Positions 1 through 64,000 of a stretch of DNA of 64,000 nucleotides are shown here, piece after piece; positions within the stretch are counted from its first letter, which is position 1; each line of letters begins with the position of its first letter. Source of the stretch: Candidatus Bipolaricaulota bacterium. Lineage in GTDB: Bacteria; Patescibacteriota; Patescibacteriia; UBA11705; DATKZF01. Under the pieces are notes generated by a model. That model saw only the letters and a list, made by a program, of their open reading frames with translations. It was not told where the DNA came from and ran no database searches. The translations under genes were made by a program, and so were the position numbers. The stretch lies in NCBI GenBank assembly GCA_035528115.1, contig DATKZF010000003.1, forward strand, positions 423,089 through 487,088. Reading direction: 5' to 3'.

Positions 1-448
1 AAATTTTTAATTCCAAGTTGTTTGTTTCAGTGTCCAGCACCGCGAAAGTCGCCTTGTAGAACATGCCGGACAGGTTACCGGGATTAACGATAAAGGTGTA
101 ATACATCTTTTCGATCCACGGCTTGTGCGAATGGCCGTAAAAGGCATAGTGCATGTCGAGATCTTTCAAAACCAATCGCTGGGCCGTGTCGATTCGATGA
201 GCCATGCCTATTTTTATTTTATCGATTTCAAAAGTTTTTTTTCTATCAAGTTTGATTTGGTCCGCGTTGCCTTTGACCGCGTGAATTTCTCCCTTGAAAT
301 TATCTTGAAAATAATTCCAAGTTTCCAACGAAGCGATGTCGCCGCAGTGCATTATAAATTTAATTTTTTCCCCTTTGCAATAATCAAGAAACTTTTTAAT
401 ATTGGGCAGATTATCATGCGAGTCTGAGATGATGGCGATTTTCGACAT
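1..448 (-). CDS. Metallophosphoesterase (YfcE/MJ0936-like), C-terminally truncated by window edge
   Basis: Minus-strand ATG at 446-448 translates MSKIAIISDSHDNLPNIKKFLDYCKGEKIKFIMHCGDIASLETWNYF...AFYGHSHKPWIEKM with DSHD, GD and GHSH calcineurin-like motifs; reading frame open to position 1. Absent from the ORF track because no stop lies in the window. The plus-strand ORF 125..427 is the antisense shadow. Confidence 0.6.
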   Translation of the reverse strand, partial: MSKIAIISDSHDNLPNIKKFLDYCKGEKIKFIMHCGDIASLETWNYFQDNFKGEIHAVKGNADQIKLDRKKTFEIDKIKIGMAHRIDTAQRLVLKDLDMHYAFYGHSHKPWIEKMYYTFIVNPGNLSGMFYKATFAVLDTETNNLELKI

Positions 449-499
449 AATCATTGAAATTTGGCTATTGATTTATATTTGTGATTCGCTATTTGGAAT

Positions 500-1054
500 T
501 TATTCGATCGGTTTATCCGCCAAAGCAGGAAGATCTTGAGCGACTCGATTCCAGATTTCGCGTAATTCAGCTGTGTTGTAATATTTTTCAAAGCGGAGAG
601 ATATTTCTTCGGGCGAAATTTTAATTTCCACGTTTTTCGAATGTAGCCAATCAAGCAGTTCCTGCGAAGGAATATAATTTTCAATCGGCGCTTTATCGAA
701 GGAGATGTTCTGAGAATCTTCATTTTTAAATCCGGATTCCCAAGTCCTGTAGCCTTTGGCGCGCAGAGTCCTGATTGCATCCAAAATTTGAGGTTCGATG
801 AATTCGATATAAATTCCCAATTCTTTTTCCTCAGCGGTCATTTCAGAATTTGTTTTTTTCCTTCCCCCAACGGCTTTTTCCGATTGGTCAATAATTTGTT
901 TTCTTAGTTGGGCAAATTTTTGGAAAAGCTCCATTTTCTCCCGAGCAATGTTGAATCGTTGCCTCAGTCGTTCGACTTCTTCCGGCGCGCCGGCTTCTAA
1001 AATTCGACTGACTTCTTCTTCTCCCAATCTGTTTGGTTGTTCAATCTTTGGCAT
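500..1054 (-). CDS. Hypothetical protein (charged, coiled-coil-like)
   Basis: 184-aa ORF tightly packed (4-nt gap) upstream of nfo on the same strand; no family recognised by eye. Confidence 0.4.
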   Translation of the reverse strand: MPKIEQPNRLGEEEVSRILEAGAPEEVERLRQRFNIAREKMELFQKFAQLRKQIIDQSEKAVGGRKKTNSEMTAEEKELGIYIEFIEPQILDAIRTLRAKGYRTWESGFKNEDSQNISFDKAPIENYIPSQELLDWLHSKNVEIKISPEEISLRFEKYYNTAELREIWNRVAQDLPALADKPIE

Positions 1055-1057
1055 ATT

Positions 1058-1903
1058 TCATTTATGATTGCTTCTCATTTTTTTCAGCATTTCAATGTTG
1101 TGTAAGTCGGATCTGTCGTCCTCCTTGGGAGTTTCAATGATGAAATTCACGTTTTGCAGTTTGGGGTGGTTTATCAGCGCGGAAAATCCTTCCGGTCCGA
1201 TTTCGCCTTGGCCGATGTGCTGATGGCGATCTTTGTGCGAGTTGAATTCGGCCAAACTGTCATTGGCGTGAATGAGTTTCAGTTTATCGAGGCCGATTTG
1301 CTCATCGAATTTTTTTAAGGTTTCATTGACCGCTTCCTTTATCCTTAAATCATACCCGGAAGCGAAAGCATGAGCCGTATCAAAGCAGACGCCGACGTTT
1401 TTTGATTTTATATTTTGTAAAATATAGGCTATTTCTTTGAAATCATCGCCGAGAATTTTGCCGGAGCCGGCTGCGATTTCCATTAAAAATTCCGTTTTGC
1501 CGCCATAGCCGTCCAGAATTCTATCAATGCTTTTGACCGTCTCGTTTAGCGCATCAGTTTCTTCGCGCTCGCCCGCGCTGCCAAGATGCGTCATCATATA
1601 TTTGGCTCCCAAAAGCGAGCCCCGTTCCAATTCTTCCCGGCAGGCATTGATGGAGCCGTGTTTTATTTTATTATTCAATGACGCCAGGTTGATATAATAC
1701 GGCGCGTGAATGTAATAATCCGACAATTTGTTTTGCTCGCAATTTTTTTTGAATTCCTCGATTTCCATTTCGGCCAAATCTTTTTTCCCTCCGCCACGCG
1801 GCGATCGCGAAAAAAACTGAAAACATTCGCAACCTATTTTGGCCGCGTTTATCGGGGCGTTTTGAATGCCGCCGGCAATGGATACATGGGAACCGATAAG
1901 CAT
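1058..1903 (-). CDS. nfo: Endonuclease IV (AP endonuclease, xylose-isomerase-like TIM barrel)
   Basis: 281 aa; MLIGSHVSIAGG N-terminus, HAPYYINLAS, VCFDTAHAFASGYD, ...FIIETP motifs characteristic of Nfo. Confidence 0.85.
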   Translation of the reverse strand: MLIGSHVSIAGGIQNAPINAAKIGCECFQFFSRSPRGGGKKDLAEMEIEEFKKNCEQNKLSDYYIHAPYYINLASLNNKIKHGSINACREELERGSLLGAKYMMTHLGSAGEREETDALNETVKSIDRILDGYGGKTEFLMEIAAGSGKILGDDFKEIAYILQNIKSKNVGVCFDTAHAFASGYDLRIKEAVNETLKKFDEQIGLDKLKLIHANDSLAEFNSHKDRHQHIGQGEIGPEGFSALINHPKLQNVNFIIETPKEDDRSDLHNIEMLKKMRSNHK

Positions 1904-2026
1904 AGAGATTAGAAACTAGAAACTTGAAATTGGGGAATGGAAATTTGAAACCGGAAATTATCCGCCCGAGGCGGATCCGCCTTTGGCGGAGAAATTGGGG
2001 ATGGAGAAATCTATTCGGAAGAATTA

Positions 2027-2170
2027 GGAAAAGATCTCTCCGCTTCGGTCGAGATGACAACGATGGTTAATTAGGAAAAGATCTCTCCGCTTCGGTCGAG
2101 ATGACAACGATGGTTAATTAGGAAAAAATCTCTCCGCTTCGGCCTGCCCCGAGCAAGGTCGAGGGGTCGA
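2027..2170. repeat. Tandem direct repeat, 3 copies of a 42-bp unit (third copy carries a ~24-bp internal insertion)
   Basis: ttaggaaaagatctctccgcttcggtcgagatgacaacgatggttaa x2, then a variant with cctgccccgagcaaggtcgagggg inserted; each unit contains an atctc...gagat hairpin. The long variant is near-identical in reverse orientation at 51094-51155. Confidence 0.8.
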
Positions 2171-2279
2171 GATGACAACAGCGTCGGCCTTGTTTCTCTG
2201 TTTTCTGTCTCATGTTCTTTTGTTGCGTGTTTCATGATACATGCTTCATGAACATTATAACAAAAGCGGCTCAAGAGAG

Positions 2280-2420
2280 CCACTTTTCTGTGAGAGCGAA
2301 GCGGGCGAGGAAGAGTCCCGACGAATCGGGATGACGACGAGCCCAAGCCGCGCGCAGCCGCACCACCTGCCCCCCGCCCCGAGGGAGGGGGGACAAGGGG
2401 GGAGGGGAGATGAGCTTATT
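2280..2420. other. GC-rich structured island in tig-nfo intergenic region (C/G homopolymer tracts, UUCG-looped hairpin)
   Basis: Local GC far above surroundings; ccccgccccgagggaggggggacaaggggggagggg tracts; cccgaTTCGtcggg hairpin on minus strand. ORFs 2071..2346(-) and 2241..2423(+) are probably artefacts of stop-codon-poor GC-rich DNA. Confidence 0.35.
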
Positions 2421-2423
2421 TGA

Positions 2424-3731
2424 TTAAGAAACAGTAATATTATCTTTTAAAAATTGGATTACTTTTCTATTGGCGATCAAATTGCCGAAATATCTTTTGG
2501 CGTTTTCCGATTTGACGCTTTTTTCCAATTGCGCGAGCTGTCCTTGATATTCGGGTCGCAATTTATATGAAGCCAAAGTTTTGTCTTGCTCGTCTTCAAT
2601 TTCTTGGTCCGTCGCTTCGATTTTTTCTTTACGGGATATTTCCCTGATGGCCAGGGCCGTTTTCACTCTTTTTAGAGCGTCAGCGGTGAAATCGAGCATC
2701 AGATCGCCTTCGGTTTTATTAAGATGCTTCAAATAATCCTCAAAATTCAAACCTTGCCGCCCGATATTATCCTCGAGTTCATGAACCATTTTATGAGTTT
2801 CATCATTGACCAGCGCGTCCGGTATTTCTTCGAACGTTGATTTTTCGATTAATTGCTCGATGATCTCAAGTTCTTGCTTTTGTACGTTTTTTTGCTTTTG
2901 TTCCTCGGTTAAATTGATCCGTATTTGATTTTTCAAGCCTTCAACGTCTTTTAACCCCAGCGCTTTCGAGAAATCATCATTTAATTCGGGCAGATCTATT
3001 TGATACACGGCGAGTACTTTCACTTTGAACTTCGCTTTTTTGCCCGCGATTGATTTTTGATGATAATCTTTGGGAAATGAAAGTTCGAATTCCTTGGTGT
3101 CATCTTTTTTCAGACCGACCACTTGCTCTTCAAAGCCCGGAATCATTTTGTTGTCGCCGATAACTATTGGATATTTTTTCGCTTGTCCGCCGTCGATCGG
3201 CACTTTGTCGACAAAAGTGTCGAAATTTATTTCGACCCTGTCCTTTTGTTGAGCGGCTCGGTCAACCAACATTTCCTTGGCTCGCATTTTTCGCAAATCA
3301 TTGATGACCTGTTCTATTTTAGCGTCTTCGATTGTAATTTCAGGAAGTTTTTTTACCTTGATTTTGATGTACTCGCAAATTTCAATTTTGGGCAATAAAG
3401 ACGCGGTCGCTTTGTAAATAAAAGAATTTCCCGGAGCCATTTTTACAATGTCCAATTTCGGTTGATCGATCGTCTCCAGTTTTTCTTTTTCCAATGTTTG
3501 ATAATAAGTGTCGGAAATCATGTCGGTCGAAGCGTTTTGCAAAAGCGCCATTTCGCCGAATTGGCGAACGCAAGTTTCAAACGGAGCTTTGCCCGGCCGA
3601 AAGCCTTTGATCGGTTTTTCCGCTGACAGCCGTTCGGCCGCTTTTTCCAAGTACGGCTTTATTTCTTCAACGGACAATTCAATGGTTAATTCAATGACTT
3701 TTTTCGGTAGTTCTTTTTTTGTGATATTCAT
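2424..3731 (-). CDS. tig: Trigger factor (ribosome-associated chaperone)
   Basis: Full-length similarity pattern to trigger factor: N-terminal ribosome-binding region GFRPGKAP, FKBP-type PPIase region (GDNKMIPGFEEQVVGLKKDD), C-terminal arm. Start chosen at MNITKK (ATG 3729-3731); the track start 3758 is 9 codons upstream. Confidence 0.85.
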   Translation of the reverse strand: MNITKKELPKKVIELTIELSVEEIKPYLEKAAERLSAEKPIKGFRPGKAPFETCVRQFGEMALLQNASTDMISDTYYQTLEKEKLETIDQPKLDIVKMAPGNSFIYKATASLLPKIEICEYIKIKVKKLPEITIEDAKIEQVINDLRKMRAKEMLVDRAAQQKDRVEINFDTFVDKVPIDGGQAKKYPIVIGDNKMIPGFEEQVVGLKKDDTKEFELSFPKDYHQKSIAGKKAKFKVKVLAVYQIDLPELNDDFSKALGLKDVEGLKNQIRINLTEEQKQKNVQKQELEIIEQLIEKSTFEEIPDALVNDETHKMVHELEDNIGRQGLNFEDYLKHLNKTEGDLMLDFTADALKRVKTALAIREISRKEKIEATDQEIEDEQDKTLASYKLRPEYQGQLAQLEKSVKSENAKRYFGNLIANRKVIQFLKDNITVS

Positions 3732-3835
3732 AGGGTTACAAATTATGAATAAATACAAATATTACAAATGGTTGCAAATTATTACAAATATCAAAATATC
3801 TTTTATTCGTAACTTATTTGTAGCATTCCTGCCTG

Positions 3836-3950
3836 CTCCTCGAGTCTGCCTTCGACGGCCCTGAGGGGCCGCTCAGGCCCTCGAAGGGAGCGACCTCGCC
3901 ACTCGGCCGTGAGCTCGTGGCCGAACGGGAGTCGAAGACCGGCAGGCAGG
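3836..3950. repeat. GC-rich palindromic insert bracketed by CCTGCCTGC...GCAGGCAGG (expanded member of the CCTGCCTGCCGGCAGGCAGG element family)
   Basis: cctgcctgctcctcgag...ccggcaggcagg with internal imperfect palindrome cttcgacggccctgagg/ggccgctcaggccctcgaag; sits between tig start and the antiporter gene stop. Confidence 0.55.
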
Positions 3951-4037
3951 TGTACGGATTTGTAAATTTGTAATCAATAAAAAATAATCGTTTATTCAGA
4001 TTATCATATAAATGAATGTTCATCAAGTCTTGGCCGT

Positions 4038-5000
4038 TCAGACGGTAGAAAATACTAACACGACCAGATAAGCGATGTATAAGCCCACGAATACGGCGCC
4101 CTGCCATTTTTCCAATTTATGCTTTTTGCCCACGAACATGAAAATAAAAAGAAGAAAGGTGGCGAAAATACAGACGATGATATCTCGGTTTAGAGCGGTA
4201 GTGAAAGAAAGCGGTCTGATAACTGCGCTCAGTCCCAAAATCCAAAAAAGATTGAAAATATTGGAGCCGACCACATTGCCGATGGCGATATCGGATTGTT
4301 TTTTATAGGCGGCGATCGCGGACGTGGCCAGCTCCGGCAAGGAAGTGCCGATGGCCACGACGGTCAGGCCGATGACAGCTTCGCCGATGCCCAGTTGATT
4401 GGCGATCATAATCGCGCCATCCACTATCCATTTGCCGCCGAATGTCAGTCCGGCCAAGCCCAAAGCGATCATGATGGCGGACAGCAGCATGCCATGAGTT
4501 TTAATGTCTGAATCTTTTTCTCCATCATGAACTTTGGCGATGCTGAAAGTGTAATATAAAAACAAAGCGAAAAACGCCAATAAGATAATCCCATCGATTC
4601 TGGAAAGCATGGAGACGGACGTTTTATCGAAAAAGGAATCATTTACCAAAACAAATACCACCAATATGGCCATCAAACTGAAAGGAATTTCTTTCCAAAT
4701 CGTGCCACGTTTTACGCTGAGCGCGCAAATAAGCGCTGATACTCCCAAAATTAACAAAATATTGGCAATATTGCTGCCAATGATGTTTCCCACGGCCAGA
4801 TCGCCGCTGCCTCGAATGCTGGAAATGATATTGACCACCAACTCAGGAGCTGAAGTGCCGAAAGAAACCACTGTCAGACCGATGACCAGCGTGGAGATTT
4901 TAAATTTTTTGGCGATTGAAGCCGCGCCATCCACCAGAAAATCCGCTCCTTTGATCAGGAATAAGAATCCGGCGATAAAGAAGATGTAGGTTAATGCCAT
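4038..5000 (-). CDS. Ca2+/Na+ antiporter (CaCA family, YrbG-like)
   Basis: 320 aa, about 10 TM segments with two internal alpha-repeat motifs (GTSAPELVVNI... and GTSLPELATS...) diagnostic for the CaCA superfamily. Confidence 0.8.
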   Translation of the reverse strand: MALTYIFFIAGFLFLIKGADFLVDGAASIAKKFKISTLVIGLTVVSFGTSAPELVVNIISSIRGSGDLAVGNIIGSNIANILLILGVSALICALSVKRGTIWKEIPFSLMAILVVFVLVNDSFFDKTSVSMLSRIDGIILLAFFALFLYYTFSIAKVHDGEKDSDIKTHGMLLSAIMIALGLAGLTFGGKWIVDGAIMIANQLGIGEAVIGLTVVAIGTSLPELATSAIAAYKKQSDIAIGNVVGSNIFNLFWILGLSAVIRPLSFTTALNRDIIVCIFATFLLFIFMFVGKKHKLEKWQGAVFVGLYIAYLVVLVFSTV

Positions 5001-5265
5001 AATTGGTAACTAATAAAAAGTTTAAAAGGTGGTAGCTGGTAGCTTTTTAGGTAGCCACCTAACCAGGGGATTCATGATACGGGAATAGAGCCCCTTATTT
5101 GATTATAACATAAAAAATCCGGTCGCCGGGAGAGTCAGGTGAATTAACAACACGATCTGTTGTCGCCACTGTTTTTTTCTGCTAAAATAAGATATAGTTG
5201 AATATAGCTTGTAGTTTATTAGGTGGCGATATATTAACCTAACCTCTTAATTTTTATCTTTAAAT

Positions 5266-6060
5266 ATGCTAAAAGTGATTTTTATCGGAGATATCGTGGG
5301 GAAAATCGGCCGGCAAGCGGCCTTGAAAGCCATTGCCAAATGGAAAAAACAATATAAGCCCGACTTGATCGTGGCCAATGCCGAGAATTTGGCTCATGGC
5401 AAAGGCGTTACGGTTTCTATTTTGAATGAAATGCAACGAGGAGGCATTGATTTTTTCACCTCAGGCAACCATGTCTGGGATAAAAAAGAAGTCTATGATA
5501 TTTTCGCGGACCCGGCCGCGCCGATTATCCGGCCGGCCAATTATCCGGACATGGTGCCCGGCGATGGCTATCGCGTTTTGACGATCGGCAAGAAAAAAAT
5601 TATGATCGTCAATATTATCGGCCAAGTTTTTTTTAAGGAATATTTTGATTCGCCGTTTTTGACTTTCGATGAAATTTTGAAAGAAAAGCCGGCTGATGTT
5701 AAGATTATAATTGTCGATTTCCATGTAGAGGCCACAGCGGAAATCAAATGCATGGGCCATTATTTGGACGGGCAGGTAAGCGCGCTGCTCGGCACGCATA
5801 CCCATGTCGGGACTTGTGATTATCAGCTTTCGGACAAGGGCATGGCTTATGTCACTCAAGTCGGCATGGTCGGAGCCAAGGATTCGAGCTTGGGTTTGAA
5901 ATTCGAACCGCTTATAAAGAAGATGATCACACAATTACCCGCAGCTCACGAATTGCCGGAAAAAGGCATTGTCGAGGTTAACGCGATTTATCTGGAAATA
6001 AAAGAGGATGGCGTTGCCAGGAAAATTAAAAAATTATACGAAGAAATTGAAATTAAATGA
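5266..6060 (+). CDS. YmdB-like metallophosphoesterase (2',3'-cyclic-nucleotide phosphodiesterase family, TIGR00282-like)
   Basis: MLKVIFIGDIVGK...VANAENLAHGKG...FTSGNHVWDKKE...IIIVDFHVEATAEIKCMGHY...GTHTHV motifs of the YmdB family. Confidence 0.75.
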   Translation: MLKVIFIGDIVGKIGRQAALKAIAKWKKQYKPDLIVANAENLAHGKGVTVSILNEMQRGGIDFFTSGNHVWDKKEVYDIFADPAAPIIRPANYPDMVPGDGYRVLTIGKKKIMIVNIIGQVFFKEYFDSPFLTFDEILKEKPADVKIIIVDFHVEATAEIKCMGHYLDGQVSALLGTHTHVGTCDYQLSDKGMAYVTQVGMVGAKDSSLGLKFEPLIKKMITQLPAAHELPEKGIVEVNAIYLEIKEDGVARKIKKLYEEIEIK

Positions 6061-6062
6061 AT

Positions 6063-6150
6063 ATACAAGATTACAGATTTGTGTACAGATTATACGAGAT
6101 AATTTCCAATCTGTATGATCTTGTATGTAAATCTCGTAATCTTGTAACTT
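6063..6150. promoter_or_regulatory. TACRAGAT word array (4 forward then 4 reverse-complement copies) immediately upstream of hup
   Basis: tacaagat, tacagat, gtacagat, tacgagat followed by atctgta, atcttgta, atctcgta, atcttgta; ends 9 nt before the hup ATG. Confidence 0.45.
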
Positions 6151-6158
6151 AAAAAAAT

Positions 6159-6440
6159 ATGAACAAAGCGGAATTAGCAACCAAAATCGCCGAGAAATGC
6201 GGCGTGACAAAAAAACAGGCCGAGGACATGCTGGAATGCTTTGTCTCCACGACGGTCGCCATGTTAAAGCAAGACGGTGAAGTGGTTTTGACCGGCTTTG
6301 GCACCTTCTCGTCTCGCACCAGAAAGGGTCGAGTGGGCGTCAATCCTCAGAATACCTCGGAAAAGATTAATATTCCTCCTACCAAGGTGGCAAAATTCAA
6401 GGCGGGCAAAGCTTTGAAGGACGCGCTAAAGGCGTCATAA
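6159..6440 (+). CDS. hup: DNA-binding protein HU
   Basis: 93 aa; MNKAELATKIAEK...GFGTFSSRTRKGRVGVNPQN...KFKAGKALKDA matches the HU/IHF fold signature, including the beta-arm RxGRNP-like segment. Confidence 0.9.
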   Translation: MNKAELATKIAEKCGVTKKQAEDMLECFVSTTVAMLKQDGEVVLTGFGTFSSRTRKGRVGVNPQNTSEKINIPPTKVAKFKAGKALKDALKAS

Positions 6441-6553
6441 GTGAAGAATATGCCGACAGCTTTTGTCGGAGTTTGAATTTGAACTTGCCGAGGCGAAAAT
6501 AATAACAAAATTCTTGCCGAGGGAAGATTTTTGTTTTATAATTAAGTTGCATA

Positions 6554-7047
6554 TGTCGGATAAAAACAATCAACCGTTTGATTTTCTTGAAAATTTTTTG
6601 GCGGAAAATCAGAATGTGTTTTTGAAAAATTACAAAAAAAATTCGGTCGAACATGAATGGCCGGAGAATTTGTATTCCTCCGAAAAAGGAGCTGAAGATT
6701 TGCAAAGGGAAGAAGACGGACAATTGGCCATAGACGTTTATCAGAAAGACAATGAAATCGTCATTCTGGCCGCGATTGGCGGTCTTGATTCGGACAAGCT
6801 TGATATTTCGCTTCATAATGATATACTCACCATTCGCGGAGAGCGAAAAACGAATGAGGAAATCGGAGAACATGATTATTTTTATAAAGAATGCTATTGG
6901 GGAAAATTTTCGCGCTCGATAATTTTGCCCGTGGAAATAAAGGCGGATGAAATAGGCGCGACCATAAAAAACGGCGTTTTGAAAATAGTGTTGCCCAAAG
7001 CCAATCCCGAGCGAAAAATCAAACTTAAAGTTTTGGACGAAGAATAA
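6554..7047 (+). CDS. Small heat-shock protein, Hsp20/alpha-crystallin family
   Basis: Alpha-crystallin domain LAIDVYQKDNEIVILAAIGGLDSDKLDISLHNDILTIRGERK...GKFSRSIILPVEIKADEIGATIKNGVLKIVLPK. ATG at 6554 preferred over the upstream in-frame extension given in the track. Confidence 0.8.
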
Positions 7048-7271
7048 TGAAATTTATGAAAGTGAAAATTTATCTTGATAGAATCGAGGAGGGCAAAGCT
7101 GTTTTTTTAACGGACACAAAAAAACAATTGATAATCGACAGTGATTTGTTTGAAGAAAAATTAAAGGAAGGGCAAGTGTTTTGGCTTGATTTTTCAGTTG
7201 ATGAAAAAGAAGCCGAGGACAAAAGCGAATTGGCTAAAAAAATATTGAACGAAATAATTTCGGATAATTAA
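7047..7271 (+). CDS. Small hypothetical protein (DUF3006-like)
   Basis: 74 aa, start overlaps hsp20 stop (ATGA coupling); acidic C-terminus. Confidence 0.4.
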   Translation: MKFMKVKIYLDRIEEGKAVFLTDTKKQLIIDSDLFEEKLKEGQVFWLDFSVDEKEAEDKSELAKKILNEIISDN

Positions 7272-7276
7272 TTGTC

Positions 7277-9142
7277 ATGGCAAAGGAAGAGAAAGAAAAA
7301 AAGAATTTTAAAAATCCGGGTCGGTTGTTTTTCGTGGCGGCCGGCGTTTTTTTGTTTGGCGCCTTGGCTTTTGCGTTCGTTTTTACTTATCAAAAATCCC
7401 ATGAGGGCAAGATATATGATAGAGTGTGGGTCGGTGAAACGGAATTATCCAAAGCCACCATTGATTTGGCCAAACTGGCGATGAGCAAGGAATTCAATGA
7501 TAAGTACGATCAGGGCTTTGTTTTTGTTTACGGCGATAAACGAGAAAAAACATTAAACGACTATGAGGTGCTTTTGGGCGTGGAGGCGCAAATGGCCGCG
7601 CCTGATTTTGAAAAAACGGCGCAGGACGCCTTTGGAGTCGGACGTTCGGGCAATGTGTTGATTGATTTGAAGGATCAATTGTTCGGTTTGATTTTCGGGA
7701 AAAGGATAGACTTGTCGTTTTCTTTGAACCGCGATTATTTAATCGATCAGCTCAAAGAGGCTTTCGGAGAATTCGAGGACAATGCCAGATCGGCTGAAAT
7801 CGAGGTGTCCGTGAAGTCGAAAGTCAATAAAGAAATGGAAGTGAAAATAATTCCCGAAAAAGAAGGCGTGGGTTTTGATTACGAAAAGTACGCGGACATG
7901 CTGGCGGATAAAATAACGAGATTGGACAATAGCGACATTTCGATGAAACTGGAAAAGCAATCTCCGGCCATCAAAGCGGCCGATGCCGGCGGCATTGCGC
8001 AAAAAACAACGGAGTTGGTGGCGGACAATGACGAGATAAACTTTGTTTTTGAAGATCAAAAATGGACGGCGTCCTGGTATGATTACGTCTCTTGGTTGGC
8101 CTTGGACAAAGCTGATAAAAACGAAGTGATTTTGACTTTCGATAAAACGAAATTTGAGGAATTTCTTCAGCCCATAATCAAGGAAATTAATATCGCGCCA
8201 AAGAACGCCAGATTTGAATTGGCGGACGGCAAAGTGACCGAGTTTCAATTGAGCAAAAACGGCAGAGAGATAAATATTGATCAAACATTCGATGGATTAA
8301 TCAATCTGTTTTTCAAGTCCGGAGAAAATGAAATAAAATTGGCGGTTGAAGAAAAATTGCCTGATGTGAATACGGAAAACATCGCGGACATGGGCATCAG
8401 AGAATTGATCGGATCGGGCACATCCAATTTCAGCGGCAGTCCGGCAAACAGAAGATATAACATTAAAATCGGTTCGAATTCATTGCATGGAATATTGATA
8501 AAGCCGGGCGAAGAATTTTCTTTGGTGAAAAATCTCGGCAGAATCGACGGCAGCACCGGTTATTTGCCCGAGCTGGTGATTCGAGGCAATAAGACCGTGC
8601 CGGAATTTGGCGGCGGTTTGTGCCAAGTGGCCACAACTATGTTTCGCGCGGCGATTGACACCGGTTTGCCGGTTACGGAAAGAAAACCGCATTCATACAG
8701 AGTTTCATATTACGAGCCGGCCGGAACAGACGCCACCATTTACGATCCCAGTCCTGATCTGAAATTCATCAATGACACGGGACAGTATATTTTAATTCAA
8801 ACCGCAATTTCCGGAGATACTTTGACCTATGAATTTTGGGGCACGTTCGATGGCAGAACAGTGGAAGTCACTGAGCCTAAAATTTTTAATATTACCTATC
8901 CCGGTCCGACCAAGGAAATCGAATCCCCGGATCTGGCTCCCGGAGTGAGAAAATGCACGGAGCGGGCGCACAATGGAGCGGACGCGGTTTTCTACAGAAT
9001 CATCACCCCTGCTTCGGGGGACGCAATCAATGAAACTTGGTCCAGTACTTATCGGCCATGGCAGGCGGTGTGCTTGGTCGGGCCCAGCGAAGCTCCGGTA
9101 GAAGAAAGTTCCAGTGATGCCCCGGTGACCCCTGAAAATTAA
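7277..9142 (+). CDS. VanW-domain protein with N-terminal membrane anchor
   Basis: 621 aa; N-terminal TM (LFFVAAGVFLFGALAFAFVF); C-terminal VanW-like region GGGLCQVATTMFRAAIDTGLPVTERKPHSYRVSYYEP. Confidence 0.7.
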   Translation: MAKEEKEKKNFKNPGRLFFVAAGVFLFGALAFAFVFTYQKSHEGKIYDRVWVGETELSKATIDLAKLAMSKEFNDKYDQGFVFVYGDKREKTLNDYEVLLGVEAQMAAPDFEKTAQDAFGVGRSGNVLIDLKDQLFGLIFGKRIDLSFSLNRDYLIDQLKEAFGEFEDNARSAEIEVSVKSKVNKEMEVKIIPEKEGVGFDYEKYADMLADKITRLDNSDISMKLEKQSPAIKAADAGGIAQKTTELVADNDEINFVFEDQKWTASWYDYVSWLALDKADKNEVILTFDKTKFEEFLQPIIKEINIAPKNARFELADGKVTEFQLSKNGREINIDQTFDGLINLFFKSGENEIKLAVEEKLPDVNTENIADMGIRELIGSGTSNFSGSPANRRYNIKIGSNSLHGILIKPGEEFSLVKNLGRIDGSTGYLPELVIRGNKTVPEFGGGLCQVATTMFRAAIDTGLPVTERKPHSYRVSYYEPAGTDATIYDPSPDLKFINDTGQYILIQTAISGDTLTYEFWGTFDGRTVEVTEPKIFNITYPGPTKEIESPDLAPGVRKCTERAHNGADAVFYRIITPASGDAINETWSSTYRPWQAVCLVGPSEAPVEESSSDAPVTPEN

Positions 9143-9145
9143 TTG

Positions 9146-9175
9146 ATAAAAAAAGACGCGCCATAAGGCGCGTTT
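9146..9175 (+). terminator. Rho-independent terminator after vanW-like gene
   Basis: aaaaaagacgcgccataaggcgcgtttt: A-tract, GC stem gacgcgcc/ggcgcgtc, T-tract. Confidence 0.6.
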
Positions 9176-9186
9176 TATATTTAAAA

Positions 9187-9297
9187 CGTCCTCAAACGGA
9201 CAGACAAGAAATTTTTATCCTGGTCGAATCTAGCCGAAGCCTGATTTGACCATAAATAAAAACCCCATGCTTGTCGTGTCTGTCCGTTTGAGGACGC
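9187..9297. repeat. Long inverted repeat (about 22-bp arms, about 60-nt loop) in the convergent vanW-clpP gap
   Basis: cgtcctcaaacggacagacaag ... cttgtcgtgtctgtccgtttgaggacg. Confidence 0.5.
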
Positions 9298-9346
9298 TTT
9301 TGGGCCGACATAATAGTATAGCCTATTTGAAAAGGATTGTCAATGG

Positions 9347-9919
9347 CTAGAATATCTTATCGATTAATCCGTAATCTTTCGCTTCTTGCGGGCTCATAAA
9401 ATTGTCTCTATCAGAGTCTTTTTCAACCGTTGCTACGGGTTGCCCCGTGTGCTTCGATAAAATCTCGTTTAGACGATCTTTGATTTTTAATATCCGTTCC
9501 GCTCTGATTTTAATGTCGGAAGCTTGGCCCTCGGCGCCGCCCATGACTTGATGAATCAGTATTTCGGAATTGGGCAGAGAAAATCTTTTGTCTTTGGCTC
9601 CGGCAGCCAAAAGCACGGCCCCCATGCTGGCGGCCAGGCCGATGCAAATAGTGGATACATCGGGTTTTATGTACTGCATGGTGTCATAAATCGCCATGCC
9701 GGCAGTGACAGAACCGCCGGGACTATTGATATATAATTTGATATCTTTTTTGGGATCTTCGCTTTCCAGGAACAATAATTGAGCGATTACGGTGTTGGCT
9801 ACATTATCGTCAATGGTTGAACCCAAAAAAATTATGCGTTCTTTGAGCAATCTTGAATAAATATCATAAGCTCTTTCGCCGAAATTGGTTTTTTCAATGA
9901 CTGTTGGTATCAAATTCAT
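9347..9919 (-). CDS. clpP: ATP-dependent Clp protease proteolytic subunit
   Basis: 190 aa; catalytic triad context [15 protein letters not shown] (Ser), IHQVMGG (His), [11 protein letters not shown] (Asp). Confidence 0.9.
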
Positions 9920-10311
9920 AAATTACAAATAGTTAATTCTATTTAGGACAAGCTAGGTTTAGGTTTAACTGTTTTGTTACAAATCGTTGCTTCTAATTAA
10001 CTTGCCTTTGCCTAGAAATTGCGAATAATTAATTCTATTAGGACAGGCTTGGTTTAGGTCTAATTGTTGCTACAGATTGCCGGCGCCCGATAGCTTTGCT
10101 GGGCGATGAAAATTGCGGATAAATATTCAATAGCGTTTTCAACTTGTGATTATTACATTTTAAAAAATTATTGTCAATCAGTCAAAGTTCTGGTTGTGTG
10201 GAAGTGTCTTATTTTAGCACAAATTATCCACAATTTACTAACAATCGCTAATATTTGGCTGAAATGCTGTTGAATATGGGACAGATCGGTAAAGACGGTT
10301 TCTGGGCTCCG

Positions 10312-10340
10312 TTGACAGGTTGTGATATATATGCTATGAT
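10312..10340 (+). promoter_or_regulatory. Consensus sigma70-type promoter (TTGACA-17 bp-TATGAT)
   Basis: TTGACA at 10312-10317, 17-nt spacer, TATGAT at 10335-10340; a second TATAAT follows at 10342-10347. Confidence 0.5.
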
Positions 10341-10347
10341 ATATAAT

Positions 10348-10594
10348 CAATATCATTTCGCGTGGTTAATAAAAAGATATAGGGGAGAGAGTGGAGGGCA
10401 GAATTTATCAATATTGGCCTTGGACCACAATTACCTCTATATCTTTTTGTTAACCAAGAGCCCGCCTTTAGTCGGTAATACATGGAAAAGGCGTTATTCT
10501 TTCAAAAACTTTCAAGTGAGTAGATAGGTATCAATTTCTCTCTCCTCATATCTTTTAGGAGGTCCAGCTTATCTACTCGCTTGAAGGTTTTTTT
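10348..10594 (+). ncRNA. Candidate structured small RNA or long leader (about 245 nt) with promoter and terminator, upstream of ftsK
   Basis: No ORF with a start downstream of the promoter except a 13-codon MEKALFFQKLSSE. The 5' segment ggttaataaaaagatataggggagagag can pair with either cctctatatctttttgttaacc (10432-10453) or ctctctcctcatatctttt (10545-10563). The unit ends in a hairpin caagtgagtagataggt...agcttatctactcgcttg followed by ggttttttt. Confidence 0.35.
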
Positions 10595-10651
10595 AATCTT
10601 TATCAGTTAAACAAAATGTGTTAGAATACAAAAGACGATAAAATATTTCCC

Positions 10652-12832
10652 ATGGCCAGAAGAAAAAGAAAAAAAATAAAAGAAGAGCCCGTTCGCGAAA
10701 AAGAACTTAGCCCCGAGGCAAAAAAGGGGATAGTGGTGGTTTTTATATTCGCCGTTGGCGTGCTTTCCTTTTTGAGCCTGTTGCAAATGGCGGGCAGAAT
10801 AGGGATTTTTATTGATTCCGCTTTAAGCATATTCATCGGTTGGACCAAATACGCCTTTCCCATTTTAATGATCATCTACGCTTATCTTCTGTTTCGAGAT
10901 GAGCGATATCAAATAACCAAAGCCAAATATGTTGGCTTTTTATTTTTTGTTTTGAGCTTTAACGCGCTTTTACATATTTCCTATGCCGCGAGTGAGGCGC
11001 TCGAAATGTCGGCCAGCGGCCTTGGCGGCGGATTCCTGGGATTGGTTTTAAGTTACCCGTTGCAATTTGTGATGGGAAAAATCGCGACGATTGTAATTTT
11101 ATTGGCATTGCTTTTGATCAGCTTGCTTTTAATGTTCAATACTTCCATAAAAAATCTTGTTTTCGGAAATTCTCGATTGGCGTTTTTAAAGCGCCCGTTC
11201 GGAGTGTTATTCGCTCGAAAAGAAGATGAATCATCTGAAGAAGAATCGGAAACGGAGACGGTTGAAAAAGCGACGCAGGAGTCTTCTATTGAAAATGAAG
11301 AACAGGATGAAAAGAAGGTGGCAAAGGAATTAAACGAGTCCGAGGAAACCGCCGTTCAATTTCCCAACAAAGGAATTAAGATTGATTTGCCCCTGACATT
11401 ATTGAATAAAAAAACGAGCAAGCCGACCAGCGGCGACACTAAGGTCGGCATGGAAAAAATACAAAAAACTTTGGAGAATTTCGGTATTGACGTGCAAATG
11501 GAAGGAGTAAGCATCGGACCGACCGTTACTCAGTACACGTTCAAGCCGGCGGAAGGAGTGAAATTATCACGCATTACCGCTTTGAATAATGATTTGGCTT
11601 TGGCGCTGGCCGCCCATCCGCTGAGAATCGAGGCTCCGATACCTGGCAAGTCGCTGGTGGGTATTGAAGTCCCCAATAAGCAAGCGGCCACCGTATGTTT
11701 GCGTGAATTACTGGAAGCTCCGGAATTTAAAACGAGAAAATCCAATTTGGCCCTGACTTTGGGCAAAGACGTTTCGGGCAAGACTTGGGTTTATCCTTTG
11801 GAAAAAATGCCTCATTTGCTGGTGGCCGGCGCGACCGGCTCGGGCAAAAGCGTTTGTTTGAACACCATGATTATCAGTTTGCTTTATCAAAATAATCCGG
11901 ATGATTTGCGCATGATCTTGGTCGATCCCAAGAGAGTGGAGTTCCCCGTATATAACGGCATCCCTCATTTATTATCCCCGGTTATAACGGATGTCACCAA
12001 GACCGTGAATTCACTGCGTTGGGCCATTTCGGAAATGGATAGAAGATATGAGATGCTCGCCAAGAGCAATAAGCGAAATATCGAAGGTTATAACCAAAGC
12101 AACCCGGAAGAAAAATTGCCGTATTTGCTTATTGTGATAGATGAATTGGCGGATTTGATGATTTCCGCCTCGTCGGAAATCGAATCGTCAATCATCAGGT
12201 TGACGCAAATGGCCAGAGCCATCGGCATTCATTTGATCGTGGCCACGCAAAGGCCGTCGGTCGATGTCATTACCGGTTTGATCAAAGCCAATATTCCTGC
12301 CAGAATCGCTTTTAGCGTGGCTTCGCAGACCGATTCTCGAACCATACTTGATTCGTCCGGAGCCGAGAAGTTGCTGGGCAAAGGCGACATGCTTTTTCAA
12401 ACCGCGGAGCTGAGCAAGCCGCGCAGGATCCAAGGAGCCTTTGTCGGAGATGACGAAATAAAGAGAGTGGTTGATTTTCTTAAAGAAGCCAGCGGCGACC
12501 CGGAATATAACGAGTCCGTTACGGAAAAAAACAAAGGAGTTCATACCAGTTTTGATTATAATAATGACGATGGTGATAGCGATGAATTATATGATGACGC
12601 CGTGGAAATAGTCGCTCGCGCGGGCAAAGCCTCCGCCTCCTTGCTTCAACGCCGGCTACGCGTGGGTTATGCCAGAGCGGCTCGTTTGATTGATTTGCTG
12701 GAAGACAATGGCGTGGTCGGCCCGGCTGACGGAGCTCGGCCGCGCGAAGTATTGATGTCACTCGACAAAATGTCCCAAGGAGACGCTCATGAAGCGGCGC
12801 CGACGGAAGATGATGAAGAAAATGAAGAATAG
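10652..12832 (+). CDS. ftsK: DNA translocase FtsK/SpoIIIE
   Basis: 726 aa; N-terminal TM helices, acidic linker, motor domain with Walker A GATGSGKS, and C-terminal gamma winged-helix region LYDDAVEIVARAGKASASLLQRRLRVGYARAARLIDLLE. Confidence 0.9.
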   Translation: MARRKRKKIKEEPVREKELSPEAKKGIVVVFIFAVGVLSFLSLLQMAGRIGIFIDSALSIFIGWTKYAFPILMIIYAYLLFRDERYQITKAKYVGFLFFVLSFNALLHISYAASEALEMSASGLGGGFLGLVLSYPLQFVMGKIATIVILLALLLISLLLMFNTSIKNLVFGNSRLAFLKRPFGVLFARKEDESSEEESETETVEKATQESSIENEEQDEKKVAKELNESEETAVQFPNKGIKIDLPLTLLNKKTSKPTSGDTKVGMEKIQKTLENFGIDVQMEGVSIGPTVTQYTFKPAEGVKLSRITALNNDLALALAAHPLRIEAPIPGKSLVGIEVPNKQAATVCLRELLEAPEFKTRKSNLALTLGKDVSGKTWVYPLEKMPHLLVAGATGSGKSVCLNTMIISLLYQNNPDDLRMILVDPKRVEFPVYNGIPHLLSPVITDVTKTVNSLRWAISEMDRRYEMLAKSNKRNIEGYNQSNPEEKLPYLLIVIDELADLMISASSEIESSIIRLTQMARAIGIHLIVATQRPSVDVITGLIKANIPARIAFSVASQTDSRTILDSSGAEKLLGKGDMLFQTAELSKPRRIQGAFVGDDEIKRVVDFLKEASGDPEYNESVTEKNKGVHTSFDYNNDDGDSDELYDDAVEIVARAGKASASLLQRRLRVGYARAARLIDLLEDNGVVGPADGARPREVLMSLDKMSQGDAHEAAPTEDDEENEE

Positions 12833-12853
12833 TCTAATGTTTCAAAGTGTTCT

Positions 12854-13564
12854 ATGATGGTCAGTTTCAACAACAAAAAGATCAACGCTATTAAAACTCT
12901 GGGCGAGAAATTGCAGGAGCATCGTTTGAATTACGGATTGAGTTTGGAATCGATCTCCAAAGAGACAGCCATTAATTTGAAATATTTAATCGCGCTTGAA
13001 AGCGATAATTATGAAAAATTGCCGGCGGATATTTATACATGTAATTTTTTAAAAAAATACGCTGTTTTTTTGGATCTGAATCCGGAAACGGCGATTGAAA
13101 CTTACGTTCAGGAAAAAATTTTATATTACAAAACAAAAAAACAATGCAAAGAGATTAGGGATAAAAAAATAGGAAAAGTAAGAAAGGTTGTGAATTTTTT
13201 TCTTTCTCCGGTTTTTTTGAAATACTCTTTCTCCGTTGTGGTCGTGGCGGCCTTGTTGATATACATCGGTTGGAGCGTCAATAGAATTTTTACGCCCCCG
13301 CATTTGGTGATCATGGAGCCGCAAGACAGTTTGATAACCGTTTCGCGTCAATTATGGATAAAGGGAGAGTCCGAGAAGGAAGCTTTTTTAACCATGAACG
13401 GTCAGGAAATCATCAGCGACCATGATGGACGGTTTTCAAATAAGGTAGATTTGCAAAAAGGTTTAAATGTCATTAAAATAACAGCAAGGAAAAAGCACAG
13501 TAAGGAAAACGTGCAATATTTGCAAATTATATTGGAGGAAACCGGCAGTGTGTCTCAAAAATAA
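12854..13564 (+). CDS. RodZ-like protein (N-terminal HTH, single TM, C-terminal domain)
   Basis: HTH_XRE-like N-terminus (LGEKLQEHRLNYGLSLESISKETAINLKYLIALE), then TM segment VVVVAALLIYIGW, then an extracytoplasmic domain. The architecture matches RodZ. Confidence 0.5.
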   Translation: MMVSFNNKKINAIKTLGEKLQEHRLNYGLSLESISKETAINLKYLIALESDNYEKLPADIYTCNFLKKYAVFLDLNPETAIETYVQEKILYYKTKKQCKEIRDKKIGKVRKVVNFFLSPVFLKYSFSVVVVAALLIYIGWSVNRIFTPPHLVIMEPQDSLITVSRQLWIKGESEKEAFLTMNGQEIISDHDGRFSNKVDLQKGLNVIKITARKKHSKENVQYLQIILEETGSVSQK

Positions 13565-13630
13565 ATCAGGAGGGTTGTTTCTTGTAATAAATAAAAATCT
13601 TTTCCATGCTTAAGATTTTTTTAAATTCAT

Positions 13631-14686
13631 ATGAAGGACACGGAAATAAAAGAAAAAAATCAGGCGGCCGAGCAAGCGATCAGTCAGATTAAAGAAAAAT
13701 TCGGAGACGGTTCAATCATGCTTTTGGGAGAAGCGAAATCCATGAACGTGGAAACCGTTTCAACCGGATGTTTATCCCTAGACATAGCCTTGGGAGTGGG
13801 AGGCGTGCCCAGAGGGAGAATCATTGAGGTGTTTGGCCCTGAAATGTCTGGCAAAACAACCTTGTCCCAGCATATAATCGCCGAAGTTCAAAAAATCGGG
13901 GGTATCGCGGCATTTGTGGACGCCGAGCACGCGCTCGATCCGGATTACGCGAAAAAAATAGGCATCAATATCAATGAAATGCTTATTTCTCAACCCGATA
14001 CGGGCGAGCAGGCGCTGGAAATCGTGGAGACATTGGTTCGTTCCAACGCGATAGACATTATTGTCGTGGATTCCGTGGCCGCTTTGACGCCAAAGGCGGA
14101 AATAGAAGGCGACATGGGCGATCATCACATGGGATTGCAAGCCAGATTGATGAGCCAAGCCTTGAGAAAATTGGCGGGTATTATTTCCAAAAGTAAAACG
14201 ATCGTGATTTTCATCAATCAAATCAGGCACAAAATCGGCGTGTTTTTCGGCAATCCCGAAACTACCACCGGAGGCAACGCTTTGAAATTTTATTCTTCGG
14301 TTAGAATCGAAGTTCGGCGTTCAGCTCAAATCAAGCAGGGCGAACAAATCATCGGCAATAGAGTTAAAGTAAAAGTCGTGAAAAATAAAGTGGCCGCGCC
14401 TTTTCGAACCACTGAGTTTGACATCATGTACAATGAAGGCATTTCCTTGTCAGGTGATATGCTGGATACCGGTTTGACTTATAATGTCATTTCAAAATCC
14501 GGTAATTCATACAGTCATGGCGAGGAAAAATTGGGCGTGGGCAGGGAAACGGCCAAGAAATATTTGAAAGAAAATCCAAAACTGATGAAACAGATCAGAA
14601 AGGGAATCTGGGAAGCGGTTAATGGGAAAAGGGAAGAAGAGCAAGGACAAGGACAAGGACAAGGACAAGGACAAGAAGTCAAATAA
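13631..14686 (+). CDS. recA: Recombinase RecA with (GQ)n low-complexity C-terminal tail
   Basis: 351 aa; Walker [11 protein letters not shown]1/L2 loops, [35 protein letters not shown]; C-terminus [17 protein letters not shown]. Confidence 0.95.
14641..14675 (+). repeat. Coding hexanucleotide microsatellite (GGACAA)5 in the recA 3' end
   Basis: caaggacaaggacaaggacaaggacaaggacaag encoding [11 protein letters not shown]. Confidence 0.8.
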
Positions 14687-14760
14687 TTGATTATAAAAAA
14701 ACCGTCTGAAATATGGCGGTTTTTTGATTTTAAATGTTTTATACAAATTTGCCTTTATGC

Positions 14761-14788
14761 TTGACAAATATAATAATTGTGATATAAT
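14761..14788 (+). promoter_or_regulatory. Strong promoter (TTGACA-16 bp-TGnTATAAT extended -10)
   Basis: TTGACA 14761-14766; tgaTATAAT 14780-14788. Confidence 0.55.
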
Positions 14789-14794
14789 GAACAG

Positions 14795-15240
14795 TCGACA
14801 TAACGTCGTCAGTCAAAAGGAGGAAAGCCATGCGCGGAAAAAAAGGAAAAGGCGGGGGTGTGCCTCCGCAGCTTCGAGTCGTCTCCGGCACTGGGAAGTC
14901 GAACCAGAAGGGAGACGAGCCGCCGACCATGCAACAGGCCGGCCAGATGCAGTTGCACGAGCACACCATGCGTTTCGATACGCAAACCACGGTGTGGCTC
15001 TTGTGGCTGACACAGGAGCTCCCGTTCCCGAACAGGGCGACAGCGATGTCGGCCTTGATCAAGGAAAAAATCGAGGAAATTAAAATGTCGAAGCAGGGCT
15101 GGCAGCCCTGCTATCGCCGGGGCAATGAGGTAGTCCCGGCCGCGCGCAAGCTGCCTCCGAAGGAGTAGTATCATTCGCCAAGGCCGACTCCGGCTCTGGC
15201 GTCAAGATCCGAGGGACCTTTCTCTCGGATTTTATTTTTG
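14795..15240 (+). ncRNA. rnpB: GC-rich structured RNA candidate, most consistent with RNase P RNA
   Basis: About 440-nt GC-rich island in an AT-rich genome, open in at least five frames on both strands. It is bounded by a consensus promoter and by a hairpin-plus-T-tract terminator (ccgagggacctttctctcgg-attttattttt, 15200-15237). It contains aaaGGAGGAAAGCCATGCgcgg, resembling the P4 5' strand of Bacillus-type RNase P RNA (GAGGAAAGUCCAUGC). Downstream, tggctgacacaggag resembles the P4 3' strand/CR-IV region (UGGCUUACAGAA). Confidence 0.45.
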
Positions 15241-15284
15241 TGATTTACTTTTGGCTTGGATTATGCGAAAATAATTAATAAGTG

Positions 15285-15372
15285 AGATTACAAGATTACG
15301 AGATTTGCATACGAGATTATACAGATTAACCCGATCTCGTACAATCTGTACACCAATCTGTAATCTCGTAAA
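15285..15372. promoter_or_regulatory. TACRAGAT word array (4 forward then 4 reverse copies) upstream of tsaD
   Basis: tacaagat, tacgagat, tacgagat, tacagat then atctcgta, atctgta, atctgta, atctcgta; ends 9 nt before the tsaD ATG. Confidence 0.45.
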
Positions 15373-15380
15373 TCCAATTT

Positions 15381-16397
15381 ATGAAGATATTAGCCATTGA
15401 AACCTCCTGCGATGAGACCGCGGCTTCAGTCGTTGAAATAAAAAACGGCAAATTCGCGGCTTTGTCCAATACGGTTTCATCTCAAATAAAAACTCACGCC
15501 AAATACGGCGGCGTTATTCCGGAAGTCGCCGGTCGTCTTCATATTGGAAAAATAATTCCGGTGATCGATGAAGCGTTGAGTTCCTCAAAAACGAAAATTG
15601 CCGAATTGAAAGCTTTGGCCGTGGTGTCGGGACCGGGCTTGGCGCCGTCTCTTCGAGTGGGCGTGGAAACGGCCAAAGCTTTGGCTTATGTCTGGCAAAA
15701 GCCGCTGATATCGGTCAATCATTTGGAAGGCCATATCGCGGCCGGTCTTTTTGAAAATAAAAAAGTTGCCATGCCCGCGGTTTGCTTGATCGCGTCCGGC
15801 GGCCATACTTCTTTGATTTATATAAAAAGCTGGGGCGGGTACGAAACAATCGGCCAAACCAGAGACGACGCGGCCGGAGAAGCCTTTGATAAGGTCGCGA
15901 AAATCATGGGACTTGGTTATCCGGGAGGCCCGCTGATTTCCAAATTGGCGGAAAATGGAAAAACCGGCCGATTCAAACTGCCTAGGCCGATGATTGATTC
16001 CGGCGATTTTGACTTTAGCTTTTCCGGTTTGAAAACAGCGGCTCTTTATTTGTATAAATCCAGAAAAACTTGGACTAAAAAAGACAAGGCTGACTTGGCC
16101 GCGGAATTTCAAGACGCGGTGATTGAAGTTTTGGTGGAAAAATCAATGAGCGCCGCGGAAAAATTAAAAGCCAAAAGTTTTATTTTGGGCGGTGGCGTTT
16201 CCGCCAACAAAAAATTGAGAGCAACGCTCAAGCGAGCCGGCCAAGACATCAAGGGCTTGAGCGTTTTTATTCCGCCTTTTGAATTCACCACTGACAACGC
16301 GGCCATGATCGGCGCGGCCGCGTATTTTCATTATAAAAATAAAAATTTTGTTGATCCGTTTGATTTGGTTGCGGAGCCACGATGGAGATTGATTTAA
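15381..16397 (+). CDS. tsaD: tRNA N6-adenosine threonylcarbamoyltransferase TsaD (Kae1/Gcp)
   Basis: 338 aa; MKILAIETSCDETAASV N-terminus, HLEGH metal-binding motif, GGGVSANKKL. Confidence 0.9.
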   Translation: MKILAIETSCDETAASVVEIKNGKFAALSNTVSSQIKTHAKYGGVIPEVAGRLHIGKIIPVIDEALSSSKTKIAELKALAVVSGPGLAPSLRVGVETAKALAYVWQKPLISVNHLEGHIAAGLFENKKVAMPAVCLIASGGHTSLIYIKSWGGYETIGQTRDDAAGEAFDKVAKIMGLGYPGGPLISKLAENGKTGRFKLPRPMIDSGDFDFSFSGLKTAALYLYKSRKTWTKKDKADLAAEFQDAVIEVLVEKSMSAAEKLKAKSFILGGGVSANKKLRATLKRAGQDIKGLSVFIPPFEFTTDNAAMIGAAAYFHYKNKNFVDPFDLVAEPRWRLI

Positions 16398-16401
16398 AAA
16401 T

Positions 16402-16830
16402 ATGGAAAATATTTATGCCGTTAAAACCGAAGCTCAAACCAAAAAAATTGCCGGGGACTTCGCCAAAACTTTGAAAGGCGGGGAAGTGATTTTATTATCC
16501 GGAGATCTGGGCGCGGGCAAGACTTTTTTCGTTCAGGCCGCGGCCAAGGCTTTGGGAGTTAAGGAGCAAGTGACCAGCCCGACTTTTATATTGATGCAAA
16601 TTTACAAAGCGTCCAGAAATAAAATTAAAAACGTTTGTCATATTGACGCTTACAGGCTCGGTTGCGTGAAAGAATTCGAGGCGTCCGGGCTGGATGAATG
16701 TTTGTATCGAGACGACACGGTGTCATTTATCGAATGGGGAGAAAAAGTAAAGACGCTGATGCGCGGAGCGATTGAAATTAATATTGAAATTAAGGAAAAT
16801 GAACGAGTTATAACCATTGATAAAAATTAA
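16402..16830 (+). CDS. tsaE: tRNA threonylcarbamoyladenosine biosynthesis ATPase TsaE (YjeE)
   Basis: 142 aa; P-loop GDLGAGKT, SPTF motif, HIDAYRL. Confidence 0.8.
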   Translation: MENIYAVKTEAQTKKIAGDFAKTLKGGEVILLSGDLGAGKTFFVQAAAKALGVKEQVTSPTFILMQIYKASRNKIKNVCHIDAYRLGCVKEFEASGLDECLYRDDTVSFIEWGEKVKTLMRGAIEINIEIKENERVITIDKN

Positions 16831-16840
16831 AAAAATTATT

Positions 16841-17524
16841 ATGAAAGAAAAACCGCAAAATATTGATTTGAGTTATTGGCACAATCAAAAAGAAGGAGGC
16901 TTCGATCCGGAAACAGGGGTTTTGCACGAGCCGGGATCAGAGGAATACGAAAAATGGCTGAGATTTTTGGAATATGTCGAAACCAGCGGTAAAAAGGAAA
17001 CAGAGGAAACGCAAAATTACGATAAATTAAAAAATGTCATTGATGAAATAGACAAGGTTAACCTGAGTGAAGATGAAGGAGATAAAGAGGCTGAAAAACA
17101 ATTAAAGGAACAAAAGAAACGAGCCAAGGAATTATTGGATAACGCTCTTTCATTGGCCATTAAATACATTGAGATAGTTCTTTCGCAGGAAAAGAAGGTG
17201 AAATTCATCGGCCAAGTGGATATGAAAGCGATAATCTCATCGGACGAAAGAAGAAGCGCCGCGCACAATGCTTTAATCAGTTCATTGATTATTGCCAACA
17301 GATATATTTATCAGCATTTCGCTAAATTGCCGGAAGCGAAGCTGGATGAATTCATTGCGCAAGAAGAGGACGCGAACAGAGATTACATTGAGGTTGAAAG
17401 AATCGATTTGACCGAGAATACTTTTTTGCCGTTGTCAGTTAATTTGAAGGATCGATATTCGGTGTCTCGCTGGGCTTATGATTTGATGAGGGAATTGGAC
17501 TTTCGCAGCGAAGCGAAATTATAA
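16841..17524 (+). CDS. Hypothetical protein (charged, coiled-coil-rich)
   Basis: Start chosen at MKEKPQN, downstream of the tsaE stop. Confidence 0.35.
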   Translation: MKEKPQNIDLSYWHNQKEGGFDPETGVLHEPGSEEYEKWLRFLEYVETSGKKETEETQNYDKLKNVIDEIDKVNLSEDEGDKEAEKQLKEQKKRAKELLDNALSLAIKYIEIVLSQEKKVKFIGQVDMKAIISSDERRSAAHNALISSLIIANRYIYQHFAKLPEAKLDEFIAQEEDANRDYIEVERIDLTENTFLPLSVNLKDRYSVSRWAYDLMRELDFRSEAKL

Positions 17525-17548
17525 AAAGAAGGAGGTGCTCCTTCTTGA

Positions 17549-17809
17549 TTAGAGTTTTTTTCGCAGTTCTTCGAAGCAAAGTTCCCTTACCAATGCGCTG
17601 AACGCGGACAACTCGCAAGGAAATTTTTGTCGCTTGCACGCGGCCAGCAATGCTTCAAGTCGCTCTTCGTAGATTTTTTGGGCGTTCTCGTTGGGTTTGC
17701 CGAGCAGGCTGTTTTTTCGGGTGGTCAGAAATGCCGTGAATACCTTGATGAGAGGCAGTCGCATTTCTTCTGTCAACAAGAAGTCTCGAAGCGACTGATT
17801 GGGTTGCAT
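17549..17809 (-). CDS. Small hypothetical protein (86 aa)
   Basis: Stand-alone ORF between two hairpin terminators (17528-17565 region and 17872-17895); no recognisable family. Confidence 0.3.
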   Translation of the reverse strand: MQPNQSLRDFLLTEEMRLPLIKVFTAFLTTRKNSLLGKPNENAQKIYEERLEALLAACKRQKFPCELSAFSALVRELCFEELRKKL

Positions 17810-17871
17810 GGGCGGTCTCCTTGTTGGGGGAAAATTTATTCTATCCTATTTCATAAAATATGTCAATAATA

Positions 17872-17895
17872 AAACCGCTCTCAGAGCGGTTTTAT
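17872..17895 (-). terminator. Rho-independent terminator downstream of pilB
   Basis: aaaaccgctctcagagcggtttt, perfect 8-bp stem with A/T flanks. Confidence 0.6.
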
Positions 17896-17912
17896 TATTG
17901 ATTTGAATTGTT

Positions 17913-19655
17913 TTAATCGCTGACTCTAAACACTTCTTCGATCGAAGTGATTCCATCCGCGGCTTTGAGCAAGCCGTCTTGAACCATGGTGATCATGCCT
18001 TGTTTGACGCCGAGTTCTTGAATGGAATATTCGGAGGCTTTTTCTTCCAAAATCAATTTTTCGATATCGGGATTCATGATTAATATTTCATAAATGCCGA
18101 GCCTGCCTTTATATTTCATGTTGTTGCACTCCGGGCACCCCTTGCCTCGATAAAATTTCAATTTGTTTAAATCCTTCGGCTTTTCCGGATTGGAGTCGGG
18201 TATAGCTTCCAATATTTTTTTAACTTTATCCAGAGTTTTTGCGTCAGGCTCGTATTCTTCTTTGCAGGCCTCGCAGATTTTTCTGGTTAAGCGTTGGCCG
18301 ATAATGGCGTTCAATGCCGGCGCCAGCAAAAATCCTTTGGAGCCGAGCGCCAAAAACCTGGGAATGGCGCCGGCCGCGCTATTGGTGTGAATGGTTGATA
18401 AAAGTAGATGGCCGGTTAAGGCCGCGTTGATGGCGATATCCGACGTTTCCAAATCTCTGATTTCGCCGATCATGATAATGTCAGGATCTTGCCTCATTAA
18501 TGATCTTAAGCCCTTGGCAAAATTGTAGCCCTTGGATGAATCCACCTGACTTTGGTTGATTCCTTCCAATTGATATTCGATCGGATCTTCCAAGGTGGCT
18601 ATTTTTACGTCTTGTTTATTCAGTTTATTCAAAATTGCGTAAAGCGTGGTGGTTTTACCCGAACCGGTCGGACCGGTGGTGATAATCATACCATTGGGAC
18701 GCGCCACTTCGATTTTTAATTTTTCATAGGCCTGGCCTCGCACGCCCAAATCATCAAAATTCAGACTGGTGGCGCTCGTGCGGAGCAATCTCATCACTAC
18801 GCTCTCACCATATTGCACGGGCAAAAATGAAGCGCGAACATCTATTTTTTCATCTTCGGTATCAATGCGAAACCGCCCGTCTTGAGGTTGATTGGTAATA
18901 TTGAGTTTTACTTTGGCCAAGAGTTTCAATCTGGAAATGACTTTCGGCCAATCTTCCTTTTTCAGTAAGGCGACATCATGCAATATACCATCAAGGCGGT
19001 ATCTGACTTTGATTTGCTTTTCTTCGGCTTCGACGTGAATATCCGAAGTGCCGGCTTGCAGGGCGGCGGCCACGATCAAGGCGACCATTTCCGTGGCATT
19101 GGTTTGTTCAATAACTTTTTGCAATTGAGTGAAATCCGTAAAGCCTTTTGAAAATTTGTTTAATTCTTCAGCTGATATTTCCACTCCCTTGGCGGAGGGT
19201 TTGATCTTTGGAATGCGTTTGTACATTTCCATGGCCGCGTCAAAGCCTTCTTGAGTGGATTGATATATTTCAACGTTGGCTTTTCGCCTTTCAGCTATTT
19301 GAAAAGACATTTCTTTGACTTTTTCATCTTGCGGACGGGGTGAAGCCAGTCTGATCTCATTGCCGATTTCCAAAAACACGAGCGCTTGCCGTTCCAGCGC
19401 TTGTTCTTCGGGAATAATGGACAGAGCTTCCGTGCTGATCGGAAAATTCATTAAATCAATGAACTGGATGCCTGCTGACATGGCTTGTTTTTCCACTTCT
19501 TCTTTTTTTTCCTTGCCGCGGATGGTTTTCATTTTTTGTTGAAATTTGGCTTGCGCCTCGTCTGTACCATCGTCCTTTTGGGAAGCTGATGACGATGATC
19601 CCAATACTGACGGATCCTTGAGCAAATCTTCAATTGATTGAGCTCCATTGGCCAT
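17913..19655 (-). CDS. pilB: Type IV pilus / type II secretion assembly ATPase (PilB/GspE family)
   Basis: 580 aa; N-terminal GSPII-like domain, Walker A GPTGSGKTTT, Asp box, His box, tetracysteine motif CPECNNMKYKGR. Confidence 0.85.
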   Translation of the reverse strand: MANGAQSIEDLLKDPSVLGSSSSASQKDDGTDEAQAKFQQKMKTIRGKEKKEEVEKQAMSAGIQFIDLMNFPISTEALSIIPEEQALERQALVFLEIGNEIRLASPRPQDEKVKEMSFQIAERRKANVEIYQSTQEGFDAAMEMYKRIPKIKPSAKGVEISAEELNKFSKGFTDFTQLQKVIEQTNATEMVALIVAAALQAGTSDIHVEAEEKQIKVRYRLDGILHDVALLKKEDWPKVISRLKLLAKVKLNITNQPQDGRFRIDTEDEKIDVRASFLPVQYGESVVMRLLRTSATSLNFDDLGVRGQAYEKLKIEVARPNGMIITTGPTGSGKTTTLYAILNKLNKQDVKIATLEDPIEYQLEGINQSQVDSSKGYNFAKGLRSLMRQDPDIIMIGEIRDLETSDIAINAALTGHLLLSTIHTNSAAGAIPRFLALGSKGFLLAPALNAIIGQRLTRKICEACKEEYEPDAKTLDKVKKILEAIPDSNPEKPKDLNKLKFYRGKGCPECNNMKYKGRLGIYEILIMNPDIEKLILEEKASEYSIQELGVKQGMITMVQDGLLKAADGITSIEEVFRVSD

Positions 19656-19804
19656 ATTTTTGGCAGATTAATATTTATTTTTTGTGAGGAAAAGATGAAC
19701 TCTTGCTATCATGATAGCCGTTTTTTGCGAATTTGACAATTATTGGAGAACAAATTAAAATATAGAGACTATAAAACCTCGGTTATTAGAAATAACGAGA
19801 AAAT

Positions 19805-20662
19805 ATGCCTAAGAAAAAAGAAGTCAAAGCGGTAGCGGCCGAAAGCGCTTCGAAGTCCGCGGAAAAACCGGTCGTAGTCGCGAAAAAAGAATCCAGAAAA
19901 AATTCTTCCATACCGGGTTGGGTGGCGGCCGGCATACTGTTTATCGCTGTTGTCGGATTATTTGTGTATGCTCAAAATTCAATCAGCAAAGCCAGTGAGG
20001 AAAAGAAAGCGATCGAAGGCCAGACCAGGGTTTTAAAAAACACCATCAATACTTTGGAGCAAAAAGTCAGTGATTTGAATGTTAAGACGCAAGACTTGGA
20101 AGAGAGCGCCAGAAAGAGCAATGAGTATTTGTTCGCCGAATCGATCAGCAAGAGAAAACTGCCTGATTCAGTGGAAACCAAAGATTGGCAGTTATATAAA
20201 GATGAGGAATGGAAAATGGAACTGGTCTATCCGAAGACTTGGCAAATGTCGCAGACGGCCGATCCCGAAAGTTCCAAGCCCGCTGAAGGCGCGGCCAAGG
20301 CCGAAGCGATGCGGGAAATGGTATTCGAGCCTATCGGTCAATCTTCTTTTATCAGAAGTCTGCAAATAATTCCCTACAATTTCGGTCAGGAAATGTCGCT
20401 GGAAGACAAGGTTAAATCATTTGAAGGAAAAGACGTTTTGGACAAGCAGGATTTTGAAGGCGGTAAATTGGTGTATTTCATAGAGCAGGCGAATGACATC
20501 GTTATTCCCACGGTAATGATTTTATCAGACAACGGCGATTATAAAGCGGTGTATCGCGTCAATGATTTGTTCAACGCCAAATACTTTGATTTTTTGACTG
20601 ATTTCGAAGCGATGATCGGCAAAATCAAGGTTTCTCCGAAAGTGGAAGTTCCGACTCCGTAA
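19805..20662 (+). CDS. Hypothetical membrane-anchored protein
   Basis: 285 aa, basic N-terminus then one TM (WVAAGILFIAVVGLFVYA), coiled-coil, extracytoplasmic domain. Confidence 0.4.
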   Translation: MPKKKEVKAVAAESASKSAEKPVVVAKKESRKNSSIPGWVAAGILFIAVVGLFVYAQNSISKASEEKKAIEGQTRVLKNTINTLEQKVSDLNVKTQDLEESARKSNEYLFAESISKRKLPDSVETKDWQLYKDEEWKMELVYPKTWQMSQTADPESSKPAEGAAKAEAMREMVFEPIGQSSFIRSLQIIPYNFGQEMSLEDKVKSFEGKDVLDKQDFEGGKLVYFIEQANDIVIPTVMILSDNGDYKAVYRVNDLFNAKYFDFLTDFEAMIGKIKVSPKVEVPTP

Positions 20663-20684
20663 TTAAGACACTAATAATAAAAAA

Positions 20685-21770
20685 ATGTCTTTCTCCATAG
20701 GTATTGTAGGTTTGCCAAACGTCGGCAAATCTACTTTGTTTAAAGCCTTAACAAAAAAACAAATCGACATTGCCAATTATCCTTTTTGCACGATCGAGCC
20801 CAACGTGGGTTGCGTCAAAGTGCCGGACGAGCGTTTGGATAAATTGACGATATTTTCAAAATCGGAAAAAACAATCGCGACCACCATTAATTTTGTCGAT
20901 ATTGCCGGCTTGGTCAAGGGCGCGCATAAGGGCGAGGGACTGGGCAACCAGTTTTTGGCCAATATCAGAGAGGCTGACGCCATTTGCCATGTGGTCAGGC
21001 ATTTTACAAAAGGCGACATCATCCATGTCGAAGGCAAAGTCGATCCGGTTTCGGATTTTGAAGTGATTAAGATTGAATTGGTTTTTGCGGATTTGGCCAC
21101 CATAGACAAGCACATCCGCACGGTTGAAAAAAGCTTGAAAAGCACCAAACAAAATCAGGGAAAAGACGAGCGGGCGACTCTCGAGACATTGCAAAAAATA
21201 AAAATGGCTTTGGAGGAAGGAATACCGATCAATAAACAGGGCTTATCCGAAAAAGAGGCCGAGAGTATCAGCCACCTTGATTTATTGACGGCCAAGCCGT
21301 ATTTGATAGTGCTCAACGTCGATGAAGATGATTTGAAAAAAGATATTGAAATTCCTGAATTCAAAGATGAAACGGTCATTAAAATTTGCGCTCAGCTCGA
21401 AGCGGATTTGGCTGACATGCCGTCGGAAGAAGTTGATTTATATCTTAAGGAAATCGGCGAGGCGAATACCGGCCTTGATAAAATTATCGTGGCCGCTTAT
21501 GAATTATTGAATTTGATCACTTTTCTTACCACCGGGCCGGATGAAACCAGAGCTTGGACCATTACGAAAGGGACATTGGCTCCGCAAGCGGCCGGGAAAA
21601 TTCATACTGATTTTGAAAGAGGCTTTATCGCGGCCGAAGTCATCAATTGGCAAGAATTGCTTGATGCCGGTTCGGAAGCCGCGGCCAAAGAAAAGGGTTT
21701 GCTTAGGCTGGAAGGCAAGGTGTATGAAGTTAAGGATGGAGATGTGTGCGTGTTTCGCTTCAACGTATAG
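20685..21770 (+). CDS. ychF: Ribosome-binding ATPase YchF (Obg family GTPase)
   Basis: 361 aa; G1 GLPNVGKST, DIAGLVKGA, C-terminal TGS domain. Confidence 0.9.
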   Translation: MSFSIGIVGLPNVGKSTLFKALTKKQIDIANYPFCTIEPNVGCVKVPDERLDKLTIFSKSEKTIATTINFVDIAGLVKGAHKGEGLGNQFLANIREADAICHVVRHFTKGDIIHVEGKVDPVSDFEVIKIELVFADLATIDKHIRTVEKSLKSTKQNQGKDERATLETLQKIKMALEEGIPINKQGLSEKEAESISHLDLLTAKPYLIVLNVDEDDLKKDIEIPEFKDETVIKICAQLEADLADMPSEEVDLYLKEIGEANTGLDKIIVAAYELLNLITFLTTGPDETRAWTITKGTLAPQAAGKIHTDFERGFIAAEVINWQELLDAGSEAAAKEKGLLRLEGKVYEVKDGDVCVFRFNV

Positions 21771-21862
21771 TTACGAATAATCGCATCACAGCGGCCAAGC
21801 TTGGTTTTAGTTTAAATGTTTTTATTACGAATAGTTACAAATGAGCTTGGAATAATACGCTA

Positions 21863-21895
21863 TAAAAAAAACGGCCGAAAGGCCGTTTTTATTTT
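21863..21895. terminator. Bidirectional rho-independent terminator between ychF and copA
   Basis: aaaaaaaacggccgaaaggccgtttttatttt. Confidence 0.6.
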
Positions 21896-21907
21896 GAACT
21901 TGTCACG

Positions 21908-24121
21908 TTATTTGCGATAAAATTTCATTGATAAAGAATTTGTCACCACGCTCACCGAGGAAAAAGCCATGGCCAGCGCGGCAATGGCCGGATTGAGCAG
22001 CCAGCCGGTCAGGGGAAATAAAATTCCGGCGGCGATGGGAATGCCGATCGCGTTGTAGAAAAACGCCCAAAACAAATTTTGCTTTATTTTTCTCAAAGTG
22101 TATTTGCTGATATCAATCGCATTGACCACGTCATTCAAGTCATTTTTGACCAAAACGATTTCTCCGGTTTCGAGCGCCACGTCAGTGCCGGAGCCGATGG
22201 CAATGCCAAGATCCGCTTGCGCCAGCGCGGGCGCGTCATTGATGCCGTCACCAACCATGGCCACTATATTGCCCGCTGATTGCAGTTTCTTAACCTCGGC
22301 CGCCTTGTCTTGAGGCAGAATTTCCGCCAAAACTTCATCAATGCCCAGTTGCTTGGCGATCGCCTCCGCGACTTGCCGATTATCGCCCGTTATCATGGCG
22401 ATTTTTATTTTTCTTTTTTTCAAATTCTCAATCGCTTCTTTGGCTTCGGGTTTGACCGTGTCGGCGATGGCGATAATTCCGATTATCGATTTATTTTCGG
22501 AGATCAAGATCGCGGTCCGTCCATCATTTTCCAGTCGTTTCATTTTTTCATTCGCTCCTGAAATATCAATTTCGTTTTCTTTCATTAAATTACGAGTGCC
22601 AATCAGTATTTTTTTATCGTTCACGGTCGCGAGAACGCCTTTGCCTGCAATTTCATTAAATTCTGAAAATTGATTCAGCGTTAAATTTTTTTCTTTGGCC
22701 GCGCGCGTCACAGCTTGAGCCAGCGGGTGAGTGGAATTTTTTTCTACTGAGGCGGCGAGCGTCAATAATTCATTCTCATCGCCGATCAATGGCGCTATAT
22801 CAACCACTTTGGGTTCTCCTCGAGTCAGGGTGCCGGTTTTATCAAAGACAACCGTGTTTATTTTTCTGGCGATTTCCAGAGCTTTCGATGTTTTGATTAA
22901 AATTCCGCGCTTTGAAGCCAAGCCCGAGCCCATCATGACCGCGGTCGGCGTGGCCAGCCCCAGCGCGCACGGGCAAGCGATGATCAGCACGGAAATAAAG
23001 GTCGTCAGAGACAAAATCAAATCATTTCTGAAAATCATCCAAGAGAGAAAAGACAGTAAAGCGATGCCCAAAACGGTCGGCACGAAATAAAGCGAGACTT
23101 TGTCGGCCAAAAGCTGAATCGGCGCTTTGGAAGAAAGCGCGTCTTCGACTATTTTGATTATTTGCGCCAACATGGTTTCATTGCCGACTTTGGTGGCTTT
23201 TATTTTCAATAAGCCGGAAACATTGATGGTGGCGCCTATTACGGAGTCCCCCTCATTCTTTCCTACCGGAATACTCTCGCCGGTAATGGCTTTTTCATCC
23301 ACGCTGGATCGGCCTTCAATGATCAAGCCGTCCGTGGGAATTTTTTCGCCCGGTTTAACCAACATAATGTCGCCTTTTTGGATTTGCTCGATCAATACTT
23401 TTTGTTCTTGTCCGGCTTTAATCAAAGTGGCTTCTTTGGCGGTCAATCCGATCAAGCTTTTGACCGCTTCGCCGGCTTTGCCTTTGGTTTTTGTCTCCAG
23501 ATACTCGCCGAGAGTGATGAATGTCAGAATGAAAACGGAGCTTTCAAAATATAAATGAAACGGCAGGTTGCCGATAGCCAAAAATTTCAGCGCCAAGGCG
23601 GTGACGCTGTAAAAATAAGCGGCGGCAGTGCCGAGGAATATGAGCGAATCCATGTTGGGCTTTAATTTGAATAAATTTTTCGCGCCGAATTTCCAGATTG
23701 AAAAATTTATTAAAATCACGGCCGAAGAAAGCGCGAATTGAATCAAGAAATTTGCGTTTGACGGCAATTTGAAAATAGGCAAACCGATCATTGGCCCCAT
23801 TGAAAAAATTATGATGGGCAATGATAAGATCAGCGACCATAAAAATCTTATTTTTAGTTTTTTGCCGCCATGTTCGTGTTCATGCCCGGCTTTTAAGTAT
23901 TCCGATTCTCTGGCCAGATAGCCTTGTTTCTTGATTTCGTTTTTTATTTTTTCCACGTTTATTTTTTCCGGGTCAAATCCAACGGTCGCTTTTTCCGTGG
24001 CATAGTTAACGGAGGCATCATGAATACCGTCGACCTTCTTTAATGATTGTTCAATGTTGATCGCGCAGCTTTGACAATGCATGCCGGAGATTGAAAAAGA
24101 AATCCTTTGATGATTATTCAT
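21908..24121 (-). CDS. copA: Copper-translocating P1B-type ATPase
   Basis: N-terminal HMA ([12 protein letters not shown]), TM CPC motif ([12 protein letters not shown]), DKTGTLT phosphorylation site, [10 protein letters not shown] hinge. Start placed at MNNHQR; the track ORF begins at 24181. Confidence 0.9.
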
Positions 24122-24125
24122 ATGA

Positions 24126-25583
24126 TTATTGAGCGCCGATGAGGCTGTTGCAGCTTTCACTTTCAGCCGAACAGGAGTCACCGGCAGGGGTTACATTTTT
24201 TTGATATAAGTTTTGATCGATTTTCGTCGAATCTTGATCGGTGATAATGAATTTGCCCCAGACCATTTGCATTGAGCAACTGAATTTGATTTCTCCGGTT
24301 TTTTGGGGCGTAAATTCAATCACGTTTTCTCCCAAAGCCAGTTTTTTTCTGATGTTATAATCCGGCATGAGAATTTCATTTGTGCATCCGCTGATTTGCT
24401 TTACATTGATGACCCAGCGGACCGGGATATTTTTTTTGATATACAAGACATTGGGTGAATATCCGCTGTAGGTCAGATCCATGTTTACGGTTTGATATTC
24501 CTTGACGTCCCCGGTCACCAGATATTCGGTTTTTGAGGAGTTGTGTTGGAAAATCCCGCCAAAGCCCGCGCCGAAATTGGTCAGGCCGCGATTGAACATC
24601 ATCACTCCCAACATTATAACCACCAACCCGGAATATTTCATCAGTTTGGCGATTTGAGAGCCTTTGATTTTTGAAATCAAATTTCCGAAAATGAACATGA
24701 TGGGAATGGTGCCGGCCGCAAATAGCGCCAAGGACAAGGCGCCGCGCCAAAAACTGCCGGAAGCCAAGGCGTAAATTTGCATGGCTTGGAGCGGCCCGCA
24801 AGGCATGAAGCCGTTAACAAGTCCGATGACAAACGGCCCTTTGGGTTTTTCGGATTTTTTTTGGCTGAAAAGATATTTGGCAATGAACCCGGGCGTTCGC
24901 AGTTGAATTTTTTGTAAAATTTTGAAATTGGTAAAAAGCGAAATTCCCATGACAACCATCAATAGTCCGGCGATAATGGTGACAATGCCCGTAAAAGTGG
25001 GATTGATGCCAAAAAACGAACCAACACCGCCCAAAATTCCGCCGATAACCGAATAGGAAATCAGGCGGCCGATATTATAGCTTAAATGTCCCAGTCTCTT
25101 GGTCTTCTGATCTCGGCCGTCTTTGTTCATGGCCGCGCTGTAAGTGACCACCAATCCGCCGCACATGCCCACGCAGTGAAATCCGGCCAAAAGCCCGATG
25201 ACAAAAATGAGCCAGTAACTGACGCGCGGTTCGTTCAGTTGGGACAAAAGTTCGAAAAACCCCAATTTTGAAATAAGCAGATAAGCCAGAAAAAGTCCGA
25301 CAATCAGCGCCAGCGGCCACGCCAGCTTTTTTATTTTTTTACTCGAGTCGTCTTTGGCGTTGTCAATGAGAACTTCTTGCGCTCGATAATCCAATTTTTC
25401 AATGTTTTCTATAATGGAGCTTTTTGATATTTTAGAATCATCGAATTTTATCTGCGCGAAATTTTTTGAAAAGTCCACACTCACTTCTTTGACACCGTCC
25501 AGACTTTTTAATTCAGTTTCTATTTTTATGGCGCAGCTCGAGCAATGCATGCCTTTGATTTTTATTCGAAGTGAATTTTCCAT
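24126..25583 (-). CDS. Three-part HMA metal-binding / polytopic membrane / C-terminal cupredoxin-like fusion protein (putative copper handling)
   Basis: N-terminal [15 protein letters not shown]; membrane core with paired cysteines FHCVGMCGG; C-terminal soluble domain with Cys/His/Met residues ([12 protein letters not shown]...[10 protein letters not shown]). Confidence 0.55.
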
Positions 25584-25585
25584 AA

Positions 25586-25858
25586 TTATTTATTTAAAAG
25601 TTTGCTGACGCGCAAGATTTCAGTGATCATGGATTGTTGTTTTGAAGTGTTTTTGGCGGCCATGGCGTCTTTGAAACACGATCCCAAGTGGCCTTCCATC
25701 AAAAGCTGATGGGCGGATTTTAAAAGTCCGATCACGGCCAAGTTTTGTTGCATGATATCAACGCAGTATTTGTCATTTTCTATCATGTCGATGATTTTTT
25801 GAATGTGAGTTTTGGCTTTTTTGAAGTTAATCAAAGCTTTTTCTTTTTGAGGGGTCAT
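25586..25858 (-). CDS. csoR: CsoR/RcnR-family metal-sensing transcriptional repressor
   Basis: 90 aa, all-helical; Cys...His-x3-Cys pattern (YCVD ... EGHLGSC) matches the copper-sensing CsoR ligand set; first gene of the copper operon. Confidence 0.7.
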   Translation of the reverse strand: MTPQKEKALINFKKAKTHIQKIIDMIENDKYCVDIMQQNLAVIGLLKSAHQLLMEGHLGSCFKDAMAAKNTSKQQSMITEILRVSKLLNK

Positions 25859-25880
25859 AGTTTATTCGATTATTATTTAT

Positions 25881-25905
25881 TACCTATACCTATGGTATAG
25901 GTAAT
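25881..25905. promoter_or_regulatory. Perfect 10-3-10 palindromic operator upstream of csoR
   Basis: tTACCTATACC-TAT-GGTATAGGTAa, 23 bp upstream of the csoR start; overlaps the -10 region of a minus-strand TTGACA promoter (rc of 25916-25921). Confidence 0.6.
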
Positions 25906-25941
25906 TTAAAAAACTGTCAAGCGGTTGTCCACAGAAATACA

Positions 25942-25965
25942 AAAACGGCCCAAAGGCCGTTTTTG
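25942..25965 (-). terminator. Rho-independent terminator downstream of groEL
   Basis: aaaaacggcccaaaggccgttttt. Confidence 0.6.
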
Positions 25966-25985
25966 ATATTTTGATTTAACTTTTA

Positions 25986-27644
<1,659 letters not shown>

Positions 27645-27697
27645 TTATGATTAAATTTAGTTACCAATGGTTACGAATTTACAAATTGGACAAATAC

Positions 27698-27982
27698 TTA
27701 TTCAATGACAGCCAGAATGTCCGATTCGGACAAGACAAGCAATTCCTGACCGTCAACCTTTATTTCTTGAGGACTGTATTTGGTAAACAGCACTTTATCG
27801 CCGACTTTCACTTCCATGGCCACGCGCTGCCCGTTATCGAGTAATCTGCCCGGACCCACGGAAATCACTTCTCCTTTTTCCGGCTTTTCTTTATCAACCG
27901 TTTCGGGAATGATGATGCCGGAAGCAGTTTCTTCCTTGGTGATCGGTTTGATGACGAGTTTGTCTGATAATGGTTTCAACAT
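27698..27982 (-). CDS. groS: Co-chaperonin GroES (10 kDa)
   Basis: 94 aa; MLKPLSDKLVIKP...ETASGIIIPE mobile-loop signature. Confidence 0.9.
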   Translation of the reverse strand: MLKPLSDKLVIKPITKEETASGIIIPETVDKEKPEKGEVISVGPGRLLDNGQRVAMEVKVGDKVLFTKYSPQEIKVDGQELLVLSESDILAVIE

Positions 27983-27991
27983 ATTTTGAAG

Positions 27992-28066
27992 CTACAAGAT
28001 GTACAAGATTTATATACAAGATATTACGAGATTACAAGATTTAGTATTTTGTACTATCTCGTACGC
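27992..28066. promoter_or_regulatory. TACRAGAT word array upstream of groES; no CIRCE element detected
   Basis: tacaagat x3, tacgagat, tacaagat then atctcgta. The HrcA operator consensus TTAGCACTC-N9-GAGTGCTAA is absent from 27983-28195. Confidence 0.4.
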
Positions 28067-28195
28067 GGATCCGGCACATCTAGGAGCAGTTAAAAAAGAT
28101 TATTTAATCTTATAACTTTATCAGCACCAATGTCAATAGCTTGAAATATCGCGGAAAATAAAAAAAGTCTTTATTTTAAAGCTTTTTGAGTTAAA

Positions 28196-29530
28196 TTAAA
28201 GGGTGTCTTTTTCTTGAGAGGTGTCTTTTATGAGCAAAGTTGAAAAAACGAGCAGTAAATTACCGAAATATAAGCTCCAAAGGAAATGGTCGAAAAGCCC
28301 GATAACACCCAGAGCGATAATCATGGCCAGAGGAAAAACGATGTCCGTTTCCTCCAAGCGTTTTTTTATTTTTGAAAAAGTTTTTTTCATTGGCAGAGCG
28401 ATTAATATGATAATCGTGGCGAAAGTTATGGCGCCCAGCTCGATGATCGCCAATAACAACGAGTTATGAACGGGTTGAAGTTCGAAAGCTCGCCAGTCCG
28501 GGTGAATTTTCGACAAAGAAACCGTATAGTCGCCGAGGCCGGCGCCGAACCAAGTGCTTGATTTGAAAATTTCCCAGGAGTCGTTATATCCGGAAATTCT
28601 TTCGTTGACCGATTTTATTTCCAAACGTTGGTCGATTTTCAATCTGGTCATTACAAGATCCGACTTGGCCACGGAAAAAGCCAGGGTGATGAAAAGCAGG
28701 GCGACCGTGATTTTATTGATTGACGTTTTATGCTTTAGCCATGATTCATTTTTTCTAGCCAGCATGACCAGGGCGAAAATCAGAGATATCGCGAAGGCCA
28801 GCCAGGCCGCTCTGGAAAAGGTAACGAGCAAGGCCGTGAAAATGGTGATAAAGGACGCCAGTAAAATATTTTTTTTGTTTTTTACTGATTCTTCGAAATA
28901 TTGCCAGACGACAAACAGTAAAACAATGACTAAAAATCCGGCTAAAATATTGGGATGAGGCAGCGCGCCGAAAGCTCGAAGCGTACGGCCCGCTGAAGTT
29001 TCCACCACTGATACGCCGAGCGTCTGCGGATTCTGCGCGGCCATGCCCAGCCATTTATTGGCCGAAACGGTTTGATTGAAAAACTGGTTGATGGCCAATG
29101 CCCCTTGAATCAGTCCGGCTGAGATAACGGCCCAGCAAAATTTCTTTTTATTAAAGGGAAGATAAATTATGAGCAGAGAAAAAGCCAAAGTCGAGCCTAA
29201 AATCGTTAATTTATAAAATGAATAGCTTTGATTTTGAGAAAAATAAATATTGGTTGCCAAGGCCAACGTGACAATGACAGTGGCAATGAGGGTTTTTTTG
29301 ATCTTGATTTTTTTTGATATTTTATTTAACCCGCCATTTTTGAAAAAATAAATCAATGACGCGGCGATGAGAATGAAAAGAAGAATTTGCGTGGCGTACA
29401 ATGACCGAGTTTGATATTCTAAATATTCTCCGCGCCAAACGCCCGGTTCGAAAATCCAGCGCGTCTGCCAAGGCAGCAGGAAAATAAAAGCGTAAAAAAG
29501 CCATTCAATTATTTTTTGCAGTTTCTTCAT
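28196..29530 (-). CDS. O-antigen ligase/polymerase-like polytopic membrane protein (Wzy_C family)
   Basis: 444 aa, more than 10 TM segments with a large periplasmic loop containing an R...H-bearing region (SRAAWLAFAISLIF) typical of WaaL/Wzy-type proteins. Confidence 0.55.
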   Translation of the reverse strand: MKKLQKIIEWLFYAFIFLLPWQTRWIFEPGVWRGEYLEYQTRSLYATQILLFILIAASLIYFFKNGGLNKISKKIKIKKTLIATVIVTLALATNIYFSQNQSYSFYKLTILGSTLAFSLLIIYLPFNKKKFCWAVISAGLIQGALAINQFFNQTVSANKWLGMAAQNPQTLGVSVVETSAGRTLRAFGALPHPNILAGFLVIVLLFVVWQYFEESVKNKKNILLASFITIFTALLVTFSRAAWLAFAISLIFALVMLARKNESWLKHKTSINKITVALLFITLAFSVAKSDLVMTRLKIDQRLEIKSVNERISGYNDSWEIFKSSTWFGAGLGDYTVSLSKIHPDWRAFELQPVHNSLLLAIIELGAITFATIIILIALPMKKTFSKIKKRLEETDIVFPLAMIIALGVIGLFDHFLWSLYFGNLLLVFSTLLIKDTSQEKDTL

Positions 29531-30476
29531 AATATTTTAAAATCGATTCGTATCTGAGTTTGAATTTACGATTGTATTCCAGCCTCCGATCGTTTGAGTG
29601 CATTTTGATGATGTCGTCTTGCAAAATTACGTCCGTGGTCGGTTCATCGGCCGCGGCTTTCAATTTCGGAGGTAAAATATTAAGTTGGTATTTTTTCGCG
29701 ACAGCTTCCATGGCCGAGCGATGGCGGGACGTTTTTAGAGTGGAGCGGATTTTGTTTTCGGCGGTTGTTTTGATGGTTCTCCTGTCGCTTATCGGCGAAG
29801 CCAGGTGGTTCGGCAAATATTTCTTCACCCAACGATTATGAAAAGTAAAGCAGATGTTTTTCCTGATGAAAATCGGATAAAACTGCGCTTGCCAGTAAAT
29901 AAAATGGATGTCCGTTTTTTCCGATTGGTATTTTTCGAGTGAGAGGCTGTCTTCGGACAGAAAAAAACTCATGCAGATTTTGTTTTTGAAATCGTCATCG
30001 GTCGGTCTTTGACCGAGCAGTTCCATGGCCGAGACGGCCAAGAGCCTGGTTAGCCATAATGTTTTCGGTCGGCAAAATATCGCCAAGTCAATATCGCTTT
30101 CTTCGCGCGAATTGCTGTATGCCAGTGTATTGCAGACGCAGATCATTTGAATAAACGGAATTTTTGATAACAGAAAGAAAAGCTTTCGCGCTTTCTTGAA
30201 TTTTTTTTCCGCTATTTTGTATCTGGTTTTCCTGAGAGAGACCGAATTTTCTTTGCCGCGCAAAAAATAAAAACCCTGTCGGGTTTGTATTTTTTTTTGA
30301 AGAGTCGCCGAGGTTTCAAGCAATCGTTTGATTTGAAACAATTCGGCGTCGAGCGGATCGCCTTGCGGCGAAAGCAAATATTTATAAACTTCAAAAGCGG
30401 TCAGCGGATATGAAAAAATGTCAAAATAGACGATCGTGGCCAAGATGGCCTTTTCTTCTCTCGACAAGTCTTTCAT
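29505..30476 (-). CDS. Hypothetical protein with nucleotidyltransferase-like GS...DIDL motif
   Basis: 323 aa; LAYSNSREESDIDLAIF resembles the minimal nucleotidyltransferase G[SG]x9-13DhD motif; overlaps the downstream gene by 26 nt. Confidence 0.35.
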   Translation of the reverse strand: MKDLSREEKAILATIVYFDIFSYPLTAFEVYKYLLSPQGDPLDAELFQIKRLLETSATLQKKIQTRQGFYFLRGKENSVSLRKTRYKIAEKKFKKARKLFFLLSKIPFIQMICVCNTLAYSNSREESDIDLAIFCRPKTLWLTRLLAVSAMELLGQRPTDDDFKNKICMSFFLSEDSLSLEKYQSEKTDIHFIYWQAQFYPIFIRKNICFTFHNRWVKKYLPNHLASPISDRRTIKTTAENKIRSTLKTSRHRSAMEAVAKKYQLNILPPKLKAAADEPTTDVILQDDIIKMHSNDRRLEYNRKFKLRYESILKYYEETAKNN

Positions 30477-30496
30477 ATATGAATTTGGGATCTCGA

Positions 30497-31222
30497 TTAA
30501 ACGGTTTCTGTTTTGGCGCTTTTAAAAATCATGTATTGCTGAAGCGCGGTCAGCACCGTGGTGACCAGCCAGTATAAGGCGAGGCCTCCGGGTAATTGCA
30601 AACCTATGAAAAAGGTGATGGCGGGCATGAAATATTTCATGGATTTGTTCATGCCGGCCAGCATGGACTCGTCTTTGGAGCCGGCGTCCACTTTTTTGGG
30701 CTGCGGCGTGATCGGCAGCATTCTGGCTTGAAAATATTGAGCGATGGCCGCCGCGGCAGCCAGATAGACGCTCGGCAGAGACAAGTCCAGGATGCCGAAA
30801 AACATGGAATTGACCTGTCCCGGGTTTTGCACGAACGGATATAACAAATCAAAACCGTTATTGGACAAACCGTTGCGAAAAACTTGATAAACCGCGAGCA
30901 AAAAAGGTAATTGAATAATCAGCGGCAAACACGATGACAGCGGATTAACTTTCTGTTCCTTATAAAGCTTCATCGTTTCCTCGGTCATTTTTTGCTTATC
31001 AGCTCCGTATTTGCTTTTGAGCTCAGCCAGTTTGGGTTGCAACTTTTGCATTTCTTTTTGAGATTTCAAGGCTCGAGCGGAAAGCGGCAACAAAATCACT
31101 TTGATGATTATGGTTAAAGCTATGATGGCCAAGCCGATGTCTTGACCGGGGATGACGTTATACAGCCAAATCAAAAGATTATATAAGGGCTGATATAATA
31201 CGGTGTTGAATAATTGAATCAT
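30497..31222 (-). CDS. yidC: Membrane protein insertase YidC/Oxa1 (short form)
   Basis: 241 aa; PLSARALKSQKEMQKLQPKLAELKSKYGADKQKMTEETMKLYKEQKVNPLSSCLPLIIQLP is the conserved YidC core. Confidence 0.8.
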   Translation of the reverse strand: MIQLFNTVLYQPLYNLLIWLYNVIPGQDIGLAIIALTIIIKVILLPLSARALKSQKEMQKLQPKLAELKSKYGADKQKMTEETMKLYKEQKVNPLSSCLPLIIQLPFLLAVYQVFRNGLSNNGFDLLYPFVQNPGQVNSMFFGILDLSLPSVYLAAAAAIAQYFQARMLPITPQPKKVDAGSKDESMLAGMNKSMKYFMPAITFFIGLQLPGGLALYWLVTTVLTALQQYMIFKSAKTETV

Positions 31223-31231
31223 AATTTATTT

Positions 31232-32512
31232 TTATTTTTTATGTTCTTCCTTTTCGGCCGGAGTTTCTTCGACCTCGGCTTCAGGTTCTTTCGCGTCGCC
31301 GACCTCATCATCTATCGAGGTCTTTTTTGTTTTTTCCGCGCCTTTGGCGTCAGCGGAAATTTCTTTGCCTGTTTCTTCTTCTTTAATATTGATTTTCCAA
31401 CCAGTTAATTTCGAAGCCAGTCTGACGTTCTGTCCTTCGCGGCCGATGGTCAGAGACAATTGGTCTTGAGGCACGGTCACGGTGGCGATTTTCGCTTCTT
31501 CATCCAAGCTGATCGATGAGACTTGAGCCGGCAGCAAAGCATTGGTTATATATTTGGCCGGATTTTCGTCGTATTTGATAATGTCTATTTTTTCTCCGTT
31601 AAGCTCGCTGATGATCGTTTGAATTCGCGCGCCCTTTTGGCCGACGCAGGAGCCGATCGGGTCAATGTTGTCGCTCTCGGTATGGACCGCCACTTTTGAT
31701 CTGGAGCCGGCTTCGCGGGCGATGGCCTTAATTTCAATGACGTCGCTGGCTATTTCAGGGATTTCCACCTTGAATAATTTTTTCACCAGATTGTCGTTTT
31801 TTCTGGAAACGATAATTTCCGGTCCCTTGGTCGTCAAGGAAACGGACACGACGTAAACTTTTAAGCGATCACCGATTTTGTATCTTTCCGAGCGGATTTG
31901 TTCTTCTTGCGGCATGATCGTGGTCGCGTGGTCGATGTCGATTACTATATTTCGACCTTCTCTTTTTTGCACCATGCCGTTAAGCAATTCGCCTTCTTTT
32001 TCTTTGAATTGCTGATATAAAACATTTCTTTCCGCTTCGCGTAATCGTTGAATGATCACTTGTTTCGCCGTTTGCGCGGCCATGCGGCCGAAATCTCCGG
32101 GCAATTCAAGTTTGGTTTTTAAGATGGCGCCGACCTTGGCCGTTTTTTTAAGGGCTTTGGCGTCTTTCAATTCTATTTCGGTTTTCGGATTGAATCTGCG
32201 AATATCTTCATGCTCGGGCATGTCTTCCGATTTTACCCCTTGTTCCCGCAAATCTTCTCGTTCCTTTCTTATGTTTTCAATGGTTTCGAGTTCTTCTTCG
32301 GTCAGATCATCAACCACTTCCTTAACATCAAAAACCTTGAATTTGCCGGTTTCCAAATTCAATTCCACCTGAATGTTTTGATTTTTTTCGCCATAATCTT
32401 TTCTGAAAGCCGCGGCCAAAGCGGATTCGATGGTTTCAATCACCGATTCCTCGGAAATGTTTTTTTCCGCGCAGATTTGTTTAATGGCGATTCGAGCATC
32501 TTCTGTAAGCAT
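31232..32512 (-). CDS. nusA: Transcription termination/antitermination factor NusA with acidic C-terminal tail
   Basis: 426 aa; N-terminal RNAP-binding domain, S1 domain, two KH domains (IGSCVGQKGARIQ, IGREGQNVRLASKLTGWKI). Confidence 0.9.
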   Translation of the reverse strand: MLTEDARIAIKQICAEKNISEESVIETIESALAAAFRKDYGEKNQNIQVELNLETGKFKVFDVKEVVDDLTEEELETIENIRKEREDLREQGVKSEDMPEHEDIRRFNPKTEIELKDAKALKKTAKVGAILKTKLELPGDFGRMAAQTAKQVIIQRLREAERNVLYQQFKEKEGELLNGMVQKREGRNIVIDIDHATTIMPQEEQIRSERYKIGDRLKVYVVSVSLTTKGPEIIVSRKNDNLVKKLFKVEIPEIASDVIEIKAIAREAGSRSKVAVHTESDNIDPIGSCVGQKGARIQTIISELNGEKIDIIKYDENPAKYITNALLPAQVSSISLDEEAKIATVTVPQDQLSLTIGREGQNVRLASKLTGWKINIKEEETGKEISADAKGAEKTKKTSIDDEVGDAKEPEAEVEETPAEKEEHKK

Positions 32513-32769
32513 ATTTTTTGAAAAAAGCTTTAAATTTCCTGATTTATCGCTTTTTTGTTAATTTAATAAAAAAAGCCAGTTTATTCATAAACCAGCCTAT
32601 TTTTAAATTATCACAAAGCGCGTTCTTTGGCAAGCGATTTCGGTGTCTTGCTAAAAAATAGTCTTTATGTTAAGCTAAGCAAAGTAAAATATTAATCGAA
32701 ACCGATTTTGTCATTTTTGAACCATCAATAAACCTCTCGGTTTATTGCAAAACCGGACCAGATTTCATT

Positions 32770-33276
32770 ATGATTGAACAGCACTATGAGTTGCTTTACA
32801 TTATTCCCGTAAAATTCGTCGGCGAAGAACAGGACAAAATAATGGAAAAAGCGACCGCAATCGTCAAAGACAACGGAGGAGAAATCACCAAGAACGTAAT
32901 TTTCAGCAAGCAAAGATTGGCGTACCCTATCGCGCAAGTCCATCAAGGCACTTACGTGATCATCGAATTCGACGCGAAAACATCGGACGTGCAAAAAATG
33001 CATGAAGTTTTAGCGTTGACGCCGGAAGTTTTAAGGCACATGATCGTGACTAAAAAGAAGATGACGGCCGAAGAGATCATGGCGCAAAACAGCAAAAAAG
33101 AGCGCATCGCTCAATCGGAGAAAAAGGAAAAGGAGCAAGACATTCAAAAGAAAGTCGAAGAAGTTCATGCGGAAGTCAAAGAAAGTCCGAAAGAATCCAA
33201 AAAAGACAAATTAAGTTTGGAGGATTTGGATAAAAAATTGGATGAGATATTAAAAGACGATATTTCCGGAGTTTAA
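32770..33276 (+). CDS. rpsF: 30S ribosomal protein S6 with extended charged C-terminus
   Basis: HYELLYIIP...EITKNVIFSKQRLAYPI signature of bS6; conserved rpsF-ssb-rpsR synteny. Confidence 0.8.
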   Translation: MIEQHYELLYIIPVKFVGEEQDKIMEKATAIVKDNGGEITKNVIFSKQRLAYPIAQVHQGTYVIIEFDAKTSDVQKMHEVLALTPEVLRHMIVTKKKMTAEEIMAQNSKKERIAQSEKKEKEQDIQKKVEEVHAEVKESPKESKKDKLSLEDLDKKLDEILKDDISGV

Positions 33277-33280
33277 ATAA

Positions 33281-33370
33281 AATAATGCGATGCGAATGAC
33301 GCGAATTACATGCGAATTATGCTAATTAAGCAAATATTCGCATCATTCGCATTATTCGTATATTAGCATC
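33281..33370. promoter_or_regulatory. GCGAATGA / TCATTCGC word array ending in ATTAGCATCGA, immediately upstream of ssb
   Basis: gcgaatgacgcgaattacatgcgaattatgctaattaagcaaatattcgcatcattcgcattattcgtatattagcatcgataat-ATG; paralogous array upstream of efp (34235-34320) ends in the same ttagcatcgaatt-ATG. Confidence 0.45.
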
Positions 33371-33376
33371 GATAAT

Positions 33377-33829
33377 ATGAATTTAAACAAAGCCATGATC
33401 ATCGGCAATTTGACCAGAGATCCGGAAGTTCGAAGCACGCCGCAAGGATTGAACGTCGCTTCGTTTTCCGTGGCCACCAATTTGATTTGGAATGACTCGA
33501 ACGGTCAGCGTCAGGAAAAAGTTGAATATCATAATGTGGTCGCCTGGAGAAAATTGGCGGATATTTGCGCGCAATATTTAAAGAAAGGCGGCAAAGTGTA
33601 TATCGAGGGCAGATTGCAAACCAGAGATTGGGAAGGACAAGACGGAGTGCGAAGATATCGGACGGAAATAATCGCTGAAAACATGATCATGCTTGACCGC
33701 CAAGGAGCTTCCGCGGGAGGCGCGGCGCGCGGCGCCGAAGAAAATATCGCTCCGGACAATTCACCGGCTCCGGCCGCATCGAGCGATGAATCAAACGATG
33801 AGATAAAAATTGAAAATATTCCTTTTTAA
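33377..33829 (+). CDS. ssb: Single-stranded DNA-binding protein
   Basis: 150 aa; OB-fold (MNLNKAMIIGNLTRDPEVR...FSVAT), Gly/Ala-rich linker, acidic C-terminal tip DEIKIENIPF. Confidence 0.9.
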   Translation: MNLNKAMIIGNLTRDPEVRSTPQGLNVASFSVATNLIWNDSNGQRQEKVEYHNVVAWRKLADICAQYLKKGGKVYIEGRLQTRDWEGQDGVRRYRTEIIAENMIMLDRQGASAGGAARGAEENIAPDNSPAPAASSDESNDEIKIENIPF

Positions 33830-34001
33830 TCGTTACAAATTTACGAATTTCGTACACCTGCCTGCCGGCAGGCAGGAATATTACAAATGGTTACGAATTA
33901 TTTTCAGCACGGATTTGTTATGAACGTTTTCTAATTTGTACCATTATTATGATATTGTACTATCCTGTATGCGAATCTCGTACATCTCGTAACCAATAAT
34001 T

Positions 34002-34229
34002 ATGATCAGAAAAAATACCGTTAAAAAAGACAAGGCTTGCTATTTTTGCGTGAATACCATGCAAGAGGTCGACTATAAGGAAGGCCAAATGCTGCAAAAA
34101 TTCATTTCTTCTTATGGCAAGATCGCGCCGCAAAGGCGCAGCGGACTTTGCGCCAAACATCAACGCAAAGTGGCGCAGGCGGTCAAGCGAGCCAGAATCA
34201 TGGCCTTGCTGCCGTTTGTGGTTAAATAA
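34002..34229 (+). CDS. rpsR: 30S ribosomal protein S18
   Basis: 75 aa; CYFC motif and ...[32 protein letters not shown]. Confidence 0.9.
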
Positions 34230-34323
34230 GCGACGCGAATATAGCAACGAACATGAGAATGACGCGAAGGAAAGCGCCAGTGTTCGCATCATTCGTGTTG
34301 TTTCGCGTCATTAGCATCGAATT

Positions 34324-34890
34324 ATGTCATCAATAGATTCATTGCACGGCATTAAAGTCGGCACGACAATCGATTACGAAGGCGAACCCTACGTGGTTGT
34401 TTCCGCCAATTTTATGCGTTGCCAACAGCGAAAACCGGTGATGCAGACGAAAATGAAAAATTTGATCAACGGCAAGGTGATTGAATACAGTTTCAAGCCC
34501 GGCGATAAAATCGAGTCGGCGAATCTGGATCGCGTCACCGCCAATTATTTGTATACCGAGGGCAATGAATGCTATTTCATGGACAATGAATCTTTTGAAC
34601 AATTTTCTTTGGAGGCTTCGGCGCTCGGCAATATGACCAGCTTTTTGATTGAAGGCCGAGACGTTGATTTGTTGAAATTCAACGGCAAGCCGGTGTCCGT
34701 GGAATTGCCGAAAAAAGTGGAATTGAAAGTGACTGAAGCGGCTCCCGGCATTAAAGGAGACAGTTCTCAAGGCGCGACCAAACAAATCACTTTGGAAACC
34801 GGCGCGCAAATGCAAGCTCCGTTGTTCATTAAAGAAGGAGACATTATCAGAGTGAACACGGAAACCGGAGAATACGTGGAACGCGTTTAA
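34324..34890 (+). CDS. efp: Elongation factor P
   Basis: 188 aa; KPGKG-region homologue KPVMQTKMKNL, three OB/KOW-like domains. Confidence 0.9.
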   Translation: MSSIDSLHGIKVGTTIDYEGEPYVVVSANFMRCQQRKPVMQTKMKNLINGKVIEYSFKPGDKIESANLDRVTANYLYTEGNECYFMDNESFEQFSLEASALGNMTSFLIEGRDVDLLKFNGKPVSVELPKKVELKVTEAAPGIKGDSSQGATKQITLETGAQMQAPLFIKEGDIIRVNTETGEYVERV

Positions 34891-34976
34891 GTCATGGAGC
34901 ATGAAACATGAATCATGGATCAAATGAAATAGCCGTGTCAGGCAGGCCAAACAATATCTAAATTAATTTTTTTAAG

Positions 34977-35065
34977 TAAATAAAAAATCGCCACTGCTTT
35001 TATGAGATCCCTGCCTGCCTGCCGGCAGGCAGGCTTCCGCGAGGATGACAATGAGGTGGTGATTT
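34977..35065. repeat. Composite palindromic terminator element (A-tract / stem / CCTGCCTGCCGGCAGGCAGG / GATGACA box / stem / T-tract) between convergent efp and SH3b gene
   Basis: aaaaaatcgccac...ccctgcctgcctgccggcaggcagg...gaggatgacaatgag gtggtgattttttg. Confidence 0.6.
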
Positions 35066-35079
35066 TTTGTTTGTTCAAT

Positions 35080-35841
35080 TTATTCCGCCTTGGTCAAATA
35101 GCTCAGATCGCTGTCAGTAATGCCGAGTCCCAATTCTCTCATTATATTGTAAGCATCAGCCGGTCTGCCCAAATAATATTTTTTTCTGTCTTTGGGGTAG
35201 ATGTAATAAGCTTCGCCGTTTTTTTCAACATCCAAAAGTATTCTGCCAACCACGTGATCGGGGAAGTATGAGGTGTTTTCGATAAAGTCATGCGTGGCGC
35301 CCAGCCCGAGCTCGCGCATTATTTTGAACGCGTCTTCCGCCCGGCCAAGGTAGTAGCCTTTGTTATTAACCGGATAGTAATAATAAGCTTCGCCGCGGCT
35401 TTGCACCTGCAAGAAAATATAACCGCGATACTTGGCCAGATTAGGAACGCCGTAGCCGGATTGGGTTTTGGTTTGAGTCTGAGTCTGAGTCTGAGTCTGT
35501 GTGAGAGCCGCCGTGGTTTTTGACATCAGTCTTGCTCCCACCCAGCCGACTGTTCCGTCAGCCAATTGAACTTTGTACCAGCCGTCCGTTTCGCCGATGA
35601 TTTTTATCACCGAGCCGGCCGTGGCCGTGGTTAAAATGGTCGTGCCTTCCATGCAAGCGTTGTTTCTGACAAACGCGGAAGTGTCCACCCGCCCGTTTTC
35701 ATTTCTTTCGTAAATCGGGTCTTGGTAGCAGCCTTCGCCGGCTAAAACGTTTGCCGGGGCGATTAAAGTAATTGCGCAGACAATTGCCAGGCATAAGAAT
35801 AGTTTCTTTACCATAGATTTATAGTTATTTTTTATGTTCAT
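35080..35841 (-). CDS. Secreted SH3b-domain protein with (TQ)n linker and two about 37-aa C-terminal repeats
   Basis: Signal peptide (LFLCLAIVCAITLIAPANVLA); SH3b-like GETDGWYKVQLADGTVGWV; TQTQTQTQTQTKTQ linker; repeats GEAYYYYPVNNKGYYLGRAEDAFKIMRELGLG / GEAYYIYPKDRKKYYLGRPADAYNIMRELGLG. Confidence 0.5.
   Translation of the reverse strand: MNIKNNYKSMVKKLFLCLAIVCAITLIAPANVLAGEGCYQDPIYERNENGRVDTSAFVRNNACMEGTTILTTATAGSVIKIIGETDGWYKVQLADGTVGWVGARLMSKTTAALTQTQTQTQTQTKTQSGYGVPNLAKYRGYIFLQVQSRGEAYYYYPVNNKGYYLGRAEDAFKIMRELGLGATHDFIENTSYFPDHVVGRILLDVEKNGEAYYIYPKDRKKYYLGRPADAYNIMRELGLGITDSDLSYLTKAE
35475..35504 (-). repeat. Coding hexanucleotide microsatellite (GAGTCT)4-5 inside the SH3b-domain gene
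   Basis: gagtctgagtctgagtctgagtctgtgtga; encodes the TQ repeat on the minus strand. Confidence 0.8.
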
Positions 35842-35858
35842 CTATGTTGACGAGAATT

Positions 35859-36212
35859 CTATGTTTTGATTACATTGTTTTTATCTTTTTTAAATAGATA
35901 TCTAATGCCAAATGGAACTAAAATAACTCCAGCGGCTAATGAGAAAGTCTGTAAATATTCAATACTAAAATAAAAAATTGGGTTGTCATATTTGCAATAG
36001 CTGACTTCTGGAGGAAATTGTAATTTTTGTTCCGCAGTTCGTTCAGGGTAACTGATACAGTTTTCTAGTTTTTTATAATAATCTAATGATCTTATCCAAC
36101 TTGTTAAAACGAAAATAATAATAGGAATTAGAATTAATAAAAGGCCGATTTTAATATTGCGCCTTGAACTTTCGCTTTTTGTTAGTTGAGGAGCATTTTG
36201 ATTGATTTTCAT
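35859..36212 (-). CDS. Hypothetical small membrane protein
   Basis: 117 aa, two predicted TM helices. Confidence 0.35.
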   Translation of the reverse strand: MKINQNAPQLTKSESSRRNIKIGLLLILIPIIIFVLTSWIRSLDYYKKLENCISYPERTAEQKLQFPPEVSYCKYDNPIFYFSIEYLQTFSLAAGVILVPFGIRYLFKKDKNNVIKT

Positions 36213-36225
36213 GTTTTTATTTTTT

Positions 36226-36648
36226 TTACGTAAATTTCAAGGCAACTGAATTAATACAATATCTTTTGCCGGTCGGTGGCGGGCCATCGTCAAACACATG
36301 GCCAAGGTGCGCTTCGCATCTGGCGCATTTGACTTCGGTTCTTTTATAATCCAGGCTGTTGTCTTTTTCATAAGCGACGTTATGCTCGTCAATCGGTTCG
36401 AAAAAGCTTGGCCAGCCCGTGCCCGATTCGAACTTGGTGTCGATTAAAAATAAATCCGCGCCGCAGCAAACGCATTTATACAGGCCGGCTTTATGCTTTT
36501 CGGTCGAGCAGGAAAACGGCGCTTCTGTTTCTTTTTGTCTGGTGATGGCAAATTGCTCGGGTGTCAAGATTTTTTTCCATTCATTATCGGATTTTTCCAC
36601 TTTCTCGACCTCGATCAGTTTGTTTTGTTTGTAGTCGAATATTTGCAT
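36226..36648 (-). CDS. msrB: Peptide-methionine (R)-S-oxide reductase MsrB
   Basis: 140 aa; two CxxC zinc pairs (CVCCGADLF, CARCEAHLGHVF) and catalytic RYCINSVAL. Confidence 0.9.
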   Translation of the reverse strand: MQIFDYKQNKLIEVEKVEKSDNEWKKILTPEQFAITRQKETEAPFSCSTEKHKAGLYKCVCCGADLFLIDTKFESGTGWPSFFEPIDEHNVAYEKDNSLDYKRTEVKCARCEAHLGHVFDDGPPPTGKRYCINSVALKFT

Positions 36649-36758
36649 ATTATAAGTATATAAAAATTTTGGGGAATGGACAAATTTTTACTAAATAAAA
36701 AAAGTCCCCAAGGGACTCCAATTTTTTTATATTTTATTTTTGATATTTAATATTAGGC

Positions 36759-36833
36759 TGGTACCGCCACGGGGAATCGAACCCCGGTTACCAGGATGAA
36801 AACCTGGTGTCCTAACCACTAGACGATGGCGGC
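36759..36833 (-). tRNA. tRNA-Glu (anticodon UUC)
   Basis: Reverse complement GCCGCCATCGTCTAGTGGTTAGGACACCAGGTTTTCATCCTGGTAACCGGGGTTCGATTCCCCGTGGCGGTACCA folds as a cloverleaf: 7-bp acceptor with G1:U72, D-arm GTC/GAC, anticodon stem CCAGG/CCTGG, loop TTTTCAT (U33, anticodon TTC), T-arm CGGGG-TTCGATT-CCCCG, encoded CCA. A hairpin terminator follows at about 36690-36730. Confidence 0.85.
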
Positions 36834-37065
36834 GTGTATGATAAATTTTCAGTGTTCGGTTCAAAAATCACAAAATGACGTTGTTATTATAGCAATATCA
36901 AAACATCTAGTCAATATGCCCAAAGTCGGCAAATTACTTGAAAAATTTCAATAAATCAGTTAGAATGAGTAAGAACTAATTATCATGAAACATGAATCAT
37001 GGATCATGAATCATTGATCAAGGCGAATTGATACATGATATGTGATACATGACACGTGAAAAAAT

Positions 37066-37308
37066 ATGGGAGTACCAAAACATCGAAGAACGCATTCGAA
37101 AGCCAGAATGGGCAGAGCTCATAAGAAGATGAGCAGCTTGCAAGGAGCCAAATGCTCCAATTGCGAGCAGCCTGTTTTGCCTCATCAAATCTGCGAGGCC
37201 TGCGGTTATTACAAAGGCAAGCAAGCCATCAGAACCAAGGCGGAATTGGCTTCAAAGCGCGTGGCTAAGAAAAAGGCGAGGGAAGATAAAATGAAGACGA
37301 AAAAATAA
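37066..37308 (+). CDS. rpmF: 50S ribosomal protein L32 with C-terminal extension
   Basis: MGVPKHRRTHSKARMGRAHKKM... plus CSNCEQP...CEACGYYKG zinc-ribbon typical of bL32. Confidence 0.85.
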   Translation: MGVPKHRRTHSKARMGRAHKKMSSLQGAKCSNCEQPVLPHQICEACGYYKGKQAIRTKAELASKRVAKKKAREDKMKTKK

Positions 37309-37388
37309 TTAACTATTCAACGTTTTGCGATTGATAAATCGACGCGTTTTTCGCTTCGAACAAAATCGCGGATAAAAATTTTGAAAAT

Positions 37389-39398
37389 ATGGATATCACC
37401 ATTATTTTGGCGTTAATTGCCTCGCTCGTGGCAATCATTTACGGACTCATCCTGATCGGGTCAATATTAAAGAAGAGTCCTGGTTCGGATAAAATGCAGG
37501 AGATCGCCAAGGCCATCCAGGAAGGCGCGTCCGCTTATTTGAACAGACAATACCGCACCATCACCATTATCGCGGCCATAGTAGCGGTAGTGCTGTGGCT
37601 CGCCCTGGGCTGGAAGACCGCGCTGGGATTTTTAATCGGCGCGATTTTATCCGGATTGGCCGGCTACATCGGTATGAATATTTCCGTTAGAGCCAATGTC
37701 AGGACGGCTGAGGCGGCCAAACAAGGGTTGGCCAAAGCGCTTAATGTGGCTGTCCAAGGCGGAGCTGTGACCGGACTATTGGTCGTGGGCCTCGGACTTT
37801 TGGGCGTGGCCGGATTCTACGCGCTGACCGGCGACGTTAAGGCCTTGATCGGCTTGGGCTTCGGCGGCAGTTTGATTTCCGTTTTCGCCAGACTGGGCGG
37901 CGGCATTTACACCAAGGCCGCTGACGTGGGCGCGGATTTGGTGGGCAAAGTCGAAGCCGGCATTCCCGAAGACGATCCGAGAAATCCGGCTGTCATCGCG
38001 GACAATGTCGGCGACAATGTCGGCGATTGCGCTGGCATGGCCGCTGATTTGTTTGAAACATACGCGGTGACCTCAGTGGCGGCGATGCTGCTCGGCGCGC
38101 TGACTTTCCGAGGTTTTGATAATGGCGTGCTTTACCCGCTGGCTCTGGGAGCGGCCGCGATCATCGCTTCGATCATCGGCACTTTTTTCATCAAACTGGG
38201 TTCAAAGAAAAATATCATGGGCGCTCTCTATAAAGGACTTTTTGTCTCCGGACTTTTGGCGGGCATTATGTTTTATCCGATAACTTCTTGGCTGATGGGA
38301 GACAATACCGAATTTTCAATCATTAATTTATTTTTATGTTCGCTGATCGGTTTGGCGGTCACGGGCGCGCTGGTGGTTATTACCGATTATTACACTTCTC
38401 AAAAATACTCTCCGGTCAAATCAATCGCCAAGGCTTCAAAGACCGGACATGGCACCAATATTATCGCCGGCTTGGCCGTATCCATGAAATCGACTGTCTG
38501 GCCGATTCTGGTTATTGCCGCGGCCGTGCTCGGCGCTTATCAATTGGCCGGCATCTATGGCGTGGCGATCGCGGCCATGGCCATGCTTTCCATGACCGGC
38601 ATTGTGGTGGCCATTGACGCTTACGGACCGATTACCGATAATGCGGGCGGCATCGCGGAAATGGCGGAATTGCCCGAAGACGTGAGAAAAACAACTGACG
38701 CCTTGGACTCGGTGGGCAATACCACGAAAGCGGTGACCAAAGGTTATGCCATCGGTTCGGCCGGTTTGGCCGCGCTGGTTTTATTCGCGGATTTCACTCA
38801 CGCTCTTTCCGAAGGCACCGGTACGAATTTTCAATTTTTATTGAGCGACCCGAAAGTTTTGGTCGGCTTATTTATCGGCGGCTTATTGCCGTATTATTTC
38901 GGCGCCTTGGCCATGAGCGCGGTGGGCAAGACCGCGGGCAAGGTGGTTGAAGAAGTCAGAAGACAATTCAGGGAAATAAAAGGCATCATGAGCGGAGAAG
39001 CCAAACCCGATTATTCAACCTGCGTTGATATCGTGACTAAATCGGCGTTAAAGCAAATGATTTTACCGGCGTTGATTCCATTGCTCGTGCCGATTTTGGT
39101 CGGCTTTATCTTGGGACCGCACGCTTTGGGCGGACTGCTTGTCGGCAGCATTATCACCGGACTTTTCGTGGCCATTTCCATGACCACCGGCGGCGGCGCT
39201 TGGGACAATGCCAAAAAATACATTGAGTCAGGACATTTCGGCGGCAAAGGTTCTCTGGCGCACCAAGCGGCGGTGACCGGCGATACAGTGGGCGATCCTT
39301 ACAAGGACACAGCGGGCCCGGCCATTAATCCGATGATTAAAGTTTTGAATATTGTGGCGTTGCTGATTGTGGGGTTGATTATCAAGCTTTGGGCGTAA
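37389..39398 (+). CDS. hppA: Membrane-bound proton/sodium-translocating pyrophosphatase
   Basis: 669 aa, about 16 TM; canonical H+-PPase motifs [57 protein letters not shown]. Confidence 0.9.
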
Positions 39399-39511
39399 GG
39401 GTTACGAATTACGAATTTTGTACGAATGTTACAAATGGTTACTAATAAGGTAGATATGAAAAAAGCGTTCCGAAAGGGGCGCTTTTTGAGTTGTGATTTA
39501 TCGCCAAGCGG

Positions 39512-39540
39512 TTGACTGGGAGGGGTTTTGTTTGTAGGAT
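39512..39540 (+). promoter_or_regulatory. Promoter P1 of the radical-SAM locus (TTGACT-GGGAGGGGTTTTGTTTG-TAGGAT)
   Basis: Near-identical copy at 41160-41188. The track ORF start at 39512 is a TTG inside this -35 box. Confidence 0.5.
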
Positions 39541-39565
39541 GAATTATAACAGCCAAAGGGATAAT

Positions 39566-40387
39566 ATGAAAAATAATTCAATTAAAATCGGAATTATCGC
39601 GGGGAAAAAAGCGACTGACGCGGCTCTTTGCAAAGCAATACAAAATAATTTTTCCGATACAAATTTTTTTAAATATAAAATACCCGTTAAGGATTGGATA
39701 CCATGGATAATGAAGCGTATTTCCGATAGGGGAATTATGGTTTTGATTGGGAATGTCGCTCTTGCAATGTATTTACGACTGCAAAGGAAATACGAAAATT
39801 TCATCGGCAAATCATTATGGCTTAATTATCGCGGTTCGGTCCCTTCATGGAAGGGAATTGAAGTTAAGCGGCGCTTTTCGGAAGACGAGTTAATTAAAAA
39901 TTTGGCTGAAACGGATTTGGTGATTCTTTTGGATGCGTTTAGATTGTCGCATCATTTTTATCGAAAATTTAAAGGACCGATTTTTCAAATCGTCTGGGGT
40001 TCGCCTCCGGAATATTTGGGGGATTCGGGCGGGTTTTGGGCCTTTGCGATCGGGGACAAGGATAGAGTTGGCGTAAGCATTGTTCGGCGCTCTTCTCAAT
40101 TCGACAATTTTTTCGTTTTGGCGGACAAAAAAATTGAATGTGATGAATTTGAAAATCTCAGAACAATAAAAATAAAGCAGGTGGTTGAAATGGAACGATT
40201 GTTGCCTGAAAAAATAAAATCATTTATAGGAGAACGGGAAGAGACGCTAGTGAAAGAAAGAAGAACGGAGTATTGTCGTATCTTTCGAGCGCCAACGTTC
40301 CGGGAATATCGCAGATTTCTTAAAATGAAAAGGATAAATTCTTTCCCAAAAAATTCGTATTCTGAAAAGCAATGCGTAATCAAATAA
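39566..40387 (+). CDS. Formyltransferase-fold protein (Formyl_trans_N-like), catalytic Asn/His apparently substituted
   Basis: KIGIIAGKK N-terminus and GDKDRVGVSIVRRSSQFDNFFVL align with the formyltransferase N-domain (GxxxGVTIhxxxxxxDtGdIl). At the position of the N-x-H-x-SLLP catalytic motif the sequence reads FQIVWGSPPEY, with Q in place of N and W in place of H. Confidence 0.5.
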   Translation: MKNNSIKIGIIAGKKATDAALCKAIQNNFSDTNFFKYKIPVKDWIPWIMKRISDRGIMVLIGNVALAMYLRLQRKYENFIGKSLWLNYRGSVPSWKGIEVKRRFSEDELIKNLAETDLVILLDAFRLSHHFYRKFKGPIFQIVWGSPPEYLGDSGGFWAFAIGDKDRVGVSIVRRSSQFDNFFVLADKKIECDEFENLRTIKIKQVVEMERLLPEKIKSFIGEREETLVKERRTEYCRIFRAPTFREYRRFLKMKRINSFPKNSYSEKQCVIK

Positions 40388-40391
40388 AAAT

Positions 40392-41069
40392 ATGGATATT
40401 TCAAAAAGAAAAGTTTTAATTTTTTCTCTTGCGGGATTGCTTTCGTCTCTTTTTTTGCATGAGCGAAATTTATATTCGGACGCGGCCTTTCCCATCTCCG
40501 TTCGCGTCACCTTATTGCGTTTTTTTATTATCGCCTTCCCTTTATTGCTGGGCTTTCTGATTGCCAAACAAAAAAAACTTAATTTGCCCAAAATTATTTT
40601 TTTGATTTTATGGACAATATTCATCCCTTATACGATTTATTCAATATCGGAAATAAGGCATGTGGCGGAATTATGCAGATTGCCTGAAAATATTTTTTAT
40701 ACCGAGATGTGCCTTGAGCGAGCATGGTCGTTAATCCCCACTTTTATATATGCTTTTGGCGGAGTGATGATTTTCGTTTTTTCCGTTGTTCAAGTCGCTT
40801 CATCTCTTTACTCAAAATCAATCAAAAAACAGCTATGCATTCTTGCCCTGTGCGCTTACGCTTCATTCGCCAGCGTTTTCGGATTATATACCAGATTTAA
40901 TGTTTGGGATGGAATACTCCATCCGGTCACGGCGGTGAAATTAGCCGTAGACTCTTTTTCTCTCCCCTGGTTTATATCAAATTTTCTTATTTTCACTTTG
41001 TTTTTCATGGGTATTGTTTTCGTGGTCAATAAAATTTTAAGACACGCGAAGGAATATATTGCTGAATAA
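40392..41069 (+). CDS. Polytopic membrane protein (about 6 TM), unknown function, translationally coupled to the upstream gene
   Basis: 225 aa; 4-nt gap after the formyltransferase-like gene; hydrophobic helices throughout. Confidence 0.4.
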   Translation: MDISKRKVLIFSLAGLLSSLFLHERNLYSDAAFPISVRVTLLRFFIIAFPLLLGFLIAKQKKLNLPKIIFLILWTIFIPYTIYSISEIRHVAELCRLPENIFYTEMCLERAWSLIPTFIYAFGGVMIFVFSVVQVASSLYSKSIKKQLCILALCAYASFASVFGLYTRFNVWDGILHPVTAVKLAVDSFSLPWFISNFLIFTLFFMGIVFVVNKILRHAKEYIAE

Positions 41070-41084
41070 AAATTTTATATAAAA

Positions 41085-41150
41085 AAACCGTCACCGCTGC
41101 CTGCCGGCAGAATTTCTCGGGAATGACAGACAGGTGATGGCTTTTTGCTT
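41085..41150. repeat. Composite palindromic terminator element (family member)
   Basis: aaaaaaaccgtcaccgCTGCCTGCCGGCAGaatttctcGGGAATGACAGACAGGTGatggctttttg. Confidence 0.6.
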
Positions 41151-41159
41151 GAGGTGAGG

Positions 41160-41188
41160 TTGACTGGGAGGGGTTTTGTTCGTAGAAT
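41160..41188 (+). promoter_or_regulatory. Promoter P2 (TTGACT-GGGAGGGGTTTTGTTCG-TAGAAT), paralogue of P1
   Basis: 34 of 35 nt identical to 39512-39546, including the entire 17-bp spacer; about 35-nt 5'UTR to the rSAM ATG at 41228. Confidence 0.5.
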
Positions 41189-41227
41189 GAATTGAGGTGG
41201 CTATAGAAGTTAGTTAGGTGCAATAAT

Positions 41228-42367
41228 ATGAGAATAGAACCAAATGTTTCCACAATTTACGAAAATAAATTCCCTCAAAATTTTGTTAATGATGTTAACG
41301 GCTGGGCTTTTTCCCAAAATGAAATGAAAGATAATTTTGGAAAGCTTTTAACATTAGATATTGATTTTGGAAGTTTTTGTAATCTTAATTGCCCACATTG
41401 TTTTAGAAAAAACAATAATGTTGATTTTGGCAAAAACAAGATAATTGATTACGACAACATAGTGAATATTGTCAAAGAGGGCAAAAAATTAGGGTTGAAA
41501 TCTGTTAAATTTCTCGGGGCCGGTGAACCTTTTCAAGAAAAAAGATTTTTGGAATTTTTGAGAGAACTAAAAAAATTGGATATTATCCCGCTTATTTTTA
41601 CAAAAGGGCATGTTATTGGCGACGATAATGAGGTTAAAAAATGGTATTCTCAATATGGCATTTCCACCGGTGAAGAATTAGTTGAAGAATTGAAGAAAGT
41701 AAACGCCAGCATTTTATTGGGTTTTAATTCCTTTGATACAGAAATTCAAGATAAAATGATAGGTAATATCAAGGGTTATACTTTGAAAAGAAATCGCGCT
41801 TTAGAACTTTTAGCTAAGGCGGGTTTTAATAAACACAACCCAACAAAACTTTGTCTGGCCGCGAACCCGATCACCAATGATAATTACGAGGAAATTTTTG
41901 AAATATACAAATGGGGCAGAATTAGAAATATGTATGTTATTGTTTGTCCGACAATGATAAGCGGCAGGTGTGCCAAAGAATTTGAGTGGCATAAAATTAC
42001 CCCCTCCCCAGAAGAATTGATTGAATTGTACGTAAAAATTTATAAATTCAATCTTGAAAAAGGTATAATTACAATGAAGCAGCTTGAGGATGAGGGCATT
42101 GCTCCTTATGCCGGCGGTCATCCATGCAATCAGGTCGCTTGCGGCATGTATGTGACATTAACAGGCAAGGTTTTGAGATGCCCGGGCGATGATAGAACTT
42201 TATTGGGTGATATTTGGAGCGAATCGTTGAGAGATATTTGGTTCAAGTCGGAAAATTATGAGAGAGCAGGAACATTTAATTGCGTTTGTCCGCCAAAGTT
42301 TGGGAAGTCCATCCCGTGTGATTTATTTACAAAAGTGATGACGCGATTAAAAAAGGACAATGATTAA
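41228..42367 (+). CDS. Radical SAM enzyme with C-terminal Cys-rich auxiliary-cluster (SPASM/twitch-like) domain
   Basis: CNLNCPHC (CxxxCxxC) at residues about 51-58, GAGEPF SAM-binding motif, then C-terminal CNQVACGMYVTLTGKVLRC (C-x4-C-x7-G-x4-C) and CVCPPKFGKSIPC. Confidence 0.75.
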   Translation: MRIEPNVSTIYENKFPQNFVNDVNGWAFSQNEMKDNFGKLLTLDIDFGSFCNLNCPHCFRKNNNVDFGKNKIIDYDNIVNIVKEGKKLGLKSVKFLGAGEPFQEKRFLEFLRELKKLDIIPLIFTKGHVIGDDNEVKKWYSQYGISTGEELVEELKKVNASILLGFNSFDTEIQDKMIGNIKGYTLKRNRALELLAKAGFNKHNPTKLCLAANPITNDNYEEIFEIYKWGRIRNMYVIVCPTMISGRCAKEFEWHKITPSPEELIELYVKIYKFNLEKGIITMKQLEDEGIAPYAGGHPCNQVACGMYVTLTGKVLRCPGDDRTLLGDIWSESLRDIWFKSENYERAGTFNCVCPPKFGKSIPCDLFTKVMTRLKKDND

Positions 42368-42384
42368 CGTCCTCATCGCACTCA

Positions 42385-42470
42385 AAAAAAACCGCCACTG
42401 CTTTGAGATTCCCGCCTGCCTGCCGGCAGGCTTTCGCGGGAATGACAGACAGGTGTGGCGGTTTTTTATT
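42385..42470. repeat. Composite palindromic terminator element (best-preserved copy) between convergent rSAM gene and rny
   Basis: aaaaaaaccgccac tgctttgagattcccg CCTGCCTGCCGGCAGGC tttcgcGGGAATGACAGACAGGTG tggcggtttttt; outer stem accgccac/gtggcggt, inner stem ttcccgc/gcgggaa, central palindrome. Confidence 0.65.
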
Positions 42471-42520
42471 GAAGCTAATTGTTTCATGATCCATGATTCA
42501 TGTTCCATGCTCCATGACGT

Positions 42521-44038
42521 TTATCGCGCGTACTCAATCACTCTGTTTTCTCTAATCACAGTGACTTTGATTTCACCCGGATATTTAAGCTCGTCTTCAA
42601 TGTTCTTCGCTATTTGCTGAGCGATTTTGTGAGCGTCAATGTCATTGATCACTTCCGGCTGGACGAAAACTCGAATTTCTCGGCCGGCCTGAATGGCATA
42701 AGCTTTTTCCACGCCTTCCAATTTGGTGGCAATGTTTTCCAGCTCTTCCAATCTCTGCAAATAATTTTCATAAGTGTCTTTTCTGGCTCCGGGTCTGGCG
42801 CCGCTGATGGCGTCGGCCGCTTTGACGATAATCGCTTCCAAGGTGGTAGGTTTATCTTCGTGATGAGTCAGAATCGGAATGATTATTTCCTCGGGCAGAT
42901 TGAATTTTTTGGCAATGTCTCTGCCGATCTCGGGGTGAGTGCCTTGGATTTCATGATCCACGGCTTTGCCGATGTCATGCAAGAAGCCCGCTTTTTTGGC
43001 CACGGTCACGTCAGCGCCCAGCTGTTCCGCCAAAAGCGAGGACAGGTGAGCCACTTCCATGGAGTGCTGCAGGACGTTTTGTCCGTAACTCGTTCTGTAT
43101 TTCAATCGGCCGATTATCTGGACCAGTTTCGGGTCGAGGCCGGCAATGCCAACTTGATAGCAAGCTTCTTCGCCCGCTTTTTTTATTTCCAGCGCCAATT
43201 CTCTTTTGGCTTCTGCAATGCCTTCTTCGATTTTCGCCGGATGAATGCGTCCATCAATGATCAGTTTTTCCAGAGCTCGCTTCGCCACCTCGCGTCTGAT
43301 CGGACTGAAAGACGAAACGGTGATCACTTCGGGCGTGTCATCAACCACGATTTCCACGCCGGTCAATTGCTCGAAGGTTCTGATGTTTCTGCCTTCTCGG
43401 CCGATGATTCTGCCTTTCATTTCGTCAGAAGGCAGAGAGACCGTTGACGTGGTGATTTCCACGGCTTGACTGGCGGCGCAACGCTGAATCACATTGGCCA
43501 GCATCTTTTTTGCTTGGCGATCCAATTCCAGCGAGGCTTCCTCGTCCAGTTTTTTAATGCGGCTGGACAGAGCGTCGCTGACTTCTCTTTCCACATTGGC
43601 GAGCAGAACTTTTTGCGCCTGCTCTTTGTTCATGTTGGCGATCTTTTCGAGTTTTTCGATTTGATCGGCCTGGATTTTTTTAATTTTTTCTTTGGCCGCG
43701 TCGATTTCTTTGGCCTTGTCCTGCAATTTGGTGGTTTGGGCTTCCAGGTCCAAAAGTTTTTTGTCGAACAAATTTTCCCTGGTTTCCAATCTGTTTTGCA
43801 GTTCTTTCAATTCTTTTCTGCGGTTGTTTTCTTCTTTTTTGGCTTCGTCGATGATTTGAATGGCCTTTTCCCTGGCCGTGTACAAGATTTCTTGTTGCTT
43901 GGTCTTGGCCTCTTTGAGCATGTTTTCGGCCTTTGCTTCCGCGCCCCTGGCTTGATTGGCGGCAATGGCCTTTCTAATAAAATAACCGCTCAAAAAGCCA
44001 AGGCAGATAGCGGTTACACCGATAATAATATAAAGCAT
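42521..44038 (-). CDS. rny: Ribonuclease Y
   Basis: 505 aa; N-terminal TM, long coiled-coil, KH domain (GRIIGREGRNIRTFEQLTG), HD domain (HSMEVAHL...GFLHDIGKA). Confidence 0.9.
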   Translation of the reverse strand: MLYIIIGVTAICLGFLSGYFIRKAIAANQARGAEAKAENMLKEAKTKQQEILYTAREKAIQIIDEAKKEENNRRKELKELQNRLETRENLFDKKLLDLEAQTTKLQDKAKEIDAAKEKIKKIQADQIEKLEKIANMNKEQAQKVLLANVEREVSDALSSRIKKLDEEASLELDRQAKKMLANVIQRCAASQAVEITTSTVSLPSDEMKGRIIGREGRNIRTFEQLTGVEIVVDDTPEVITVSSFSPIRREVAKRALEKLIIDGRIHPAKIEEGIAEAKRELALEIKKAGEEACYQVGIAGLDPKLVQIIGRLKYRTSYGQNVLQHSMEVAHLSSLLAEQLGADVTVAKKAGFLHDIGKAVDHEIQGTHPEIGRDIAKKFNLPEEIIIPILTHHEDKPTTLEAIIVKAADAISGARPGARKDTYENYLQRLEELENIATKLEGVEKAYAIQAGREIRVFVQPEVINDIDAHKIAQQIAKNIEDELKYPGEIKVTVIRENRVIEYAR

Positions 44039-44370
44039 ATTTTTCCGACCGGCGGAAAAATCAAGAGTTTGGATTGTAAAAATTCCCTTCGATCTCTAGA
44101 CTGAGAACAGGTTGTTTGAGAGTCGCTTTTTTAGCTTTGCGAATATCATTTGAGTTGGTAATTTAAGCTAATTTTAGGGAATAATTTGTTGCGCCAATAC
44201 TTTCGATTTTTCGACGATTCTATCATTTGGCTTATTAATTCTGTTTGAAGCTTATCATAATAGCCAATTTTTGTAAAGAGTGAGAATTCCCGAATTTTTT
44301 CATTGCGAAAGACAAAAAAAGAACCCCGCGTTTTCTAATGCGGGATCCTTTATCTATTATCAATATTGGT

Positions 44371-45516
44371 CTATTCTTTTTTATCTTCTTCTTCCGGCTT
44401 TTTTTCTTCAGGCTCCTTTTTTTCAGGCCTGTCGTTTCTCAAGCTCAATCCCAGTCGATGATCTTTGGGTTCGAGCGAGATTATTTTGAATTTCAGCTTG
44501 TCGCCCGGTTTGGCGATTTCGGAAGGATCGGAAATTTGCTTGTCAGTCAATTCGGAAATGTGCGCCAAGCCGTGAATGTCTTCGGCGAGTTCCACGAAAA
44601 GTCCGAAAGGATTGGTCTTTAAGACCGTGCCTTCCACGACATCGCCGACTTTGAATTTGTCTTCGATACCGTCCCAAGGATCTTCTTGCAATTTCTTTAT
44701 GGACAAGAAGATTTTCGAGCGGTCGATATTGATGATTTCGGCTTTGATCGGTTGACCCACCTTAAACAATTCCTTGGGATCATCGATTCTCTGCCAAGCT
44801 AATTCGGAAATATGCACCAAACCCTCGAGGTTTTCGCCGAATTCCACAAAGGCTCCGAAATCGGTGACCGCCGTGATTTTTCCTTCCACCACGTCGCCGA
44901 CTTTGTATTTGGCCAAAGTGTCTTTTTGGGTTTCTTCCCAAGCCGCTTTTTCCGAAACGATCAGTTTCTCTTGCTTCTCGTCAACGGTTAAAACTTTAAC
45001 TTCGAATTTTGAACCCACGTAAGTTTTCAGTTTTTCCAGAATTTTCGTTTTATCTCCGCCTTGAATTCTCGGATAATGTTCCGGCGCCAATTGCGAAACG
45101 GGCAAAAACCCGGAAACGTGATTCAATGTGGCGAGCAAACCGCCTTTATTGGCGTCCGTGATTTTCACGGGCACTATCTTGCCTTCGCGCATGAATTCTT
45201 TCAATGTTTCCCAAGCTTTTTGAAAACCGGCATGGCGCAGTGAAAGCTCCATCTGGCCATGTTCGTTTTCGAGTTCCATGACCGTGGCCTCGATCTCAGT
45301 GCCCGGCTGAAGCTCGCTTAAGGTTTCGAATCCGCCGTATAATTCTCGGCCTCGAATAACGCCCGTGGTCAGGCCGGCTACGTCCACCAGGACTTCCTTG
45401 TGAGACGAATTTATAACCACTCCTTTAATCAAATCCCCGACGCTGGGAATCTGGGTGAACGCTTTGTTGTCTTGCAGCAAATTGTCGAATTCGCTGGCTT
45501 CTGTTGCGATAGACAT
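44371..45516 (-). CDS. rpsA: 30S ribosomal protein S1 (four S1 domains, KE-rich C-terminus)
   Basis: Repeated S1-domain signatures (G..V.G.V......GAFV/LFVEL); start at MSIATEAS preceded by AAAGGAGA SD. Confidence 0.85.
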   Translation of the reverse strand: MSIATEASEFDNLLQDNKAFTQIPSVGDLIKGVVINSSHKEVLVDVAGLTTGVIRGRELYGGFETLSELQPGTEIEATVMELENEHGQMELSLRHAGFQKAWETLKEFMREGKIVPVKITDANKGGLLATLNHVSGFLPVSQLAPEHYPRIQGGDKTKILEKLKTYVGSKFEVKVLTVDEKQEKLIVSEKAAWEETQKDTLAKYKVGDVVEGKITAVTDFGAFVEFGENLEGLVHISELAWQRIDDPKELFKVGQPIKAEIINIDRSKIFLSIKKLQEDPWDGIEDKFKVGDVVEGTVLKTNPFGLFVELAEDIHGLAHISELTDKQISDPSEIAKPGDKLKFKIISLEPKDHRLGLSLRNDRPEKKEPEEKKPEEEDKKE

Positions 45517-45729
45517 GTAAATGTCTCCTTTCAAATATAAGATGGTAATAGTTTAGCAGATTTTTAGGGGGTGTCAAGAAGGGCTGTTTTGAGGCAAAGG
45601 AGGTAGCTTGTAGCTTGTTAGCTTATTAGGTGAAATTAAAGCATAAAGCCACCTACAAGCTCACTCCAAATATTTACTTTCTTGAAAAAATATGATAAAT
45701 TAAACCCAGTTAATTCACTCAAAGATTTT

Positions 45730-46386
45730 ATGAATATTTCATCTTTCGGGCATTCCTGCTTCAAATTGACCTGCAAATTCGAGGGTAAGGAATTGGTGAT
45801 TATCACCGACCCGTACGATAAAAGTATCGGACTTCGGGTGCCGAAAATGTCGGCGGATATCGTCACGGTCAGCCACGATCATAAAGATCATTCAAACAGC
45901 GCGGCTGTTTCCGGAAATCTCGAAAATATCCCGTTTGTCATCACTCAGCCGGGAGAATATGAAATAAAAAAGGTATTCATCACCGGTTTTAATTCTTGGC
46001 ATGACAATGAAGAGGGCGCAAAGCGCGGATCAAACATTATTTATAGATATGACGTCGAAGGCATGACCGTGGCGCATCTGGGAGATCTGGGATGCCAGCT
46101 GACCGAAGAGCAATTGGATCAATTGGGAGATGTTGATGTATTGTTTATTCCCGTGGGCGGCACTTATACGCTGGACGCGGCGGGCGCGGCCAAAGTGGTG
46201 CGCGAAATAGACCCGAGAATCGTTATTCCCATGCATTATCGCGAAGAAAACTTGAATTATGATTTGGACAGCGTCAACGCTTTTCGAAAAGAAATGGGCG
46301 GCGCGGCCGAGACTGAGAAAAAGATAAAATTATCCAAAAAGGCTTTGCCGGTAGAAGAGATCAAAATTATAATTTTGGAAAAATAA
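45730..46386 (+). CDS. MBL-fold metallo-hydrolase (UPF0173-like)
   Basis: HSCFKL...ITDPY, SHDHKDHS metal-binding His cluster, HLGDLG, PMHY. ATG 45730 preferred; the track start 45682 is a TTG. Confidence 0.6.
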   Translation: MNISSFGHSCFKLTCKFEGKELVIITDPYDKSIGLRVPKMSADIVTVSHDHKDHSNSAAVSGNLENIPFVITQPGEYEIKKVFITGFNSWHDNEEGAKRGSNIIYRYDVEGMTVAHLGDLGCQLTEEQLDQLGDVDVLFIPVGGTYTLDAAGAAKVVREIDPRIVIPMHYREENLNYDLDSVNAFRKEMGGAAETEKKIKLSKKALPVEEIKIIILEK

Positions 46387-46387
46387 T

Positions 46388-46972
46388 ATGAACAGGGGGG
46401 AGCGTAAAATTCCAGTAAACATTCACGTGAATGCGGAAGAGAAAAGACAGCCGGCCGATGGAGCGGATTATTTTGAAGAGGCCGAGCAAGAAAAAACAGA
46501 CTCGATAATCGACGAGTCTTCGGATCGCGTTGAGCGGGAAACGCCGGAGGAGCCAGTGTCCGAGGAAGACTTGGATAATAATATCATGCAAGGATTGATA
46601 GAACATCAGGAAGAAACCCCGTCCAAAAAAATCAGTCGAAAAAACAAGCGTGAATTGTTTTTGTGGTTCTTCGTGGCCATATTCAGCTTGGCTTTTTTGG
46701 CGGTTTGGCTGATCAATACGCGTATCAGTTTCAACGATATCGCCGTGAAATTGAGCGAGAGCGACAATCAAAAAAGCATCGATAGCATTTCCGATAAATT
46801 CAAGGAAGATTTCGATCAGATAAAAACCAACGTGTCGGATTATCAAATTTTTACGGATTATATAAAGAAGGAACAGAGTCAACAGCAGGCGATCGATGAA
46901 TTGAAAAACAAACTGGAGAGCGAGTCGGACATAAAAAGTTTGCCGCAACCGCTCGAGCCGAATAATCAATAA
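46388..46972 (+). CDS. Hypothetical single-pass membrane protein, acidic N-terminus
   Basis: 194 aa; TM LFLWFFVAIFSLAFLAVWLI. Confidence 0.35.
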   Translation: MNRGERKIPVNIHVNAEEKRQPADGADYFEEAEQEKTDSIIDESSDRVERETPEEPVSEEDLDNNIMQGLIEHQEETPSKKISRKNKRELFLWFFVAIFSLAFLAVWLINTRISFNDIAVKLSESDNQKSIDSISDKFKEDFDQIKTNVSDYQIFTDYIKKEQSQQQAIDELKNKLESESDIKSLPQPLEPNNQ

Positions 46973-47005
46973 TAAAAAAACGGTTAGGCAATAATTTTTT
47001 TATTT

Positions 47006-49522
47006 ATGCCAAAGAAAGACATGAAAATCAAACCGGTTGACGAGGGTGGCCAGAGCGAACCTGTCGCGGGCAAATTGATCCCTCAATCATTGGTTGAAGA
47101 AATGCAAAAATGCTATTTGGATTACGCGATGTCAGTCATCGTTTCCAGAGCATTGCCGGATGTGCGCGACGGATTGAAACCGGTTCATCGAAGAATTTTA
47201 TACGCCATGTGGACGTTGGGGTTGAAATACTCGGGCAAATTCAGAAAATCCGCGACCGTGGTCGGCGAAGTGCTGGGTAAATACCATCCGCACGGCGACG
47301 TGGCCGTGTACGAATCAATGGTTCGTCTGGCTCAGTATTTTTCCATGAGATATACGTTGGTCAAAGGCCAAGGTAATTTCGGCTCAATGGATGGAGATCG
47401 CGCGGCGGCCATGAGGTACACGGAAGCCAAATTGGACGCGGTGGCCGAAGAATTGCTGTTTGATATTGATAAGGAAACCGTGGAATTCGTGCCAAATTAC
47501 GACGGCACGCAAAAAGAACCTTTGGTTTTGCCGGCCAAGCTGCCGAATTTGCTTTTAAACGGCATGATGGGCATTGCCGTGGGCATGGCCACCAATATTC
47601 CGCCTCACAATTTAACGGAATTATGCAACGGTTTGGTGTATTTGATTGAAAATCCCGACGCTTACGTTGAAGACCTTATTAAATTCATTCCCGGACCGGA
47701 TTTTCCGACCGGCGGTTTGATATTCGACAGCAGTGAAATCAAGCAGGCCTATGCCACGGGCAGAGGCAAAATCGTGATGCGCGCCAAGACCGAAATCGTC
47801 GAAGAAAAAAGCGGTCAATTTCGAATCTTGGTGACCGAAATGCCGTTTCAAGTCAATAAAGCCACTCTTTTGGAAAAAATCGCGGATTTGGTCAAGGACA
47901 AAAAATTGGAAGGCATCAAGGATTTACGAGACGAATCGTCGAAAGAAGGCGTTCGAATCGTTATCGAATTGAAAAAAGACACTTATCCGAAAAAAATATT
48001 GAATCGTTTGTTTCAATTGACACAATTGCAAAGCGCCTTCAACGTCAATATGTTGGCGTTGGTTGACGGCATTCAGCCGAAGGTGTTGACGCTCAAAGAT
48101 ATTTTGGGCGAATATCTTTCTCACCGCCGGATCGTGATCAGAAAAAGAACGGAATTCGAGTTGCGCAAGGCGGAAGATCGAGCGCATATCTTGGAAGGAT
48201 TGAAAATCGCCCTTGATAATATCGACGCGGTCATCAAATTGATCAAACAGTCCAAAGATAAGGAAGAAGCGAAAATCGGTTTGATTAAAAAATTCAAACT
48301 CAGCGAACGCCAGGCCATTGCCATTTTGGAAATGAGATTGCAAAATCTCGCCAATTTGGAGAGTTTGAGGGTTTTGGAAGAATTGAAGGAAAAAATGGCC
48401 TTGATTAAAGAATTGAAAGCCATTTTAAGTTCCGATAAGAGGATTTCGGGCATTATCAAAGACGAACTGTTGGAAATTAAAGAAAAATACGGGGACGAGA
48501 GGCGCACGCAAATCGTGCCGGGCGGGGTGGGTGAATTCGCGCAAGAAGATTTGGTGCCCAATGAATCGACGATCGTGGTGATCACCAGAGACGGTTATAT
48601 AAAAAGAGTGCCGCCGGAAACGTTCAAGTCTCAAAAAAGAGGAGGCAAGGGCGTGATCGGTTTGGCCACCAAAGAAGAGGACGTGGTCGAGCAATTCTTC
48701 ACCACCATGACGCACAATAATTTATTGTTCTTCACCACTCGCGGACGAGTGTTTCAGCTCAAGTCATACGACGTGCCGCCAAGCGCCCGAACCACCAAAG
48801 GCCAGGCCATTGTTAATTTCCTGCAATTGGCGCCGCAAGAAAAAATTTCTTCTGTCTTGGTCATGGAAAAGTTGGCGAGCACCAAATATTTGATGATGGT
48901 GACCAAAAAAGGTTTGATTAAAAAAACTCCGCTTTCCGATTTCGCCAATGTCAGAAGATCCGGATTGATCGCCATCAAATTGAAAGACGAAGACAGATTG
49001 AAATGGGTCAAGCCGACTTCCGGCGCGGACCAAGTTTTCTTGGTGACCTCAAACGGCCAGTCCATTCGATTCGATGAGAAAAACGTCAGAGCCATGGGGC
49101 GTTCCGCGGCCGGCGTGCGCGGTATTCGTCTCAAAGGCGAGGACAAAGTGATCGGTATGGACGTTATGGACGCCAAGTTGTCAGCCGGTTATGAATTGAT
49201 GGTGGCCACGGAACTGGGTTATGGCAAGAGAACGTCAATCAAGCAATATAAAGTTCAAAACAGAGGCGGTTCGGGTATCAGAACGGCTAAGGTCACTTCA
49301 AAGAACGGCAAAGCGATATTCGGCAAAGTGGTTGATCCCAAAGATCGCAAAGAACGAGACATTATTATCATTTCTCAAAAAGGTCAGGTGATCAGAATCC
49401 CGTTCACTTCCATTCCGAGCCTTGGTCGCGACACGCAGGGCGTTCGCATTATGCGATTTAAGGCGGCCGGGGACAGCGTGGCCAATATCGCGTTCGTGCA
49501 AATGCCGATTGAGGAAAAATAA
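47006..49522 (+). CDS. gyrA: DNA gyrase subunit A
   Basis: 838 aa; active-site region AMRYTEAKL (catalytic Tyr), GyrA-box-like QRRGGKG, beta-pinwheel C-terminal repeats. Confidence 0.95.
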
Positions 49523-49532
49523 TTTTTAATAA

Positions 49533-49564
49533 ATAAAAAATCGGCCGCCCGGCCGATTTTTTTG
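49533..49564 (+). terminator. Rho-independent terminator after gyrA, followed by two GC hairpins
   Basis: aaaaaatcggccgcccggccgattttttt; then ggtagagacgcgcc/ggcgcgtctctacc and ccggcggcggatcgccgccgtcgg. Confidence 0.6.
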
Positions 49565-49636
49565 TTTGGCGCGTGTCATGGTAGAGACGCGCCACGGCGC
49601 GTCTCTACCAACCGGCGGCGGATCGCCGCCGTCGGT

Positions 49637-50605
49637 TTATACCACGCGCCAATGTCCGTCTTCTTTGATTATTTTTCCGTCCAAGGTGAATCCCGATGCG
49701 CGTCTGTGTCCGCCGCCGCCGAGGGCCATGGCCAATTTGGAAACGTCGATATTGTCTTTGGTCGTGCGGATACTGCCTTTTATTTTTCCCTCCCCGGTTT
49801 CTCTCAAAACAACTATGATGTTCGGCTGATACAAATTCATCAGGAAATTGGCAATGCCGTTGACCGAGTCATCATCGACGAAGTTGTCCGCCAAATCCTT
49901 TTCGGTAACGGCCGCGAAAGCGATTTTATATTTTTCATTGTATTTCAAACCGGAAAAGACCCTGCCCCAAAATTTTAAAGTCTTGAAGTTTTTGTTTTTC
50001 CATAAACTTTGCAAGGCCGCTTTTATTCTGGCGCCTCGGCTCATTAATTCCGAGGAAATTTCCATGCTCGCTTGCGTGGTGGCCGCGTTGGAAAAAAAGG
50101 TGGTGTCCGAGATAATGCCGGTCAAAAGCGAATTGAGCGATCCTTTGTCCAGCTTGATTAGATTGTTTTTAAATAATCGATAAACGATTTCGGAAGTGGA
50201 GGAGCTTTCGGGTTTAACGATATTGATATCGCCGTAATTGTTATTGGTGAAATGATGATCGATATTTATCAAAGTCGAGGTTTTGTCCCTGTTCATTATT
50301 AAATCGGCAATGCCGGTTTGTTTGATTTCCCCGCAATCAAGACAAACAATGGTTTGGAATTTGTTTAATTCGTTTTCAAGAATCGAATTGATTAAAACCA
50401 GTCGTGTTTCCTTCAATGACTCGGGCGTCAAATCCGCGCAAAAGCAGACGACGTTTTTTTTCTTTGTTTGGCAGTGATAAAAAAAAGCCGCGGCCGCACC
50501 GATGGTGTCCGCGTCAGGATTTCTATGACAGACGATTAAAACATCTCGGCTTTCGTCAATCTTGTCCAAAATTTTCTTTTCCAGTATTTTCATCTTTGAT
50601 TTCAT
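49637..50605 (-). CDS. nrnA: DHH-family phosphoesterase (NrnA-like nanoRNase / pAp phosphatase)
   Basis: DHH motifs LIVCHRNPDADTIGAAAAF and NIDHHFTNN; DHHA1-like C-terminus GGGHRRASGF. Start trimmed to MKSKMKILEKK. Confidence 0.7.
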   Translation of the reverse strand: MKSKMKILEKKILDKIDESRDVLIVCHRNPDADTIGAAAAFFYHCQTKKKNVVCFCADLTPESLKETRLVLINSILENELNKFQTIVCLDCGEIKQTGIADLIMNRDKTSTLINIDHHFTNNNYGDINIVKPESSSTSEIVYRLFKNNLIKLDKGSLNSLLTGIISDTTFFSNAATTQASMEISSELMSRGARIKAALQSLWKNKNFKTLKFWGRVFSGLKYNEKYKIAFAAVTEKDLADNFVDDDSVNGIANFLMNLYQPNIIVVLRETGEGKIKGSIRTTKDNIDVSKLAMALGGGGHRRASGFTLDGKIIKEDGHWRVV

Positions 50606-50921
50606 TAAGAATTTCTTCGATTTCCCGCGCCTTTTTTTCCGTTTTTTCGAAAACAAAACGCAATTTGGGGATTTTTCGAAACCTTGTTCCCTTGGCCAGC
50701 CATTTTTTAATTTCCCCGCTTCTTAAAATGAGGAATTTTTTGGCTTCATTTTCCTTGGAGTCCGGCAAAACGCTGAAATGGATTTTTGCGCTTTCCAGGT
50801 CGGGGGAACTGTCAACATTAGCAATGGTAATCAAAAAGTCAAGCGGGGCGTCAAGGCGCCTGGAGATGATTTCCGCGATTTCTTGGCTTAAAAGACTGTC
50901 CAATTTTTCTTTTCGATGCAT
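50556..50921 (-). CDS. rbfA: Ribosome-binding factor A
   Basis: 121 aa; KH-like RbfA signature ISRRLDAPLDFLITIANVDSSPDLESAKIHFSV. Confidence 0.8.
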   Translation of the reverse strand: MHRKEKLDSLLSQEIAEIISRRLDAPLDFLITIANVDSSPDLESAKIHFSVLPDSKENEAKKFLILRSGEIKKWLAKGTRFRKIPKLRFVFEKTEKKAREIEEILNEIKDENTGKENFGQD

Positions 50922-51055
50922 ATTTTCAGGGGTTGGTTAATATCGTTGATTTATAATAGCATTATTTCATATAAAGATAAAGGCGGGTTTTTTTTAGGTT
51001 GTTAGGTTTTTAGGGAGGTAGGTTCTTAGTATCTTGTTGGCCTTTCTAATAACCT

Positions 51056-51340
51056 AAAAACCTACAAGCTACCACCGCCTATTGCCTCTCCGGCCACCCA
51101 TCGTTGTCATCTCGACCCCTCGACTTCGCTCGGGGCATGCCGTAGTGGAGAGATCCCTTTTTGTAATCAATGAGGGATTTCTCCATTCCGCCCTTCGGGG
51201 CTCCCTGCCTACCCTGCCTGCCGGCAGGCAGGCGGCAGGCAGGCGGGAATCCACAAAGCAGCGGTAGAATCATAAGCGGCGGCTTAAATCCACCTAATAA
51301 GCTAATAAGCTACAAGCTACTACGCCTATTGCCTCTCCTC
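51056..51340. mobile_element. MITE-like non-coding insert (about 215 bp) flanked by about 30-bp direct repeats
   Basis: Direct repeats ctacaagctaccaccgcctattgcctctcc (51060-51090) and ctacaagctactacgcctattgcctctcc (51310-51340). The intervening sequence contains the reverse copy of the 2111-2170 unit (ccatcgttgtcatctcgacccctcgacttcgctcggggcatgccgtagtggagagatc) and ccctgcctgccggcaggcaggcggcaggcagg. Confidence 0.5.
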
Positions 51341-51364
51341 ATCGCCCATGATAAGTTTATATAT

Positions 51365-52669
51365 ATGAAGTCTCTAATAAAAAAATTCATTCCCAAAAGC
51401 GTTTTATCGCTTTACCACAAATTTTTGGCGATTGTGGCGCGTTTTGCGTTCGGCAATCCTTCTGAAAAAATGATTGTCATCGGCGTGACCGGCACGAACG
51501 GCAAGTCATCGACCGTAAAATTGATCGCCAAGGCCCTGGCGAGCGAAGGCGCCAAAGTCGGTTACACCTCCACTTCGGAATTTCAAATCGGCGACAAAGA
51601 ATGGCTCAACAAAACGAAAATGACCATGCTCGGCCGTTTTCAATTGCAAAAACTTTTGAAAAAAATGGTTGACGCGGGTTGCCGATACGCGGTGGTGGAA
51701 GTTTCTTCGCAAGGCGTGGAGCAATTTCGCCATTTTGGCATTAATTTCGATTACGCTATTTTTACGAATTTAACTCCGGAGCACATCGAAGCTCATGGAG
51801 GTTTTGAAAATTACAAAAAAGCCAAAGGCAAATTTTTCAAATTCCTGACTTTGCGGCCGCGAAAGAAAATTAACGGTCAAGAAATCAAAAAAGTCATGGT
51901 CGTCAATCGAGACGACGAGCACTCCGATTATTTCCTGTCTTTTCCGGCTGACAAAAAATTGATTTTCAGCGCCCAAGACAAATTAAGCGACGTTTTTGCG
52001 GAAAATATTAAAGTCTCGACTTTGGGCACCTCGTTTTCCGTTAAAGGCCTTGAAATAAATTTGCGTTTGCTGGGCAAGTTCAATGTTTACAACAGTTTGC
52101 CCGCGATCGCCATCGGTTTGAACGAAGGACTTGATTTGGAAAAAATAAAAGCCGCGCTCGAGGCCGCGAAAGTCATTCCCGGACGCATGGAATTGATAGA
52201 TGAGGGTCAGCCGTTTTCGGTCATTGTCGATTACGCGCCCGAGCCGTACAGCTTGGCGAAATTATATGAGACGCTTGATTTGATGCAAAAAAATAAATTG
52301 ATTCACGTCTTGGGTTCGTGCGGGGGCGGACGCGATGTGGCCCGTCGGCCGATTTTGGGCAAGATGGCCGGCGAAAAGGCGGACATTGTCATTGTCACCA
52401 ATGAAGATCCGTACGATGATGATCCTCAAAAAATAATTGATGAAGTGGCGGCCGGCGCGATCGGGGTTGGGAAAAAATTGAATGAAAATCTTTTTAAGAT
52501 ATTGGACAGAAAAGAAGCCATTGCCAAGGCCATGAATTTGGCCGGCGCCGGGGATTTGGTGGTTTTGACCGGCAAGGGTTCGGAGCAGGCGATTGTGGTG
52601 AAGAACAATAAGAAGATGCCGTGGGATGAGAGGGAGGCGGCGAGGGAGGTTTTGAGGAGGCGGTGTTAA
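51365..52669 (+). CDS. Mur ligase family protein (MurE/MurF-like UDP-N-acetylmuramoyl-peptide ligase)
   Basis: VIGVTGTNGKSST P-loop, DYAIFTNLTPEHIEAHGGFENYKKAKGKFF, C-terminal Mur_ligase_C. ATG 51365 preferred over the track start 51170, which reads through the MITE-like element. Confidence 0.8.
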   Translation: MKSLIKKFIPKSVLSLYHKFLAIVARFAFGNPSEKMIVIGVTGTNGKSSTVKLIAKALASEGAKVGYTSTSEFQIGDKEWLNKTKMTMLGRFQLQKLLKKMVDAGCRYAVVEVSSQGVEQFRHFGINFDYAIFTNLTPEHIEAHGGFENYKKAKGKFFKFLTLRPRKKINGQEIKKVMVVNRDDEHSDYFLSFPADKKLIFSAQDKLSDVFAENIKVSTLGTSFSVKGLEINLRLLGKFNVYNSLPAIAIGLNEGLDLEKIKAALEAAKVIPGRMELIDEGQPFSVIVDYAPEPYSLAKLYETLDLMQKNKLIHVLGSCGGGRDVARRPILGKMAGEKADIVIVTNEDPYDDDPQKIIDEVAAGAIGVGKKLNENLFKILDRKEAIAKAMNLAGAGDLVVLTGKGSEQAIVVKNNKKMPWDEREAAREVLRRRC

Positions 52670-52688
52670 TTTGCATTGATTCATAAAA

Positions 52689-54839
52689 ATGTTAAATTCA
52701 AAACCAAAACCAAAAATGAATATTTTAATCTATTCAGTATATGGTTTGACAATTTTTATCAGCGCTTTTTTGCTTTTTCAAATCCAGCCACTCATCAGCA
52801 AACACATTTTGCCTTGGTTTGGCGGCGTCGCTTCTGTCTGGACGATTTGCATGCTTTTTTTTCAGGCAATACTGTTTCTGGGATATTTGTATGCTCATTT
52901 AATCACGAAATACTTATCAAATAAAAAACAAATAACGGTTCACGTTGCGTTATTAATCATTGCCGCCATTTCATTGTCAATTCTGCCGGAAGCGATATGG
53001 AAACCGACTGTCGGCGACAACCCTGTATTTCTCATCCTGCTTTTATTAAGTGCGTCCGTGGCCTTACCCGCCATTATCCTTTCTTCAACTTCTCCCCTGC
53101 TCCAAAGCTGGTTTAGCAAACAAAACATTGAAAAGTCCCCTTATAAATTATACGCGATATCAAACGCCGGATCTCTACTCGCGCTTTTGAGCTTCCCTTT
53201 TTTATTTGAGCCTTTAATGCCTATAAGCGCTCAAGCAAACTTTTGGATAGTCGGATTCATTCTGTTCGTAGTTTTATGTCTATTCTCGGGTTTGTTTTTA
53301 TTTAGGAAGAAAAAAATAATAGTTGAAAAAGTCATTTCTATCCGAAATACTGAAAAGCCGACAATAAAAATGAAATTGTACTGGCTGATTCTGGCAACAT
53401 CCACTTCTATTTTGCTTTTAGCCGTTACTGAGAAAATTTCACATGATATTTCCGTGATCCCTTTTCTCTGGGTGGCTACGCTTAGCTTGTATTTAATAAC
53501 CTTTGTTATTGCTTTTTCAAGAGCCGAGAATGAAAAGCGGCGCAATAATTTATTCCCAAATTTTTTAATTTTGTGCGTTATATGCCTGTTCCTCTTTATT
53601 GGACTTAATCATCTTTTTTCGCATCTAATCACGTATTTGTTCATTTTATTTTTATTTTGCCTTGCTTGCAATCACGAATTGGTTAGATTAAAACCTGTCT
53701 CTGATTATTTAACCTCATTTTATTTGTTTATCGCGGCGGGTGGCATTGCGGGAGGCATTTTTGCCGGCATTATTGCTCCTTTAATTTTTAATACCTATGC
53801 GGAACTCCCTCTAATAATTGTTGTTTGTGTGATTATCACGTTAATTGTTATTTTAAAAGAGGCAAGCTGGCATTGGAAAATAGTTAAAACCGGTTCAGGC
53901 CAAATACAATTCACTCTTTACAAATTTGATAAAAAATTTCAATTTTCAGGGAAACCGCAAAATTATATTTTTGTTGCATTAATAGTATTCTTTTCTATTT
54001 TTTGTTTCGGAGCCATGATTTATGATAATCCACAAGGCGATTCGAAGGTGCTGGAAAAATCCAGGAATTTTTATGGTATGTTAACGGTGGAGTCATTTAA
54101 TTCCTCCGGTGAAGGCTCGCCCAGGAGAGAGTTAATATCAGGCAATATTCTTCACGGCTCGCAATTGACTGAAGAATGTAAACAAAAAAATCCCACAAGC
54201 TATTATGGCCACCAAAGCGGTGTCGGCCTTCTTCTTGATCGCTATCAAGACAAGCCGAAGCGAGTCGGCATAATCGGGTTGGGCGCGGGCACCATTGCAG
54301 CTTATGGACAGAGCGGGGATTATTTCAAGTTTTATGAGATTAATCCCGAAGTTACAAACATCAGCAAAAAATATTTCACTTACGTGGAAAATTCAGAGGC
54401 TACTATAGATATTGCAGAGGGGGACGCACGGCTATCGCTTGAGCGAGAAAATTTTCAAAATTATAATATCTTAATCATTGATGCTTTTACCAATGATTCG
54501 ATTCCAGTTCATCTTTTAACTAAAGAAGCATTTGACATATATTTAAAACATCTTAATAATGACGGAGTGATTGCCTTGAATATTTCCAGCCTTTATATTG
54601 ATTTGACGCCGGTAGTTTTAAAACTGGCCGAATATAACCACCTCGATGCCGAGATTATTGCTTCAAATGGTGATATAGACCAAAATACCGCGACTGCCCT
54701 GTGGATTTTGCTAAGCAAGAATGAAAATTTGATTAAAAACTTGAATAACAGTTCCGATGATTTCGCTGAAAAAATAGATATCAGCGCTGCTGACCTATGG
54801 ACAGATGATTACAGCAATATTTTTAAATTGCTTAAGTAA
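52689..54839 (+). CDS. Polytopic membrane domain fused to spermidine-synthase-like (PABS) methyltransferase-fold domain
   Basis: About 12 N-terminal TM helices; C-terminal VGIIGLGAGTIAAYG...YEINPEV...IIDAFTNDSIPVHLLTKEAFDIYLKHLNNDGVIALN matches aminopropyltransferase family architecture. Confidence 0.55.
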   Translation: MLNSKPKPKMNILIYSVYGLTIFISAFLLFQIQPLISKHILPWFGGVASVWTICMLFFQAILFLGYLYAHLITKYLSNKKQITVHVALLIIAAISLSILPEAIWKPTVGDNPVFLILLLLSASVALPAIILSSTSPLLQSWFSKQNIEKSPYKLYAISNAGSLLALLSFPFLFEPLMPISAQANFWIVGFILFVVLCLFSGLFLFRKKKIIVEKVISIRNTEKPTIKMKLYWLILATSTSILLLAVTEKISHDISVIPFLWVATLSLYLITFVIAFSRAENEKRRNNLFPNFLILCVICLFLFIGLNHLFSHLITYLFILFLFCLACNHELVRLKPVSDYLTSFYLFIAAGGIAGGIFAGIIAPLIFNTYAELPLIIVVCVIITLIVILKEASWHWKIVKTGSGQIQFTLYKFDKKFQFSGKPQNYIFVALIVFFSIFCFGAMIYDNPQGDSKVLEKSRNFYGMLTVESFNSSGEGSPRRELISGNILHGSQLTEECKQKNPTSYYGHQSGVGLLLDRYQDKPKRVGIIGLGAGTIAAYGQSGDYFKFYEINPEVTNISKKYFTYVENSEATIDIAEGDARLSLERENFQNYNILIIDAFTNDSIPVHLLTKEAFDIYLKHLNNDGVIALNISSLYIDLTPVVLKLAEYNHLDAEIIASNGDIDQNTATALWILLSKNENLIKNLNNSSDDFAEKIDISAADLWTDDYSNIFKLLK

Positions 54840-54885
54840 TGGACTTGTTAAAATTGATAAGTACCGGATATAGCGACAAGATAAC

Positions 54886-54962
54886 TACGCAAAGAAGAAC
54901 AATAAAAAGATGCCGTGGGATGAGAGGGAGGTGGCGAGGGAGTGTTTGAGGAGGCGGGGGAA
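54886..54962 (+). repeat. Degenerate copy 2 of the Mur-ligase 3' terminus (att-like remnant)
   Basis: aagaacaataaaaagatgccgtgggatgagagggaggtggcgagggagtgtttgaggaggcggggg versus native 52600-52665. Confidence 0.7.
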
Positions 54963-55032
54963 TAATTAATTAGGGAGTTAAATATAAAAGGTAGTTGGCC
55001 AAAAGGTTCACTTAAACATTAACCAATTATGT

Positions 55033-55434
55033 ATGAAAATATTTAAAAATATATTTGGCTTAATATTGTTGGCAATAAGCGGATTTTATGCGATGTTTGC
55101 TGTAAGTTTTATACGCGAGATCCCTCTTTTTAATAGCGCATTTGGCAGCTTACTATGGCTGATTGCTATACTGGGTTTATTGGGGGTAACCGGATTATGG
55201 ACAACAATTTTGTTAAGAATCTTTCAAAAGGATGTCAAAAAACCAATCACAAAATATCTTATTTACATTGGAATCGTCGCAGCCCTAACAGTCTCTGTGA
55301 TAGGTTTTTCATTTTTTGGATTAAAAGAGTCAATCATCGCTTTAGGAAATTTTATGCTTAGTTGGGGATTATTGTTGTTTTCAATAGCTGTTATTGTTTA
55401 TTTGAAATTTGAACCATTTCGTAAGAAAAAATAA
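55033..55434 (+). CDS. Hypothetical small membrane protein (4 TM)
   Basis: 133 aa, strongly hydrophobic. Confidence 0.35.
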   Translation: MKIFKNIFGLILLAISGFYAMFAVSFIREIPLFNSAFGSLLWLIAILGLLGVTGLWTTILLRIFQKDVKKPITKYLIYIGIVAALTVSVIGFSFFGLKESIIALGNFMLSWGLLLFSIAVIVYLKFEPFRKKK

Positions 55435-55615
55435 ACGTATGGTCTAACAGCGCCTATGGTAAATGTCGTTTTCTCGCCTTCGGTGGACGATGAGCCGCAA
55501 ACGTTATCTCAATCACAGAACGCGCGATTTCGCGCGTTTTTTGGTTGATTTTTGGGGGTGGATGTGGTATGTTGGGGGTAATTAAATGGAAAATATGCCT
55601 CTATACTAATCGATA

Positions 55616-55715
55616 ATGGAAGGCGCGGAGCAGGCGATTGTGGTTAAGAATAATAAAAAGATGCCGTGGGATGAGAGGGAGGCGGCGAGGGAGGTTTTGA
55701 GGAAAATCAACAAAT
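55616..55715 (+). repeat. Degenerate copy 3 of the Mur-ligase 3' terminus (about 85 bp, att-like remnant)
   Basis: ggagcaggcgattgtggttaagaataataaaaagatgccgtgggatgagagggaggcggcgagggaggttttgagg versus native 52572-52660. Confidence 0.7.
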
Positions 55716-55769
55716 AGTAACCTATCAAAAAAGGTCAAAATATATCAGCCGAAGTTATAAGTTAATAAT

Positions 55770-58631
55770 ATGACAGGAAATTTTAAAATAGAAATCAGAC
55801 ATTTAGTTAAAAATTTTAAAGAGCAAGATGGTCAGAGACGGTCTGAAGAAGATATCCAAACCAGCTTTACTATTAAATTAATGGAGGTTCTCGGCTGGGA
55901 CAGCTCTCATTGGGCAATAAATACCGGTCAGGACGTAAAAACAGGCAAAAAGCCTGATATTGTTTTAAAATCAGGATCTTCAAAATTGATAGTTATCGAA
56001 TCAAAAGATGCCAAGAAAAAAGATATGCTTGACGGCTCATACGGCAACAAAACTTTTAAGCAGCAACTATTTAATTATTGCAAAGCGGAAGGGGTGGCCT
56101 GGGGTATTTTGACTAATTTTATTGAATGGCGATTGTACAGTGTTCATCATAGTCGATTATACAAAGAGAAGAAATATGCTTTTTACGATTTGTTATGGCC
56201 TAACGCAGATAAGAGCAGTTACGTGGATTTATTGTCCGATGAGGGGATGCAATTTCTAAATTTAATTTCAAAAGAAAATTTAATTAAAAAGAATGGAATT
56301 ATTGATCCTGATCCGATATATTATCCTGAACAGCTAGATATAGAGCAAGAAAAAATAAAAAAAGAATTTTTCAGCAAGATAAAAAATTGGCGCGAGAATT
56401 TACGAAAATTTATAAATAAAAATTATTCTAAATATACCCTTGAGGAAGTTGATTTAATGGCGCAGAAGATATTAGATCGAATGATTTTTATTGATATTTG
56501 TCATGATAAGGGCATTGTTTATGAAAATCATCTTCGTGCAATATTATCTTCAAAATTGCCCAAGTACGAAGAGTTGAAGGAGAAATTTAAGGTAATGAAC
56601 GAGAAGTTCAACACTGAGCTTTTTGCTCAAAATACTATTGATGAAATTAAAATTAGCAACGATGTAATAATCCCTATTATAGAAGAATTAGACGAAATCG
56701 ATTTTAGCAAACTTAGTGTTCACATTATTGGGGAAGTATATGAAAATTATCTGGGAGAGATAGCCAAGGGGAACGTGAAGAAAGAAGATGTAATGAAGGC
56801 AAAACAAAAAAATAAACGAAAATCGCAAGGTATATACTATACTCCTGATTACATTGTTGATTATATTGTCAAAAAGACAGTGGGTGAATTGTTGAAAAAA
56901 GCTAAAACAAAAGAGGATATAGAGAAAATTAGAGTTTTGGACCCTGCTTGCGGTTCGGGTTCGTTTTTAATTCGTGCTTTTGATGAGTTTTTTGAGGCAT
57001 ACAAGAGAGTAATGAAGGAAGGTGGGCTTTTAGGTTTTGAAATAAAGAAAAAAATATTGCAAAACAACCTTTTCGGCGTTGATTTAGATCCCAAAGCTGT
57101 GGAAATCGCCAAGCTAAACCTAATGATTAAGGCGCTTGAAGGCGCGACGCCAAACGAATTAAGAGGCGATCATTTGCTACCTAACTTGAATCTAAATATT
57201 CGTTGTGGCAATTCCTTGATTGGAGGGGAGAAGTTAAAAGAAAAGGAAAATAATTTGAATCTGTTTGACAAGTTTGACGATGAAATAAAAAAATTAATTG
57301 ATTTTAAGGAGCGGTTTCGTAAATCCATCTCTAATGATGAAAAAAAAGAAATTCTGAACGAAATTAATATATTTGAGGGATACATTAATAAAGAAGTAAA
57401 TGATAGCCTGTATAAATATTTCAAGAATTTGAATAGAATTAGGCCATTCAATTACACAATCGCTTTTTGTGAAATATTCAAAGACGGTGGATTTGATGCG
57501 GTGATTGGAAATCCGCCATATATTAGACCACATAGAATTGACACAAGTATAAAAGGATATTTATGGGAAAATTATTATTCATTCAAGGCAAAATCCGATA
57601 TCTACGTATGTTTCATTGAAAATGCAATACAACTCACGAAAAAAGGCGGACTAATTTCATATATAGTTTCAAACACATGGCTATCATTAGAGAGTTTCGA
57701 AAATCTACGAACTTTCATCCTAAACAATACAAAAATAAAAATGTTGATTAACCCTCCAGCAAAGGTTTTTAGTGGAGCGCAAGTGTCGACGATTGTTTTT
57801 GTTTTTGAAAAAGATGAATCTAAGGGAAATAAAATAATTGTAGGGGGATTATCTCAAAACGCATTCAAACTCGAGGGTGCAATAAAACAAACGCTGTTCA
57901 ATAAAACACACAAAAAAGTTTTCGATTTATCTTTACTAGATAAACAGGTTTTTTCAATAAAGGTTGCAACGACCCCGTTAAAAAAAGTCGCGAAATTTTA
58001 CTATGGAATAAAAACCGGAGATGATGAGAAATTTTTGACTTTCAAACCCAAAGATAAAAATAATTATAAACAACTTTTAAGAAGAAGTGATTTTAATCGA
58101 TATCTAATAGATTACAAAGGTGAGTATGTTTGGTACGCACCAGAATTAATGAAAGAAAATAAAGCCACCGCTCGGCCAGGAGAACCAAAAAGATTCGATG
58201 AAACAAAAATTATTATAACTGACATTGCAAAAAAAATAATTGCGACATTGGATTTACGACATTATTATATTAAAGATGCCTTAATCCTTCATCAAATAAA
58301 AAATGGTTATGATTTAAGGTATTTATTAGGTGTTATAAATTCAAAATTATTAAATTTTATCTACACCAAGACATTTAGAAATTTGAGCGTAGCTAAAAAC
58401 GCTTTTATGCAATTGCCAATTAAGATAATAGAGATTAGTGAAGAAAAAGCTTTGTATAACACAATTGTTCGCTTGGTAGACCAATTGCTTAAATTAAATA
58501 AGACTACAGAATCCCGCGAAATAAACAAAACAAAAATCCAGGCGCTGGATTATGAAATTGATAAGATGGTGTATAAGCTTTATGGGTTGGGGGAGTCTGA
58601 GATAAAAACAATTGAACAAGCTGTAAAATAA
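55770..58631 (+). CDS. Type IIG restriction-modification enzyme (MmeI/Eco57I-like: N-terminal PD-ExK nuclease, gamma-class N6-adenine methyltransferase, C-terminal TRD)
   Basis: 953 aa; nuclease motif KPDIVL...IVIESKD; MTase motif I VLDPACGSGSFLI and motif IV IGNPPYI. Confidence 0.8.
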   Translation: MTGNFKIEIRHLVKNFKEQDGQRRSEEDIQTSFTIKLMEVLGWDSSHWAINTGQDVKTGKKPDIVLKSGSSKLIVIESKDAKKKDMLDGSYGNKTFKQQLFNYCKAEGVAWGILTNFIEWRLYSVHHSRLYKEKKYAFYDLLWPNADKSSYVDLLSDEGMQFLNLISKENLIKKNGIIDPDPIYYPEQLDIEQEKIKKEFFSKIKNWRENLRKFINKNYSKYTLEEVDLMAQKILDRMIFIDICHDKGIVYENHLRAILSSKLPKYEELKEKFKVMNEKFNTELFAQNTIDEIKISNDVIIPIIEELDEIDFSKLSVHIIGEVYENYLGEIAKGNVKKEDVMKAKQKNKRKSQGIYYTPDYIVDYIVKKTVGELLKKAKTKEDIEKIRVLDPACGSGSFLIRAFDEFFEAYKRVMKEGGLLGFEIKKKILQNNLFGVDLDPKAVEIAKLNLMIKALEGATPNELRGDHLLPNLNLNIRCGNSLIGGEKLKEKENNLNLFDKFDDEIKKLIDFKERFRKSISNDEKKEILNEINIFEGYINKEVNDSLYKYFKNLNRIRPFNYTIAFCEIFKDGGFDAVIGNPPYIRPHRIDTSIKGYLWENYYSFKAKSDIYVCFIENAIQLTKKGGLISYIVSNTWLSLESFENLRTFILNNTKIKMLINPPAKVFSGAQVSTIVFVFEKDESKGNKIIVGGLSQNAFKLEGAIKQTLFNKTHKKVFDLSLLDKQVFSIKVATTPLKKVAKFYYGIKTGDDEKFLTFKPKDKNNYKQLLRRSDFNRYLIDYKGEYVWYAPELMKENKATARPGEPKRFDETKIIITDIAKKIIATLDLRHYYIKDALILHQIKNGYDLRYLLGVINSKLLNFIYTKTFRNLSVAKNAFMQLPIKIIEISEEKALYNTIVRLVDQLLKLNKTTESREINKTKIQALDYEIDKMVYKLYGLGESEIKTIEQAVK

Positions 58632-58634
58632 TTT

Positions 58635-59369
58635 ATGAAATGTAAATTATGTGGGGAAGAGAAAGTATTAGTTAATGCACATATCATACCAAAAGTTTTC
58701 TATAATTACATCTATAAAAATACCAATGACCATTCTTTAGCGCTTGCATCAAGTAAAAACAATGTTCGGAAAAAGAGGGTCCCAAAAGGCATATATGATA
58801 AAAAGATCCTTTGTAAAGAATGTGATAATAGCTTGGGGGTTTATGATGATTATGCAAGCCGATTATTGTTGTGTGAATTTGATCCCGGAAATTTTATAGC
58901 TGACGGACAGGGCTATAAAATTGATAAGTATGCTTTTGATAAATTATCATTCTTTTTTTTATCTGTTCTGTGGCGTGCATCAATCACTACTCACGAATTA
59001 TTTAGACGAGTTTCCCTCGGGCCATACGAAACTAAAATAAAGGATATCTTAACAATGGAAAACGTTGATAAACTAAATGAATTTAATATTTTAATTTTAC
59101 GATATCTTGATTTCGCGGGTCAAAATTCCATTTTAGAACCATTCTTGACAAGAATAGATAAAATCAGATTTAATGTAATTTTTTTGGGTGGAGGATATAA
59201 ATTTTTTTTACGAGTAGATAAACAAAGATTGCCTGCACAAAACAAATTGAATATTTTGTTCATGAGACAAGATAAACCATTATTAATTTTAGTTGAAAAA
59301 GATATAAAAAAATGCAGCGATTTCCATGTGTTGAAGGCAATAACGTGGAACAATCTGCAAAAAAAGTAG
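58635..59369 (+). CDS. Hypothetical protein with N-terminal HNH-like zinc-finger motif, immediately downstream of the RM gene
   Basis: CKLCGEEKVLVNAHIIPK...N...CKECDN resembles CxxC...HIIP...N...CxxC of HNH nucleases; remaining about 170 aa unassigned. Starts 4 nt after the RM gene stop. Confidence 0.35.
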   Translation: MKCKLCGEEKVLVNAHIIPKVFYNYIYKNTNDHSLALASSKNNVRKKRVPKGIYDKKILCKECDNSLGVYDDYASRLLLCEFDPGNFIADGQGYKIDKYAFDKLSFFFLSVLWRASITTHELFRRVSLGPYETKIKDILTMENVDKLNEFNILILRYLDFAGQNSILEPFLTRIDKIRFNVIFLGGGYKFFLRVDKQRLPAQNKLNILFMRQDKPLLILVEKDIKKCSDFHVLKAITWNNLQKK

Positions 59370-59441
59370 CAATAGTAAAGTAACTATGTAATCAAGGCAT
59401 TATGATGCTAATATCTTCGCTATAAATAACAAAATAATAAT

Positions 59442-60113
59442 ATGGAAAAACAAATTTTACAATATGAGGACGACTTGAAAAGACATTTTCAAGAACAACT
59501 AAATTTTTTGGAAAAATCGGCCACTGAATTTGATAATGGCGATGAATCAGAAGCAAAGCGAATGGCAACACATCTACGTACATTACTTCATAATACTGTA
59601 AAATCTACATCGCTTTTGCAGCATTTGAATTTATTACATACAAAATTTTTTGATTCCTCATTCAATTATGATCCTGGAATTACTTCTTTTTGCAGTTTAA
59701 TTGTTATTGATGTTACTAATTTAAAATACCAACCATTTTTAGATGACTCCTCTGAGAGTAATAAGAATATATCAATAGATTTTGAAAATTGGTGGAGTAA
59801 AAATCCTGTTTTTATTGATTTAAATAAAAATGAATTTACACGAAAGGATATAATTTTATTTTTAACCAACAAAGATGGGGGCGCTCATGTGGATACTATG
59901 GCAGAAGAAAAATTTGTTAAATTCTCTCGCCAAAATTCTATCGGATGGAATTTCGTTAAAAATGGAAATGAGATTAAGGTTAGGGGAGCTGACATAGCCG
60001 CCATAAGACAAATAACCCATGAGGTTTTGAAAACTTTCATCCATAATTATACAAAAACAAGGGATGTCCATGGAGTTGAATTTGCATCTATATCAATAGA
60101 GGAAGTTGAATAA
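59442..60113 (+). CDS. Hypothetical protein (AT-rich island gene)
   Basis: 223 aa; no family recognised. Confidence 0.3.
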   Translation: MEKQILQYEDDLKRHFQEQLNFLEKSATEFDNGDESEAKRMATHLRTLLHNTVKSTSLLQHLNLLHTKFFDSSFNYDPGITSFCSLIVIDVTNLKYQPFLDDSSESNKNISIDFENWWSKNPVFIDLNKNEFTRKDIILFLTNKDGGAHVDTMAEEKFVKFSRQNSIGWNFVKNGNEIKVRGADIAAIRQITHEVLKTFIHNYTKTRDVHGVEFASISIEEVE

Positions 60114-60127
60114 TAATTAAAATTGTA

Positions 60128-60343
60128 TTGATTATAAAAAAGGTAAATTTTATGAATAAGTATTATACATGTATCATTTGCGGCTCATTAGTTTTTTTTG
60201 TTGCACAACAAGTTGCATTTATGTGTGAGGAATGTTTTTTAGAAAAACATGTACATTTGCCAGAACAATATTACGCAACGAATTTTTATAACCTGCAAAC
60301 AGCTGGACTATCTGCGACGTTATCGGCAAATATTGACAGGTAA
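60128..60343 (+). CDS. Small Cys4 zinc-ribbon-like protein
   Basis: 71 aa; CIICGS...CEEC pairs. Confidence 0.25.
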   Translation: MIIKKVNFMNKYYTCIICGSLVFFVAQQVAFMCEECFLEKHVHLPEQYYATNFYNLQTAGLSATLSANIDR

Positions 60344-60375
60344 ATCATTCAAGGAGATGCACAATATTTTTGTTA

Positions 60376-60462
60376 TTTATCGCCTAAAATGGTCGGTTTG
60401 AATCCTATGTATTAGTTTGCACTAGCTAAAAAACCTCAATGTTTGCCGCCAAAAACATCCAC
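60376..60462 (+). repeat. 87-bp direct repeat, copy A (upstream of rhuM-fic)
   Basis: ttatttatcgcctaaaatggtcggtttgaatcctatgtattagtttgcactagctaaaaaacctcaatgtttgccgccaaaaacat, followed by terminator-like ccccgccccgcgcgggagattttttt (60463-60487). Confidence 0.7.
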
Positions 60463-60567
60463 CCCGCCCCGCGCGGGAGATTTTTTTAAAATGCCGGCCG
60501 CGATTATTTATTTGACACATTCCCCAAAATCACGAAAAATGGAAGTATTGGCCGGTTAAAATTATTT

Positions 60568-61557
60568 ATGAAACAAAAAAATCATTCAAAGGGCGAAATA
60601 ATGATTTATACAACCTCGAAAAACGAGGTGGAGTTGAAGGTTCATTTTAAAAATGAATCTGTTTGGCTTGGACAAAGTGAAATTGCGTTGCTGTTTGGCA
60701 GAGAACGATCGGTTATCACCAAGCATATCAATAAGATTTTTTCTGATAAAGAAGTTGATAAAGCAAGCAATGTGCAAAAAATGCACATTGCAAATTCTGA
60801 TAAACCCGTGGAATTTTACAGCCTAGATGTAATTTTAGCCGTGGGTTACCGCGCGAATTCACCCCGCGCCATCCATTTTCGCCATTGGGCCACGAAAATC
60901 TTGAAACAATATTTAATCAAGGGTTACGCCATAAACGAAAAACGTCTGCTGGAAGCTCAAAATAAATTCAAAGAACTTCAAGAAACGGTTTTATTTTTGC
61001 AAAAACATTCAAAAAAGGAATTGTTGAAAGGACAAGAAGCGGAAATTTTAAATTTACTTGCCGATTACTCAAAAACACTTTCATTGCTTGGACAATACGA
61101 TAACGGAAAACTGGCGGAAAAGAAAGGCAAAAGGACGAAATTTATTCTGCGATACAACGATTGCTCCAATATAGCGGTTAAACTTAAAGACGGACTTATC
61201 GCCAAAAAAGAGGCCGGCGACTTGTTCGGGCATGAACGGGGAGGAAGCTTTGAAGGTATTATCTCCGGGTTGTATCAGTCTTTCGCGAGAAAGGAGCTGT
61301 ATCCCGCGATTGAAGACAAAGCGTCTCATTTGCTTTACTTAATGATCAAAGACCATCCCTTTTTTGACGGCAATAAAAGAATCGCTTCGTTTTTATTTGT
61401 TTATTTTCTGGACAGGTCAAATTATCTTTTCAAAAAATCCGGCGAGCGAAAAATCAATGACAACGCGTTGACGGCGCTGGCGCTGCTTATTGCCGAAAGC
61501 GCTCCAAAAGATAAAGAGACAATGATTAAAATTATTAAAAATTTAATTGGCGAATAA
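60568..61557 (+). CDS. RhuM-like N-terminal domain fused to Fic/Doc-family domain
   Basis: N-terminal KGEIMIYTTSKNEVELKVHFKNESVWLGQSEIALLFGRERSVITKHI (RhuM virulence-protein family); C-terminal HPFFDGNKRIASFLF matches the Fic core motif HxFx(D/E)GNxR. Confidence 0.75.
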   Translation: MKQKNHSKGEIMIYTTSKNEVELKVHFKNESVWLGQSEIALLFGRERSVITKHINKIFSDKEVDKASNVQKMHIANSDKPVEFYSLDVILAVGYRANSPRAIHFRHWATKILKQYLIKGYAINEKRLLEAQNKFKELQETVLFLQKHSKKELLKGQEAEILNLLADYSKTLSLLGQYDNGKLAEKKGKRTKFILRYNDCSNIAVKLKDGLIAKKEAGDLFGHERGGSFEGIISGLYQSFARKELYPAIEDKASHLLYLMIKDHPFFDGNKRIASFLFVYFLDRSNYLFKKSGERKINDNALTALALLIAESAPKDKETMIKIIKNLIGE

Positions 61558-61579
61558 TTATATATAATATGCCTCTTTT

Positions 61580-61607
61580 CTCCCGCCTCCGCGCGGGAGT
61601 TTTTTTT
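61580..61607 (+). terminator. Rho-independent terminator after rhuM-fic
   Basis: ctcccgcctccgcgcgggagtttttttt. Confidence 0.6.
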
Positions 61608-61681
61608 GTTATTTACCGCCTAAAATGCTCGATTTGAATCCAAAGTATTAGTTTGCATTAGCTAAAAAACCTCAATACCTC
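61595..61681 (+). repeat. 87-bp direct repeat, copy B (downstream of rhuM-fic, upstream of rpoB promoter)
   Basis: ttatttaccgcctaaaatgctcgatttgaatccaaagtattagtttgcattagctaaaaaacctcaatacctcccgccaaaaacat; about 85% identical to copy A. Confidence 0.7.
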
Positions 61682-61790
61682 CCGCCAAAAACATTTGTCA
61701 AATTTTTTGTGGATAAGGTGGGAGTTGGCGATCGGAGGAGGGCGGAAATTAGTCTAAATTTAGCTAAATGCAGTGGCCTGCGCCTTGCCC

Positions 61791-61819
61791 TTGACAATAC
61801 CCGCGGGGATTGATATTAT
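61791..61819 (+). promoter_or_regulatory. Candidate rpoB promoter (TTGACA-17 bp-TATTAT)
   Basis: TTGACA 61791-61796, TATTAT 61814-61819; about 130-nt leader to the rpoB ATG. Confidence 0.45.
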
Positions 61820-61952
61820 ATGAATACGTTTAAACCCGCCTGGAGCCTTATTTTAGGCAAAAAAGTAATCTTATTATGGCGGAGAGCCACTCATATACAA
61901 CAATTAAATTTTAAATTAACAAACTCGTTCCATGGGGAAGGGGAATATTTTT

Positions 61953-64000
61953 ATGTCTAAAAAACTAAATACCATGTCAGGCCGAAAGTTCTTCACCGCT
62001 CCTTACAGGTATGAAATGCCGGATTTGATTGACATTCAGAAAAATTCTTACAACTGGTTTGTTCGAGAAGGACTCAAAGAGTTGTTCGGCGAATTGTCTC
62101 CCATCCAAGATGTTTCCGGCAAACAGCTTGAACTTTCCTTTGAAGATTATTATTTGGACGAGCCCAAGTTCGACGAGACCACCAGCAGAGATAAAAATAT
62201 CACCTATGAAGCGCCGTTGAGAGTTAAGGTCAAACTGGAAAATAAAAAGAACGGCACCAAAGAAGATCAGGAAATATTTTTGGGCGATTTTCCGATGATG
62301 ACCGATCGAGGAACTTTCGTCATCAATGGAATTGAGCGCGCCATAGTTTCGCAGATTATCAGATCATCGGGCGTGTTTTTTACTTCCAATTTTCTGCGCG
62401 AAAAAAATAAAACATTTTACGGAGCGAAAATAATTCCGAACAGAGGCGCTTGGCTGGAATTCGAGACTGACACCAATAACGTGATTTGGGTCAAGATCGA
62501 TCGAAAGAGAAAAGTGGCGGCCACGGCATTGCTTCGAGCTTTCGGCGTGGGGACCGATCAAGAGATTTTGAATTTGACCAAAGACGTCGAAACTCATCCT
62601 GATATCAATTACACCCAATCGACGATCGACAAAGACGCGTCTCGAACGATCGAAGAAGGCTTGATCGAAGTTTATAAAAGAATAAGGCCGGGCGATCTGG
62701 CCACTGCCGATAACGCCAAGTCGCTTATCTACGCCATGTTTTTCAATTTCAGCAGATATGATTTCGGCAAAGTCGGTCGATATAAATTAAATCAAAGATT
62801 CAACGAGCAATTGGAAAACATTGATGTCAATAGAATTTTGCGCATCGAAGACGTGGCTAACGTGATTAAAGAAATCATCAGATTGAATGTTACCCAGCAA
62901 GAAGCCGATGATATCGATCATTTGGGCAATCGAAGAATCAGGGCCATTGGCGAATTGATTCAAAATAAATTCAGAATAGGTTTGGCTCGCATGGAAAGAA
63001 TCGTCAAAGACAGAATGACCACCATGGATCCGACCATTATGACCCCGGCGAAATTAATCAACGCGCGGCCGGTCATCGGCGTGGTCAAGGAATTTTTCAT
63101 GTCTTCGCAATTGTCGCAATTCATGGATCAGACCAATCCCTTGTCCGAGCTGGAGCATAAGAGAAGAATCTCGGCCATGGGACCGGGCGGACTCTCTCGA
63201 GAACGCGCGGGCTTTGAAGTTCGCGACGTTCACACCACTCACTATGGCAGAATCTGTCCGATCGCCACGCCTGAAGGTCCGAACATCGGACTGGTGGGCC
63301 ATTTGGCCAGCTATGCCAAGGTTAATGAATACGGATTTATTGAAACGCCGTTTTTTAAAGTTGAACATATTATAAAGAAGGATTTGAAAGACCCGGAAAC
63401 CAAAGCCGTATTATTCAAAAAAGGACAGTCCGTGCTGGGCGCGGAATTGGAAAAAATAAGTTTGGATCCGGATGAAATTCTGGAAAAAGTGGAAAGCAGA
63501 TTAAGCGATGAAGTCATTTACTTGAACGCTTTGAAGGAAGAAAAAGCCATTACCACTTCGGCCACCATACCGGTCGATGACAAAGGCGTGTTTTTGAAAA
63601 AAAGAGCGAATGTCCGAAAATACGGACATCCGGAAGTGTCATATACTTACTTAATAGATTACGTGGACGTGGCGCCCAATCAGATCGTCAGCGTGGCCAC
63701 CTCATTGATTCCTTTCTTGGAACACGATGACGCGGTGCGCGCTTTGATGGGCACGAACATGCAACGTCAAGCGGTGCCCACGGTGGTGCCGCAGTCTCCG
63801 GTGGTTGGCACGGGAGTCGAAGAAAAAGCCGCTCGCGATTCCGGCCATTTGGCCATTGCCGAAAAAGACGGCACAGTCGTGGGTCTCGATTCATCGAAAA
63901 TAGAAGTTTTGGAAAAGGACGGCAACATCAGACTTTATCGATTGAAAAAATTCGTCTGTTCCAACGCTTCGACTTCAATCAATCAGCGCCCCATCATCAA
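61953..64000 (+). CDS. rpoB: DNA-directed RNA polymerase subunit beta, N-terminal about 680 codons (continues beyond window)
   Basis: MSKKLNTMSGRKFFTAPYRYEMPDLIDIQKNSYNWF...GDFPMMTDRGTFVINGIERAIVSQIIRSSGVFF...FFKVEHIIKKDLKDPE...LIPFLEHDDAVRALMGTNMQRQAVP; open to the window end, hence absent from the ORF track. Confidence 0.95.
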   Translation, partial: MSKKLNTMSGRKFFTAPYRYEMPDLIDIQKNSYNWFVREGLKELFGELSPIQDVSGKQLELSFEDYYLDEPKFDETTSRDKNITYEAPLRVKVKLENKKNGTKEDQEIFLGDFPMMTDRGTFVINGIERAIVSQIIRSSGVFFTSNFLREKNKTFYGAKIIPNRGAWLEFETDTNNVIWVKIDRKRKVAATALLRAFGVGTDQEILNLTKDVETHPDINYTQSTIDKDASRTIEEGLIEVYKRIRPGDLATADNAKSLIYAMFFNFSRYDFGKVGRYKLNQRFNEQLENIDVNRILRIEDVANVIKEIIRLNVTQQEADDIDHLGNRRIRAIGELIQNKFRIGLARMERIVKDRMTTMDPTIMTPAKLINARPVIGVVKEFFMSSQLSQFMDQTNPLSELEHKRRISAMGPGGLSRERAGFEVRDVHTTHYGRICPIATPEGPNIGLVGHLASYAKVNEYGFIETPFFKVEHIIKKDLKDPETKAVLFKKGQSVLGAELEKISLDPDEILEKVESRLSDEVIYLNALKEEKAITTSATIPVDDKGVFLKKRANVRKYGHPEVSYTYLIDYVDVAPNQIVSVATSLIPFLEHDDAVRALMGTNMQRQAVPTVVPQSPVVGTGVEEKAARDSGHLAIAEKDGTVVGLDSSKIEVLEKDGNIRLYRLKKFVCSNASTSINQRPII

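What the first reader, a model, noticed from the sequence alone, without database searches (positions are those of the whole stretch)
51056..51340. MITE-like insertion with about 30-bp flanking direct repeats upstream of the Mur ligase gene
ctacaagctaccaccgcctattgcctctcc is duplicated (one mismatch) 250 bp apart. The intervening non-coding DNA is assembled from two dispersed elements seen elsewhere in the window: the reverse copy of the long 2111-2170 unit, and a triplicated CCTGCC...GGCAGG palindrome. This is the signature of a non-autonomous mobile insertion with a target-site duplication. The element also contributes a spurious N-terminal extension to the ligase ORF (track start 51170).
Basis: seen in the sequence. 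Interest (0 to 1): 0.55.

Follow-up and report, generated by a model that had tools for sequence, protein, structure and literature searches.

The report
REP-type hairpin repeats between duplicated promoter-upstream DNA
The flanking repeat is real, but the DNA between it is an ordinary cluster of small GC-rich hairpin repeats (REP type, already described in other bacteria) in the spacer between two diverging genes of a tiny-genome bacterium, not a miniature transposon with a 30-bp target duplication.

Summary
A direct repeat (51046-51091 / 51294-51338; 46 nt, 41 identities, one indel) brackets 202 bp of GC-rich non-coding DNA between divergent rbfA and a Mur ligase gene. The ORF start at 51170 is a spurious extension; the true start is 51365.

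The MITE-plus-target-duplication reading is not supported:
- The interior has no terminal inverted repeats.
- It does not recur as a unit in the 73 kb of this genome I could read.
- Its modules occur elsewhere in the window separately, without flanking repeats.
- No transposase is encoded in the window.

The interior is two hairpin units that fit the published CGTC/TGTC-tagged REP superfamily (Di Nocera 2013). One has a nested CCTGCC...GGCAGG palindrome in its loop. Related units occur in more than 120 metagenome contigs of 27-72% GC.

The flanking repeat belongs to an AT-rich, 8-nt-period family found next to promoters. The left 27 nt of the second copy match a copy 5.7 kb away better than they match the first copy. 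Only the right 16-mer is private to the pair, so a local duplication of unknown mechanism is still likely.

Relatives (at most 74% identical ligase) lack the GC-rich insert. No empty site could be found. Low to moderate interest.

The parts
50556..50921 (-). rbfA (ribosome-binding factor A), the left flanking gene, transcribed away from the feature
   Evidence: Pfam RBFA, E = 5.5e-20. Same gene call in the public contigs.
50979..51018 (+). Inverted, degenerate member of the same AT-rich word family (TTAGGTTG x4.5). It forms the left arm of an imperfect palindrome whose right arm is DR1, and lies just upstream of the putative rbfA promoter (TGcTATTAT on the minus strand, about 50958-50966).
   Evidence: 50981-51018 vs 51080-51041, 75% over 40 columns. 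I2 and I3. DNA fold z = -3.3, 0 of 200 shuffles fold as well. TRF period 8. The promoter assignment is inferred from the sequence and from relatives.
51046..51091 (+). DR1, first copy of the flanking direct repeat: 8-nt-period words CTAATAAC CTAAAAAC CTACAAG CTAC, then CACCGCCTATTGCCTCTCC. No -10 element follows it.
51105..51159 (+). A 24-nt nested hairpin insert (CCCTCGACTTCGCTCGGGGCATGC) distinguishes this long form from the short form at 2034-2058 and 2081-2105.
   Evidence: 84-90% to 2128-2179 reverse complement. (pattern scan: 10 hits vs 2.6 expected). (more than 120 metagenome stretches). (stem covariation). (published definition of CGTC/TGTC-tagged REPs).
51147..51184 (+). Central 12-bp hairpin GGAGAGATCCCT / AGGGATTTCTCC with a 14-nt loop. 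It joins the 3' half of unit 1 to an inverted half-unit (AGATTTCTC-type).
   Evidence: I1. (present in the minimum-energy folds of both strands). Metagenome copies show the same ...GGAGAGATC-loop-AGATTTCTC... arrangement.
51181..51253 (+). REP unit 2: tag-like CTCC, stem ATTCCGCC...GGCGGGAAT (dRS3-like ATTCC...GGAAT core), tail CCA. Its loop is replaced by GCCCTTCGGGGC plus the CCTGCC palindrome.
   Evidence: Sequence. Folds. 51204-51264 matches the reverse complement of the terminator-embedded unit at 42395-42453 (75% over 61 nt) and 34991-35024. Tail and AT-first stem as.
51204..51243 (.). Nested GC-rich palindrome CCTGCCTAC CCTGCCTGCC|GGCAGGCAGG CGGCAGGCAGG. The 20-nt perfect core is 51213-51232.
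   Evidence: (D2). The same core stands alone at 33857-33876. It also forms the two ends of a 125-nt GC-rich element at 3824-3951, which has a 92% copy at L134:16326-16452.
51255..51293 (+). Spacer AAAGCAGCGG...TTAAATCCAC. Its first 10 nt are shared with the terminator-embedded units (AAAGCAGYGG). Its last 10 nt are shared with the family copy at 45630-45639.
   Evidence: 51204-51264 vs 42453-42395; 51284-51335 vs 45639-45591.
51294..51338 (+). DR2, second copy of the direct repeat. Probably the native upstream region of the ligase promoter, containing a possible -35 (TTGCCT, 51329-51334).
   Evidence: The GCTACA(A/G)GCTAC word is also present upstream of the ligase gene in relative L004.
51349..51357 (+). 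Putative extended -10 of the ligase promoter (TGATAAGTT). It lies outside the repeat, 7 nt before the start codon.
   Evidence: TGATA is conserved at the same place in L004, L009 and L006 (TGATACACT). Function is inferred, not shown.
51365..52669 (+). Mur ligase (MurE-like) gene with its true start. 51170-51364 is a spurious ORF extension.
   Evidence: Pfam Mur_ligase_M and Mur_ligase_C. N-terminal alignment. Public gene call of 434 aa.

Best explanation
The 285-bp feature is not one mobile element. It is a BIME-like patch of two small GC-rich hairpin repeats of the CGTC/TGTC-tagged REP type, with further GC-rich palindromes nested in their loops. It sits in the 443-bp spacer between the divergent rbfA and Mur-ligase promoters of a Patescibacteria (CPR) genome.

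The flanking 'direct repeats' are two members of an AT-rich family of degenerate 8-nt tandem words plus a CGCCT-TTGCCT box. In this genome that family lies next to promoters.
- DR2 is the native upstream region of the ligase promoter.
- DR1 is the right arm of a word palindrome facing the rbfA promoter.

The two copies share a private exact 16-mer. They are therefore probably related by a local duplication or gene conversion that accompanied or followed arrival of the GC-rich DNA. The mechanism is unresolved (inferred).

The hairpin units spread by a mechanism that recognises a conserved tag plus hairpin. The metagenome copies show tag conservation and stem covariation. Elsewhere in this window such units leave no long duplications.

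Here the patch most likely has no dedicated function. At most it acts as a strong bidirectional hairpin block between the two promoters. Its one demonstrable effect is to open a false 65-codon extension of the ligase ORF.
For: Shown:
- Units fit the published CGTC-REP description: an unpaired CGTC/TGTC/CCTC tag, a stem whose first two pairs are A-T, and a short tail near CCA. Unit 1 is TGTC|ATCTC...GAGAT|CCC (51105-51159). Unit 2 is CTCC|ATTCCGCC...GGCGGGAAT|CCA (51181-51253).
The base before GTCAT is T in 94 and C in 44 of 147 copies.
- Variants not selected by the search pattern covary: TTC with GAAAT 59%, TCC with GGAAT 36%, CCC with GGGAT 35%, CCT with AGGAT 35%. Mismatched combinations mostly reach 0-15%, at most 19%.
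- Half of 140 units have an inverted partner within 150 nt, against a 7% background.
- The window holds 7-8 such units, all extragenic. Three are embedded in terminator-like hairpins after genes, at about 34985-35070, 41080-41145 and 42395-42470.
- The interior folds into hairpins on both strands (z = -5.0 and -4.0).
- The interior has no terminal inverted repeats.
- No other GC island has flanking repeats.
- The composite is unique in 73 kb of this genome.
- The direct repeat belongs to a family, and DR1 pairs with 50981-51018.
- Relatives lack GC-rich DNA at this locus but have the same word style and the same TGATA -10 upstream of the ligase gene.
- No transposase was found in the window.
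- No Rfam family matches.
Against: - DR1 and DR2 share an exact 16-mer found nowhere else in the window. Their overall identity (89%) is as high as that of the interior modules to their paralogues. A duplication created at the time of insertion therefore cannot be excluded.
- Unit 1 carries a 24-nt insert and unit 2 about a 50-nt insert, so neither has the canonical 8-9 bp stem and 4-5 nt loop of CGTC REPs.
- Unit 2's tag (CTCC) is only near the published CCTC variant.
- Published REPs lie mostly downstream of genes, between convergent or co-directional ORFs. This patch lies between divergent genes.
- Only 73 kb of a genome of about 0.6-0.76 Mb could be examined.
- No relative closer than 74% ligase identity exists in the databases searched, so there is no empty-site comparison.
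- Promoter assignments are sequence inferences only.
Confidence: 0.62

Rival explanations
1. A single non-autonomous transposon (MITE) of about 200-250 bp inserted upstream of the ligase gene and duplicated 30-46 bp of target DNA.
For: - Real direct repeats bracket the GC-rich DNA, including an exact 16-mer unique to the pair.
- The GC-rich DNA is absent from relatives.
- The interior consists of dispersed repeats.
Against: - No terminal inverted repeats.
- The composite is not repeated.
- Other copies of the same modules lack flanking repeats.
- The duplicated sequence is a member of a dispersed family. Copy 2 is closer in its left 27 nt to a copy 5.7 kb away than to copy 1.
- From general knowledge, 46 bp is far longer than the 2-14 bp duplications made by known bacterial transposases, and hairpin-type REP and IS200/IS605 elements make none.
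- No transposase in the window.
Confidence: 0.08
2. Recombination product. A DNA segment carrying the GC-rich patch next to one member of the promoter word family was brought in by homologous (Campbell-type or ectopic) recombination or gene conversion between family members. The two repeats are then the recombination joints rather than a transposase footprint. A variant of this reading: an HD-domain gene that relatives carry between rbfA and the ligase gene was deleted, leaving its promoter-side word element (DR1) and repeat-laden terminator region (X).
For: - The family has at least 3-5 members in 64 kb, with mosaic similarity. DR2 resembles the 45603-45629 copy on the left and DR1 on the right.
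- Three of the four nearest relatives carry an HD gene with its own terminator between rbfA and the ligase gene; the window and L007 do not.
- Elsewhere in the window such REP units sit in terminators.
Against: - No remnant of the HD gene in the window (tblastn).
- No donor locus with the same interior was found.
- The relatives' HD and ligase promoters do not share a repeat.
- The scenario is not directly testable with the sequence available.
Confidence: 0.2
3. Functional RNA or regulatory element. The interior is transcribed, either from a DR1-borne promoter as a small RNA or as a long structured leader of the ligase mRNA. Alternatively it serves as a bidirectional terminator or insulator between the divergent promoters.
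For: - Strong predicted structure on both strands (z = -5.0 and -4.0).
- DR1 duplicates the possible -35 box of the ligase promoter.
- Related units sit in terminator positions elsewhere in the window.
- The published view is that many REPs are transcribed and act as RNA elements.
Against: - DR1 is not followed by the conserved TGATA -10; at the right spacing there is only TGTCAT.
- No T-run follows the palindrome.
- No Rfam match beyond generic hairpin noise.
- The whole interior is made of dispersed repeats rather than a locus-specific conserved sequence.
- It is absent from relatives that have the same two genes.
Confidence: 0.1

Closest known systems
CGTC-tagged REPs (Di Nocera, De Gregorio & Rocco 2013, PMC3733652). 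The family includes Neisseria dRS3 and Rickettsia RPE-4/RPE-6.
   Same: - Unpaired 5' tag CGTC, often TGTC. Here it is TGTC, and YGTC in 138 of 147 metagenome copies.
- Stem whose first two pairs are A-T.
- Short C-rich tail. Unit 2 has CCA.
- Hairpin units that cluster, pair in inverted orientation, and lie in extragenic DNA, often behind genes.
- No dedicated transposase is known for them.
- Unit 2 and the terminator-embedded copies have the ATTCC...GGAAT core that I recall for dRS3 (own knowledge).
   Different: - Both units in the finding carry large nested inserts in place of the 4-5 nt loop.
- Unit 1's stem is 5 bp plus an interrupted extension rather than 8-9 bp.
- The tail of unit 1 is CCC, and most metagenome copies have CTN.
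- The host is a Patescibacteria/CPR genome, a phylum not among the five listed for CGTC repeats in that paper.
- The patch lies between divergent genes, whereas REPs are mostly downstream of ORFs.
BIMEs (bacterial interspersed mosaic elements) of enterobacteria
   Same: Intergenic mosaics in which REP hairpins in various orientations are combined with other short motifs. They are variable from locus to locus and are not one transposable unit.
   Different: BIMEs are built from GTAG-tagged REPs (PUs) with defined linker motifs and are linked to RAYT transposases. Here the tag is TGTC, the partners are GC-rich CCTGCC palindromes, and no RAYT was found.
REPINs mobilised by RAYT (Y1/IS200-like) transposases (PMC3337134, PMC3116915)
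   Same: Two hairpin repeats close together that can fold into a larger hairpin. They are non-autonomous, extragenic, and leave no target duplication. Half of the metagenome units have an inverted partner.
   Different: No GT[AG]G tag. Judged by tag and tail, the two units here point the same way rather than being an inverted doublet. No RAYT gene in the window. A Y1_Tnp gene (24.8 bits, cut-off 23) was seen only in a relative, L009:5354-5908.
MITEs (for example Correia elements of Neisseria, RUP and BOX of pneumococci)
   Same: Small, non-coding, dispersed, structured, often in promoter or terminator regions. BOX elements are likewise modular.
   Different: MITEs have terminal inverted repeats, a short duplication of fixed length, and many copies of the whole unit. 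None of these was found here.

Membership tests
MITE | Terminal inverted repeats at the two ends of the element | tested here: not met
   An inverted-repeat search of 51030-51350 with 6-nt seeds found only internal hairpins. Nothing pairs 51092-51115 with 51270-51293.
MITE | Short target-site duplication of family-specific length flanking each copy | tested here: not met
   The repeat here is 46 nt at 89% identity. The other 32 GC-rich non-coding islands, including all other copies of the same modules, have no comparable flanking repeat.
MITE | Multiple copies of the whole element with the same ends | tested here: not met
   BLAST of the intergenic region against the window, and of the interior against 9 kb more of the same genome, finds the modules only separately. 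The remaining roughly 530 kb of the contig could not be read.
MITE | A related autonomous element or transposase in the genome | tested here: inconclusive
   Pfam scans of the ORFs of 100 aa or more in the window found no transposase or integrase. The whole genome was not available.
CGTC-tagged REP superfamily | Unpaired terminal tag CGTC (variants TGTC, CCTC) | tested here: met
   Unit 1 has TGTC at 51105-51108. Short-form copies at 2034-2058 and 2081-2105 also have TGTC. In the metagenome copies the base before GTC is T in 94 and C in 44 of 147. Unit 2 has CTCC, which is only near CCTC. Definition.
CGTC-tagged REP superfamily | Stem whose first and second positions are complementary A-T pairs | tested here: met
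   ATCTC/GAGAT in unit 1 and ATTCCGCC/GGCGGGAAT in unit 2. AT-YYY/RRR-AT covaries in variants not selected by the search.
CGTC-tagged REP superfamily | Stem of 8-9 bp and loop of 4-5 nt | tested here: inconclusive
   Short-form copies (GTCATCTCGACCGAAGCGGAGAGAT) give about 7 pairs with an internal mismatch and a 5-nt loop. Both units in the finding have 24-nt and roughly 50-nt inserts instead of a small loop.
CGTC-tagged REP superfamily | Short unpaired 3' tail, mostly CCA | tested here: inconclusive
   Unit 2 has CCA (51251-51253) and unit 1 has CCC. Metagenome copies have C followed mostly by T (CTC 42, CTT 32, CTG 20, CTA 18, CCC 16).
CGTC-tagged REP superfamily | Many extragenic copies, mainly downstream of ORFs | tested here: inconclusive
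   The window has 7-8 units in 64 kb, all extragenic, against 2.6 +/- 1.4 pattern hits expected. Three are in terminator positions. The finding's copy lies between divergent genes. The genome-wide count is not available.
REPIN / RAYT system | GT[AG]G tag at the foot of the hairpin | tested here: not met
   The tag is TGTC or CTCC. Definition.
REPIN / RAYT system | Single-copy RAYT (Y1 transposase) gene flanked by the repeats | tested here: inconclusive
   None in the window. None next to 120 metagenome loci when searched with one Y1 query. A Y1_Tnp gene is present in relative L009 only. The whole genome was not testable.
Curated RNA families (Rfam 15) | Score at or above the family gathering threshold | tested here: not met
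   The window has only one tRNA hit. The region gives only sub-threshold microRNA-type hairpin noise. In 20 metagenome loci with more than 30 units, no hit falls on the units.

The most novel reading that the evidence does not exclude
CGTC/TGTC-tagged REP hairpins are actively proliferating and nesting into each other's loops and into terminators in a streamlined CPR genome of about 0.6-0.76 Mb that encodes no dedicated transposase. DR1-X-DR2 would then be a footprint of their insertion: a hairpin-induced replication template switch that copied about 46 bp of the promoter-upstream region and so rescued the promoter of the cell-wall ligase gene, presumably essential, after the insertion separated the upstream element from its -10. 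This would give a first mechanistic handle on how this transposase-less REP class moves. It would also link the insertion to the unusual 8-nt 'word palindrome' promoter architecture of these genomes.
Probability: 0.12. Interest if true: 0.6.

Novelty: new member of a known kind. Interest (0 to 1): 0.3.

Why it matters
For annotation, the ligase gene starts at 51365. The 65-codon extension, and any 'hypothetical protein' called across 51069-51273, are artefacts of repeat DNA.

For biology, the result extends a described but poorly understood class of tagged hairpin repeats (CGTC/TGTC REPs, with no known transposase) to a Patescibacteria genome. It also shows them nested in one another and in terminators.

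The single case of a long flanking duplication is worth a look in the complete genome and in the read data. If it recurs, it would bear on how these elements insert.

The more unusual feature is the genome-wide pattern of AT-rich 7-8-nt word arrays and word palindromes around promoters. It is shared in style, though not in sequence, with relatives.

Tried and rejected
- **Empty site or strain variants.** Look-ups of the exact RbfA and ligase proteins returned only the same strain. The nearest ligase relatives are 70-74% identical, and their intergenic DNA cannot be aligned to the interior.
- **More of the source genome.**
  - The genome-collection scan with the long-form 19-mer found only two unrelated MAGs, so the source genome is apparently not a species representative.
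  - One flank look-up added 9 kb. The other protein was not on record.
- **HD-gene remnant or Y1 transposase in the window.** tblastn found nothing below E = 0.7.
- **RAYT genes next to metagenome copies.** None with one query.
- **Rfam.** No family matches the units. A FopS sRNA hit in L045 is unrelated to the repeats and only marks that contig as Bacteroides-like.
- **BLAST of the interior against plasmids and phages.** One 26-nt chance-level hit and none, respectively.
- **Literature search by sequence words.** It returned only primer coincidences. A search combining CPR with REP or MITE terms returned no paper on both.
- **REPIN doublet reading.** I considered this for the two units and rejected it, because tag and tail orientation put both units on the + strand.
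- **DR1 as a functional duplicate of the ligase promoter.** I considered this and rejected it, because the conserved TGATA -10 lies outside the repeat and is absent after DR1.

Full report
**Setting.** The window (42% GC) comes from a 604-kb metagenome contig of a Patescibacteria/Parcubacteria-like bacterium (JGI 3300031565, Ga0307379_10000002). The finding lies in the 443-bp spacer between rbfA (50556-50921, minus strand) and a MurE-like Mur ligase gene on the plus strand. The ORF that opens at 51170 is in frame with the ligase. However, seven homologues of 59-78% identity all begin at MKSLIKK, which is window 51365, and the public gene call is 434 aa.

**The observation.** Its partner at 51310-51338 differs by one substitution and a 1-nt deletion, and the spacing is 247-248 bp. 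The repeat is longer than reported: 51046-51091 vs 51294-51338, 46 columns with 41 identities.
- The right-hand 16-mer, CGCCTATTGCCTCTCC, is exact and unique to the pair.
- The left 27 nt are a short tandem array with a period of 8 (CTAATAAG CTAATAAG CTACAAG CTAC).
- No shuffle reproduces such matches.
- Among 33 GC-rich non-coding islands in the window, only this one has a strong flanking repeat (z = 10.3).
51103-51170 is the reverse complement of 2114-2179 (84%). 51204-51243 is an imperfect palindrome whose perfect 20-nt core recurs at 33857 and 35014, and partly at 41097 and 42411.
- Two independent Logan assemblies reproduce 50922-51241 and break inside the palindrome. The left junction is therefore independently confirmed; the right one is not.

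**What the flanking repeat is.** It is a member of a dispersed family.
- The left 27 nt of DR2 and the copy at 45603-45629 (minus strand) both fit the 27-nt family pattern with no mismatch; they differ only at its one degenerate position. DR2 also shares ten further bases to the left with that copy. DR1 has three mismatches over the same 27 nt.
- Weaker members lie at 5028-5052 and 5205-5224.
- An inverted, degenerate member lies at 50979-51018, directly upstream of the rbfA promoter region. DR1 forms an imperfect palindrome with it (DNA fold z = -3.3).
- The three positions at which DR1 differs from DR2 in the word part (AACCTA vs AAGCTA words) make DR1 complementary to the TAGGTT words of that left arm.
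- In relatives, the DNA upstream of the ligase gene has the same style of words. L004 even shares GCTACAGGCTAC. All have an extended -10 of the form TGATA-NNNT a few bases before the start codon.
- In the window that box is 51349-51357, outside DR2, and nothing like it follows DR1.

I therefore read DR2 as the native promoter-upstream region of the ligase gene and DR1 as an extra family member without a -10. The private 16-mer still argues that the two copies are each other's closest relatives on the right side, so a local duplication or gene conversion is likely. The family membership shows that similarity alone is not evidence of a target-site duplication.

**What the interior is.** Unit 1 (51105-51159) reads TGTC | ATCTC GAC [24-nt nested hairpin] CGTAGTG GAGAT | CCC. 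Short forms without the nested hairpin stand in a 47-nt tandem array at 2022-2142.
- In those loci the base before GTCAT is T or C in 138 of 147 copies.
- Half of the units have an inverted partner ending in RRRATGAC within 150 nt, against a 7% background.
- Variants not fixed by my pattern show clear stem covariation: ATTTC with GAAAT, ATTCC with GGAAT, ATCCC with GGGAT, ATCCT with AGGAT.
- This matches the published CGTC-tagged REP superfamily: an unpaired tag CGTC, often TGTC or CCTC; a stem that almost invariably begins with two A-T pairs; a small loop; and a short tail near CCA. The superfamily is found in five phyla, includes Neisseria dRS3 and Rickettsia RPE-4/6, and has no dedicated transposase (PMC3733652).

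Unit 2 (51181-51253) reads CTCC | ATTCCGCC ... GGCGGGAAT | CCA. Its loop is replaced by GCCCTTCGGGGC and the CCTGCC palindrome. Its right half and the following AAAGCAGCGG match units embedded in terminator-like hairpins behind genes at about 34985-35070, 41080-41145 and 42395-42470.

The CCTGCCTGCC/GGCAGGCAGG core also stands alone at 33857. It also forms the two ends of a 125-nt GC-rich element at 3824-3951, which has a 92% copy 13 kb to the left of the window.

The interior is thus a nest of at least three kinds of small GC-rich palindromic repeats, comparable to a BIME. It folds into hairpins on both strands (z = -5.0 and -4.0). No Rfam family matches it or the metagenome units.

**Tests of the MITE reading.**
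- No terminal inverted repeats at the ends of the interior.
- No second copy of the composite in the window or in 9 kb more of the same genome.
- No flanking repeats at other copies of the modules.
- No transposase or integrase among the window's ORFs of 100 aa or more that were scanned.
- A 46-bp duplication is far outside what bacterial transposases produce, and hairpin-type REP or IS200-like elements produce none (general knowledge).
- In favour of an insertion of some kind: the four nearest relatives (ligase 70-74% identical) have AT-rich spacers (GC 0.20-0.38) without any such unit at this locus.
- Three of those relatives carry an HD-domain gene between rbfA and the ligase gene. The window and L007 do not, and no remnant of that gene is detectable.

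**Mechanism, as far as it can be stated.**
- Shown: the units carry a conserved tag and a covarying hairpin, cluster, nest, and sit in extragenic DNA.
- Inferred: they spread as single-stranded hairpins recognised by a host or foreign enzyme, as proposed for REPs. They landed in the spacer between two promoters. The DR1/DR2 pair arose by a local duplication or conversion within the promoter word family. The patch has no dedicated function beyond being a strong hairpin block.
- I give this reading 0.62. A recombination or gene-deletion origin of the arrangement gets 0.20, a functional RNA or insulator 0.10, and a true MITE with a long target duplication 0.08.

**Novelty and interest.** The element class is known. 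What is new is its presence, in nested form, in a CPR genome, and one unexplained long flanking duplication. Interest is low to moderate (0.3).

The decisive data are the rest of the contig, read-level variation across 51000-51400, closer relatives, and transcript ends.

Noticed in passing
window 52581-52658, 54875-54952, 55626-55703: The last 78 nt of the Mur ligase gene are repeated 3 kb downstream (96% identity) and partly once more in between. The repeats bracket a 716-aa ORF without a Pfam family and a 133-aa ORF. An Eco57I/MmeI-type restriction-modification gene (55770-58631) and a RhuM/Fic gene follow. In relatives, rpoB lies 0.4-2.5 kb after the ligase gene; here it is not within 11 kb. 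This looks like an island integrated at the 3' end of the ligase gene, with att-like duplications.
   Followed up: partly
window intergenic regions, e.g. 3754-3799, 3958-3973, 6052-6147, 15285-15382, 27630-27690, 27990-28070, 33290-33370, 33830-33902, 34892-34922, 36982-37059, 39402-39450, 42485-42517, 45599-45665, 50991-51064: Most intergenic regions carry degenerate tandem arrays of a locus-specific 7-8-nt word (CATGAAT, TACGAAT/TACAAAT, TACAAGAT/TACGAGAT, GCGAAT, TAGCTTG/TAGGTTG). An array of the complementary word often lies nearby, so that they form AT-rich 'word palindromes' around promoters. Relatives show the same style with different words, for example TTCTAAA/TTTAGAA in L006:3024-3303 and ACAGATA in L004:3850-3890. 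I know of no description of this.
   Followed up: partly
window 2022-2179: Tandem array of three TGTC-tagged REP units with a 47-nt period. Two copies are identical, spacer included, so it is not a CRISPR array. The third carries the 24-nt nested hairpin.
   Followed up: yes
window 34985-35070, 41080-41145, 42395-42470: Three terminator-like hairpins (AAAAAACCGCCAC ... GTGGCGGTTTTTT) behind genes. Each contains an embedded TGTC|ATTCCCGC...GCGGGAAT unit with the CCTGCC palindrome in its loop. These are either REP units nested inside terminators or a repeated 'mobile terminator' module.
   Followed up: partly
window 3824-3951 and L134:16326-16452: A 125-nt, 70%-GC element bounded by CCTGCCTGC and GGCAGGC(AGG). 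It has a 92% copy about 13 kb left of the window in the same genome, with no obvious target duplication. It is the most MITE-like repeat seen here. The free-standing 20-nt CCTGCC palindromes could be its two ends joined together.
   Followed up: partly
window 60367-60458 and 61603-61694: A 92-nt direct repeat (89% identity) flanks the RhuM/Fic-domain gene 60568-61557, so this is a gene cassette bracketed by long repeats.
   Followed up: no
L009:5354-5908 (relative, ligase 73% identical): An IS200-like Y1 transposase gene (Pfam Y1_Tnp 24.8 bits, cut-off 23) lies directly downstream of the ligase gene. It is a possible RAYT-type enzyme in this lineage. No counterpart exists in the window.
   Followed up: partly
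L045:11900-13000 (Bacteroides-like metagenome contig): Several TGTC/CGTC-tagged units, singly and as inverted pairs, appear to interrupt what looks like coding sequence. This resembles the in-gene REPs and RPEs described in the literature.
   Followed up: no
window, start codons throughout: Almost no gene has a Shine-Dalgarno-like sequence. Start codons are preceded by A/T-rich runs, and the ligase gene's putative -10 ends 7 nt before its ATG, which suggests a leaderless or near-leaderless mRNA.
   Followed up: no

Follow-up and report, generated by a model that had tools for sequence, protein, structure and literature searches.

The window analysed here, a stretch of 64,000 nucleotides from the genome of an uncultivated member of the Patescibacteria (CPR), contains the gene murE, followed after a gap of 9283 nt by rpoB (start at 61953). 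The 3′ end of murE is present three times, around two inserts of a single gene each (Table 1). The encoded ligase is identified as MurE by the model TIGR01085 (344 bits versus a cut-off of 257) and keeps its full length, 434 amino acids versus 432-442 in homologues. The DNA between the two genes is of foreign composition, with a low GC (0.31-0.39 versus 0.44 for the window), and its tightly packed genes all have the same orientation as murE and rpoB. The arrangement is identical in all six contigs that carry the exact murE or the exact 133-aa protein described below (JGI, ENA, and NCBI records), with contig sizes spanning from one of 50-200 kb to 762 kb.

Table 1. Features between the start of murE and the start of rpoB (positions in the window).
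Feature	Position	Strand	Remarks
murE (UDP-MurNAc-tripeptide synthetase), intact, 434 aa	51365..52669	+	Ends ..EVLRRRC*; Pfam Mur_ligase_M, Mur_ligase_C
c1, resident murE terminus, attL-like	52581..52669	+	GC 0.58; G-/purine-rich, atypical codons
Cassette A, fused MFS/spermidine-synthase gene only	52670..54893	+	NCBIfam NF037959; GC 0.37
c2, putatively displaced murE end (residues 413-433)	54894..54969	+	Tail ..RRRGNN*; two amino-acid-changing differences
Cassette B, 133-aa predicted membrane-protein gene (55033-55434)	54970..55618	+	GC 0.35
c3, putatively displaced murE end (residues 404-431)	55619..55717	+	Tail ..RKINK*
Defence-type module, no murE copy on right	55718..60366	+	GC 0.31
Type IIG restriction-modification gene	55770-58631	+	Pfam Eco57I, N6_Mtase, TaqI_C; PADLOC REase_MTase_IIG 6e-90
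RhuM/Fic-Doc gene (60568-61557) with flanking repeats	60367..61694	+	PDC-S23 at 7e-116
Native spacer 5′ of rpoB, right islet edge	61695..61952	+	Conserved with relatives

The last 64-82 nt of murE recur in direct orientation as c2 and c3, besides which no further murE or rpoB fragments were detected in the islet by blastn. The resident terminus c1 has the block 52581-52658 in common with c3 and 52600-52665 in common with c2, leaving a 56-nt core (52603-52658) that is common to all three. Identity to c1 amounts to 93.8% over 64 nt for c2 and to 96.2% over 78 nt for c3, the blastn E-values of the copies being 1e-32 and 3e-23. A perfect tract of 46 nt is shared by c1 and c3, and the 25-mer AAGATGCCGTGGGATGAGAGGGAGG is exact in every copy, with 0 matches in 100 shuffles and 0 expected by chance. 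The threefold presence of the Mur-ligase 3′ end, as described in a first-pass annotation of this DNA, is hereby confirmed. The repetition is limited to the final 21-28 codons of murE and goes far beyond chance. The statement that the third copy lacks the stop context has to be corrected: c3 diverges after TTTGAGGA, but its frame stays open up to a separate stop codon (TAG, 55715-55717), giving the end ..EVLRKINK*. The reading frame is kept in each of the three copies, and their tails differ, being RRRC* in c1, RRRGNN* in c2, and KINK* in c3. In the JGI annotation, c3 is listed as an ORF of 33 aa (55616-55717). The c1 block deviates in its codon choice, with AGG for four of five arginine residues and GAG for four of four glutamic acid residues (joint p ~4e-7), the respective values in the reference set of 22 core genes of the window being 9.5% and 18%.

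The differences from c1 to c3 (G>T, C>T, and G>A) are synonymous in three out of three cases, which has a probability of ~0.007-0.011 if c3 decayed neutrally; thus, at least one of these two copies has evolved elsewhere as a functional gene terminus. The left edge of c3 reads G-A-E-Q as in relatives, while c1 reads G-S-E-Q; judged by these residues, c3 has a legitimate, if alternative, allele of murE at its left edge.

There are just two segments with a murE end on either side, namely, cassette A (c1 and c2) and cassette B (c2 and c3). Each is composed of one ORF, almost without spare DNA, with sizes of 2.2 kb and 0.65 kb, respectively. The gene of cassette A occupies 52689-54839 (start at 52716 in the JGI call); the nearest homologues of its protein are at most 55% identical and are located in other gene neighbourhoods. 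In cassette B, a terminator-like hairpin (55522-55537) is found 3′ of the gene. The cargo of both units is of a non-mobile type, and the protein clusters are private to the present genome. A third segment had been delimited in the same way in the first-pass annotation; this segment, which by the present coordinates runs from 55718 onward, does not stand, as its right side lacks a murE copy and a fourth copy was not found anywhere to the right of this position in the islet. The defence-type module located there also holds ORFs of 244, 223, and 71 aa and has matches to phrog_19960/7075 and phrog_7805. The RhuM/Fic gene next to it is flanked by 92-nt direct repeats (60367-60458 and 61603-61694), which are 89% identical and unrelated to murE; two similar terminator hairpins (60462-60487 and 61580-61607) are found near the gene.

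Among 80 species representatives, about 30 have rpoB 160-600 nt after murE, and in L084, a 70%-identical relative, the gap is 398 nt; hence, the uninterrupted ligase-rpoB junction that was to be looked for in related genomes does exist. Positions 61689-61718 and 61809-61969 of the window match the intergenic region of L084, and the native conserved spacer picks up again exactly at 61689-61695. This comparison supports murE directly followed by rpoB as the ancestral junction, with the 9.3 kb of low-GC DNA as an insertion in the present genome. The spacer is variable among relatives: L082 and L086 have 2-4 small ORFs in it, L095 has a gene for an IS200-like Y1 transposase, and 12 other species have inserts of 0.7-2.6 kb. 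A repeated murE end was found at none of 93 related murE loci, and a triplication free of cargo genes, which had been named as a sign of a different origin, is absent from them. Neither flanking direct repeats nor a repeated murE end are present in the other occupied spacers.

Every ORF of the islet and all ORFs of the window with at least 100 aa were checked for recombinase domains. A tyrosine or serine recombinase is encoded neither in the islet nor in the 64-kb window nor in the 10 kb further left (74 kb in total), which extends the earlier observation that no integrase is visible in the window. Since the non-coding gaps of the islet do not exceed 395 nt, a decayed recombinase gene would not fit into them either. 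Viral, phage, and plasmid collections do not contain the repeat core; an exact-core scan of metagenome contigs was empty, in a collection that did not return the source contig either. An empty, excised, or partial variant was not found among the six assemblies, which is a weak negative result given the poor coverage of close strains. A diversity-generating retroelement was rejected, because the window encodes no reverse transcriptase and the mismatches between c1 and c3 are not confined to template adenines. Rejected also was an integron or CALIN array. The copies do not fold like attC sites, the single-strand folding of c1-c3 on both strands being no better than that of shuffles (z-scores from -1.25 to +0.59), and an IntI-type integrase is not found in the 74 kb, although a CALIN would not require one.

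The best explanation, to which as a whole an even chance is assigned, comprises three parts. The 9.0 kb between murE and rpoB would be a composite islet of horizontally acquired DNA; its first two modules would have entered by recombination of the resident murE terminus with a copy of this terminus on the incoming DNA; the restriction-modification and RhuM/Fic part would have been added by separate events, one of them leaving its own 92-nt direct repeats. The copies fit the footprint of integration into a gene 3′ end with a replacement terminus and tandem accretion. That much of the repeated site-specific integration proposed in the first-pass annotation is retained, while for its site-specific catalysis the searches described above revealed no recombinase and no mobile or polymorphic copy. 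The incoming DNA, presumably circular, would carry a copy of the murE terminus; each event would provide murE with a new stop-proximal tail and push the one before it downstream, where it would persist as a scar without function. In this scenario, c3 (..KINK*) is probably the oldest terminus; cassette B would have come in first, supplying the ..RRRGNN* end, and cassette A would have followed later, supplying the ..RRRC* end of today. The most likely catalyst would be a site-specific recombinase that is no longer, or never was, encoded nearby, and the cassettes would be integrative elements of which a streamlined genome has kept a single gene each, or else units whose mobilisation took place in trans. 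The shared homology is short (64-82 nt), as is typical for att sites, and unfavourable for RecA. For breakpoints placed at random over the 1305 nt of the gene, a simple calculation gives a probability of ~0.005 that both fall into its last 90 nt. Against the explanation speak, besides the negative searches, the single ORF per unit with its non-mobile type of cargo and the lack of dyad symmetry or of a hairpin in the repeat, elements that recombinase core sites usually have.

RecA-dependent (Campbell-type) integration without an integrase is a possible, albeit rather doubtful, alternative. DNA of a related strain, taken up by natural transformation and circularised, would carry, adjoining a gene, a short stretch of the murE end or the spacer, and a single recombination with the resident homologue would duplicate the homology around the insert. 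This route is favoured by the presence of recA (13631-14686) and of a PilB-type ATPase gene (17913-19655) in the window, by the lack of an integrase in the 74 kb, and by the perfect tract common to c1 and c3, which exceeds the usual minimal pairing length. The repeat pair at the RhuM/Fic gene points in the same direction; being unrelated to murE, it cannot be explained by one murE-specific recombinase, and the occurrence of flanking repeats on a second sequence favours a homology-driven rather than a sequence-specific process. One mechanism would then account for both sets of repeats, and the pair lies in a spacer with no gene to restore, yet its homology is long. However, RecA works very inefficiently on homologies of 64-92 nt, and the longest perfect tract of the 92-nt pair is only 19 nt. 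A bias to long homologies would be expected, whereas neither murE remnant reaches 90 nt, and both terminate close to the end of the gene. Moreover, a related genome with the islet genes adjoining murE, as a possible donor, was not encountered among the genomes compared.

An integron-like cassette system that acts in trans in a CPR bacterium and uses the murE-end copies as its recombination sites is considered improbable. The terminus of an essential gene would successively receive single-ORF units, each with a purine-rich site of ~60 nt that equals this terminus, either by a recombinase encoded elsewhere in the genome or in a homology-templated process without integrase; the strongly conserved 56-nt core of odd composition and the one ORF per unit are what such a system would predict. 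Little probability is likewise given to larger duplications or illegitimate insertions of the murE end plus a downstream gene that were later trimmed by deletion, with the surviving parts being those needed for expression of the downstream gene, such as a signal located within the murE end. The co-orientation of the islet genes with murE and rpoB, their tight packing, and the position of every displaced copy upstream of the next gene would agree with this, as would the fast deletion in streamlined CPR genomes. However, none of the copies contains a sigma-70-like promoter, the SD-like GGAGG motifs are 29-75 nt away from the next start codons, leftover murE sequence is not present upstream of c2 or c3, and two independent trimmings would need endpoints within 26 nt of each other; the solely synonymous differences between c1 and c3 also speak against duplication in place and subsequent decay. 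Finally, concatenation of strain haplotypes of the murE-rpoB hotspot via the shared murE end, conceivable for a metagenome contig with repeats (64-92 nt) shorter than typical large k-mers, is highly improbable as an assembly artefact, given the same order in six of six contigs, the joining of non-murE sequence to the left edges of c2 and c3, which would be absent from simple strain haplotypes, and the differences among the copies, which are therefore not collapsed repeats.

If the scars are att sites, murE would join the protein genes that are used as integration targets, and the islet, in a genome of ~0.6-0.76 Mb, would represent a rare gene gain with precise boundaries for the Patescibacteria (CPR), whose mobile elements are poorly known. 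The finding of one-gene units but no recombinase leads to the question of whether streamlined genomes trim integrated elements to useful cargo or can acquire cassettes with no integrase dedicated to this task. Exact coordinates for searching reads for excision and strain variants are offered by the 56-nt core and by the murE-rpoB junction.

Summarizing, the locus is probably a modest, new example of a known phenomenon, seen in one genome and with a mechanism deduced from its sequence. As in other variable hotspots between conserved core genes, the content of the murE-rpoB spacer varies and, here, includes defence genes; unlike the other occupied murE-rpoB spacers, the present one has flanking repeats and a repeated murE end. 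With integron arrays, including the integrase-less CALINs, it shares co-oriented, tight single-ORF units and a recurring site of 60-100 nt, and, as in CALINs, the array itself is without a recombinase. Sites of the attC type are imperfect palindromes folding as hairpins; unlike these, the murE-end copies are purine-rich, devoid of dyad symmetry, and part of a gene as its terminus; the number of units, moreover, is only two.

Further parallels are offered by tandem arrays of integrative genetic elements and genomic islands at a single att site, such as those of the TIGER/Islander surveys and the tycheposons of Prochlorococcus, where a regenerated site is re-used, older elements are pushed inward, and nothing but partial target-gene copies lies between neighbours. 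Tandem arrays arise by re-use of regenerated att sites (PMC7192596), and tycheposon arrays contain partial tRNA copies between elements, degenerated remnants included (bioRxiv 10.1101/2020.12.28.424599). Those elements carry at least one integrase each, which TIGER requires, and reside mostly in tRNA/tmRNA genes; here, in contrast, not even a fragment of an integrase is found, and the units measure only 0.65 and 2.2 kb. In e14 and phage 21 at icd, the incoming element likewise brings a replacement 3′ end that keeps a housekeeping protein gene intact with a slightly different terminus, and the differences between resident and displaced end are conservative, compared to three of three synonymous changes here. 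Both are, however, multi-gene prophages encoding their own integrase, while the present case is set apart by one ORF per unit, murE as the target, a CPR host, and no integrase within 74 kb. As in e14, which left behind a 163-bp pseudo-icd′ in Escherichia coli (PMC6379469), the displaced original end would survive on the other side of the insert, in the form of a short pseudo-fragment.

The murE-rpoB junction is conserved in the family, and the uninterrupted state that the first-pass annotation had proposed to seek in relatives was found, the two genes being 160-600 nt apart in about 30 of the 80 species representatives. In a relative that is 70% identical (L084), the gap amounts to 398 nt versus 9283 nt in the window, where the conserved rpoB-upstream spacer starts again at ~61690. 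Occupied spacers are also found elsewhere, with small ORFs in two related loci (L082 and L086) and inserts of 0.7-2.6 kb in 12 other species, none of which carries a repeated murE end or a flanking direct repeat. In a further locus (L095, 73% identical), a gene for an IS200-like Y1 transposase (7293-7847; PF01797, 24.8 bits) is located 45 nt past the murE stop; it is a different type of occupant at the same hotspot, again with neither feature. The repeated murE end was rejected as a clade-wide trait (0/80 species representatives, 0/13 loci of closer relatives), as was a 32-nt match in locus L068, which is a low-complexity 'tttgtaatttg' repeat and no gene end.

Downstream of murE, the last 64-82 nt of the gene are present as direct repeats in two further copies, c2 and c3, in addition to the resident end c1. 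The three copies noticed in the first-pass annotation are thus confirmed with small corrections only. They have a 56-nt core (52603-52658) in common and, as an exact match, a 25-nt core, for which chance expectation is none, and all are in the murE frame, each with its own stop, the tails reading EVLRRRC (c1), ECLRRRGNN (c2), and EVLRKINK (c3). No other repeated murE or rpoB sequence was found within the region between these genes. The array is real, since it is identical in all six contigs with these proteins (JGI, ENA, and NCBI records), among which no polymorphic state was seen; the window itself is part of the 604-kb JGI metagenome contig Ga0307379_10000002 (3300031565). Because a fourth murE copy is absent beyond c3, the copies bound two segments, cassettes A and B, and not the three previously delimited.

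Features of the murE-rpoB region
Feature	Position	Description
murE ligase gene	51365-52669	1305 nt; identified as murE
c1, resident murE 3' end	52581-52669	
Cassette A	52670-54893	one gene, fused MFS/spermidine-synthase protein
c2	54894-54969	93.8% identity to murE end over 64 nt
Cassette B	54970-55618	one 133-aa membrane-protein gene and a terminator
c3	55619-55717	96.2% identity to murE end over 78 nt
Beyond c3		type IIG restriction-modification gene plus three ORFs
RhuM/Fic-Doc gene		last gene of the insert; PADLOC candidate PDC-S23
92-nt direct repeats	60367-60458, 61603-61694	89% identical, unrelated to murE
Terminator hairpins	60462-60487, 61580-61607	similar; just within each 92-nt copy

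The insert is AT-rich, its four modules having, in order, a GC content of 0.37, 0.35, 0.31, and 0.39, compared with 0.44 elsewhere in the window. The nearest homologues of the cassette A product are at most 55% identical and are encoded in another, conserved neighbourhood, for which reason they were rejected as a sign of mobility. Past c3, products of 244 and 223 amino acids match phage-associated families of unknown function. The 92-nt repeats surround the RhuM/Fic-Doc gene, the right copy adjoining the conserved rpoB-upstream spacer, and among all fetched loci they occur only at the murE-rpoB locus of the window. What looked like a leftover of the native rpoB-upstream motif ahead of c3 was discarded, as 273 of 500 shuffles score equally high. 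Rfam searches over 50800-62100 returned no RNA family and one sub-threshold chance match only.

Other repeats are scattered over the window. A palindromic intergenic family (CCTGCCTGCCGGCAGGCAGG and neighbouring motifs) occurs at 33857, 35014, 42411, and 51213; two 40-nt members (41097-41136 and 42416-42455, 93% identical) surround a radical SAM/SPASM gene (41228-42367, GC 0.34). Paired inverted repeats of 40-49 nt with 'tacaagattacagat'-type motifs (6052-6147 and 15288-15382, 86-93% complementary) enclose 9.1 kb with hsp20, vanW-like, clpP, ftsK, and recA genes. The rbfA-murE spacer (50941-51364), at whose position L082, L084, and L095, and not L086, have an HD-domain gene, is packed with repeat elements; for example, 51046-51076 and 51284-51320 are inverted matches to 45599-45639, and 51103-51154 is an inverted copy of 2128-2179, a 52-nt element 49 kb off that overlaps three tandem 47-nt units (AATTAGGAAAAGATCTCTCCGCTTCGG...) at 2022-2142. 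MurE of the window and all its close homologues (~435 aa) match MurE models only from position ~60-95; from these alignments, the usual N-terminal domain appears to be missing in the clade. The closest relatives of the organism are all Patescibacteria, and since the close murE relatives (Falkowbacteria, Uhrbacteria, and Buchananbacteria-like) and the gene order point to the same phylum, the Candidatus Bipolaricaulota label of the NCBI metagenome-assembled genome (HUT22589-HUT22596) is probably wrong.

Read in the murE frame, none of the three differences between c1 and c3 changes an amino acid (p ~0.007-0.011 at a synonymous share of random changes of ~19-23%), and c3 reads G-A-E-Q at its left edge, an allele found in relatives, the resident murE having G-S-E-Q. 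Judged from this pattern, at least one of the two copies evolved elsewhere, as the functional end of a murE gene in a different lineage or on a different molecule. The tail of c3 is rich in Lys, Asn, and Ile, like those of relatives; an Arg-rich extension is common to c1 and c2. Ordering the copies by divergence, as had been suggested, gave no sequence of events, three and four differences being too few to be informative; c2, with two amino-acid-changing differences, does stand out as the most altered. The shared block (52581-52665 and its counterparts in c2 and c3) contains up to 78% purines at a GC content of 0.58, and uses AGG for 4/5 Arg and GAG for 4/4 Glu (joint p ~4e-7 versus core-gene usage); GAGGGAGG is present twice in it, with 12 nt in between. 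By composition the block is foreign, and since all three copies carry it, it is not assignable to either host or element.

No recombinase gene was detected in the insert, in the 64-kb window, or in 10 kb beyond. The earlier remark that the window is devoid of an integrase thus holds; the non-coding gaps of the insert are too small for a decayed recombinase. The core had no match in viral contigs, either by an exact 22-mer scan or by a peptide-based scan; the 22-mer scan of metagenome contigs, a weak negative as it also missed the source contig, was likewise empty. Megablast of the whole insert against phages and plasmids gave no match, and a reconstructed c3-type C-terminus retrieved only the c3 ORF itself. 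The murE-end copies contain neither dyad symmetry nor a consensus promoter. An integron attC was dismissed for want of a hairpin on either strand of any copy, and a diversity-generating retroelement because there is no reverse transcriptase and mismatches are not adenine-specific.

The footprint matches that of incoming DNA with a replacement terminus integrating into a gene 3' end, here that of murE, the event being repeated at the regenerated site. Consistent with the relative-like tail of c3 and the extension common to c1 and c2, c3 would be the original murE end, and c1 and c2 would derive from related incoming DNAs. That the ends are scars of site-specific integration is about as likely as not. 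A site-specific process is favoured because both remnants fall within the last 90 nt of the 1305-nt gene and because such short homologies are poor for RecA. A single RecA-dependent crossover between the chromosome and circularised DNA of a strain is rather unlikely; it would be more economical for the 92-nt pair, and recA and a PilB-type ATPase gene are present in the window. The synonymous-only differences and the G-A-E-Q allele argue for a working terminus elsewhere and not for in-place duplication and decay, and larger duplications, later trimmed, are improbable. An assembly artefact is very unlikely with six concordant contigs.

Returning to site-specific integration, simple filing as an integrative element is disfavoured by the lack of an encoded recombinase and of room for a decayed one, the single ORF per unit, copies without symmetry or hairpin, the absence of core and cassettes elsewhere in the collections scanned, and the 92-nt pair, a flanking duplication of like kind on unrelated sequence. 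The first-pass interpretation is partly borne out: a hotspot with accretion and replacement termini is well founded; site-specific integration is not demonstrated.

Prophage e14 leaves a 163-bp pseudo-icd' behind at icd (PMC6379469), and the murE scar is alike in that integration would affect a gene 3' end for which incoming DNA carries the replacement. Tandem arrays of integrative elements are well documented (PMC7192596), and tycheposon arrays have partial tRNA copies as separators (bioRxiv 10.1101/2020.12.28.424599); the murE array would share with both the repeated insertion at a regenerated site. Most likely, the scar is of a known type, new here being the murE target, the CPR host, and units trimmed to one gene.

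What the first reader, a model, noticed from the sequence alone, without database searches (positions are those of the whole stretch)
55716..61700. AT-rich defence/toxin island: MmeI-like type IIG RM + HNH-like protein + unknown genes + Cys4 mini-protein + RhuM-Fic/Doc, inserted directly upstream of rpoB
A single-chain type IIG enzyme (PD-ExK nuclease + NPPY methyltransferase) is followed after 4 nt by a 244-aa protein with an HNH-type CxxC...HIIP...N...CxxC head. A 223-aa orphan and a 71-aa zinc-ribbon-like ORF lie in a noticeably more AT-rich stretch (59.3-60.4 kb). A RhuM-domain/Fic-domain fusion (HPFFDGNKRIA) comes last. The tightly linked genes after the RM enzyme have no assignable family and could be an uncharacterised RM accessory or abortive-infection module. 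The island places foreign defence genes immediately upstream of rpoB and its candidate promoter.
Basis: partly seen in the sequence, partly recalled or inferred. Interest (0 to 1): 0.65.

Follow-up and report, generated by a model that had tools for sequence, protein, structure and literature searches.

The report
Defence-gene cassettes inserted between murE and rpoB
A 9.3-kb stretch of foreign, AT-rich genes sits between two housekeeping genes (murE and rpoB) of a small-genome Patescibacteria-like bacterium; it was probably built up by several separate insertions, and it is an ordinary defence island apart from two genes from large uncharacterised families.

Summary
The region is foreign: GC3 is 0.23-0.31 against 0.50±0.06 in core genes. 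In six of the nearest relatives (Patescibacteria, rpoB 59-63% identical) murE lies 180-930 bp upstream of rpoB. Here the gap is 9.26 kb (52670-61931), larger than the reported interval.

The last ~70-80 nt of murE recurs twice, at 54886-54965 and 55626-55703. A 92-nt segment of the rpoB leader recurs on both sides of the RhuM-Doc gene. No integrase is present.

- **Gene A:** a complete type IIG restriction-modification enzyme of the Eco57I type, not the MmeI family.
- **Gene E:** a RhuM-Doc fusion, PADLOC candidate PDC-S23. Its link with restriction-modification loci is already published.
- **Gene B:** the "HNH" call is not supported. B belongs to a large Pfam-less family (8,355 clusters at 50% identity). 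It is usually solitary; 2 of 80 metagenome loci place it beside an Eco57I-type R-M fusion gene.
- **Gene C:** not an orphan. Its family occurs on plasmids and as phage cargo, and about half of the aligned homologues carry a SEC-C tail.
- **Gene D:** has no homologue anywhere.

A, B, C and E most likely act independently. This is a new member of a known kind, of moderate interest.

The parts
51365..52669 (+). murE (UDP-MurNAc-tripeptide synthetase), the core gene on the left flank. Its last ~80 nt are repeat R1.
   Evidence: TIGR01085 at 344 bits against a cut-off of 257. Start taken from the gene call in the identical contig L090. The murE homologue lies directly upstream of rpoB in six relatives.
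52581..52669 (+). R1: the 3' end of murE, reference copy of the duplicated target sequence.
52689..54839 (+). Cassette 1: 716-aa polytopic membrane protein with a spermidine-synthase-like domain (fused MFS/spermidine synthase family).
   Evidence: NF037959 at 61.5 bits against a cut-off of 40. GC3 0.379. Absent from the murE-rpoB gap of relatives.
54886..54965 (+). R1': partial copy of the murE 3' end, running through the position of the murE stop codon.
   Evidence: About 94% identical over ~67 nt by my count on the alignment. Contains the exact 25-mer AAGATGCCGTGGGATGAGAGGGAGG.
55033..55434 (+). Cassette 2: 133-aa membrane protein with no family assignment, followed by a terminator-like hairpin at 55522-55537.
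   Evidence: GC3 0.299
55626..55703 (+). R1'': second partial copy of the murE 3' end (96% over 78 nt), ending 66 nt before gene A. A Logan assembly of the same population begins inside this repeat.
55770..58631 (+). A: type IIG restriction-modification enzyme. It has an N-terminal PD-ExK nuclease, a gamma-class N6-adenine methyltransferase (Eco57I type) and a TaqI_C specificity domain.
   Evidence: PADLOC PDLC03604 at 6e-90, covering residues 6-505. Pfam Eco57I 1e-39, N6_Mtase 4e-28, TaqI_C 1e-12. Motifs located. Best PDB relatives are CamA, BREX PglX and M.TaqI.
58635..59369 (+). B: 244-aa member of a very large Pfam-less family. C3, H16-I-I-P, F107 and SVLWRA (110-115) are conserved. The predicted fold has no match among solved structures.
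59442..60113 (+). C: 223-aa member of the phrog_7805 family. D31, G33, R46, W118, R134, G146-G147, H149, D151, R189, I191 and E194 are invariant, within the motifs GGAHVD and IRQIxHE. This copy lacks the SEC-C zinc tail that about half of the aligned homologues carry.
60152..60343 (+). D: 63-71-aa CxxC...CxxC ORF with no homologues; doubtful as a gene.
   Evidence: only the identical sequence was found; no family
60367..60458 (+). R2a: 92-nt copy (89%) of the rpoB-leader segment R2b.
60462..60487 (+). GC hairpin plus T-run. It is terminator-like, closes the A-D block, and is 85% identical to the hairpin after E.
   Evidence: (D10)
60568..61557 (+). E (cassette 4): RhuM-domain / Doc-type Fic-domain fusion (HPFFDGNKR), with a TTGACA-17-AAAAAT promoter-like site at 60512-60540.
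   Evidence: PF13310 at 77 bits, PF02661 at 36.6 bits. PADLOC PDC-S23 at 7e-116, full length. TIGR01550 at 36.1 bits against a cut-off of 38.65. phrog_577 Doc-like toxin.
61580..61607 (+). Terminator-like hairpin (CTCCCGC-loop-GCGGGAG plus T8) after E.
61603..61694 (+). R2b: 92-nt rpoB-leader segment, partner of R2a.
61708..61716 (-). Perfect DnaA-box 9-mer (TTATCCACA) between R2b and the rpoB promoter. The same 9-mer occurs in the murE-rpoB gaps of relatives L010, L012 and L018.
61791..61819 (+). Candidate rpoB promoter: TTGACA, 17-nt spacer, TATTAT, with an extended -10 TG.
61932..64000 (+). rpoB (5' part; it runs off the window), the core gene on the right flank.

Best explanation
The interval between murE and rpoB (52670-61931, 9.26 kb) is a genomic islet assembled by at least three, probably four, separate insertions into one hotspot of a Patescibacteria-like genome.

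The array reads: murE(R1) | 716-aa membrane protein | R1' | 133-aa membrane protein | R1'' | A-B-C-(D) | R2a-hairpin | E | hairpin-R2b | DnaA box | promoter | rpoB. R1' and R1'' are partial copies of the murE 3' end, and R2a/R2b are copies of a 92-nt leader segment. I read both as target or anchor duplications. They could come from Campbell-type or site-specific integration of circular DNA, or from homology-facilitated illegitimate recombination of DNA taken up from relatives. This is inferred. No recombinase is encoded in the gap.

The defence content is a set of independently acting single-gene systems:
1. **A** is a complete type IIG enzyme. It should methylate one adenine in an asymmetric site and cut unmodified DNA at a distance. 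The domains and motifs are shown; the activity is inferred.
2. **E** is a RhuM-Doc fusion. Its Doc-type HxFxxGNKR domain would, by analogy with P1 Doc, phosphorylate EF-Tu and stop translation when triggered (inferred).
3. **B and C** each belong to a large, uncharacterised, horizontally mobile family. Members are found singly in defence and toxin-antitoxin neighbourhoods, on plasmids and as phage cargo genes. They are most likely stand-alone defence or abortive-infection genes, co-transcribed with A here only because they landed in the same cassette.
4. **D** is probably not a gene.

rpoB keeps its own promoter and is insulated from the island by a terminator-like hairpin.
For: **Insertion**
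- murE lies 180-930 bp upstream of rpoB in L010, L011, L012, L014, L015 and L018. None of them has a homologue of any island gene in that gap.
- GC3 z-scores are -3.2 to -4.4 for the 133-aa gene and A-D, -2.0 for the 716-aa gene and -1.5 for E.

**Stepwise assembly**
- The exact 25-mer from the murE end occurs three times and nowhere else in the window; 0 are expected by chance.
- The alignment shows the three copies differ in their end points.
- The 92-nt R2 pair (89%) and the hairpin pair (85%) bracket E.
- No tyrosine-integrase-like sequence exists in the window. None of the seven ORFs in the gap matched a recombinase or transposase family.

**Gene identities**
- A.
- E. The fusion of RhuM to Doc and its placement in R-M loci are described in PMC3710099.

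**Independence of B and C**
- B homologues in four genomes sit beside HicA, YoeB/Phd, RHH-PIN, HigB and an HNH gene, with no type IIG enzyme.
- In 80 metagenome loci B has no C, D or E nearby, and no neighbour family recurs across distinct contigs.
- Neighbours that abut B include ClpB and MutS, and also AIPR, a reverse transcriptase, T5orf172+ResIII and Mrr_cat.
- C homologues sit next to DarT/NADAR, HepT/MNT, type I hsdRMS and tyrosine integrases, and inside phage morphogenesis modules.

**Family size**
- B has 8,355 clusters at E <= 1e-3.
Against: - A stop and B start are only 3 nt apart, and no + strand terminator-like site lies in the gaps between A, B, C and D; the next one downstream of A is the hairpin at 60463. 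The four ORFs are therefore probably one transcript, which is compatible with functional coupling.
- In L103 a B homologue lies between an Eco57I-type R-M fusion gene and a Methylase_S gene. In L123 a similar locus holds NYN and B. A link between B and this kind of enzyme therefore exists in a minority of loci.
- No experiment supports a defence role for B, C or PDC-S23.
- The order R2a-hairpin ... hairpin-R2b is permuted, and a single simple crossover does not explain it.
- The nearest relatives are distant (rpoB 59-63% identity). The 'empty site' therefore shows ancestral adjacency, not a recent empty allele.
Confidence: 0.72

Rival explanations
1. B (perhaps with C and D) is a dedicated accessory or second-line effector of the type IIG enzyme. 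It would be comparable to PrrC or RloC embedded in type I R-M loci, firing when the R-M enzyme is inhibited by a phage.
For: - There is a 3-nt gap between A and B, and no terminator-like site in the gaps between A, B, C and D.
- L103: [HSDR_N_2+N6_Mtase+Eco57I]-[B]-[Methylase_S]. L123: the same R-M architecture, then NYN, then B.
- PMC3710099 documents toxins embedded in R-M operons.
Against: - 78 of 80 metagenome loci and 4 of 4 genome loci with B homologues have no such enzyme beside B.
- B also abuts ClpB and MutS, and in L097 it sits between a 333-aa ORF and a Mur-ligase-like ORF, overlapping each by 4 nt.
- C and B never co-occur elsewhere.
- D has no homologues.
Confidence: 0.12
2. B is an HNH (His-Me finger) nuclease, as the first reader proposed from the CxxC...HIIP...CxxC pattern.
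For: - The local pattern C-x2-C-x9-H-I-I-P matches the start of Pfam HNH_5 (E 0.074). It also aligns to the CxxC..H.xP of a genuine HNH_5 protein.
- H16 is invariant. E/D64, D55 and D71 are conserved acidic residues.
Against: - HNH_5 scores 13.4 bits against a cut-off of 27.5. Only 1 of 61 family members reaches E < 0.01.
- hhalign gives probability 1.5%.
- No HNH protein appears among the listed PDB or BFVD Foldseek matches, despite a confident model with pLDDT 87.8.
- C6, C60 and C63 are replaced by T, T and G in about half of the family, while C3 stays invariant.
- No Asn or His at position 24 is conserved.
Confidence: 0.15
3. The block is native to this lineage, not horizontally acquired. 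On this reading low GC reflects membrane or low-expression genes, and the repeats arose by local duplication.
For: - The 716-aa gene and E deviate only modestly (GC3 z = -2.0 and -1.5).
- Identical arrangements occur in all assemblies of this population that were recovered.
Against: - Six relatives have murE next to rpoB.
- A-D have GC3 0.23-0.31.
- The nearest homologues of B and C come from unrelated phyla, plasmids and phages.
Confidence: 0.04

Closest known systems
Type IIG restriction-modification enzymes of the Eco57I / TaqI_C-TRD kind (REBASE type IIG; PADLOC REase_MTase_IIG)
   Same: One polypeptide carries an N-terminal PD-ExK motif (D63...E77-x-K79), methyltransferase motif I (DPACGSG), motif IV (NPPY) and a C-terminal TaqI_C specificity domain. 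The PADLOC profile covers the nuclease and methyltransferase halves.
   Different: It is not in the MmeI family. MmeI_N is below threshold and no other MmeI domain model matched. The best plasmid homologues are 28.6% identical or less. The recognition site and cleavage are untested.
RhuM-Doc fusions in R-M neighbourhoods (Anantharaman et al. 2013, PMC3710099); PADLOC candidate PDC-S23
   Same: It has the same two-domain architecture and a full-length match to the PDC-S23 profiles (7e-116). It carries the Doc-type HxFxxGNKR motif and lies 2 kb from an R-M gene.
   Different: Here it is a separate cassette with its own promoter-like site and terminator, bracketed by the R2 repeats, not part of the R-M operon. 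I found no experimental validation of PDC-S23.
Genomic islands integrated at the 3' end of a housekeeping or tRNA gene, with flanking direct repeats; tandem ('additive') island accretion
   Same: The 3' end of the target gene is duplicated at the cassette boundaries. The cargo is compositionally foreign. The syntenic site is empty in relatives.
   Different: There is no integrase, no tRNA, and the cassettes are very small (0.7-4.7 kb). The repeat copies have different end points, which fits illegitimate or homologous joints better than one precise att core.
Rugutis (SEC-C-motif single-gene antiphage system of Lactococcus plasmids, PMC11381338)
   Same: Many C-family members also carry a SEC-C zinc motif. 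Like Rugutis, they have a confident predicted fold with no PDB match and occur on dairy Lactococcus plasmids, including pUCCL633A itself.
   Different: hhalign matches only the 22-residue SEC-C motif, not the core. The motif is N-terminal in Rugutis and C-terminal in most C homologues that have one (N-terminal in L199). The window's C lacks it altogether.
PrrC/RloC-type toxins embedded in R-M operons
   Same: B follows the R-M gene by 3 nt. In L103 a B homologue sits between the R-M and S genes.
   Different: There is no sequence or fold relation, and the association is seen in only about 3 of 85 loci.

Membership tests
Type IIG R-M enzyme | Nuclease and methyltransferase in one polypeptide, with an N-terminal PD-(D/E)xK motif | tested here: met
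   P62-D63...E77-S-K79. PADLOC REase_MTase_IIG PDLC03604 matches residues 6-505 at 6e-90. The Pfam nuclease models alone are sub-threshold: HSDR_N_2 0.032, MmeI_N 0.026.
Type IIG R-M enzyme | Gamma-class N6-adenine methyltransferase motifs I (xxGxG) and IV (NPPY) | tested here: met
   DPACGSG at 391 and NPPY at 581. Eco57I at 136.9 bits and N6_Mtase at 99.1 bits.
Type IIG R-M enzyme | Built-in target recognition domain | tested here: met
   TaqI_C at 48.5 bits against a cut-off of 26.5, residues 769-875.
Type IIG R-M enzyme | Cleavage at a fixed distance from the site, and hemimethylation | not testable with these tools
   Needs biochemistry or methylome data.
MmeI family (subfamily of type IIG) | MmeI_N, helical, TRD and C-terminal domains | tested here: not met
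   MmeI_N scores 15.3 bits against a cut-off of 27. No other MmeI domain model matched at E <= 0.1. MmeI_Mtase at 51.7 bits is outscored by Eco57I at 136.9. MmeI is not among the PDB sequence hits.
BREX PglX | Reaches the NCBIfam cut-off and has BREX partner genes (brxA/B/C, pglZ, brxL) | tested here: not met
   NF033452 scores 179 bits against a cut-off of 500. The neighbouring genes are B, C, D and E.
HNH / His-Me finger nuclease (gene B) | Significant profile match to an HNH family | tested here: not met
   HNH_5 scores 13.4 bits against 27.5. 1 of 61 members reaches E < 0.01. hhalign probability is 1.5%.
HNH / His-Me finger nuclease (gene B) | Beta-beta-alpha-metal fold | tested here: inconclusive
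HNH / His-Me finger nuclease (gene B) | Conserved catalytic His plus Asn/His metal ligand; structural Cys4 zinc site where present | tested here: inconclusive
   H16 is invariant. Position 24 is not a conserved Asn or His. C6, C60 and C63 are present in only 26-32 of 61 members.
Fic/Doc (gene E, C-terminal domain) | HxFx(D/E)(A/G)N(G/K)R motif and a Pfam Fic match | tested here: met
   HPFFDGNKR is present. PF02661 scores 36.6 bits against a cut-off of 24. TIGR01550 DOC_P1 scores 36.1 against 38.65, just below.
RhuM family / PADLOC PDC-S23 (gene E) | RhuM domain, and a full-length match to the PDC-S23 profile | tested here: met
   PF13310 scores 77.1 bits against 33.7. PDLC04965 scores 385 bits over residues 8-327 of 329.
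SEC-C-motif proteins / Rugutis (gene C) | SEC-C zinc motif; core homologous to Rugutis | tested here: not met
   The window's C has no SEC-C motif, whereas 29 of 60 aligned homologues do. Against Rugutis, hhalign aligns the motif only.
Integrase-mediated genomic island | Absent from the syntenic site of relatives; foreign composition; flanking direct repeats | tested here: met
Integrase-mediated genomic island | Resident integrase or recombinase; tRNA or tmRNA target | tested here: not met
   None of the seven ORFs in the gap matched a recombinase or transposase family. No tyrosine-integrase similarity was found in the window. The only tRNA is at 36759. Serine recombinases and transposases elsewhere in the window were not searched for.

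The most novel reading that the evidence does not exclude
B and/or C are founding members of new single-gene anti-phage (abortive-infection-type) systems. B's family has about 8,400 clusters at 50% identity, and each protein has a confident predicted fold with no significant Foldseek match among solved structures. B may use an invariant Cys3/His16/acidic centre, not a zinc-HNH site.

A second reading the data also leave open: the murE-rpoB gap is an integrase-less gene-capture hotspot. Small cassettes would be added by recombination that duplicates the murE 3' end. That would be a route to gene gain in Patescibacteria, which carry few mobile elements.
Probability: 0.3. Interest if true: 0.6.

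Novelty: new member of a known kind. Interest (0 to 1): 0.38.

Why it matters
Patescibacteria have genomes of about 1 Mb and, from general knowledge, few recognisable mobile elements. Here about 1% of a 0.76-Mb contig is an accreted islet, and the scars of each insertion can still be read. That makes the way such organisms gain defence genes directly testable with long reads or population data.

The island also flags two large protein families for experiment. Neither has a Pfam model and neither predicted fold has a significant Foldseek match among solved structures. Both travel through defence islands, plasmids and phage cargo positions. The B family has about 8,400 clusters.

The named components, the type IIG enzyme and the RhuM-Doc fusion, are already known and add little.

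Tried and rejected
- **Profile searches against PDB sequences.** Nothing was found for B. For C only the SecA-type SEC-C tail matched.
- **C = Rugutis?** Rejected. The C homologue on pUCCL633A (49475-50359) is a different gene from Rugutis (42084-43163), and only the SEC-C motif aligns.
- **B related to Rugutis?** I saw a resemblance by eye (C..C..AHSIQ / FCxxHD against CxxC..AHIIP / LCxxCD). hhalign against the single sequence found nothing, so this stays an untested lead.
- **Other strains.** A metagenome scan for the R1 22-mer, meant to find strains with other cassettes, gave 0 hits.
- **Rfam on 52000-62300.** No match, so R2 is not a known leader RNA.
- **Integrase remnant near D.** None was found.
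- **murE-end duplications in relatives.** None were found.
- **Literature.** A search for PDC-S23 gave no paper. The search for RhuM, Doc and defence returned noise.
- **Supplement.** The supplement of PMC11381338 is not held, so I could not check whether a C homologue was among the tested candidates.

Full report
**1. Observation**

- A, 55770-58631 (953 aa)
- B, 58635-59369 (244 aa)
- C, 59442-60113 (223 aa)
- D, 60128-60343 (71 aa from TTG; 63 aa from the ATG at 60152, which is the start gene callers use)
- E, 60568-61557 (329 aa)

The quoted motifs are present. A has PD(62-63)...ESK(77-79), DPACGSG at 391 and NPPY at 581. B has CxxC, HIIP and CxxC. E has HPFFDGNKR.

Composition is clearly deviant. 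GC3 is 0.305, 0.273, 0.228 and 0.264 for A-D, against 0.503 +/- 0.062 for 39 other genes of the window. E (0.409) deviates less.

rpoB begins at 61932-61974 and runs off the window.

**2. Where the window comes from, and the empty site**

A protein identical to B is on record as a hypothetical protein of a MAG labelled 'Candidatus Bipolaricaulota bacterium', on a 762,837-bp contig. The closest rpoB sequences among species-representative genomes are all Patescibacteria: Buchananbacteria, Magasanikbacteria and the Parcubacteria group, at 59-63% identity.

In six of these relatives (L010, L011, L012, L014, L015, L018) the murE homologue ends 180-930 bp before rpoB. Those gaps are non-coding, apart from one small extra gene in L012. 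In the window murE (TIGR01085) ends at 52669 and rpoB starts at 61932. The inserted block is therefore 9.26 kb.

Besides A-E it holds a 716-aa fused MFS/spermidine-synthase-type membrane protein (52689-54839; NF037959) and a 133-aa membrane protein (55033-55434).

**3.

The last ~80 nt of murE (R1, 52581-52669) recur at two places:
- at 54886-54965, after the 716-aa gene, about 94% identical over ~67 nt and running through the murE stop position;
- at 55626-55703, after the 133-aa gene, 96% identical over 78 nt and ending 66 nt before A.

These are shown. An exact 25-mer from this repeat occurs three times and nowhere else; 0 are expected by chance.

A 92-nt segment (R2) occurs at 60367-60458 and 61603-61694 (89%). 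An 85%-identical GC hairpin with a T-run occurs at 60462-60487 and 61582-61607. Together they bracket E.

The array is therefore: murE/R1 - cassette 1 - R1' - cassette 2 - R1'' - cassette 3 (A, B, C, D) - R2a/hairpin - cassette 4 (E) - hairpin/R2b - DnaA-box 9-mer (61708-61716) - TTGACA/17/TATTAT (61791-61819) - rpoB.

Supporting points:
- The same arrangement is 100% identical in a JGI contig, and a Logan contig begins inside R1''.
- No integrase-like sequence was found in the window. None of the seven ORFs in the gap matched a recombinase or transposase family. There is no tRNA nearby.
- The three R1 copies have different end points.

I read the repeats as scars of successive insertions. Two mechanisms fit. 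One is single-crossover (Campbell-type or site-specific) integration of small circles carrying a murE-end or leader segment. The other is homology-anchored illegitimate recombination of DNA taken up from relatives. This step is inference. The permuted order R2a-hairpin ... hairpin-R2b remains unexplained.

**4. Gene A**

- PADLOC REase_MTase_IIG gives 6e-90 over residues 6-505.
- Pfam gives Eco57I (137 bits), N6_Mtase, MmeI_Mtase (52 bits) and TaqI_C (48.5 bits).
- The nuclease and methyltransferase motifs are intact.
- The best solved relatives are CamA, BREX PglX and M.TaqI, not MmeI.
- The NCBIfam PglX models are far below their cut-offs, and no BREX partner genes are present.

A is a complete stand-alone type IIG enzyme of the Eco57I kind. 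The label 'MmeI-like' is too specific.

**5. Gene E**

- RhuM scores 77 bits and Fic 36.6 bits.
- The Doc-type motif GNKR is present, and phrog_577 'Doc-like toxin' matches.
- PADLOC PDC-S23 gives a full-length match at 7e-116.
- Anantharaman et al. 2013 (PMC3710099) already noted that RhuM is often fused to Doc and sits in R-M neighbourhoods, and proposed a toxin role.

By analogy with P1 Doc, from established knowledge, the effector step would be phosphorylation of EF-Tu. This is inferred, not tested.

**6. Gene B**

Family and fold:
- There is no Pfam, NCBIfam or PADLOC hit. Three PHROGs of unknown function match at E around 1e-19 to 1e-12.
- The word-indexed search gave 68 homologues. An exhaustive profile search found 8,355 clusters at 50% identity with E <= 1e-3, of which 2,044 reach <= 1e-30. 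The best 150 are all single-domain proteins of 228-272 aa.
- The AlphaFold model is confident (pLDDT 87.8). It has no significant match in the PDB and only one uncharacterised family member in BFVD.

The HNH idea rests on a match of about 20 residues:
- HNH_5 scores 13 bits against a cut-off of 27.5.
- hhalign to a genuine HNH_5 protein gives probability 1.5%.
- C3 and H16 are invariant, but C6, C60 and C63 are present in only 26-32 of 61 members, replaced by T, T and G.

The zinc site is therefore optional, and C3 probably has another role.

Context:
- Four genomic loci place B next to toxin-antitoxin genes or an HNH gene, and none next to a type IIG enzyme.
- In 80 metagenome loci no C, D or E homologue is nearby, and no neighbour family recurs across distinct contigs.
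- Immediate neighbours range from ClpB and MutS to AIPR, a reverse transcriptase, T5orf172+ResIII and Mrr_cat.
- Two loci are exceptions. L103 has [HSDR_N_2+N6_Mtase+Eco57I]-[B]-[Methylase_S]. L123 has the same R-M architecture, then NYN, then B.
- B homologues also occur on five plasmids and in Acinetobacter prophages.

B is therefore a promiscuous solitary gene. It is occasionally, not regularly, embedded in R-M loci of the same kind as A.

**7. Gene C**

C is not an orphan.
- It has 120 homologues and matches phrog_7805 at 4e-42.
- The core of about 200 aa has invariant D31, G33, R46, W118, R134, G146, G147, H149, D151, R189, I191 and E194.
- 29 of 60 aligned members add a C-terminal SEC-C zinc motif that the window's copy lacks.
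- The model is very confident (pLDDT 92.5) and has no PDB match.

Contexts:
- DarT/NADAR, HepT/MNT and UvrD-PDDEXK/WYL neighbourhoods.
- Directly after a type I hsdRMS operon on a Lactococcus plasmid.
- On 6-13-kb lactic-acid-bacteria plasmids, followed on pKM2-2 by a small integrase.
- In Lactobacillus phage J-1, between the repressor region and the integrase.
- In 50 IMG/VR loci, either upstream of a tyrosine integrase or as an insert in the head-morphogenesis module.

The SEC-C antiphage protein Rugutis (PMC11381338) shares only the zinc motif with this family.

**8. Gene D**

D has no homologue other than itself among 5.8 billion proteins and no family hit. It is probably a chance ORF in AT-rich DNA or a lineage-specific peptide, and I do not count it as a component.

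**9. Mechanism and verdict**

The best-supported reading is an accreted islet whose defence genes work independently:
- A restricts unmodified DNA.
- E is a candidate translation-arresting toxin.
- B and C are solitary accessory genes. I think a stand-alone defence or abortive-infection role is the most likely one for them (roughly 0.3-0.4 each), from context only.

The tight A-B spacing and the two R-M-embedded B homologues keep an 'R-M accessory' role for B alive at about 0.1.

rpoB is shielded by a terminator-like hairpin and keeps its own promoter-like site. The island is thus unlikely to drive rpoB.

In kind, this is a defence island at a hotspot between core genes: a new member of a known kind. 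What is worth following up is the readable series of insertion scars in a Patescibacteria-like genome, and the two large uncharacterised families.

Noticed in passing
window 52581-52669, 54886-54965, 55626-55703: The 3' end of murE is present three times in direct orientation, separating the 716-aa gene, the 133-aa gene and the A-D block. The copies have different end points. A Logan assembly of the same population begins inside the third copy.
   Followed up: yes
window 60367-60487 and 61580-61694: A 92-nt repeat (89%) and a GC hairpin with a T-run (85%) bracket the RhuM-Doc gene, but in permuted order: repeat-hairpin ... hairpin-repeat. A single simple crossover does not produce this order.
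   Followed up: partly
window 61708-61716 (- strand); L010, L012, L018 murE-rpoB gaps: A perfect DnaA-box 9-mer (TTATCCACA, read as TGTGGATAA on the + strand) lies between murE and the rpoB promoter in the window and in three distant relatives. Only one other copy exists in the 64-kb window (10224). This may be a conserved regulatory site. GC skew shows no origin-like switch here.
   Followed up: partly
window 39512-42367: A second low-GC patch (GC3 0.34-0.39) holds an unknown 291-aa ORF, a DUF1361 protein and a radical-SAM/SPASM enzyme. The radical-SAM gene (41228-42367) is bracketed by 40-nt direct repeats (41097-41136 and 42416-42455, 93%). This is the same 'cassette between repeats' pattern.
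   Followed up: partly
window 33861, 35018, 41100, 42419, 51217: The GC-rich palindrome CCTGCCGGCAGG occurs five times (0.06 expected), so it looks like a REP-like or terminator-like element. The copy at 51217 lies inside the N-terminal extension of the mechanically listed murE ORF, so the real murE start is probably 51365.
   Followed up: no
window 2022-2115: A perfect tandem duplication of a 47-nt unit.
   Followed up: no
whole window: The public record that holds the identical B and D proteins is labelled 'Candidatus Bipolaricaulota bacterium'. The nearest rpoB and murE relatives are all Patescibacteria (59-63% rpoB identity), so the taxonomic label may be wrong.
   Followed up: partly
L097/L098 5003-8003: On another contig (taxonomy not determined) a B homologue sits between a 333-aa ORF and a Mur-ligase-like ORF, with 4-nt overlaps on both sides. 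It is threaded into an operon next to a Mur-ligase gene.
   Followed up: no
L094 42084-43163 (Rugutis, pUCCL633A): By eye the Rugutis core has C..C..(I)SAHSIQ and FCxxHD motifs, arranged like B's CxxC..AHIIP and LCxxCD. hhalign against the single sequence found nothing. A family-level profile comparison was not possible.
   Followed up: partly
L228 2340-3801; L093 3950-5253; L095 3489-5511: C-family genes on lactic-acid-bacteria plasmids and in phage J-1 are immediately followed, or overlapped, by a tyrosine integrase gene or fragment. This may be a small mobile two-gene unit.
   Followed up: partly
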